A stretch of DNA of 32,000 nt from positions 630,001 through 662,000 of the forward strand of contig AP024486.1 in NCBI GenBank assembly GCA_021654395.1, written 5' to 3'. This document shows positions 1-32,000 of this stretch, one piece after another (positions within the stretch are counted from its first letter, which is position 1; each line of letters opens with the position of its first letter). The notes under the pieces are model-generated. The model did no database searches and was not told the DNA's origin. It worked only from the letters and a program-made list of their open reading frames with translations. The position numbers and the translations under genes were made by a program. The stretch is from Candidatus Saccharimonadota bacterium (GTDB lineage: Archaea > Micrarchaeota > Micrarchaeia > Micrarchaeales > Micrarchaeaceae).

Positions 1-36
1 AGCATAGAATTACTTATCCTCTAATTATTGTATTAT

Positions 37-390
37 CTATACTGCTAAGCTTATCTTGATATATAATAGTAAGACAGCAAGTCTTATTAGCGTGGATCTA
101 TCTATGTTATATGCTCTCTCGAGCTCATCCATTCTTTCTAGAGTTTTATCATCTACCTTAAAGCAGTGTATAAGGCCTCCAATGAAGGTCATATTTGCAT
201 CATCTATCAAAGCTTTATCAAGCCTCTCTGATCTATTATATCTATTGAATAGATTCTCTAAGCAGTATCTTATTAGATCTGATGACGTTTTTAGATTAAG
301 CTTTGCTCTGAGCTCTTTAAGTAGATTATCAAACTCTCCATTAGATTTAAAAGTCACTATATTATTAAGGCGTTCCTTATTCGCATTCAT
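37..390 (-). CDS. tandem ribbon-helix-helix (CopG/Arc-like) DNA-binding protein, 117 aa
   Basis: ATG at 388-390. Two consecutive strand-helix-turn-helix units fit the RHH pattern: IVTFKS..EFDNLLKELRAKLN..SSDLIRYCLENLF and HCFKVD..KTLERMDELERAYN..DRSTLIRLAVLLLY. The overlapping + strand ORF 56-430 is a Ser/Leu-rich antisense shadow. Confidence 0.5.
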   Translation of the reverse strand: MNANKERLNNIVTFKSNGEFDNLLKELRAKLNLKTSSDLIRYCLENLFNRYNRSERLDKALIDDANMTFIGGLIHCFKVDDKTLERMDELERAYNIDRSTLIRLAVLLLYIKISLAV

Positions 391-633
391 ACTTATCTAC
401 TTTAATTATCTCATAATAAGTAATCCATAGCTTAAAAGCTTAACTATATATAACAGCCATAGTCGAGATAACTTTAATTTTATAATCATTTAATATCTGC
501 ATAAAGCATATATTTAATAAAAGAGCATAAGCTTCTATGCCTTATATGTAACATAGCTTTATTAGTAGCAAGGACTATATTTAAAAGCTTTGCTAGAAAG
601 GTTAATATATTATATAATAAGTAAAGATAGAAT

Positions 634-2130
634 ATGGCTTCTAAAAGCACTGATAATAAATCAGAGTACTTAGATGCACTATCGTATGAGAAGGATTTAG
701 TAGAGGATATATTAAATAGTCTAAGCGATAATGATACATATCTAAAGAAGATATTTACTGTATATAGATCTAATCTAGAGGCTCTTTTGGATATATTAAA
801 TAATGAGGAATTAAATGGCGTTGTAGCTAACCTCTATAAGCTTCTACTTTTAGAGAACAGTGGAGATATAGGATATAATCTATCAGAGCTGCTTAAAAGA
901 AAAGATGATAGAATAAGCGATAGAGGCAGGGATCTTATAAAGAAGTTTATGGAGGATTCTATAATCTTAAGTAAAGATAAGAATAGCTCTAAAGAGTCTT
1001 TAGAGCGCCATCAAGCAATTAATAGGCTTAAGCTAGAGGCCATTGACCAGATTAATAAGAGTCCTGATGCTTCTCTAGTAGATTATGCCAAGTTTAATAT
1101 ATCAAAAGATAAAATCATAAACAATAAAAGCTATGATCCAAATACTAGTATAATTATAGAGCAGATTAAATTTATATACGATGAGATTAAGGGAATAAAA
1201 GATCATAGAGACTCAATGTCTAATAGTAATCAATATAAGGATGAAGAAGCAAGCATGATTGTAGCAAGACTTATACTTCTTGCTAGAAGAAGGGGAATAG
1301 AGCTACTATTTAGCAATATCTCTTATGAAGAGCTTAAAGAGATATCCAAAGCATATGTGTTATTTCCACTTGTAGTTTCTGATAATACTGATGCTGATTC
1401 AAATAAAATAGATAGGGCATTAAATGCAGTCAGAGCAGAGCTGCAGAGCAGATCTATAATAACTGTATTCAAAGAGTACGAGAGGCTAATAGCTTATTAC
1501 GGAAGTTATAAAAATGAAGGCATTATTCCAAGCTCTTTTGTAGATCAGTTAAGTGATTATAATGGATCTTATATAAAAAAGATCTCTGGACTTATATCTA
1601 ATGCTAATAAAACAGCTTCATATAAAAGATATATTAAAGATCTGTTAGATATATACAAGCTTCATAAAAGTCTACAAAAAGATCTAAACAATTTAAATAA
1701 GATGCACCTGAGCAGCCCGATTAGAGATGAATCTATAGATACTAAGAAGATAGAGTATTCAAAGGCTATTCTAGATAAGATAGATGAGATAAGATCTAAG
1801 CTAGATGAATTTACCCTTAATCTTTCAAGCTCATATATAGAAGCATCTATAAATAATAGTAAGGATAAGCTAGAGATGCTTGACCTAATATATGATATAT
1901 TAATTAATAATCCTTTAATATCTAGTAGCTCTATAGATCATATCTCAAGAACGTTAGTATTTAGATTTATAGGTATTAGTAAGGAGCAGCCGGATAAAAG
2001 AGATGAGGTTGAGCTAAAAAAGTTAAATTTAATAATAAAGGATTCTATCTCTAGATATACAAATCCATACAGAATAGAGATAGAATTTTTAATAAGACTA
2101 TTTAATAAAGAGGATCTTGAGCTGATCTGA
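634..2130 (+). CDS. hypothetical large all-alpha protein (498 aa), no recognisable motif
   Basis: ATG at 634 with an A/T-rich TATA-like box about 15-30 nt upstream (603-620). The long ORF has helix-favouring K/E/D/I/L/N composition, no TM segment and no catalytic motif I recognise. The N-terminus MASKSTDNKS resembles those of the other orphans in this window. Confidence 0.75.
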   Translation: MASKSTDNKSEYLDALSYEKDLVEDILNSLSDNDTYLKKIFTVYRSNLEALLDILNNEELNGVVANLYKLLLLENSGDIGYNLSELLKRKDDRISDRGRDLIKKFMEDSIILSKDKNSSKESLERHQAINRLKLEAIDQINKSPDASLVDYAKFNISKDKIINNKSYDPNTSIIIEQIKFIYDEIKGIKDHRDSMSNSNQYKDEEASMIVARLILLARRRGIELLFSNISYEELKEISKAYVLFPLVVSDNTDADSNKIDRALNAVRAELQSRSIITVFKEYERLIAYYGSYKNEGIIPSSFVDQLSDYNGSYIKKISGLISNANKTASYKRYIKDLLDIYKLHKSLQKDLNNLNKMHLSSPIRDESIDTKKIEYSKAILDKIDEIRSKLDEFTLNLSSSYIEASINNSKDKLEMLDLIYDILINNPLISSSSIDHISRTLVFRFIGISKEQPDKRDEVELKKLNLIIKDSISRYTNPYRIEIEFLIRLFNKEDLELI

Positions 2131-2155
2131 TGCTTATCATATGGTGTGAATAGCT

Positions 2156-3766
2156 ATGACCAGTATAAGTAAGAATAATAGCGAAGATAAGAAAAAGACG
2201 CTCAATATAATTGATGAAGAGATAAAGCTAGTTAATGGATATGAAAAAGCAGCTAAAGGCGATAATTTCTGGATCTTCAAGCTTGCAAGAGTGTCGCTAG
2301 AAAGTATAAGTAATATATTAAATAGCAATGAGAATTTTTCAATGAGGTTCATACCACTAATCATACATGATGTAAGAAGCATCTTTTTACATAGACTGAG
2401 CTTCCTTCTTATAAACTATGGAAGAGGCGAAGAGCTAGAGCAGCTAAAAGATTATATATCGAAGTCTAGCTTTATAAGCGATTATACTGGCTTTATAAAT
2501 AAAGATAATAGTAAAGTTAAGGAGTTCGATAAGCTATTTTTAGAAGGAATACTAGAAAAGTATAATGATTCAAAGAAAGTTATAGTAGATCAAGGATTTA
2601 TCAAAATAATTGAAAATATAGATATAGAGCCATTAAGGAATGAGATAGCCAAGATTATAGATAAAGTTAAGGCAGATCTCCCTACTAATATAACTATCCT
2701 ATTATCATTTAAATATATGGAGCTAGCTTATGATATTCTAGAAGTAAATATCAAAGAGATTAGTGGTAATGAGAATCAAAATGACGTTTCATATTTTATG
2801 AAGCACCATTTCTTGTTAAATATGATAGAAGAGATGGTTGATAGTATTCATTCTATAGTTACAACAAATATAAGTGAAGAAGATAGAAAAAGAATAATAA
2901 GGAGCCTAGGATTGGAGCCGCTTGTATATAGATTGCTATTATATGAAGGAGATCAAGCTAATAGCAATAAAGATGCAGATCAGAAGAGGCTAACGCTTTT
3001 CTACAACTCAGATAGTTTAATGTTAGCATCAAAGGTATATATGAGCATGGTAATTATGGGTTTTACCACCTATAGGTTAAAAGAAGAGTATAACGGTCTA
3101 AAAGGCAAGCTTGGTAATATATTACTATGTAAGTCTCTTATTGAATTCTATACTGGACTTAATCAATTTCCTACTCTAGGATCGCAGTATGGCTACCAGA
3201 ACAAATTTGATATTAAAAGATATTACAATATAATAAAAGATTCTAGCTATAATAAGATAATAAGAGATTCTATAAATAAAGTACTTGAAGGTCATAAGAA
3301 GCTAATAGAAATATTTAGTAACTATGAAGATAAAAAGATAGTTGAATTACTTGATAATGATGATTATGAAAATCTAGATAATGAAAGTAAGAAAATACTA
3401 TATCATATGGCTACTGCATTAAAGAGCATAGATGATGGATATGCAGAGCTATATAAAGAGCTAGTATCAAATAACAACATAGATGTAGATAAACTAGATG
3501 AGGTAGCAGATCTAATAATCAGCGATCCACTATCAGGCGAGCACACACTAAAGCTACTAATTAAGTACTATATATCTAGAGCAGTAGCTTTGGTTGGTAG
3601 CGATATTATATATAATGAAAAGATCGATAATAATCCTAAAGCCCTAAGTTACATTGGGAAGGCAGTCCTAACAATGATAGGAGCAAATAGCCTAGCAATT
3701 CAGATATTAAATTTTTACACCAGACTATTGTATAAAAGAATATTAGGATCTATAAAAAATATATAA
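2156..3766 (+). CDS. hypothetical large all-alpha protein (536 aa)
   Basis: ATG at 2156, 25 nt after the upstream stop, with an SD-like GGTG at 2143-2146. This suggests an operon with 634-2130. Helical composition, N-terminus MTSISKNNSEDKKK. The antisense ORF 2137-2382 is a shadow. Confidence 0.75.
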   Translation: MTSISKNNSEDKKKTLNIIDEEIKLVNGYEKAAKGDNFWIFKLARVSLESISNILNSNENFSMRFIPLIIHDVRSIFLHRLSFLLINYGRGEELEQLKDYISKSSFISDYTGFINKDNSKVKEFDKLFLEGILEKYNDSKKVIVDQGFIKIIENIDIEPLRNEIAKIIDKVKADLPTNITILLSFKYMELAYDILEVNIKEISGNENQNDVSYFMKHHFLLNMIEEMVDSIHSIVTTNISEEDRKRIIRSLGLEPLVYRLLLYEGDQANSNKDADQKRLTLFYNSDSLMLASKVYMSMVIMGFTTYRLKEEYNGLKGKLGNILLCKSLIEFYTGLNQFPTLGSQYGYQNKFDIKRYYNIIKDSSYNKIIRDSINKVLEGHKKLIEIFSNYEDKKIVELLDNDDYENLDNESKKILYHMATALKSIDDGYAELYKELVSNNNIDVDKLDEVADLIISDPLSGEHTLKLLIKYYISRAVALVGSDIIYNEKIDNNPKALSYIGKAVLTMIGANSLAIQILNFYTRLLYKRILGSIKNI

Positions 3767-3783
3767 ATATTCAGATAAAAGAT

Positions 3784-5517
3784 CTAGATATCGTAATCAT
3801 CTATAGAGTCTATGCATATAGCATCTACATTATATCTTGATATAAGATTCTCTAGTAGCTCCTCATTTGGAAGTACAAATATCGGCTTATAATGCATCCT
3901 ATCTGCTCTCTCTAATGCTCTCTTTATCTCTGATTCTCTAGTATTTGTCTGAACCTCATATACCTTATAAGGCTTATCCTCCCAGCTCTTATTGTCTAAG
4001 GATCTATAAACAAGAAGATCTGGTGAATCTCCGGATCCAGATACTATCAGATTACCTCTTAGCTGCTCATATCTTATAAGCTTATGCATCATAGCTTTAT
4101 GTAGCTCACCTCCAGAGAGTAAGCCTTGTCTCATTATAATTATACTAGGATCAACTATTGATAAAGCCTTATAAGATAGCTTACTATTCTCTATATAGCC
4201 TAGCGCGGTAGCTTTCTCTAGTATACTAAGATTTCTCTTATCTCCATATAGAGAGGCTCTGCTAATAAGCTTATTCTTTATAAGAAGCTCCTCTGCTCTC
4301 TTTATGCTAGATGCGTAATAAAGATAGACTAGAAATCTATATACTAATGGATCTACTCTATCTACGCTATTATTGCTATTATAAGCTGCATTACTAATAT
4401 CTCTCTTTCTCTTTAAGCTGTAGAGATAAGCTCTATCTGAGAGTCTATCTATAATAAGATACTCCATATCGGATAGCTTTCTTATAATATTAGCGTAGCT
4501 CTTGCTTATATTATATCTTAATGCCTTATAATCGTCTATCTGATATCTTGCAAATATAAGATATCTTGAGTTATCTATAGCAACCTTACTTAAGTCCTCA
4601 AGCTCTTGTGTTGAAACAACTACTCTTATACTATACTTCCTTGAATCTCTGTATAGCTTCTCTATTATGCTAAGATTAGAGCTACTTGCTATCAATCCGA
4701 AGTCGTCTATTATTACGCTTTTTCTTCTACTAGATCTTGTCAAGAGCAGTATCATATTCAAAAGCAGATCTATCTCCTGCTGGTTAAGCTTATCTATCTT
4801 TATAACAGTATTATTAGATAGTATTCCATCTATATCATCTATCAGAGAGTATGCTTCATTAAGAAGCTCTAATCTCTCTAGCATATATCTATAATGTAGC
4901 TTTATATCAGAATCTTTCTCTTTATAGTAGCTCTGTCTTATATAGCTTATTAGATCTCCAATACTAAGTCTACCTTTCTTATCAAGATACTTCATCGCTT
5001 TTAGTAGCTTGAGATACTGTAGCTCTGTTAATCCTATAGAGTCTCTTATTATGCCAGCGATCTTCTTTAATCCATAGCGGCTTATTAGATAGCTGCTTAA
5101 AGGATCTATAACTGCATTTTCTATAATATGAGAGCTTGAGCTATAGTAGCTATCGTCCAAAGTTATTAATATATAGCTATCTTTTAGCAGAAGCTCTTTT
5201 ATGAAGCTTGTCTTCCCACTGCCGGTTGCGCCTACTATGAATATATTAGAAGGGCGCATATCCTCAAATCTTATTACTTTATCTATATCCTCAAATCTAT
5301 TGTCTTTTATATCAAGAAGCTGCTCTCTTCCAAGAGTTAGATTTAGTATAGCTAATGAAAGAGTAAGAGCTAAAGCAGAGCATATAATATATAAATCCCT
5401 ATAGAAAGCAGAATGGATTAGAGGAGATACTAGAAGATATAAGATTATGTATATAGAAGTAAATACTATAAATCTTTTAACTGTTATATAATAAAGCCTC
5501 TTATCTAATAGGCCCAT
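3784..5517 (-). CDS. membrane-anchored HerA/VirB4/FtsK-type P-loop ATPase with C-terminal wHTH and Hjc-like PD-(D/E)xK nuclease module (577 aa)
   Basis: ATG at 5515-5517. Two N-terminal hydrophobic helices (about aa 16-36 and 42-62). Walker A GATGSGKT (aa 96-103, nt 5209-5232), Walker B SVIIDD (aa 267-272), and RDSRKYSIRVVVSTQELEDL (aa 290-309), the RK..TQ signature typical of HerA/VirB4. A wHTH-like segment spans about aa 390-455. The C-terminal GGELH..LIVSGSGDSPDLLVY..YKVYEVQT has the pattern of archaeal Hjc (E..GS..D..E-x-K), with Gln in place of Lys. Confidence 0.7.
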   Translation of the reverse strand: MGLLDKRLYYITVKRFIVFTSIYIILYLLVSPLIHSAFYRDLYIICSALALTLSLAILNLTLGREQLLDIKDNRFEDIDKVIRFEDMRPSNIFIVGATGSGKTSFIKELLLKDSYILITLDDSYYSSSSHIIENAVIDPLSSYLISRYGLKKIAGIIRDSIGLTELQYLKLLKAMKYLDKKGRLSIGDLISYIRQSYYKEKDSDIKLHYRYMLERLELLNEAYSLIDDIDGILSNNTVIKIDKLNQQEIDLLLNMILLLTRSSRRKSVIIDDFGLIASSSNLSIIEKLYRDSRKYSIRVVVSTQELEDLSKVAIDNSRYLIFARYQIDDYKALRYNISKSYANIIRKLSDMEYLIIDRLSDRAYLYSLKRKRDISNAAYNSNNSVDRVDPLVYRFLVYLYYASSIKRAEELLIKNKLISRASLYGDKRNLSILEKATALGYIENSKLSYKALSIVDPSIIIMRQGLLSGGELHKAMMHKLIRYEQLRGNLIVSGSGDSPDLLVYRSLDNKSWEDKPYKVYEVQTNTRESEIKRALERADRMHYKPIFVLPNEELLENLISRYNVDAICIDSIDDYDI

Positions 5518-5565
5518 ATCTAATATTTTTAGATCTTTAATCTTATATAGATTGCTTTATATAAG

Positions 5566-5639
5566 CGGGGTCGCCGAGATTTGAACTCGGATATCCAGCG
5601 CCCGAGGCTGGAAGTCTAACCAGGTTAGCTTACGACCCC
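5566..5639 (-). tRNA. tRNA-Pro: tRNA-Pro (anticodon CGG), no intron, CCA not encoded
   Basis: The reverse complement folds as a cloverleaf. Acceptor GGGGTCG/CGACCCC, D arm with A14, G18G19 and A21 (one C-A mismatch in the stem). Anticodon stem CCAGC/GCTGG with loop CTCGGGC (T33, anticodon CGG, G37 as expected for tRNA-Pro). T arm CCGAG-TTCAAAT-CTCGG. 74 nt including the discriminator. Confidence 0.88.
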
Positions 5640-5653
5640 TTAATATACTATTC

Positions 5654-5995
5654 TTAATAGTAATTTATTACAAGGCTTCCACGACCTTTCTTTATGCTTA
5701 TCTTACTCTTCTCAATACTTATCATTATTATACTACCTTGCATATACTCTTTTGATATGCTAATATTATCTCCATTCTTAGTAATAAAGTAACTGCTCTC
5801 TTTAAGTACTCCTAAGCTAAATACTTTATTATCTTTATAGTATAATACTATATACCTTCCATCATACCTCTTTTTAATTACGAATTGTATACTTTCTTTA
5901 TCATATGAATATGATATCAGTATATCTGATTTATCTAAAACAGAGCGATCTATATAAGCTGCTTTATTCTCTTTAACATATATACTATTAAACAA
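5654..5995 (-). CDS. hypothetical small beta-rich protein (113 aa); coding status uncertain
   Basis: The only possible start is TTG at 5993-5995; an in-frame stop lies 7 codons upstream and there is no N-terminal ATG. The stop is 15 nt from the tRNA 5' end, so the tRNA promoter must overlap the ORF's 3' end. Composition is strand-favouring, with a weak FHA-like spacing of motifs. Confidence 0.4.
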   Translation of the reverse strand: MFNSIYVKENKAAYIDRSVLDKSDILISYSYDKESIQFVIKKRYDGRYIVLYYKDNKVFSLGVLKESSYFITKNGDNISISKEYMQGSIIMISIEKSKISIKKGRGSLVINYY

Positions 5996-6053
5996 GCTAT
6001 AGCACCTGCTTACTCAATCAATTATCTATAAAAGTAAGAAGATATTATTAATC

Positions 6054-7424
6054 TTAGCTTCTAGTTAAGTCTTTGCTCTTTCTATTTTCAGATCTAAGCA
6101 GCTCCTTAAATGCATTTAGAGATTCTATAAGATCATCACTATTATCTTGAATTCTCATTACCACTAATCTTAGAAAGTACTTATGCAGATCTTCATCATC
6201 TATTACTATATTTGGTGCATTATAAGTATTAAGCCTAGAATCCTCTCTTACAATTCTATTTAAGTCATCTAATACGCGATATCCTTTATTACCTTGATGA
6301 TCTTCATTATCTAAAAGATTCATAACAGATTCTAAATCAATAACTTCTAGTATCTCAAGCACCGAATTAGCTAGCTTTACAGGATTATATCTCTTATTAC
6401 TTAAGATCTCACTAATCAGTAAATTGAATGCAGCTGCATTATTATCTTTATTATAGCTCATAAATCTATCAATAATGCGTTTAGCTATATCATTATCTTT
6501 AGTAGTCCTTAGCGCTACTAATGCGGCATTTGGTACCTTAAACATATCTATTTTAGTACCAAATGTATACTTAGAAAGCTCTTCCAGAAAGTTATCATCT
6601 GCTTTTACAATACGATCTTTTAATCTAGCAAGCCTATTCAAGAGCTCCTTACTCATTAAGCTGTCTAGCTCTTTTATAGCATTATTAGGATCTTCGCTCT
6701 CGCTTAAATATTTAAGAATATTAAAGAATATGTCCTCTATATCTCTTATATCTGGTGCATCTATCCTTTTTAAGATATTCTTTATTCTATCTTTGTACTT
6801 ATCTATGCTATCAAATAGCCCTTTGTATCTATCAAACAGCTCAGATATATTTTTAGTATCCATAGACTGTTCTTTTATGCCTTTATCTATACTATCAAGT
6901 ACTACAGATCTTCTATATTCATATAGCCAGTCTCTTATGAATGCTTTCTCATCGTTATTACTGCCCATACTATCTGCTATACGCTCTATAGATCCATCAG
7001 TATATCTATAAAGATCAGCGAATCCCTTAGCTATCTTCTCAGCATCTTCATTTCGGCCATCCTTTAGTAGAGTGTTTACCTTATCTACAATGTCATCTAT
7101 ATATTTAAGCTCAACGGCAGAGTTTAGTGATAGATACTCCCTGCCTTTAGTTTCTCCATATAGCTTACATCTCTTATTTATGCTGTTAAATCCATCTACG
7201 AAATTCTCAATAACGCTAACAAACTCACCTACTAATGAGCCATTTTGATCCTTACTACCTTTCTCTATAGATACTAGCTCATTAATATGTTCCATAAATT
7301 TATTTAATACAGATTTACCATCCGTTGAAGTATTTACTATGCTATATAGCTCATTCTTTAATCTAACTGGTAGTATATTATCTATATCTGAGCTATTACT
7401 CTTACTCGGCATATATATTACCAT
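6054..7424 (-). CDS. hypothetical large all-alpha protein (456 aa; alternative start at 7412)
   Basis: ATG at 7424 and a second ATG at 7412. The second gives MPSKSNSSD, which matches the Ser/Lys-rich N-termini of the other orphans. A TATA-like TATTTATAT lies in the 53-nt spacer upstream. Helical composition. The antisense ORF 6475-7011 is a Ser/Leu shadow. Confidence 0.75.
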   Translation of the reverse strand: MVIYMPSKSNSSDIDNILPVRLKNELYSIVNTSTDGKSVLNKFMEHINELVSIEKGSKDQNGSLVGEFVSVIENFVDGFNSINKRCKLYGETKGREYLSLNSAVELKYIDDIVDKVNTLLKDGRNEDAEKIAKGFADLYRYTDGSIERIADSMGSNNDEKAFIRDWLYEYRRSVVLDSIDKGIKEQSMDTKNISELFDRYKGLFDSIDKYKDRIKNILKRIDAPDIRDIEDIFFNILKYLSESEDPNNAIKELDSLMSKELLNRLARLKDRIVKADDNFLEELSKYTFGTKIDMFKVPNAALVALRTTKDNDIAKRIIDRFMSYNKDNNAAAFNLLISEILSNKRYNPVKLANSVLEILEVIDLESVMNLLDNEDHQGNKGYRVLDDLNRIVREDSRLNTYNAPNIVIDDEDLHKYFLRLVVMRIQDNSDDLIESLNAFKELLRSENRKSKDLTRS

Positions 7425-7477
7425 CTAGTAAATGATACTTTAAGATTATGTGATATAAATACCTTCTTGCATAAACT

Positions 7478-9154
7478 TTAAATATCCCTATAGCTATCTA
7501 TAAAGCCCGTTAATGACTTAAGGTATGTAATTAGGCTTATATCTCCAGCTTCTGGATACTTACTTATACTACCATCTATAGAAGCTTCATCAAGATCCCT
7601 TAACTTTATCTCATTGATTCTCTTACCTCTATCAATCTCTGAGATAACCTTATCTAATATCCTAAATACATTCTTTTTATGCTGCTTAGTATCTCTATTG
7701 AAGTCTATCTGCAATATAAAGCTAGCCGATTCTATAAGATCTGTTAGGCTATTAAACTCTATTGAATCAGAACTTATAGCTCTGATTGCATAGTCTATAA
7801 GCAGATGACATCTAAAGAGATTTGCGCCATAATCCTTAGCTATATTAACTTTAGCATCTTTATTATGTGAATATATAGATGCTATATTATACAGTAGCTT
7901 AACAGATCTAATAGCTACATCCTCATTGTATCCATTAGCAAGCTGGATTAGGCTTATGGCTTTCTTTATAATATCGACATTTAAAGCAGATCTCAATCCA
8001 GAGTATTCTCTACCTACAAGATTAACTATCTTAGAGAGCGCAACAGTCTCTATATAGGATAGCTCGTATAATCTTGTACCATTGAATGCTTCAAGGTACT
8101 GCTTTGCTATCTCTGTGCTATCTGTTATATAAAGCAGATTGAAGTAGAATCTAATAGGATTAACTGGTTTATGATACTTATAATCCTCGCCTTCTATTAT
8201 AGATATATACTGCTCAAGCCTGCTCTTATATCCATCATAGATATCTCTATCGTACATCTCCTCTATATCCTTAACTATACTAGAATGTCTATCTATAAAT
8301 CTCTCATCTATCTGCTCTAAAGCATCTGTCAGCTCCTTTACAAGAAGCTTCTTACTATCTAGAGTTAATCTAAGTATAGAGCTAAGGGCCGTGGCAGCTG
8401 CCCTTTTATCTTTATTAGCGATTAAGCTTATATGAGCGCTTAGTGCATCTACTGTATCCTTAATCAGATCTCTAGACCTTAATATATCTTCCTTATATAT
8501 AATCAATCTTTGTAGATCGGTGTTTCTATCTATAGAATCCAATATAGATTCATAGAATCTATTTCTTATTATGGTGCTACTGATATTACTTTTCTCAATA
8601 GTATTCAAGAAGAATCTCTGCTGCTCTATATAAAGATCCCTAAGCTCTTTTAGGAGATCTAGCCTCTTACCATAATCTTTATCTGAGATGCCAAGTATGC
8701 CATCTTCTAAATTTAAGTAATATAAAACTTTATTGATAAAGTTGAGATCTTCTATAACATGGAGCTTACCTATTCTACCTTTTTTATAAGTATTATTTAA
8801 TGATTCTATAATATCTATAACAGCCCTGATCGGCGACCTATCTTTCAATCTCTCTAATGCCTTACTATCATTACTAAGCTTAGAGATTCTTCTAAAAGAT
8901 CTAATAGTTAGATCTACAGCATTACCTATTGTATCATGTATGCTATCATCTATTATACGTATGCTGCTGCCAAATGTTATGCAGCTATCAGATAGTACCT
9001 TTCTGAAGCTTTCGTCTTTTATTATACTTAGTATATAACTCTTTAACTTCTTCGGATACTTGCTATTAGATATATCATACTCTAGTAGCTCTAACTCAGA
9101 GTTAAGTCTGACTAAGGCACTCAGATCCTTCTTAGCAAAGCTTTTAAATCCCAT
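7478..9154 (-). CDS. hypothetical large all-alpha protein (558 aa)
   Basis: ATG at 9152-9154. Long uninterrupted ORF with helix-rich, repeat-like composition, no TM segment and no recognisable catalytic motif. Confidence 0.75.
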   Translation of the reverse strand: MGFKSFAKKDLSALVRLNSELELLEYDISNSKYPKKLKSYILSIIKDESFRKVLSDSCITFGSSIRIIDDSIHDTIGNAVDLTIRSFRRISKLSNDSKALERLKDRSPIRAVIDIIESLNNTYKKGRIGKLHVIEDLNFINKVLYYLNLEDGILGISDKDYGKRLDLLKELRDLYIEQQRFFLNTIEKSNISSTIIRNRFYESILDSIDRNTDLQRLIIYKEDILRSRDLIKDTVDALSAHISLIANKDKRAAATALSSILRLTLDSKKLLVKELTDALEQIDERFIDRHSSIVKDIEEMYDRDIYDGYKSRLEQYISIIEGEDYKYHKPVNPIRFYFNLLYITDSTEIAKQYLEAFNGTRLYELSYIETVALSKIVNLVGREYSGLRSALNVDIIKKAISLIQLANGYNEDVAIRSVKLLYNIASIYSHNKDAKVNIAKDYGANLFRCHLLIDYAIRAISSDSIEFNSLTDLIESASFILQIDFNRDTKQHKKNVFRILDKVISEIDRGKRINEIKLRDLDEASIDGSISKYPEAGDISLITYLKSLTGFIDSYRDI

Positions 9155-9347
9155 ACAATCACTAGGCTGCTAATTATGCAACAGTTAAATATAATAGATA
9201 GCTAAGAGCAGTTTAGCTTAATAACTATACTTATTACTAAACTCTTATTTAGATCTTTAAGCCCTTATCCTATTTTATATATCTTATTAATCAAATTCTT
9301 TAAGTAGAGACTGGTATATTAAGCCTTTCATTTAATAATAGAAGTAG

Positions 9348-9650
9348 CTATATCATCTTCTTAAATATCATTGTCCTTAGTATCTTTGTAGCTAGTTGCT
9401 CTCCTTCCTTTGTTATTCTATACTCAACTCTCTTTGGATTATCGCTTATAGTATACTTCTTTAATATACCCTCTTTCTCAAGAAATTTAAGATCTCTTAC
9501 TAACGGAGTTGGATTAACATCTATTATCTCTTTTATAGCATTAAAGCTCATAGGCCACTTCATTATCCTGCATATAATATTTAGCTGCCTCTTAGTCAGT
9601 CTTACTCTCTTGCCTTTTACCTCTATTATATAGACCTTATTGCTTAGCAT
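9348..9650 (-). CDS. winged-helix transcriptional regulator (HxlR/ArsR-like)
   Basis: ICRIMKWPMSFNAIKEIIDVNPTPLVRDLKFLEKEGILKKY..PKRVEYRITKEGEQL matches the wHTH pattern ending in the wing motif (R)VEY.(L/I)T.(K/E)G. The start was moved from 9695 to the ATG at 9650. The first 15 codons are hydrophobic filler, and a TTTATAATAATAATATTT box (9661-9678) would then sit 11-28 nt upstream. Confidence 0.65.
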   Translation of the reverse strand: MLSNKVYIIEVKGKRVRLTKRQLNIICRIMKWPMSFNAIKEIIDVNPTPLVRDLKFLEKEGILKKYTISDNPKRVEYRITKEGEQLATKILRTMIFKKMI

Positions 9651-9831
9651 AATACCTATTTTTATAATAATAATATTTAAAAGCCTTAATCGCATACTTA
9701 TCTAAAAGTATAGTAATATTAACTATTCATATATCCAAACATACATTCAATGGCTCTCTATAGAGATATATATACAATTATAGAAAAGTATTTTAATAGT
9801 TTAAGATTTCTATTTATAAATAAGTGATGGT

Positions 9832-11211
9832 ATGTATAAGGACCCAGAGAATATACTGCCGAGATTGGATGGCCTATACGAAGGATTAGAGTATGGAAGT
9901 AGTATGGAAGTAGAGAATATAAGAAAGGATAGAAGTCTTATAGAAGAGTCAATAAAGAAGAGAAAGCTCGACCTTTCTGTTTTAGATAGATTCTATGATA
10001 AAGATAAGGAATGGAGATCTTTAGTAAAAGATCTTGATGCATTAAGAGCAGAGAAGAATAGAATATCTGAGCAGATAAACAAGAATAGAGACAAGAGAGA
10101 TGAGCTAATTAAGAAGGCATCTGAGCTAGATAGCAGAGTCAGAGAGCTGGAGGAGAAAGAGAGAAGAGTATCGGAAGAAAGAGAGAAGGCATTATTCTCA
10201 TTGCCAAATCTGGTACATCCAAAGTGGCCCTTGGATAAGGAAGAAGAGGTATTTGTCTATGGAAAGCCAAAGGTACTAAAAGCTAATGAAGAGGATTTTA
10301 TAAAGCAGTTTGGAAGCAGAGATCATATAATAGCTAATAATGTAATGAGCCAGTATGATATAATAAGAGAGTATGATCTAGCGGATGAAGAGAGAGGATC
10401 TGAGCTTGCTGGACCAAGATTCTACTATATGAAGAACGATCTTGTACTTCTAGATAATGCTCTTGCTTTATACGCATTAAAGATGCTAAGAGAGCAGGGC
10501 TTCAAGATGGTAATACCTCCTTATCTAGTAAAGCGCTATGTAGAAGAGAGAGCAACATCTTTCGATGCCTTTGAAGAGACATTATATAAGATAGAAGGAG
10601 AGGATCTATATCTGATACCTACTGCTGAGCATCCGATAGCTGCTTATAATGCGGATAGGCTACTTGATGAGGATGAGCTTCCATTAAGATATGGCGGATT
10701 CAGCGCATCTTTTAGAAAGGAAGCAGGAGCTCACGGCAAAGATACAAAAGGCATATTCAGAAATCATCACTTTAATAAAGTAGAGCAGTATATAGTATGC
10801 AAGAAGGATCAAGTAGAGGCAGAGCTTAACAGAGTTATGAACAATCAGGCAAGACTTATCAGAGATCTTAATATACCATTTAGAGTAATAAAAGTTCCAG
10901 CATTTGATATGGATAAGAAGGCATTATTCCAGTTTGATATAGAGGGCTGGTTCCCAGCTCAGAATAGATACAGAGAGCTAGGAAGTCATGCAAGTGTTGG
11001 CACATGGCAGGCAGTCAGATTCAATATAAAGTACTATGATAAGAATGAGAAGGAGAAGAGATATGTGCATACTATTTATAGCACATTAGTACCTATAGAG
11101 AGAATGCTATCTGCATTGCTTGAGAATAACCTACAAGAGGATGGAAGAATAGTAGTTCCGAAGGTCTTAGCAGATCTTGTTGGATTTGATGAGATAAAGC
11201 CAGTAAGATGA
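9832..11211 (+). CDS. serS: seryl-tRNA synthetase (class II)
   Basis: N-terminal coiled-coil arm. Class II motif 2 FRKEAGAHGKDTKGIFRNHHFNKVEQ and a C-terminal motif 3-like region. The typical SerRS N-terminus aligns better from the internal ATG at 9904 (MEVENIRKD), so the start is ambiguous. Confidence 0.93.
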   Translation: MYKDPENILPRLDGLYEGLEYGSSMEVENIRKDRSLIEESIKKRKLDLSVLDRFYDKDKEWRSLVKDLDALRAEKNRISEQINKNRDKRDELIKKASELDSRVRELEEKERRVSEEREKALFSLPNLVHPKWPLDKEEEVFVYGKPKVLKANEEDFIKQFGSRDHIIANNVMSQYDIIREYDLADEERGSELAGPRFYYMKNDLVLLDNALALYALKMLREQGFKMVIPPYLVKRYVEERATSFDAFEETLYKIEGEDLYLIPTAEHPIAAYNADRLLDEDELPLRYGGFSASFRKEAGAHGKDTKGIFRNHHFNKVEQYIVCKKDQVEAELNRVMNNQARLIRDLNIPFRVIKVPAFDMDKKALFQFDIEGWFPAQNRYRELGSHASVGTWQAVRFNIKYYDKNEKEKRYVHTIYSTLVPIERMLSALLENNLQEDGRIVVPKVLADLVGFDEIKPVR

Positions 11212-11302
11212 TTTTGCATTAATTATATACTTTTATTACTCTTCTTTGTATATTTAAAAAATTATAAAAATTCTCCTTCTTAATAAGATATAGGTGTATA
11301 AG

Positions 11303-11941
11303 ATGGCTGAAGTAGATAAATCTCTTTTTAAAAGATACGAGCTGCCACAGCTACCATACAGCTTAGATGCGCTAGAGCCATATATTAGCAGAGATATACT
11401 GGATGTACATTACAATGGGCATCATAAAGGCTATGTAACAGCAGTTAATAAGCTAATAGACAGGTATGAGAGCATTCTAAAGGGAGATGTAACGAGCTAC
11501 GATATTCAAGGAATTGTAAGAGGAATAGTCTTCAATCTAAATGGGCATAAGCTTCATGCATTATACTGGAAGAATATGGCACCAGCAGATAAGAATAGAG
11601 GAGGGCCTGGAGGCGTACTAGCAGATAAGATAAACAAGCAGTTCAAGAGTCTAGATAACTTTAAGAAGATACTATTAGAGACAGCAAACTCTCTGCCAGG
11701 GACTGGTTGGACAGCAGTAACATATGACTCAGAGACAGATAATCTTAATATAATAACAATAGAGAACCACTTCATGAATCATATAGCAGAGCTACCAATA
11801 GTTATAATAGTGGATGAGTTTGAGCATGCTTACTATCTGCAGTATAAGAACAAGAGAGCAGATTACGTAGATGCTTGGTGGAAGCTTATAAACTGGGATG
11901 ACGCAGAGGAAAGGCTCAGAAAGGCTATAAACAGAGCCTAA
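11303..11941 (+). CDS. sod: Fe/Mn superoxide dismutase
   Basis: [39 protein letters not shown] and [19 protein letters not shown] are hallmark Fe/Mn-SOD motifs, closely resembling the crenarchaeal SOD as I recall it. The ORF-track start 11294 is GTG; the ATG is at 11303. Confidence 0.95.
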
Positions 11942-11993
11942 TATCTTTTTATTTTCTTCTATCGCTCTTTCTTTAGCTTAAAAGGATAAAGAT

Positions 11994-13970
11994 TTAGCTA
12001 GAGCTATTTGGAGGTATATAGTTAAACTCCCAGTTATTAGAATAAGAGACATTATAGGCCACTCCATTATTTTCATTGCCGCTATAGTCATTAGGGCTTC
12101 CATCTAGAGGCCACCAAGCTACAAGACTTCCTTTATCGACTGGAGCTCCGCTTATGCCCTCTAGATATAGCTGCTTTATCTGCTGTCTAGATAGAGAGCT
12201 ATTATATAGCTGTATATTCGCAATATAGCCGCTGAATCCACTATCACATGCAGAATCTGGATTAGCTCCTAAATATGTTATGCTTCCATTGCTCATATCT
12301 ATCTGCTGATTATACTGATAAGAGCCTGCGGGCACTCCATCTATATAGAAGCTTACATAGCTACCATTATAAGTAGCTACTATATTGACCCACTTGTTAT
12401 AAGGCACTGTTGAAGAGCTAAATAGATTTGTCTGAGATAATCCTGTGTTCCATAGCTCAAGCATTACTCTGTTTGGAGACCAGCTGCCACTAACTCCAAA
12501 TCTATAGAATGGTATACTATCTACAAAAGCTATCTCGCATTCATTACTCTGCTTTTGGTAGATCCATGCAGAGACCGTAATCTTATTATTTGAGTATATA
12601 GAGTCTAAAGAGCTCGAAGGCTTAACCTGTATATTCTCTGAGGATAAGCCGTTAAAGGAGGCGACATACTCTGGTAATCCATTAATACATGGAGCATCCG
12701 TCTTAAAGTATCTGTTTGAATAACAATCTTTACTATTCTGAGTGTATCCTGCTAAAAGTACCTTGGCTAAATCTATATAGCTTACATCATTAGAATCGTT
12801 TGTATATACTAATCCTATATTATATACATTACTATATGAGTAGTTGCATATAGCATCTATCTTATAGCTAGAATCTGCTACTATAGTTGTACCATAGCTC
12901 ATATTGCTTTTATATAGATAGCCATTATTATAAGCTAATGGATAGCTATTGCCATTGCATATTAGCTCTACATTGCCTATATACTTAGATCCTGTAACTC
13001 TTATAGGCATATCTAATACTATGTTATAGCTGCCATTATCATAGCTGATATCTGTTATATTGCATATAGATCCATTATACTCTAGACAGCCATAGGCTGC
13101 ATAGTTATATGTATAGTTATCTACTCCTCTAAACTGCATTATCTGGTATGTAGTATTGTATGAGGCATTTGCTATATATCTAAGCTCACCATGTAGACTA
13201 TAGCTATCGCCGCTACTATTCAGTGATCCATTTATATATACAAAGCCATTATTACAGCTAACTCTAAGATTAATAAATGCATATCTTTCATATATGCTAC
13301 TTCCTTGTATATAGAGAGCTATGGGCTTGCTTATATTATAGCTGCAGCTTGAGTTCAGATCAACAGATCCATTAAATATATTAACCACATCCTCTAAAAG
13401 ACCGTAGTATCTTAATCCTTTTATATATCTATAGCAGTAGCTGTTCATATAAGAGTTAGTATAGTAGGATCTATAGCATATATATGGAGTATTATTGCTA
13501 TATGCTATAGCTTCTGATCCGATATAGCTGTTATTATATAAGCTAATACCGACTATACTTCTATTTATATAGTTAATATATAGGTTATATCTAGAGCCGT
13601 TAATATCTATGTATCCTGAGTAGAGCTCTGTTGTATTATAACTCCTCACACTATTTATAATACCAGATATATTATCTGACTTTAAAGGCGCGATGCTATT
13701 TGCAACCTTATCTGAAGCTTTACTAATATGTATATGACTCTTTATAAGCATTATTACTGCAGCAAGCATTATAATAAGAATTATAATGATTATAGGCTTA
13801 GTTTGTATATTTATCTCTCTCTTCTTTGGTTTATCCTGTGGATTAGGCTTCTCTAATCTAGTTATATAGCCTTCCTTATCAACTGCTACTGGAACATACT
13901 CCTCTATACTTGTAACTATATCTTCATTACTATTCTGTTTCTCTTGATTACTGCCATCTGATATCTTCAT
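11994..13970 (-). CDS. type II membrane-anchored surface glycoprotein with C-terminal LamG/concanavalin-like domain (658 aa)
   Basis: ATG at 13968-13970. Cytoplasmic N-terminus of about 60 aa, then a single TM segment (PIIIIILIIMLAAVIMLI). The ectodomain is Asn/Tyr/Ser/Cys-rich, with about 25 N-x-S/T sequons by my count. The C-terminal segment VSAWIY..WVNIVATYNGSYVSFYIDG..GYIANIQLYNSSLS fits the LamG jelly-roll pattern. Confidence 0.8.
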   Translation of the reverse strand: MKISDGSNQEKQNSNEDIVTSIEEYVPVAVDKEGYITRLEKPNPQDKPKKREINIQTKPIIIIILIIMLAAVIMLIKSHIHISKASDKVANSIAPLKSDNISGIINSVRSYNTTELYSGYIDINGSRYNLYINYINRSIVGISLYNNSYIGSEAIAYSNNTPYICYRSYYTNSYMNSYCYRYIKGLRYYGLLEDVVNIFNGSVDLNSSCSYNISKPIALYIQGSSIYERYAFINLRVSCNNGFVYINGSLNSSGDSYSLHGELRYIANASYNTTYQIMQFRGVDNYTYNYAAYGCLEYNGSICNITDISYDNGSYNIVLDMPIRVTGSKYIGNVELICNGNSYPLAYNNGYLYKSNMSYGTTIVADSSYKIDAICNYSYSNVYNIGLVYTNDSNDVSYIDLAKVLLAGYTQNSKDCYSNRYFKTDAPCINGLPEYVASFNGLSSENIQVKPSSSLDSIYSNNKITVSAWIYQKQSNECEIAFVDSIPFYRFGVSGSWSPNRVMLELWNTGLSQTNLFSSSTVPYNKWVNIVATYNGSYVSFYIDGVPAGSYQYNQQIDMSNGSITYLGANPDSACDSGFSGYIANIQLYNSSLSRQQIKQLYLEGISGAPVDKGSLVAWWPLDGSPNDYSGNENNGVAYNVSYSNNWEFNYIPPNSSS

Positions 13971-14041
13971 GCATATCTCTAGATGAATATAATATCTCTA
14001 TAGCCTTCTTGATATAAATATCTTTCTCTTTATCTAAGGCT

Positions 14042-15256
14042 TCAATCTTTGACTATTGTTAATACTCCAGCGTACTCGGGCTTTATATACCTTGATGATA
14101 GCTCTGATATATCATCATAGCTTATCTCATCAATCTCAGAGTCTAGATCTATAAGATCTTCATTAGTTATATTAACTATATCGGATACAAGATCTGCTAT
14201 ATAAGCGCTATCTTCCTTAAACATCTTGTATGAGAACTTATAGTTGCTCTTGTAAACATCAAATTCACTTCTATTTATATCAAAGTACTCAAAGCTCCTT
14301 ATAACAGACTCTATAGCCTCTCTGGCTACTCTAAGCTTTCCTAGATTTGTTGCTATATAAGTATGTATAAATGATATATATCTAGAGAAGGTAAAGCTTA
14401 CCTTAGGTGTATATATAAGGCCTCTCTCTGCTCTTATATCCTTAAATAGCTTATGCGTTATAATCCTTCTTAATATCTCTATACCAATATAAGACTTTAA
14501 GCTGCTAATATCTTGCAATCTAAAGTTATAAGAGATAACTGCTTGGTTTGTGTATGCTCTCTTTATTATTATTGACTTACTGCGCTCTTTGGGTATTATC
14601 GGCTCTTGCTTGCTATGAGCAGTAAGCTCATTCACTCCCATATACCTTTCTAAGTAGCTCTGAGCGTCATCTTTAGAAAGCTTGCCCACAACTATTATCT
14701 CTATATTATCCTTACTTAATAAAGCCTTATATCTATTATATAGCCTCTCTCTTGAGATATGCTCTACATTATATATAAGTCGCTCTATAGGAGGAGCAAG
14801 ATCTCTGCTAAAGTATATGGTATTTAGAGATCTATAGGCAGCGAATCTGTCTAGCTTATAGTTTCTCTCGAGAAGCTCGTTTATAACAACATTCCTCTCT
14901 GTTAAGAGATATCTCTGATCTATTACAGAGTTAAATAGAATATCCGCAGTTATATCTAATATGCTATTAAGCATATCTCTATGAAAGTCTAGGCTTAATG
15001 TTATATAGTCATAAGATGTCGATGCATTCCAGTGCGCACCTGTAGAGTCTAGATCCTTTAGTATACTATAATAATTCCTCTTTGATGTTCCTTTAAATAG
15101 CATATGCTCTATTATATGACTTATCTCTCTATCTTCTAGTCTCTCAAATAGCCAGCCACCATTTAGCCTTACTCTTACTGATATATTGTCTGATTCATTA
15201 TATACAAAGTAGCATCTTATACCATTGCTAAGGCTAAATCTCTCAATATTATACAT
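14042..15256 (-). CDS. M16 (pitrilysin/insulinase) family zinc peptidase
   Basis: The inverted zinc motif HxxEH is present in SHIIEHMLFKGT, followed by the GAHWNASTSYDYT region typical of M16. 404 aa, no signal peptide. Confidence 0.85.
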   Translation of the reverse strand: MYNIERFSLSNGIRCYFVYNESDNISVRVRLNGGWLFERLEDREISHIIEHMLFKGTSKRNYYSILKDLDSTGAHWNASTSYDYITLSLDFHRDMLNSILDITADILFNSVIDQRYLLTERNVVINELLERNYKLDRFAAYRSLNTIYFSRDLAPPIERLIYNVEHISRERLYNRYKALLSKDNIEIIVVGKLSKDDAQSYLERYMGVNELTAHSKQEPIIPKERSKSIIIKRAYTNQAVISYNFRLQDISSLKSYIGIEILRRIITHKLFKDIRAERGLIYTPKVSFTFSRYISFIHTYIATNLGKLRVAREAIESVIRSFEYFDINRSEFDVYKSNYKFSYKMFKEDSAYIADLVSDIVNITNEDLIDLDSEIDEISYDDISELSSRYIKPEYAGVLTIVKD

Positions 15257-15289
15257 ATATTAAAATCTTAATAAAAAAGCTTTAATTAC

Positions 15290-15988
15290 TTATCTCTTTC
15301 TCTTTGATGCTTTTCTACTTCTGGATCTCTTACTTTTACTTTTGCCTTTTACTGCTCTCTTTGATACTTTTATCGATGAATAACCTGGCTCTTTTATATT
15401 AAGCATATTTCTAAGCTCGTGCTTCTTAAGATATCTCTCTTCCTCATAAGTCTCTCTACGCTTATGTGCATGATGTACTATCATGTATGCTATATAAGCT
15501 ATTATAAGTATGGCTGCTATTAATACAACTAATGGAGCTATCAGACTTTGTGGCTTAGATATAGTTATACTAAACTGCTTTGCAACGCCATATCCTATGC
15601 TTACATATGTTGCATTATATGTAACATTATTAATTATCTTTGCTATAAGTATGCCCTCCCATTCTTTGCCAACATCTCTATAATCATTCGGCGCTTGTAC
15701 AGTAACTCTTATATTTATATAGGATCTTGGGCTTATATAGCCGTTAGAAGGATATATTGATACAGCAGGCGTTGTAGTATTTGTTATATTTGATATATAG
15801 TCTAATGAAGCCACATAGTATAATGTTGAATTTCCCTGATTTATTATTGTCCAGTTTAGGGATTCTTTATGACCCAGTGTTACATTAAAGTTTAAAGGAC
15901 CGGCTATCTCCCCTATCTGAGCATTAGATATAGAAAATGCAAATATAATGAAAATTAAAGGGATCAGCTTAGCGAAATCTTTGTTCAT
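15290..15988 (-). CDS. signal-peptide protein with Ig-like (MSP/PapD-like pattern) ectodomain, C-terminal TM anchor and highly basic tail
   Basis: The ORF-track start 16006 is TTG; the ATG at 15988 gives MNKDFAKLIPLIFIIFAFSISNAQ, a good signal peptide. LNFNVTLGHKESLNWTIINQGNSTLYYV..VSIYPSNGYISPRSYINIRVTVQAP has the strand pattern of MSP/PapD-like Ig domains. The TM segment is LIAPLVVLIAAILIIAYIAYMIV and the tail is KGKSKSKRSRSRKASKRKR. Confidence 0.7.
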   Translation of the reverse strand: MNKDFAKLIPLIFIIFAFSISNAQIGEIAGPLNFNVTLGHKESLNWTIINQGNSTLYYVASLDYISNITNTTTPAVSIYPSNGYISPRSYINIRVTVQAPNDYRDVGKEWEGILIAKIINNVTYNATYVSIGYGVAKQFSITISKPQSLIAPLVVLIAAILIIAYIAYMIVHHAHKRRETYEEERYLKKHELRNMLNIKEPGYSSIKVSKRAVKGKSKSKRSRSRKASKRKR

Positions 15989-15999
15989 ATTTAATAATT

Positions 16000-16947
16000 T
16001 TAGCAAGATGTATATAAATATATCTGCTGCTTATAGTATCCCGGATATGTACCGTATGGTATATGCAGACCAAAGTATATAGAGTTAGATGTCGATGGAT
16101 TTGTTGGAGATGGAGCAGCAAGTGTTATGCCTGTTGGTGTAGGAGTACTTGTTAATGGAGTTCCATAGCTTGATACAATGCTATTATATGTTGTATTAGA
16201 TACACCAAACTGCAATGCATTATTTGCTTGATTGATCCAGTTTCCTCCACTTATAAATATCTGTGCCTGCGTATTTCCTCCATTATCATATAGGCTAACT
16301 AGTGAGTTTACTGGAGTATAATGACCTGGAGCTAAGCTGTTAAATGATATTGTATTTGGATATATATATAGATAGCATACTCCATTAACATACATTATTA
16401 CATTTGCTGTTATTTGATTAGAGGTTGTTCCATATGTATAATTCTTAAGATAGAATGTTATCTGCTGCGTATAGTTGCCTGCAGGGTATCCTGGAGGCAC
16501 ACTAACAGATGATATGGTTATAGTATTTGATTTGATATAGCTCTGTATTGTTGGAGCAGGAACTATAACACCAGTATCTGTAGGAGTGCTAGATAGCACT
16601 TTATTAGAATCATAAATTGTATTAGATACACCAAACTGCAATGCATTATTTGCTTGATTGATCCAGTTTCCTCCATATATTATTATATTACCAGCAACAT
16701 TACCTCCCCTGTCTTGTATTGTTATTATGCTATTTGTGTTAAAGTTTGAGTTTATAGCATTTGGATTAGCTGTTCCTATATAGTAGTTTGTCTGATTATT
16801 AGCAAAGTAAGCATATATAGCAGTTAGCACATTAGCTGTAGCAGTTATTAACTGATTACTAGAGGTATAGCCTTTAGCTATATATAGCATTGAAGTACTT
16901 AGCAGTAAGCCTATTAATGCTATAGCTGTCGCTTTTGTACTGGTCAT
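16000..16947 (-). CDS. secreted Thr/Asn/Tyr-rich protein made of two ~142-aa tandem beta-rich domains
   Basis: ATG at 16945-16947. The N-terminal MTSTKATAIALIGLLLSTSMLYIAKG is a Sec or class III (prepilin-like) signal. The internal duplication is marked by GGNWINQANNALQFGVSNT appearing twice, and each repeat ends in PG(Y/N)Y.QQI..Y. The stop is 11 nt upstream of the next gene's ATG. Confidence 0.75.
   Translation of the reverse strand: MTSTKATAIALIGLLLSTSMLYIAKGYTSSNQLITATANVLTAIYAYFANNQTNYYIGTANPNAINSNFNTNSIITIQDRGGNVAGNIIIYGGNWINQANNALQFGVSNTIYDSNKVLSSTPTDTGVIVPAPTIQSYIKSNTITISSVSVPPGYPAGNYTQQITFYLKNYTYGTTSNQITANVIMYVNGVCYLYIYPNTISFNSLAPGHYTPVNSLVSLYDNGGNTQAQIFISGGNWINQANNALQFGVSNTTYNSIVSSYGTPLTSTPTPTGITLAAPSPTNPSTSNSIYFGLHIPYGTYPGYYKQQIYLYTSC
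16191..16249. repeat. 59-nt perfect direct repeat, copy A (within CDS 16000-16947)
   Basis: ttgtattagatacaccaaactgcaatgcattatttgcttgattgatccagtttcctcca is identical, letter by letter, to 16617-16675. The offset is 426 nt, or 142 codons. Confidence 0.95.
16617..16675. repeat. 59-nt perfect direct repeat, copy B
   Basis: Identical to 16191-16249. Confidence 0.95.
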
Positions 16948-16987
16948 CCATTAAATATTATTATAAAAATATTTAAAATATTTTTCA

Positions 16988-18052
16988 TTAGGACTCTCTA
17001 TTTGCGGAGTAGTAAAGTAGCTGCTTCATTATGCTATTGTAATAGCTATCCTTTATAAGCTCATCTGTTAAAGCTAAAGCCTTATCTAAATAGCTCTTCT
17101 GTATGGATTTAGCATAATCTATAGCGTCTGTTTTGTATATATAGCTTAATGCCTCATCTATTAGAGCCCTATCCTTAGTATGTATCTTTAAGATATCCTT
17201 TAAACGCTCAGCCTCTTTTTTATCAAGCTTAGATAGCGCTCTAAGTAATATTAGTGTTATCTTTCCTTCTGATATATCCTCTCCAAGTATTCCTTTATTA
17301 TTAGATACATTGCTCTTCTGAATATTTAGAATATCATCCTGAATCTGAAAGATTATACCAAGATACCTTCCTATATCCTGAAGCTTAGATATCTCTGAAT
17401 CGCTTAGGCCTGCTATCACTCCACCTATTCCCATAGCTATAGATGTTAGAGCGCCAGTCTTATCCACAACCATCCTTATATATTCGCTTTCGCTTATAGA
17501 TGTATTTACTTCATTATGCCACACAATATCCATCCCTTGTCCTATACCAAGCTTCACCATCTCTGTTAAGCATATATCAAGTATCTTATACTTCTTATCT
17601 TTATCGAGCTTCTTACTATCAAGTATCGCAAAGAATGGAAGGAATAGCATAACATCTCCAAGATTTAATGCTATAGGTAGACCATACTTTATATGTACTG
17701 CATAAGCGCCTCTTCTTTTTTCTGAGTTATCCTCTATATCATCATGTATCAGTGTTGCTGTATGTATGACCTCTGGTACTATAGAGAACTCTATATATCT
17801 ATTGCTATCTACACCAAATGCCTCCATAGAGAATATAGTTAATAGGCATCTTAATCTCTTTCCTCCAAGCGATATAAGATACTCTGCAGGCTCTTTTATT
17901 GCTTTATCTATTGCCTCTTTATTATAATCGTAATCGAACTTCGCCTTTGATTTTAGATAATCTGTTGATAGAAATCTATCTAGATTCTCTTTTAATGCCT
18001 TATTAACAAGCTCTAATCTTTTATGCATCCATTCGTTTAGCTCGCTCTCCAT
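16988..18052 (-). CDS. trans-polyprenyl diphosphate synthase (probable geranylgeranyl diphosphate synthase)
   Basis: The first aspartate-rich motif is LIHDDIEDNSEKRRG. The second motif region is FQIQDDILN, followed by GEDISEGKITL. At 354 aa it is typical of an archaeal short-chain trans-IPPS. Confidence 0.88.
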   Translation of the reverse strand: MESELNEWMHKRLELVNKALKENLDRFLSTDYLKSKAKFDYDYNKEAIDKAIKEPAEYLISLGGKRLRCLLTIFSMEAFGVDSNRYIEFSIVPEVIHTATLIHDDIEDNSEKRRGAYAVHIKYGLPIALNLGDVMLFLPFFAILDSKKLDKDKKYKILDICLTEMVKLGIGQGMDIVWHNEVNTSISESEYIRMVVDKTGALTSIAMGIGGVIAGLSDSEISKLQDIGRYLGIIFQIQDDILNIQKSNVSNNKGILGEDISEGKITLILLRALSKLDKKEAERLKDILKIHTKDRALIDEALSYIYKTDAIDYAKSIQKSYLDKALALTDELIKDSYYNSIMKQLLYYSANRES

Positions 18053-18230
18053 CTATATCTACTCTATCTATATAAAATACTTAAGATAATCTTATAAAGA
18101 TAATTACTATATTGTGCAAGATTTAATCTAACCTTATTAATTTTTATAGTAATCCTGTAGCTTTCTAATAAAAGAGCTGCAGCTATAGTAAGCTTTAAAT
18201 TTATTCTATATGTATCATTAATTGATAGAT

Positions 18231-19019
18231 ATGGGATATCAGTTTAACGATCCTTACAAGAACCAGCCATTAGAGTTCGATATAGTTAGCATAGATGAGA
18301 TGGAGGTTGTTGATACACAGAGAAGGCCAAGTAAGCAGAATGTTGAGGCATTGATAAACTCTATATCTAAGATAGGCTTTATAACACCTATAATAGTATT
18401 CAAAGATAATAGTAGATACTTTATAATAGATGGACAGCACAGATTCTTAGCAGCCAGACAGCTAGGGATAACTAAGCTTCCTGTTATAATAGTACCTAAG
18501 AGCATAAAGGATCTGCTTCTTAATCTAAATACAGAGAAAGAACCAAATATAAGAGAGAGATCTTACATAGCTCTTAATGTATATAGAAATTATATGAAGC
18601 TTAATCCAGATATTAAGGAATCTGATCCTATAGTATTTGACTCTATACAAGAGCCTTACTTCGTTACATTAGGAATAGCTTATGAGAAGGATATGCATCT
18701 GGCTGGTAGCAGTATAGCTACAGTAATAAAGAAAGCAGATGGCCTAATAGATAAAGATATAAATGAGGCTTATAAGGAAAGAGAGCATAGAGCAGATCTA
18801 GTACTTACTGCTAATCAGATTATAAAAGAGATTGTGGAAGATATAAGGGCTAAGGGTGCTTGGAATCCATTTGTATATCAGTCTATAATATCACATACAA
18901 ACCCTTATAAGAAGAAGAGAAAGATTGGAGAGAGCTTCGATGACTTAATGAAAGAGTTTATATCAAAGTTAAACGCTCTGAAAGAGGATCCAACTCCTAT
19001 AATAGGAGCAAGAGAGTAA
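18231..19019 (+). CDS. ParB/sulfiredoxin-fold protein with DGQHR motif
   Basis: VSIDEMEVVDTQRRPS..NVEALINSISKIGFITPIIVFKD..YFIIDGQHRFLAARQLGITKLPVIIV fits the ParB N-terminal (Srx-like) domain with the DGQHR variant of the GxxR box, followed by a helical C-terminal half. The ORF-track start 18222 is TTG; the ATG is at 18231. Confidence 0.72.
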   Translation: MGYQFNDPYKNQPLEFDIVSIDEMEVVDTQRRPSKQNVEALINSISKIGFITPIIVFKDNSRYFIIDGQHRFLAARQLGITKLPVIIVPKSIKDLLLNLNTEKEPNIRERSYIALNVYRNYMKLNPDIKESDPIVFDSIQEPYFVTLGIAYEKDMHLAGSSIATVIKKADGLIDKDINEAYKEREHRADLVLTANQIIKEIVEDIRAKGAWNPFVYQSIISHTNPYKKKRKIGESFDDLMKEFISKLNALKEDPTPIIGARE

Positions 19020-19108
19020 AGCTTATATATGCCTTAAGATGCTATTTCCTATCTCTTTAAGTATATAGAAAATCTATATATATCTTGTTCTAACATATAA
19101 TATAATCT

Positions 19109-20251
19109 ATGAACGTCAACAATAATGGGTCTTTACATATTAGAGAAGATAATCTAAATGCAAAGATAGTAAAGTATAAAGTATTCGAGTCTAACCTAAA
19201 AGGCATAGATAAGATTATAGAGCACTTAAAGAGTATCTCTTCAGCGAAGGACTCTTTAAAGGTTAGTATAGTGCTTTCTAGGCAGTTCTTCGCTCCAAAC
19301 ACAGAGACTGCCTCTCTATTTGCATACTCCATATATCTATTTAAGAGGCTGCAGGAGGCACTAAAAGATAAGAGAGTAGAGGTTACATTAAATCTAATTA
19401 GCTTTACTAGAGATCGATATCTAGAAAGCAACCAATATAAAAGAACTTTAGTAAATATGCCCGCATTATATATAGGCGAGGATAATGGTATTAGAGTTCG
19501 TAATATGATAAGTCAGGATCTATCAAGAGGGATTAGCAGCAGTATGAGGATTGGAGATATAATACTTAGAGAGGATCATATTAAAGCGCTTGTAGATCTG
19601 GGCTATAATAACTCTAATTATAATAAAGAAGGTAGATTACCAGATTATATTCATGACACATTAATTAAGAACATAGAAGATATTATAAAGCCTTTAATTG
19701 ATGGAGCTGTTAGCTCTGAGCTAAAAGAAGAGGGCGATGCTAAGATAGTGCGTTTTGTAAAGGAGAATGGCTCTTCATTATCTGTAATTATTAGAGATAT
19801 AGGAGAGGTAGAGGGTGCAGATAATGCATATGCTGCAATTAAGAGCCATATAAAACATATCTCAGATAAGCATGAAATAGACCTTATTCTTTATGCAGAG
19901 GATGATCCAAATAACTATAGAGATACAAAGCCAGAGATCTATGAAGGGATAACTAGTATTGTAAGCGAATTAAGAAATGCTGCTCTGTTACTGCTACATA
20001 GCACAGAAGAGATTAGAGTAATGTTTGAGTCAAAGAATGAGCTTTATAATAGGCTATCTGGAAAAGGTCTAAAGAGGAATACTCCGATAGACTTTTTATT
20101 TATTGACAAGAGATCTTTCAGAGAAACTTTAAGAAAATTCCTAGAAGGTAAGCATGAAGACTTCTGGTCAGCACTTATTCACTATATAGAAAGCTCAATG
20201 AATCGCGCTAGAGAACCATTAGCGATAATAATAAAGCAGCAGACCACCTAA
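19109..20251 (+). CDS. hypothetical protein (380 aa), mixed alpha/beta, no recognisable motif
   Basis: ATG at 19109 with a TATA-like AAATCTATATATATC at about -25 to -35. It lies 89 nt downstream of the ParB-like gene on the same strand. The antisense ORF 19090-19431 is a shadow. Confidence 0.7.
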   Translation: MNVNNNGSLHIREDNLNAKIVKYKVFESNLKGIDKIIEHLKSISSAKDSLKVSIVLSRQFFAPNTETASLFAYSIYLFKRLQEALKDKRVEVTLNLISFTRDRYLESNQYKRTLVNMPALYIGEDNGIRVRNMISQDLSRGISSSMRIGDIILREDHIKALVDLGYNNSNYNKEGRLPDYIHDTLIKNIEDIIKPLIDGAVSSELKEEGDAKIVRFVKENGSSLSVIIRDIGEVEGADNAYAAIKSHIKHISDKHEIDLILYAEDDPNNYRDTKPEIYEGITSIVSELRNAALLLLHSTEEIRVMFESKNELYNRLSGKGLKRNTPIDFLFIDKRSFRETLRKFLEGKHEDFWSALIHYIESSMNRAREPLAIIIKQQTT

Positions 20252-20294
20252 GAGCTTAAAGATAGATTATTAACCTCTTTATAAAAAATTATTG

Positions 20295-21242
20295 ATGATT
20301 GTTATGAAGATAGATTACTTCTTTAATATACTAGAGAGGCTTGAAGCACTTGCACCAAGAAGCTTAGAGAATGAGAATAAGGCAGCGGAGCTTATTAAGA
20401 GAGAGTTAGAAGAGAGCGGAATAGATTTTATAACTCAAGAGTTTGATAATTATATTCCTTATGATAAAGGCTCTTATATAAAGACAGATAATGATAAGAT
20501 AGAAGGCAGAGGATGCTCATTTGAGGCTGGAAGCTTTGAGGATAAGAATATCTTTACAAGTACATACTTAGATCTAGATATAGATATAAGCAATATAAAC
20601 TATAATCCTTACTCTTATGGCTTATCAGTCCCTTTATTCTTTAAGAGTCCGTCAATAGCTGTAAGAAGAAAGGATATACATAAGATATTAGATGCAGAAG
20701 CAGTAGAAGTAAGTGTCAATATAGAGAAGAGAAAGCATAGATGCATGAATATAATAGCAGGCAATATAAAGAATCCTAGGAGTATACTATTTGCTCATTA
20801 TGATACAATCCTAAAAGGAGCAGATGATGATGGAAGTGGTGTAGCGCTACTTCTCAGTATGTTAAAAGATAATGATATAGACTATAAAGAGAATGCAGTT
20901 GTCTTCTCTGGCTGTGAGGAGCTCTCCTACGACTATCCATACTACTGGGGATACGGCTACAGAGTCTTTGAAGAGAGCTATAAGAAGGAGCTCGAGTCAT
21001 CAGAGATAGTTGTTGTTGATATGATAGGCTTAACTAAGCCAAGCCTAATAGACAATGAGCTAAAGATACAAGCATTCCCAGTTAATAATAAGGATCTTAT
21101 AGATAGAATGCTTCTTATAAGCGAGAGTAATGAGAAGGAATGGATAAAGTACTATCATTCTGATATAGACAATATAGACCTACTTAAGAGAGACTATGTT
21201 GAAGAGGCGAGTAAGCTCGTGAAGCAGCTTATAAAGAGATGA
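20295..21242 (+). CDS. M28-family metallopeptidase (aminopeptidase-like)
   Basis: ILFAHYDTILKGADDDGSGVALLLSML (His, then the Asp-containing GA.D..SG motif), FSGCEELS (the EE position) and YYHSDIDNIDLL (terminal His..D) follow the M28 zinc-ligand order. The start is ambiguous (TTG 20292, ATG 20295 or 20304). Confidence 0.7.
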   Translation: MIVMKIDYFFNILERLEALAPRSLENENKAAELIKRELEESGIDFITQEFDNYIPYDKGSYIKTDNDKIEGRGCSFEAGSFEDKNIFTSTYLDLDIDISNINYNPYSYGLSVPLFFKSPSIAVRRKDIHKILDAEAVEVSVNIEKRKHRCMNIIAGNIKNPRSILFAHYDTILKGADDDGSGVALLLSMLKDNDIDYKENAVVFSGCEELSYDYPYYWGYGYRVFEESYKKELESSEIVVVDMIGLTKPSLIDNELKIQAFPVNNKDLIDRMLLISESNEKEWIKYYHSDIDNIDLLKRDYVEEASKLVKQLIKR

Positions 21243-21312
21243 ATAATTTAATTATACGGCTTTGCTATTACTTGCTCTTGTCTCATAGATAGCGCTAGAC
21301 TTTAGAGCTAAG

Positions 21313-21969
21313 CTACCTGCGTACATATCTGTTATTTTCTTCATTGATTTCATTCATATCTAATACTGCCTCGCTTATTGTATGCTTTATATCATATAAT
21401 CTGCTTATCGCATTTACTTTATACTGAAGCTCCATATAATCATCTCTATTTATAGCTGATATGCGCTCGTTTATGTAATCAATTATAGTCTTACCGTATA
21501 CATCTCTCTTGTTTATATCTGCTCTTTTTAATATCATCTTTCTTAATAGATCCAAGCCTTTATGGAATAGCTCATCAGACTCTGCGCTTACTAGAGAATC
21601 TACTAGGAAGAATAGTGCAGTACGCTTGTTCTTATTATACACCTTATTAAGATCTGCGCCATAATCTATTAGAGTATCAGCAACCTTAATAGACAGAAGC
21701 GTTGAAGCATACATCAAAGGAGTAAGACCTTCTGAATCTCCCTTATTTATATCAACTCTATCGTTATCTATCATAATTAAGGCTACCTTTTCATCTTTAG
21801 CTATTGCATGAAATATTAAAGGACGGCCGTTCACTTCAGCGTTTGGGTCTAGACGCTTATTTTCTAGAAGCTCTTTAACTTTATTATAATCTTTTGAGCT
21901 TATCGCTTTATACATCTGTACAGCTAGACTCTTATCATATCTAGTTCCAAATATCTTCCTAATATTCAT
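21313..21969 (-). CDS. ankyrin-repeat protein
   Basis: GRPLIFHAIAKDEKVALIMI..DINKGDSEGLTPLMYASTLLSIKVADTLIDYGADLNK fits the ANK consensus (TPLH.A......v..LL..GAd.N). The ORF-track start 21978 is GTG; the ATG is at 21969. Confidence 0.8.
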   Translation of the reverse strand: MNIRKIFGTRYDKSLAVQMYKAISSKDYNKVKELLENKRLDPNAEVNGRPLIFHAIAKDEKVALIMIDNDRVDINKGDSEGLTPLMYASTLLSIKVADTLIDYGADLNKVYNKNKRTALFFLVDSLVSAESDELFHKGLDLLRKMILKRADINKRDVYGKTIIDYINERISAINRDDYMELQYKVNAISRLYDIKHTISEAVLDMNEINEENNRYVRR

Positions 21970-22082
21970 AAATATCACTTGTTCTAATAGCTTAGACTGA
22001 TATTAATATATAAAGCTTTAGGGAAAGATTTTTAAGATAAGTAGCAATAAAGAGAAAGAGATAGCTTAGTTATAGATATTAT

Positions 22083-22655
22083 CTAACCTTTATTAAAACA
22101 CTCTCTGCATCTAGGCTCGTATATATCCTTTCCACCTACTAGTATTCTCTCATTGCTATTACTAATCTTTCTGTATGTAAATGCTGCCTCCTCACCGCAT
22201 ACAGCGCAGACAGCAGTAAGAGAGTGGATCTCGTCTGCTATAGCTAATACCTTCTGAGCTATACTGAAAGGGACTCCTTTATAATCTCTATTTAGAGTAG
22301 CAAGATACACAAGCTTCCTTGAATTCGCTAGCTCATTAACTAGCTTCTCTAAGCCAGAATCATCACTCCAGAACTGTGCCTCATCAATACCTATAACATC
22401 GTAAGATGCTGCCTTATCTCTAATTACCTCTACGCCATCTTTATCTGTCTTCACTCTTACTGCATCTAATCCAAGACCATCATGAGATACAACCTTATCT
22501 AACGAATATCTATCATCTATATCTGGCTTAAATAGTATAACCTTATGACCTGCATAGCTTTCCCTTTTAAGAAGCTGTATAAGTCTAGATGTCTTCCCTG
22601 CAAACATAGGGCCAGTTATAACAACAAGCTTCCCTCTTCTTATCTCAGGAGGCAT
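22083..22655 (-). CDS. tdk: thymidine kinase
   Basis: GKLVVITGPMFAGKTSRLIQ (P-loop), VIGIDEAQFW, and the C-terminal zinc-ribbon cysteines CAVCG...CRECF. The ORF-track start 22664 is GTG; the ATG is at 22655. Confidence 0.93.
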   Translation of the reverse strand: MPPEIRRGKLVVITGPMFAGKTSRLIQLLKRESYAGHKVILFKPDIDDRYSLDKVVSHDGLGLDAVRVKTDKDGVEVIRDKAASYDVIGIDEAQFWSDDSGLEKLVNELANSRKLVYLATLNRDYKGVPFSIAQKVLAIADEIHSLTAVCAVCGEEAAFTYRKISNSNERILVGGKDIYEPRCRECFNKG

Positions 22656-22716
22656 GAACCACACCAGATAACTATTTCAATTTAAAAAAATAAAAAGATA
22701 ATCTGAATCTATTAGC

Positions 22717-23433
22717 TCAGACTTTAAAGTCTCTTATACCAAAGCTCTCTAGTATATCTCTTTTACTATACTTACCTCCTCTCTCGTATAGCATCTCGAT
22801 TATCTTATACAGATTGTTAAGCTTATCTTCATCTATCTGCTCTAGCTTCTTTAATCTTTTAAGATGTCCTAGCTCTTCTAATGCCACATCTAATGCAGTC
22901 CTTCCCGCGTTATCCTTTATATTCGGATCCGCTCCATACTCTAAAAGCAACGAAACAGTCTCTGGATATGGAGCTAAGCTCTCTATAAGGCAGATAAGAG
23001 GCGTATCTCCATATACGTCTCTTTTGTTAGGATCTGCTCCTCTATCAAGAAGCAGCTTTATTGCAAGCGAATTATCAGATTCAGCAGCGATGTGCAGATA
23101 TCTTTTCTTACCACTTAAGGATATATTAGGATTGAAGTCCTCTCTATTTATAATTAAAGCATCAACTCTATCACTATACTCGTCCTCAGTTAGATAAAGA
23201 TCGTAATGGCTTGATTCATACCTAGAAAGTATTAATGAGAGCGGAGTTACACCATCTATTGAGGCATTTATATCAACCTCTCTATCCTTAATAAGCTCTG
23301 CAGCTGTATCATAATCGTTATCTCTTATAGCCGCAAATAGCTTAATTGTTTTATCATAGCTATAGCCTTTAGATCTTTTAAGCTCATTAATCTTAGATAC
23401 AAAGTCTCTATACTTTCGCTTAAATATGCTCAT
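22717..23433 (-). CDS. ankyrin-repeat protein (paralog of 23484-24308)
   Basis: RYLHIAAESDNSLAIKLLLDRGADPNKRDVYGDTPLICLIES..VSLLLEYGADPNIKDNAGRTALDVA contains clear ANK repeats. The C-terminus is ..DILESFGIRDFKV. Confidence 0.85.
   Translation of the reverse strand: MSIFKRKYRDFVSKINELKRSKGYSYDKTIKLFAAIRDNDYDTAAELIKDREVDINASIDGVTPLSLILSRYESSHYDLYLTEDEYSDRVDALIINREDFNPNISLSGKKRYLHIAAESDNSLAIKLLLDRGADPNKRDVYGDTPLICLIESLAPYPETVSLLLEYGADPNIKDNAGRTALDVALEELGHLKRLKKLEQIDEDKLNNLYKIIEMLYERGGKYSKRDILESFGIRDFKV
23044..23078. repeat. 35-nt exact block shared by the two ankyrin paralogs (copy 1; 51/56 identity over 23032-23087)
   Basis: ttgttaggatctgctcctctatcaagaagcagctt is identical to 23773-23807. 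It encodes the LLLDRGADPNK segment on the minus strand. Confidence 0.9.
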
Positions 23434-23483
23434 ATACTAATCATCTAACTAAATTAATATATTATATTTAAAGCCGATATTAG

Positions 23484-24308
23484 CTAATCCCTTCTTATTC
23501 CAGAGTCTCCTAATATATCTTTCTTACTCCTTGCACCATAATTAATAAGCAGATCTTGAATCTCAAGAAGCTCCTCTATATCTTTGTCTGTATAGCTATC
23601 TCTTAAGACTCTTGCTTTATTTATCCTCTCTGAGATAAGATCTAAAGCAGTCTTATCGAGATGCTCTGCATTAGGATCTGCTTCATGCTCTAGAAGCATT
23701 CTAACTATCTCTATATCTGGATGTGGATCTGAGAGAGCAGCATGTAGCGCATTAGCACCATATACATCTTTCTTGTTAGGATCTGCTCCTCTATCAAGAA
23801 GCAGCTTAACTGCAAGATAGTTCTTTAGTAGTATAGCCATATGCAGATATGGAGTGCCATCTATTGATCTATTAGGATAAAAGTCATCTCTCTTTATTAT
23901 CCTATACTCTATTCTCTCTTTTATATCCTCTTCATTTAGATATATATCCTCTCTCTGAGATCCAGCTATTAGAAGTACTCTGCTAAATGCATCGTAATAT
24001 CTCCTACCAAGCTTCACTATATGATTTATATCTGCCTTTCTATTTTCTATGAGCTTACTCGCCTCTTCTAAATCAAATGAGGCTTCACTACCAGTCTCTA
24101 GATCTATTCCTAATGCAAGATATAGTCTTTTAGTTATCTTATCGTCATATCTAAATCTACTATAAAGATTCTCATACAGCCTCCTTAATTCTTCTCCTGG
24201 TTCAGTAGATCTTATATGCAGCTTTTTTAACTTATAGCTACTCTTTACATTAAGCACACGCAATCTAGAAGCTATGCTATCTATTGCGCTCTTAAGCTTA
24301 GATCTCAT
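23484..24308 (-). CDS. ankyrin-repeat protein (paralog of 22717-23433)
   Basis: TPYLHMAILLKNYLAVKLLLDRGADPNKKDVYGANALHAALSD..VRMLLEHEADPNAE. The C-terminus is ..DILGDSGIRRD. It shares a 35-nt exact DNA block with its paralog. Confidence 0.85.
   Translation of the reverse strand: MRSKLKSAIDSIASRLRVLNVKSSYKLKKLHIRSTEPGEELRRLYENLYSRFRYDDKITKRLYLALGIDLETGSEASFDLEEASKLIENRKADINHIVKLGRRYYDAFSRVLLIAGSQREDIYLNEEDIKERIEYRIIKRDDFYPNRSIDGTPYLHMAILLKNYLAVKLLLDRGADPNKKDVYGANALHAALSDPHPDIEIVRMLLEHEADPNAEHLDKTALDLISERINKARVLRDSYTDKDIEELLEIQDLLINYGARSKKDILGDSGIRRD
23773..23807. repeat. 35-nt exact block shared by the two ankyrin paralogs (copy 2)
   Basis: Identical to 23044-23078. Confidence 0.9.
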
Positions 24309-24424
24309 ACTCTCACTAAACTACTTGTAATCTAATAGGCTATAAAGAGATATTTAAAGCTTTACTCTACTTCTTAAAAGATATTTAAATATTTTGCTTG
24401 TTATAAGGCTCTTTATATCAAGCT

Positions 24425-24784
24425 TTAATCTCTTATACCTATGCTATCTGCGTATAGCGCTGCCTTAAGAAGCTCTTCTATCTCATTAACATTATCTATA
24501 TTTTTATTGCAGTAACTTAGCCCCTCTTCTAACAGCTTCCTATCTATCTTATACTTTAGTAGCTCCCTTAATAGATCTACATCTCCAGAATCTATTACCA
24601 TTACTACTATGCTCTTTCCTCCTTTGGATATACTGTTTAATATCTCAGGATCATTTATTCTAGAAAGCTCACTCTTAAATGCTGATAGGTCTCTCTTATT
24701 AATTATATTGTAGAATCTATCCGATAACCCGCGTAATCGGCTGCGGCTTATAACTCTTTTTCTATTAATGCTCCTAGACATCAT
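24425..24784 (-). CDS. small protein related to the ankyrin family (single degenerate ANK-like unit)
   Basis: The ORF-track start 24817 is TTG; the ATG at 24784 gives MMSRSINRKR. GGKSIVVMVIDSGDVDLLRELLKY is ANK-like. The C-terminal ..ADSIGIRD shares the GIR(D/R) ending of the two neighbouring ankyrin proteins. Confidence 0.5.
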   Translation of the reverse strand: MMSRSINRKRVISRSRLRGLSDRFYNIINKRDLSAFKSELSRINDPEILNSISKGGKSIVVMVIDSGDVDLLRELLKYKIDRKLLEEGLSYCNKNIDNVNEIEELLKAALYADSIGIRD

Positions 24785-24872
24785 AGCCACTGAATTTATT
24801 AACTTATATAAAAACAAGTATAAAAGGCTTTCTATATAATTATGCTATGCTCTTTATTAAGATATAGATGCT

Positions 24873-25529
24873 TTACTCCTTTATTGCCTCCTTAATATAA
24901 TCTATGAACATATTCTCTGGAACAGCACCTTCAAACTCGACCTTATCATTTATAACTATCTTTGGCACTGCCATGACATTGTATTTATCTGCAAGCTCTG
25001 GAAACTCTATGGACTCTATCATCATCGCTCTTATATTCTTATTCTCTAGAGCCATCTGATGCGCTGTCCTTACTGCTGATGGACAGTATGGGCATGTTGG
25101 AGTTACAAATACCTTTATCTCTATCTTCTTATCTATGCTTCTTATAAAGCTCTTTCCTTCTTCAGATAGTCTTGATCTATTATTTGAGACATCTATTATA
25201 TCCTCTAGAAGAGCTGCGAACTCATATCCTGAAGGTACTCCTAGATAAAGTATATCATATATCTTCTTACCTCCGAGTACAAGAGCCGGAGCTTTACTTA
25301 TATCAAAGAACTTAGCTACATCTTTATCTTTGCTTATATCATATACTGTAAGCTTTAGCCTCTCTTTATCTATATCAACAAGCTCTCTTAAAAGCTGCTC
25401 TTCCTCTTTACATGTCTCGCATCTTTCCTCTGAGTCTGTAAATAGCATTATATTTACTGGATCCTTTAGATTCTTCGCAAATAGCTTGGCTATATAATCT
25501 CTATCCTTATCAGATAGTATCTTGTCCAT
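24873..25529 (-). CDS. protein disulfide oxidoreductase (two thioredoxin-fold units, glutaredoxin-like)
   Basis: There are two CxxC sites (CETC and CPYC). VFVTPTCPYCPSAVRTAHQMALEN..AMMIESIEFPELADKYNVMAVPKIVIN is typical of archaeal PDO. Confidence 0.85.
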   Translation of the reverse strand: MDKILSDKDRDYIAKLFAKNLKDPVNIMLFTDSEERCETCKEEEQLLRELVDIDKERLKLTVYDISKDKDVAKFFDISKAPALVLGGKKIYDILYLGVPSGYEFAALLEDIIDVSNNRSRLSEEGKSFIRSIDKKIEIKVFVTPTCPYCPSAVRTAHQMALENKNIRAMMIESIEFPELADKYNVMAVPKIVINDKVEFEGAVPENMFIDYIKEAIKE

Positions 25530-25573
25530 ATTTATATATACATGTATAAACTAATATATAAATCTTATTATAA

Positions 25574-26485
25574 TTAGCTTTTACTACTTAACAACTCCAT
25601 CAGCTCATTAGCGCTTAGTAATGGCTTATTTAAGCGATCAGTATCGTCTATTGCTATCCTTGGGCATGCAGTATTTACAAATGCGTCTATATGCTTAATG
25701 TTATTTAGCTCGTCAAAGTTTATAGTATTGCTTACCAGTATATAAGCGCTAAGCCCTTTCGATTCAATAACTCTCTTTAATACATTAGCAAGATTCATAT
25801 TGTACTGACCATTCTTAGTGCTTACTAGAATTCCAAAGCTCTTTGCATCCTTAGCCTTAAGCATCTTTATTGCCTTCTTCTTAGCATATATGATTCTATA
25901 CTTATCCATAACCTCTACTATCTTGTTAAATGGATCTATCGCTATAAAAGGCTTCTTAGTATTTAATACAGCTCCTAACGGGTGAAAGATTCCTCCACCA
26001 AAGTAGACATGACAGTCTACATCTTTGTCTATAGTTGCTGCTGCTCCTATATCACAGCCTAAGATCTGACCATTATGCTTAGCAAAACCATAAGGTCTTC
26101 CTATTATAACTCTCTTGCCATTCTTCTCATAAAACTCCTTTATCTTATCAAGCTGCCTTATATGCTGTATAGTTGTAACAACACCTATTACATTATAGTC
26201 TTTTATGTACTCTAAAGATCTTTCTAGTATAGAGAGATCTGCATCTATGTAAAATGGCTCATATCTCACATTAAAGTCTACTTTGTGAAACTCTGCATGA
26301 CCATAATGTATAAGGAGATCTGCCTTTATGCTTCTTGCCTCATCTAATGCTAGATCGCATGCCCCGAATGTCTGTGATGCAGATATTATTACTTCATTGC
26401 CCTCTTTCTTAAGCTTTTCAGCATACTCTAACGCATACTGCTTTAATCCTTCTGGAAACTGTAGAAGAATCCTCACGTATATCAT
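25574..26485 (-). CDS. dph2: diphthamide synthesis protein Dph2 (2-(3-amino-3-carboxypropyl)histidine synthase)
   Basis: LLQFPEGLK..YA, GACDL..DEA....ADLLIHYGHA, plus the conserved Cys-containing segments (GCDIGAA, NTACPRI) characteristic of archaeal Dph2. Confidence 0.87.
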   Translation of the reverse strand: MIYVRILLQFPEGLKQYALEYAEKLKKEGNEVIISASQTFGACDLALDEARSIKADLLIHYGHAEFHKVDFNVRYEPFYIDADLSILERSLEYIKDYNVIGVVTTIQHIRQLDKIKEFYEKNGKRVIIGRPYGFAKHNGQILGCDIGAAATIDKDVDCHVYFGGGIFHPLGAVLNTKKPFIAIDPFNKIVEVMDKYRIIYAKKKAIKMLKAKDAKSFGILVSTKNGQYNMNLANVLKRVIESKGLSAYILVSNTINFDELNNIKHIDAFVNTACPRIAIDDTDRLNKPLLSANELMELLSSKS

Positions 26486-26574
26486 TCTCTTTTATTAATT
26501 ATATTTTACTAATATAATTTAGATTTAGAGTGCCTTTGCTATATAAATTTAATCTAAGATCTTACAAAAAAAGA

Positions 26575-27135
26575 TTAGGCAGAGACTGCCTCCTCTGCCT
26601 TATTCTCTTTAGAGTCCTTATATACTACATCTATCTTGAATCTTCCAGAGAGCTTAGACTTTGCTCTTCTATACGCCTCTTTTACAATATCTAGATCCTT
26701 TCTGTTTACCTTAACTAAGAATATGCTTTGATTCTTATCTACTCTTGCTGCTACTCCTACAGGCCTTCCAAATGCTAGAACCATTCCTCTTGAGGTTCTG
26801 TCAGCGCCTGCAAAGCTTCCCAGCTTATGCTCTCTTAATACGATATGCGGATATACTAACACTCTGAATAGATATCTACCATCTGCCATCTTAAATAGGT
26901 AGCTGTTTGCCGCCTCTCTTGCAGCCTCTAATGCATTTGACCTTAGCTGTACATAATCCTCTGCCTTTAGATATACCTCACATTCATAATTCTTCTCTAC
27001 TCCTGTCTTAAATACTTGCAGTCTGCTTGCAGGTCTTGCCTTTACATAGTTCTTCTTAGGCATCTTTCTTGAGAATCTAGCCCATGCTTGAGATCTTTGA
27101 CTTCTTACTGTTCTAGCAGGTCTTAATCTTACCAT
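26575..27135 (-). CDS. rpl10e: 50S ribosomal protein L10e (uL16)
   Basis: MVRLRPARTVR...YPHIVLREHK..GAGADR...GM..AFGRPVG.AARV is the L10e signature. The ORF-track start 27144 is GTG; the ATG is at 27135. Confidence 0.93.
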   Translation of the reverse strand: MVRLRPARTVRSQRSQAWARFSRKMPKKNYVKARPASRLQVFKTGVEKNYECEVYLKAEDYVQLRSNALEAAREAANSYLFKMADGRYLFRVLVYPHIVLREHKLGSFAGADRTSRGMVLAFGRPVGVAARVDKNQSIFLVKVNRKDLDIVKEAYRRAKSKLSGRFKIDVVYKDSKENKAEEAVSA

Positions 27136-27296
27136 AACTATCACTAATCGCTAATCTAATATTTATCTCTTTAAAATAATAAACTATTTAATACTTTTTA
27201 TATTACTGTCAGATCCTTGTAATATTATATTAGCTCAGCAGCTGAATAAAATGCTTTTCATTAAATAAGCATTAATCAAGAATTAAAAAGCTTTCT

Positions 27297-27312
27297 AAAA
27301 GGGTTTATATAT
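27297..27312 (+). promoter_or_regulatory. putative archaeal BRE/TATA promoter of the 27336 gene (leaderless or short-leader transcript)
   Basis: aaaagggTTTATATAT is centred about 28 nt upstream of ATG 27336, the canonical archaeal TATA-to-start spacing. Confidence 0.4.
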
Positions 27313-27335
27313 CACTTCTGCAAAGATAATATCTA

Positions 27336-28025
27336 ATGCCATCTAGCAAGGATAAAAGCAAAGATTATTTCAAGCTAGATAATACTGCTATCTATGCTAA
27401 TAGCTTTATAGAGCTGATAAAAGATCCTCAAAGCCCTTATAACTATAAGATAGCAAGAAGAAATCTATGGCGTATAGCTGGCTCTAAGACTATCAGAGAT
27501 CTTATAAGATCATATATATCTACATACAACTATGCAGCTACAGAGCTATTTAAGTTAGCCTCAGATGTAATAGATGCATTTTATGATATATATAAGATAC
27601 TCAAAGCAGTTAAAGATACAGATAATCCTATTACAAAGAGCGTTAGAGAATCTCTATCTGAATTAGTCTCTAAGCCTTTAGAGGATCTTAGTATAAAAGA
27701 GCTATCTATAAGCATGACTCTTGCTATAATCTCTTTAAATAATAACATGAATGCTTTAAGTAAAGATAATGTGTATAATTATCCTACTATAGATTATAGT
27801 CTTCTAGAAGATACGAATATAGATAAAGTAGTAGATGCTATAAGAAAGGCTATAGACCGCTTAAATCATAATAAAGATATAGGATTAATAAGACCATTGA
27901 GCTATGCTACAGTAGAGCTTTTGAAGGCAGCGAATACAGATTATAAGGATGTTAATGTTGAAAGTCTGCTTACTCTTCTTCTCTTTGAATTAAAGAAGTA
28001 TATAAGATACAGCGATAATCCATAG
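27336..28025 (+). CDS. hypothetical all-alpha protein (229 aa)
   Basis: ATG at 27336 behind a good TATA box. Helical composition. The N-terminus MPSSKDKSKDY resembles the orphan proteins at 634, 2156 and 6054. Confidence 0.65.
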   Translation: MPSSKDKSKDYFKLDNTAIYANSFIELIKDPQSPYNYKIARRNLWRIAGSKTIRDLIRSYISTYNYAATELFKLASDVIDAFYDIYKILKAVKDTDNPITKSVRESLSELVSKPLEDLSIKELSISMTLAIISLNNNMNALSKDNVYNYPTIDYSLLEDTNIDKVVDAIRKAIDRLNHNKDIGLIRPLSYATVELLKAANTDYKDVNVESLLTLLLFELKKYIRYSDNP

Positions 28026-28067
28026 AAGCGGAACGGTTATTAAATGTTCAAGAATAATTAGAGAATA

Positions 28068-28952
28068 ATGAAAGCAGTTGTAGCATTAGGAGGGAATGCT
28101 TTTCTTAAAAGAGGAGAGAAAGAGTATATAGATATAGAAAGAAGGAATATAGAATCTGCTATAGATAGATTATCAGAGTTTATAGCTAATAATAATGTTG
28201 TAATAACTCATGGAAATGGACCTCAGGTAGGAGACGAGCTACTAAGGAACTTAATATCTAATAGCTATGTTCCAAGTCTTAATATTGCATTGATGATAGC
28301 TGAGACTCAGGGCTATATAGGAAGTATTATAGTAAGCTCTCTAGCAAGACATAGTATAAAGGCATCATGCGTTATAACTCATGTCATAACAAGTAATGAA
28401 TATCAGATGAAGCCAATAGGACCTTATCTAAGCGATAATGATCTGAATAGGCTTGGTATTGATCTAAGCAGCTATAGTATAAAGGAGTTTAGTAAAGGCT
28501 ATAGAATCCTTGTAAGATCCCCTTACCCTTTAAAGATAGTTGAGATTGATGCAATAAAGAGCCTAATGAGCAAAGGAGTAACTCCGATAGCATGTGGTGG
28601 CGGCGGAGTACCTCTAGATGATAATCTTAACTATCTTAATGGAGTTATAGATAAGGATCTAAGCTCATATATACTAGCTAAAGAGATAGATGCAGATTCA
28701 TTATTTATACTTACAGATATAGACTATCTATATAAAGACTATCCTGAATGCAAGCAGCCTATAAAAGAGATTGATTCAGCTGATGCCACAAGTATGCTAG
28801 ATAGTCTAGAAGAAGGTAGTATAAGGCCAAAGCTGGAGGCAGCTATAAGATTCGTTGAGGCCACTAATAAAGAAGCTTATATAGGAGATCTATATAGATT
28901 TAATGATATTATAGCTAGAAGATCCGGTACTAGAGTATATAAGAAGAGATAG
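28068..28952 (+). CDS. arcC: carbamate kinase (or carbamate kinase-like)
   Basis: KAVVALGGNAF, VVITHGNGPQVG and ACGGGGVPL are hallmark amino-acid-kinase/carbamate kinase motifs. At 294 aa it is slightly short. Confidence 0.85.
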   Translation: MKAVVALGGNAFLKRGEKEYIDIERRNIESAIDRLSEFIANNNVVITHGNGPQVGDELLRNLISNSYVPSLNIALMIAETQGYIGSIIVSSLARHSIKASCVITHVITSNEYQMKPIGPYLSDNDLNRLGIDLSSYSIKEFSKGYRILVRSPYPLKIVEIDAIKSLMSKGVTPIACGGGGVPLDDNLNYLNGVIDKDLSSYILAKEIDADSLFILTDIDYLYKDYPECKQPIKEIDSADATSMLDSLEEGSIRPKLEAAIRFVEATNKEAYIGDLYRFNDIIARRSGTRVYKKR

Positions 28953-29053
28953 CTAAACTCTTTTGTTAAGATATTAGATTATACAAAAGATTTAACAGAT
29001 AAAAGCTAGTTATAAACATAAACATTTTTAAACTTTCTATCAAATTTTGAATT

Positions 29054-29058
29054 GGTGA
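29054..29058 (+). promoter_or_regulatory. Shine-Dalgarno-like GGTGA
   Basis: GGTGA lies 7 nt upstream of ATG 29066 and is complementary to the conserved archaeal 16S 3' end. Confidence 0.4.
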
Positions 29059-29065
29059 AATAAAA

Positions 29066-29350
29066 ATGGCAAGAGAAGATAGGGAGGAGAGAGAAGAAAG
29101 AAGAGAGAGATTGGCAGCTGCAAGAGAGGCGGCAAGAGAGGCCTTAGAAGAGGAAGCTCTTGAGAGAGTTCTAAAGGCTGCGGGTGCGAGAAGAGTTAAT
29201 AAGGATGCAAGAAGAGCATTAAAGGCTGCGGCAGAAGAGGCATTAGCAAGATTAGCAGAAGAGGCTGTTAGAGCTGCAGAGGATAGAGAGGAGGATGAAG
29301 TAAGCGCAGAGTCTGTTGCTGCAGCTGCTTTTAGAATGAATAACAGGTAA
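29066..29350 (+). CDS. histone-fold protein with Arg/Glu-rich N-terminal extension and acidic L2 loop (94 aa)
   Basis: LERVLKAAGARRVNKDARRALKAAAEEALARLAEEAVRAAEDREEDEVSAESVAAAA aligns position for position with archaeal HMf-type histones ([56 protein letters not shown]). An SD-like site lies upstream. Confidence 0.6.
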   Translation: MAREDREEREERRERLAAAREAAREALEEEALERVLKAAGARRVNKDARRALKAAAEEALARLAEEAVRAAEDREEDEVSAESVAAAAFRMNNR

Positions 29351-29414
29351 GATCAATTATTACTTTATTTATAAGATTTTAATATTGTCTTAAAATTAGA
29401 TATCTTATATATAA

Positions 29415-30218
29415 TTAAGCTGTTTCTACAAATGCATCATTTAAAGCATCTTTACAATCGCATCTATTCCTCTCTTCTGGAACTCTTCTTATAACTCTGC
29501 TTATGAGCTCCTTAACTTTCGGTATACTATCCTTAAATATCCTATTAAGCTCTTTATAGCTTACTGGGGCTATGCTCTCATCTTCCTCTAAGCCAGAGTC
29601 ATAATCTGTTATAACGCCTATCCCTAAGTAGCATAATGCCTTCTCTCTTGCTAATGCAACCTCCGGATATAAGGTCATATTAATAAGATCTGCTCCAAGC
29701 CTTCTAAACATCCTGGACTCTGCCTTTGTTGAGAATCTAGGACCATTTATAATAACAACTGTGCCATTACTATGAAAGCTTAGCTTCATCTTCTCAGCCT
29801 CCTCTATTGCTATCTCTCTAAGCTCCTTGCAGAATGGATCTGCTGTACTTACATGAGCTACTCTATACTTATTAAAGAATGTATCATCTCTACCATTTGT
29901 AAAGTTTATGAACTGATCAAATATTACTATATCTCCTGGCTTATAATCCTTCCTTAAAGATCCAACAGCATTTGTTGCTATTACCCTCTCTACCCCTAGC
30001 TCAGATAGTGCTTGTATATTTGCCCTGTATGGAACCTTATGTGGAGCCAATGTATGCTTTGATCCATGCCTTGGTATAAATGCTATCTCTCTTCCTTCTA
30101 TGCTTCCTAATGCTATCTTATCACTTGGTATTCCATAAGCTGTACGCGCATCCAGTAGCTTAGGTCTCTCTAGTAATGTATAAAAGCCAGATCCGCCAAT
30201 TACACCTATCTTAGCCAT
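29415..30218 (-). CDS. mtnP: 5'-methylthioadenosine (purine nucleoside) phosphorylase
   Basis: KIGVIGGSGFY, IAFIPRHG..H..PH.VPYRANI.AL..LGV..VIATNAVGSL and PGD.VIFDQFINFT fit the MTAP/PNP family. The ORF-track start 30227 is TTG; the ATG is at 30218. Confidence 0.9.
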   Translation of the reverse strand: MAKIGVIGGSGFYTLLERPKLLDARTAYGIPSDKIALGSIEGREIAFIPRHGSKHTLAPHKVPYRANIQALSELGVERVIATNAVGSLRKDYKPGDIVIFDQFINFTNGRDDTFFNKYRVAHVSTADPFCKELREIAIEEAEKMKLSFHSNGTVVIINGPRFSTKAESRMFRRLGADLINMTLYPEVALAREKALCYLGIGVITDYDSGLEEDESIAPVSYKELNRIFKDSIPKVKELISRVIRRVPEERNRCDCKDALNDAFVETA

Positions 30219-30298
30219 CCTTATCAAAAGATTACTTTAAAGCAAAATCCTAAAAGCTTTTTGTATCTCTTTTATCTTACTTGCTCATACTATAGATA

Positions 30299-32000
30299 TT
30301 AACTTACATATACTATATCGCAGTTTGAAGAGGGTATATTTATAACAGAAGAGTTATCTACATATATCTGCCTTTTAGAGAGATTATCAAAGATAGCTCC
30401 ATAGCGATATGCAGTTGTATTCGCATATCCTGCAAAGTATCCGCCACATATCTTTAAGCTTTTATCCGATAGATTATATGTTGGAGTTATAATCCATTGA
30501 AACTCAAGAACGGTATTATTACTAATAAGAGTCCTAGGCTCTGCTATCTGCCTTATGAGATAGTACCAAGGCCCATTATTCTGATCAAGAAGTATACCTG
30601 TCTGATTAGCTAGCTCTACTCCATAGTAATGCACATTTATTACTTTAGAGTGTAGATAGTAGTATGTTGCCCTTGGATGTATATACCAGCCAAAGCTTCC
30701 ATAGAATGTTACATCTATAGCTATCGGCTGACCTGGAGCCGCATAGCTCCTATTTACTGATACTTTAACAGATCTTACAGTATTAACATTTGTAAATGAT
30801 ATTAATCTATTGTATATCTTATAGCCTGCTCCTGTTAGATTAAAGAAGTTGTATTCAGAGCTATTGCCGTACTTTCTATAAAGTATAACTCCGAATGACT
30901 GATATCCTAACATAATATAAGGTTCTATCTCTGGATTAGTTGTATTATACGTTGGATCTAGTATCTCTCTTAGATTACAAGCAGAGGTATTCTGAATAAA
31001 GACCGGATTATATGAGCTAATAGCCTTTAATATAACATAAGAGCCATTTCTTATCTGAGAGCAGCTATCTAAGGCTGCTGTTATTGCGATAAATCTAGAA
31101 AGATTTTCAAAATGCATATAAGTACTTAAGAATGATGCAGCAGGCACAAAGTATATCAACGTGCTATTATCTGCATAGGTATTTAGATACGCTGCTATCG
31201 CTCTCTGATAGAATGTCTCAGACTCTGTATATACATTCCAGAAGCTTATTACATTATAGCTTGTTAATATTAGGAATAGTATTATAATTATAGAGAAAGC
31301 CTTTGAAATTAGATTAAATCTTGATCTTATATCTAACATATATGCTAATACTATTGCTAAGGATAATGCTAATGGCGGTGCTACTAAAGCTAGAAATCTC
31401 TGTAGTCTATAAGTTATAAGATAGATAAATGGATGCAGCGAGATATGCATAGGACCATAGTTTAGAAGTATTAATGTAAATGTAAGCCAGAATAGGGGCA
31501 TATATAAGCTATCCTTTCTAAATGCAAATGTAAATATAAGAAGTATTATGAATGGTATTGATGTTATCAGAAATAACTCTGGCTTACATTCATATCCTAT
31601 TGTATAACCGTTGCAGCTAAGACTATTCTGTATAGGAAGAAGCATCCAATACAATGCTGCTAATGCTAATACTGCCGCTGCATATAATGCTCTTTTATAG
31701 AATAATCCTTTCTTGCTTCTCTTATGCTTATATATTACTAATAATATAAATAGAAGCGGATATAGCAGATAAAAGTAGAATCCAGAGAAGCTGTTTATAT
31801 AATAGCTATCAGTTAGATCTTTTATATCTAATATATTATAGCCAAAGATCGTATTCAGATAGAATCTCGGATCTATATTTGTAGAAGGTATAGTATTATT
31901 GCTGCCAATCTTGCTGTAGAAGCTGCTGCTTAATGTAAATGTTATTAAAGGATTCCTACAATAGCTACTAAACGATATAGCTGTATTATTACAGTTATTG
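30299..32000 (-). CDS. large polytopic membrane protein with sequon-rich extracellular C-terminal domain; 5' end outside window
   Basis: The ORF-track start 31654 is TTG. I translated the same frame from 31655 to 32000 and found no stop, and it encodes further hydrophobic segments, so the gene continues past the window edge. There are several TM helices, followed by a beta-rich domain with many N-x-S/T sites. Confidence 0.7.
   Translation of the reverse strand, partial: NNCNNTAISFSSYCRNPLITFTLSSSFYSKIGSNNTIPSTNIDPRFYLNTIFGYNILDIKDLTDSYYINSFSGFYFYLLYPLLFILLVIYKHKRSKKGLFYKRALYAAAVLALAALYWMLLPIQNSLSCNGYTIGYECKPELFLITSIPFIILLIFTFAFRKDSLYMPLFWLTFTLILLNYGPMHISLHPFIYLITYRLQRFLALVAPPLALSLAIVLAYMLDIRSRFNLISKAFSIIIILFLILTSYNVISFWNVYTESETFYQRAIAAYLNTYADNSTLIYFVPAASFLSTYMHFENLSRFIAITAALDSCSQIRNGSYVILKAISSYNPVFIQNTSACNLREILDPTYNTTNPEIEPYIMLGYQSFGVILYRKYGNSSEYNFFNLTGAGYKIYNRLISFTNVNTVRSVKVSVNRSYAAPGQPIAIDVTFYGSFGWYIHPRATYYYLHSKVINVHYYGVELANQTGILLDQNNGPWYYLIRQIAEPRTLISNNTVLEFQWIITPTYNLSDKSLKICGGYFAGYANTTAYRYGAIFDNLSKRQIYVDNSSVINIPSSNCDIVYVS

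Follow-up and report, generated by a model that had tools for sequence, protein, structure and literature searches.

Is this 9.6-kb orphan-rich stretch a single DNA-handling system, as an earlier note on the sequence had proposed, an integrated mobile element, or an ordinary part of the chromosome? The locus corresponds to ARM1_0659–0666 (proteins BCS91202–BCS91209) of Microcaldus variisymbioticus ARM-1, a cultivated, symbiotic DPANN archaeon with a tiny genome. We favor, at a probability of roughly 50%, a run of orphan genes that are native to the ARM-1 chromosome and specific to its lineage, with one unusual membrane translocase, over an element acquired recently or a proven multi-gene system.

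Gene layout and origin of the orphan run

Re-derivation of the gene layout within the window, the whole 32-kb stretch of DNA that was analyzed, reproduced the earlier coordinates of all eight ORFs and of tRNA-Pro (CGG) (Table 1). With a codon model trained on the remainder of the window, the annotated frame received the best codon score in every one of the eight. The genes for the HxlR regulator, h558, h456, b113, the tRNA, and the ATPase form one co-directional array, and the h498–h536 operon is convergent with the ATPase gene, ending 17 nt from its stop codon. The 25-nt spacer described earlier between h498 and h536 was found together with its GGTG, 8 to 14 nt ahead of the h536 ATG, and tRNA-Pro does lie just upstream of the ATPase gene, with a gap of 47 nt to the ATPase start. 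The array and the convergent operon are compatible with functional linkage. The 113-aa ORF, previously called doubtful, is probably a real gene, as it has AGGTG approximately 9 nt before its TTG start and is predicted by gene-callers, in addition to its codon score.

Table 1. Features of the ARM1_0659–0666 locus; positions count from the first letter of the window.
Feature	Position	Strand	Remarks
ARM1_0659 (BCS91202)	37..390	-	117-aa RHH protein, probably tandem RHH
23-nt element ATTTAAAAGCTTTGCTAGAAAGG	579..601	+	33-55 nt upstream of h498 start
ARM1_0660 (BCS91203), h498	634..2130	+	498-aa soluble acidic orphan, pI 5.6; first gene of two-gene operon
ARM1_0661 (BCS91204), h536	2156..3766	+	536-aa soluble orphan
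ARM1_0662 (BCS91205)	3784..5517	-	577-aa predicted membrane-anchored FtsK/HerA/VirB4-superfamily ATPase with 200-aa C-terminal extension
Acidic C-terminal segment of ARM1_0662	3787..4122	-	residues 466-577, pI 5.2; putative (earlier "Hjc-like nuclease")
Basic helical segment of ARM1_0662	4123..4377	-	residues 381-465, pI 9.6; putative (earlier "wHTH"); helices from low-confidence model
ATPase core of ARM1_0662	4408..5265	-	residues 85-370; motifs and profile matches
Two-helix transmembrane N-terminal hairpin of ARM1_0662	5332..5487	-	about residues 11-62; Kyte-Doolittle scans
tRNA-Pro (CGG)	5565..5639	-	intact
ARM1_0663 (BCS91206), b113	5654..5995	-	113-aa basic Tyr/Ile/Lys-rich orphan
ARM1_0664 (BCS91207), h456	6054..7424	-	456-aa soluble acidic orphan, pI 5.1
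ARM1_0665 (BCS91208), h558	7478..9154	-	558-aa soluble orphan
Second copy of ATTTAAAAGCTTTGCTAGAAAGG element	9127-9149	-	21/23 identical; inside h558 codons 2-9
ARM1_0666 (BCS91209)	9348..9695	-	HxlR-family winged-helix regulator; Pfam HxlR

The orphan status claimed for the locus holds. An exhaustive HMMER phmmer search against 1.84 billion representatives returned self-matches only for h536 and h558, and no relatives of the ATPase, h498, or h456 were found in searches less sensitive than this one. Each of the eight proteins is a singleton 90% cluster, the four large helical proteins showed no family matches in Pfam, NCBIfam, PADLOC, or PHROGs, and no relatives were found in IMG/VR, JGI metagenome contigs, INPHARED, or PLSDB. 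Cultivated micrarchaea harbor 311 to 324 lineage-unique genes each, and ARM-1 has 849 CDS (PMC8784108); about 37% of ARM-1 genes are lineage-unique. The adjacent 10 kb similarly contains helical-looking orphans of 26 to 33% GC among Ham1, DUF72, an FtsZ-like gene, and LemA. Six orphans in a row therefore come as no surprise in ARM-1.

A decayed integrated mobile element (conjugative, plasmid, or viral) was also considered; it would have entered at tRNA-Pro, and its remains would be the VirB4/T4CP-like ATPase, the small regulators, and orphans specific to the element. Such an origin would account for the tRNA gene within the cluster, the RHH and winged-helix regulators with PHROG matches, the VirB4/TraG-like ATPase, and a GC content of approximately 30 to 31%, under the 34.1% of the genome. 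However, the flanking 10 kb, where neighboring orphans flank housekeeping genes, is equally low in GC (30.2%), and codon usage in the annotated frames is that of the genome, with only a slightly lower GC3. Additionally, no integrase was found in the window or in the 10 kb to its left, the window contains no att repeat and no duplicated fragment of either end of tRNA-Pro, and the locus genes have no viral or plasmid relatives in the three element databases (IMG/VR, INPHARED, and PLSDB), which together make a mobile origin distinctly unlikely.

The membrane ATPase ARM1_0662

The predicted translocase of this run is the 577-aa protein, which is 100% identical to ARM1_0662 (814,439-bp contig). The two N-terminal transmembrane helices described earlier were seen as two hydrophobic helices, placed by a low-confidence model at residues 6–33 and 37–69. 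Walker A (GATGSGKT, residues 96–103), Walker B (VIIDD, residues 268–272), and an RK...STQ arginine-finger/sensor motif (RKYSIRVVVSTQ, residues 293–304) are all intact. Among the large genes, ARM1_0662 alone permits inference of a mechanism.

The HerA/VirB4/FtsK-type P-loop that had been read from the sequence was recovered by Pfam, NCBIfam, PADLOC, tblastn, and an alignment to 8j4u. The PADLOC mad8 profile matched residues 84–326 (E 4e-12), a generic match since this profile was made from PDB homologs, and the PADLOC HerA profile matched weakly (E 0.009). Among NCBIfam profiles, TraC-F-type matched residues 259–349 (E 1e-9) and VirB4_CagE followed at E 1e-3, while tblastn aligned residues 91–309 to a Bacteroidetes-type TraG ATPase (E 0.02, 23.7% identity). 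The only PDB match spanning the Walker B/sensor region was the HerA of a defense complex, 8j4u (E 0.13), whose GRKFKCSLIVSTQ pairs with RKYSIRVVVSTQ (GRKF...STQ). Matches to Pfam FtsK_SpoIIIE and TrwB covered only 20 to 30 residues or so around Walker A. On the basis of these motifs and matches, ARM1_0662 is predicted to be a membrane-anchored FtsK/HerA/VirB4-superfamily ATPase, tentatively nearest to VirB4/TraC/HerA since all family scores lie far below curated cut-offs.

The C-terminal extension had been interpreted as a wHTH followed by an Hjc-like nuclease. Neither module found backing in profiles or structure, as residues 380–577 gave zero matches in Pfam, PADLOC, PHROGs, NCBIfam, or PDB sequences, and the AlphaFold model of the ATPase (pLDDT 43.7) was unusable, with meaningless matches in the Foldseek search that had been suggested. 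What remains is a D...E-x-Q motif (D500...E521-V-Q523) in the acidic segment and an alpha-beta-beta-beta-alpha-beta-alpha pattern in the low-confidence model. The orphan locus and the membrane FtsK/HerA/VirB4 ATPase of the earlier interpretation stand, and its nuclease and wHTH modules are unsupported.

By analogy with every characterized member of the superfamily, ARM1_0662 would most likely form a ring at the cytoplasmic face of the membrane, with the two-helix hairpin as its anchor and the P-loop core beginning approximately 30 residues on. Judging from the superfamily alone, ATP would power its transport of a polymer along the membrane or across it; DNA is the most probable substrate, with protein or RNA also conceivable. 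More speculatively, the 200-residue C-terminal extension may bind, and possibly cut, the substrate.

A ring fused to a nuclease could also point to an anti-virus or anti-plasmid defense locus of the HerA-plus-effector type, in which the ATPase ring activates the nuclease and the fast-evolving helical proteins are sensors. The weak matches to PADLOC HerA, mad8, and 8j4u agree with such a role, as do fast divergence and lineage restriction, which are typical for defense genes. However, PADLOC yielded generic ATPase profiles only and no other system component, the roughly 30 residues between the second transmembrane helix and Walker A leave no space for a HAS-barrel N-domain, and the nuclease is only putative. 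HerA defense complexes are also not typically membrane-anchored. We therefore regard a defense function as very unlikely.

Helical proteins and regulators

In a hydrophobicity scan, no transmembrane helices were found in h498, h536, h456, or h558. These proteins lack any DNA-binding signature, and their pI values range from 5.1 to 7.1 (acidic to neutral). Their earlier description as all-alpha finds support for h558 only, which is approximately 85% helix by DSSP on a low-confidence model (pLDDT 36.7). Resemblance among the four is weak and differs by method; their evolution is fast, and any origin by tandem duplication would be a distant one. Polar S/K/N-rich N-termini are common to all of them. 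The same N-terminal style also occurs in unrelated orphans of the flank.

The 23-nt element ATTTAAAAGCTTTGCTAGAAAGG has only two copies in the 32 kb, and the alignment score of the pair is 18 against a genomic null maximum of 17. With one copy at the 5' end of each of h498 and h558, the two helical operons may be co-regulated.

The two regulators had been considered dedicated to the locus. However, the Ham1 gene lies 31 nt downstream of the RHH gene on the same strand, outside the window, and the two are probably co-transcribed, while the HxlR gene is divergent from SerRS; both proteins are ordinary small regulators. In ARM1_0659, Pfam RHH_1 matched residues 78–110 (E 1.8e-7), NCBIfam aCcr1_fam gave E 4e-8, under its cut-off, and PHROG 876 spans residues 10–112, which confirms the RHH assignment and is compatible with a tandem arrangement. 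The winged-helix regulator noted before proved to be of HxlR type (PF01638, E 1.1e-10; its 41.6 bits exceed the cut-off of 20.8).

These results bear on the proposal that the ATPase works with both regulators and all four helical proteins as one new DNA-handling machine, which in one variant would import host DNA at the symbiont–host contact to be degraded for nucleotides. The dense packing of the genes in two convergent arrays, an ATPase from a DNA-pumping superfamily, and the 5' element common to both helical operons speak for it. ARM-1 lacks nucleotide biosynthesis (PMC8784108), and DPANN offer precedents in VirB4/TraG-like ATPases that are anchored in the membrane and for which an action on hosts has been proposed (PMC10266531). 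Nevertheless, a single machine appears unlikely, considering that no homologs were found in which gene co-occurrence could show, that the nuclease module is putative and has no profile match, and that neither a membrane channel nor a pilin is encoded within 42 kb. The helical proteins are also acidic and lack a DNA-binding signature, orphan runs are common in the ARM-1 genome, and the RHH gene appears operonic with Ham1.

A further explanation is that ARM1_0662 is a protein-export coupling ATPase, like a T4SS coupling protein or T7SS EssC/EccC, and that the soluble helical proteins are substrates or effectors sent to the host. Coupling proteins have an FtsK-like core directly behind their N-terminal transmembrane helices, an arrangement that ARM1_0662 resembles, and the Pfam TrwB and FtsK P-loop matches agree with it. 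Lineage-specific helical paralogs are typical for symbiont effectors, and the S/K/N-rich N-termini on all four proteins could be read in the same way. However, that N-terminal style is shared with the unrelated flank orphans, and channel components are not encoded nearby. Moreover, the nanotubes joining ARM-1 and its host arise from the host (PMC11329633), and we consider export the least probable of the explanations weighed here.

Comparison with known systems

The locus matches none of the three contexts named earlier (integrated elements, archaeal DNA exchange, and HerA-plus-nuclease defense); it comes without a CedA/VirB6-like channel, pilin, integrase, att site, or PADLOC system. HerA-NurA, Sir2-HerA, and DUF4297-HerA share the theme of a HerA-type ring with a nuclease, as reflected in the 8j4u match (E 0.13). 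However, these complexes are soluble, contain a HAS-barrel, and carry the effector on a separate chain, whereas ARM1_0662 is predicted to be membrane-anchored and its nuclease is conjectured. In FtsK/SpoIIIE and the type IV coupling proteins (VirD4/TrwB), N-terminal transmembrane helices lead directly into the motor, as in ARM1_0662. The FtsK C-terminus carries a DNA-recognition winged helix, whereas a winged helix in ARM1_0662 is only putative, and nothing in this group corresponds to its putative C-terminal alpha/beta module.

CedB, CedD, and TedB of the crenarchaeal Ced/Ted DNA import systems, found in thermoacidophilic archaea, are likewise VirB4/HerA-like ATPases with a membrane anchor, and CedD has been described as a transmembrane segment with an N-terminal domain and the ATPase (PMC11868833). 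However, the VirB4-like N-terminal domain of CedB and CedD is missing from ARM1_0662, no sequence similarity to the Ced/Ted ATPases was detected in the searches run, and the VirB6-like channel (CedA/TedA) and pilin (CedA1/TedC) required there have no counterpart within 42 kb. The SPEARE-type giant proteins of Nanohaloarchaeota, also DPANN, are membrane proteins with a cytoplasmic VirB4/TraG-like ATPase domain and a proposed role in host interaction (PMC10266531). Their likeness to ARM1_0662 is one of architecture; they are giant, carry very large Ig-like arrays outside the cell, and have a second VirB4 ATPase as a neighbor, in contrast to ARM1_0662, which has no extracellular part.

Finally, the best profile and tblastn matches were to VirB4, TraC, Bacteroidetes TraG, and HerA, which resemble ARM1_0662 in Walker A, Walker B, and the RK(Y/F)...(S/T)Q motif. 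ARM1_0662 differs from them in having neither the VirB4 N-terminal domain nor the HerA HAS-barrel and no T4SS partners nearby, and it alone carries a 200-aa C-terminal extension.

Gene models and the search for relatives

The 577-aa ATPase matches ARM1_0662 from 'Candidatus Micrarchaeota archaeon' ARM-1 at 100% identity, and the eight proteins of the locus correspond to ARM1_0659-0666 (BCS91202-BCS91209), all eight being singletons at 90% clustering. Microcaldus variisymbioticus ARM-1 is a cultivated thermoacidophilic DPANN symbiont with 849 CDS and 34.1% GC (PMC8784108), and a proteomics paper detected 698 of its 849 proteins. ARM1_0660 shares its 90% cluster with two unrelated JGI fragments, 52 aa and 32 aa long. 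One carries the name 'lipopolysaccharide export system ATP-binding protein', and the grouping looks like an artefact of clustering and not homology.

The eight ORFs and the tRNA-Pro(CGG) gene described in the earlier note were all recovered in place. For every ORF of the locus, codon scoring trained on the window's other genes favoured the annotated frame, and GGTG/GTGAT-type Shine-Dalgarno motifs precede two of the large helical proteins (h536, ARM1_0661; h558, ARM1_0665) and the doubtful 113-aa ORF. Since the gene models check out, the earlier observation is sound at the gene level. A scan for sigma-70 promoters and terminators was discarded, as it is irrelevant in an archaeon and gave fewer sites than in shuffles.

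The orphan status of the four large proteins held, with zero matches in Pfam, NCBIfam, PADLOC and PHROGs. An exhaustive phmmer search of 1.84 billion representatives of ~15 billion proteins, using concatenated h536 and h558 as query, returned self-matches only. For the ATPase and the other two helical proteins (h498, ARM1_0660; h456, ARM1_0664) the evidence comes from less sensitive searches, which are in agreement. In word-index protein searches the ATPase matched itself alone and h558 was the sole match of a four-sequence profile; concatenated h498 and h456 recovered nothing, themselves included, which makes that search uninformative. The ATPase, h498 and h456 were without relatives in IMG/VR or INPHARED, h498 and h456 were also without relatives in JGI metagenome contigs, and the matches of the ATPase in PLSDB were weak and at P-loop level (E of at least 0.02). 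Sequence and profile searches of the PDB were empty except for one weak HerA match. Finally, a SerRS-anchored synteny scan identified the Micrarchaeota MAG REEA36 as the closest genome among GTDB representatives (SerRS 53% identical); its SerRS neighbourhood is wholly different, and the genome lacks homologues of all the locus proteins.

Coordinates of the locus and of neighbouring features (L001, DNA reaching left of the window; L003, SerRS locus of the nearest relative)
Feature	Sequence	Coordinates	Strand	Position or content
Orphan locus	window	37-9695		ARM1_0659-0666 and tRNA-Pro(CGG)
RHH and Ham1-like (ITPase) genes	window; L001	37-390; 10001-10943	same for both	31 nt between the genes
Six left-flank orphan genes	L001	10380-20354		137-386 aa
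23-nt element, first copy	window	579-601	+	33-55 nt upstream of h498 start
23-nt element, second copy	window	9127-9149	-	across codons 2-9 of h558
20-nt match, first copy	window	2757-2776	+	in h536
20-nt match, second copy	window	6151-6170	-	in h456
658-aa protein	window	11994-13970	-	one N-terminal TM helix
Neighbouring gene group	window	18222-22664		ParB_N-domain protein, 380-aa orphan, M28 peptidase, ankyrin-repeat protein (218-221 aa), thymidine kinase
Surface-type proteins of the relative	L003	76-3831		large, Ser/Thr/Asn-rich

A membrane-anchored ATPase of the FtsK-HerA superfamily

The membrane ATPase with a HerA/VirB4/FtsK-type P-loop proposed from the sequence was confirmed, as the protein combines two TM helices with an intact FtsK-HerA-type catalytic core. 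Two hydrophobic helices occupy ~residues 11-62, and only ~30 residues separate the end of the second, at ~residue 62, from Walker A (GxxGxGK[ST]; GATGSGKT, residues 96-103). Walker B (hhhhD[DE]; VIIDD, residues 268-272) is present, as is the RK(F/Y)x...(S/T)Q arginine-finger/sensor strand (RKYSIRVVVSTQ, residues 293-304), which aligns with GRKFKCSLIVSTQ of 8j4u, a HerA from a defence complex.

The P-loop matches AAA_22, TrwB and FtsK_SpoIIIE in Pfam. Additional matches were obtained with PADLOC mad8 (E 4e-12, residues 84-326), a generic profile because it is built from PDB homologues, and in the Walker B region with NCBIfam TraC-F-type (E 1e-9, residues 259-349) and VirB4_CagE (E 1e-3); tblastn aligned residues 91-309 with a Bacteroidetes-type TraG (VirB4-type) ATPase at 23.7% identity. 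The agreement of independent profile libraries points to a member of the FtsK-HerA superfamily nearest to VirB4/TraC/HerA. The scores are below the curated cut-offs in both NCBIfam (TraC 36.8 bits vs 567; VirB4_CagE 17.4 vs 643) and Pfam (FtsK_SpoIIIE 19.3 vs 24; TrwB 20.2 vs 20.5), and the protein has none of the defining N-terminal domains of VirB4, CedB/CedD or HerA. On the basis of these low scores and missing defining domains, the ATPase was filed as a divergent superfamily member with a new architecture, outside any named family. An AlphaFold2 single-sequence model reached a pLDDT of 43.7, and Foldseek matched it to nothing in the PDB at E < 0.1; the matches, with TM-scores of at most 0.13, are noise from a low-confidence model.

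The earlier note also placed a wHTH and an Hjc-like nuclease module behind the ATPase core, and neither could be substantiated. Residues 380-577, searched whole or as sub-segments, gave no relevant match in Pfam, PDB sequences, PADLOC, PHROGs or NCBIfam; profile searches matched no wHTH family at ~residues 385-465, and a PD-(D/E)xK profile or structure match was not found. Residues 381-465 are basic (pI 9.6) and helical in the low-confidence model, and residues 466-577 are acidic (pI 5.2). The acidic part carries D500 and E521-V-Q523, in which Gln replaces the Lys of D...(D/E)-x-K, on an alpha-beta-beta-beta-alpha-beta-alpha pattern whose order fits the PD-(D/E)xK core at a model pLDDT of ~40-55. 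These features are compatible with a PD-(D/E)xK variant, yet they are not evidence for one, and we hold a C-terminal nuclease to be doubtful, at well short of even odds.

As a superfamily member the ATPase would be expected to form a ring and to drive the ATP-dependent movement of a polymer at the membrane, DNA being the likeliest. More speculatively, its C-terminal extension might bind or cut the substrate, and any part for the helical proteins in such a mechanism would be equally speculative.

The four helical proteins and their shared repeats

The four helical proteins contain no TM helices and have pI values of 5.1-7.1; an AlphaFold2 model of h558 from a four-sequence alignment is ~85% helix at a pLDDT of 36.7. 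Three pairs (h498-h536, h536-h558 and h456-h558) gave long, collinear alignments with Smith-Waterman scores of 112-129, above all 120 same-genome decoy comparisons (maximum 85), at z 4.2-5.8 over shuffles and 4-6 SD above both residue and windowed shuffles. Firm paralogy was at first accepted from these z-scores. It was later downgraded because of further controls: a block-permutation null keeping local helical features gave p ~0.003, 0.01-0.03 and 0.02-0.1 for the three pairs, and phmmer --max, BLASTP with composition statistics and hhalign detected no similarity among the four proteins. An old tandem duplication, best supported for the adjacent h498 and h536, is plausible but not established.

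Two short repeats are shared between the helical genes. The first is a 23-nt element whose two copies, the only ones in 32 kb, are 21/23 identical and lie in the same orientation relative to their genes; its score of 18 exceeds the genomic null maximum of 17 by a slight margin. Patchy similarity (TTATATKTAAC, ATTAGYAGC; MAFFT) continues for ~60 nt further upstream. The element could be a shared operator, a 5' leader element or the relic of a duplicated 5' end. The second, AGATTAGTGGTAATGAGAAT, is a perfect 20-nt match on the sense strand of h536 and of h456, reaching ~30/32 nt when a 1-nt indel is allowed; the reading frames differ before the indel (ISGNEN vs RLVVMRI) and agree after it. Its estimated chance expectation is ~0.003 in 12 kb, and either coincidence or a recent patch-like conversion may explain it.

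Genomic setting and comparison with known systems

No integrase or recombinase was found among the eight proteins, elsewhere in the window or in the gene calls for the left-hand 10 kb; each 25-nt end of tRNA-Pro is unique in 32 kb (up to 3 mismatches), so that no att repeat is seen, and no repeats bounding the locus were found. Codon usage is native, and viral or plasmid relatives are absent. With integrase, att repeat, codon usage and relatives all negative, the evidence speaks against an integrated mobile element at tRNA-Pro. The GC content of the locus (30-31%) is not specific to it, since the 10 kb to the left are equally low (30.2%).

This left flank contains six more genes without a Pfam match (GC 26-33%), which alternate with Ham1, DUF72, a short (229-aa) tubulin/FtsZ-family gene and LemA, and whose polar N-termini, rich in S, N, K and D, resemble those of the four helical proteins. 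Cultivated micrarchaea each have 311-324 lineage-unique genes, against 849 CDS in ARM-1, or ~37% (PMC8784108), and by our own estimate ~2 runs of six orphans are expected by chance in its genome. The ARM-1 genome is phylogenetically isolated, AT-rich and fast-evolving; as about one third of its genes are without relatives, an orphan cluster beside a tRNA is not by itself evidence of a system or an island. We rate the locus as a real orphan run holding an architecturally new ATPase; for a coherent system there is no evidence yet.

The wHTH regulator at the right end, ARM1_0666, was confirmed and assigned to the HxlR family (PF01638, 41.6 bits vs a gathering threshold of 20.8, E 1.1e-10). That the regulators are dedicated to the locus could not be demonstrated for either one: the RHH gene precedes Ham1, and the HxlR gene is divergent from SerRS. 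Close spacing on a shared strand suggests that RHH and Ham1 form an operon. The second RHH repeat of ARM1_0659 matched the aCcr1 cell-cycle regulator family at E 4e-8, under the cut-off.

Further into the window, the 658-aa protein, probably glycosylated and located at the cell surface, is very rich in N-x-S/T sequons and Tyr and has a lectin/LamG-like-looking region at its C-terminus; the SerRS locus of the nearest relative also encodes surface-type proteins. The neighbouring gene group brings together ankyrin repeats and nucleoside salvage, which is notable for a host-dependent archaeon.

ARM-1 is among the few cultivated DPANN archaea. Nucleotide biosynthesis is lacking in ARM-1 (PMC8784108), which makes host-DNA scavenging an attractive idea. 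We give a probability of only about one in twelve to the full reading, in which ARM1_0662 would be a new membrane DNA pump-nuclease fusion that works with a lineage-specific family of helical partners at the DPANN-host contact to import host DNA and degrade it for nucleotides. Anchored in the membrane and extended by an unusual C-terminus, this FtsK/HerA/VirB4-type motor is a concrete, clonable and testable candidate for a part in the nucleotide supply of DPANN symbionts and in their exchange with the host.

Among known systems, the Ced/Ted DNA-exchange machinery differs in several respects. In CedB and CedD a VirB4-like N-terminal domain separates the ATPase from its membrane anchor (PMC11868833); this domain is missing from ARM1_0662, where the anchor lies close to Walker A. 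Neither the VirB6-like polytopic channel (CedA/TedA) nor the two-TM pilin (CedA1/TedC) has a counterpart within 42 kb: across the 32-kb window and 10 kb leftward, ORFs were predicted to have at most 3 TM helices, and the small two-TM ORFs in those 42 kb are all antisense to known genes. Without a VirB6/CedA-like polytopic protein or a pilin in those 42 kb, the locus does not qualify as Ced/Ted. Of the HerA-effector and MADS defence systems (PADLOC), the locus matched mad8 and HerA, both generic ATPase profiles, and no other component. The closest DPANN precedent for ARM1_0662 is found in the nanohaloarchaeal SPEARE proteins, which carry membrane-anchored VirB4/TraG-like ATPase domains (PMC10266531).
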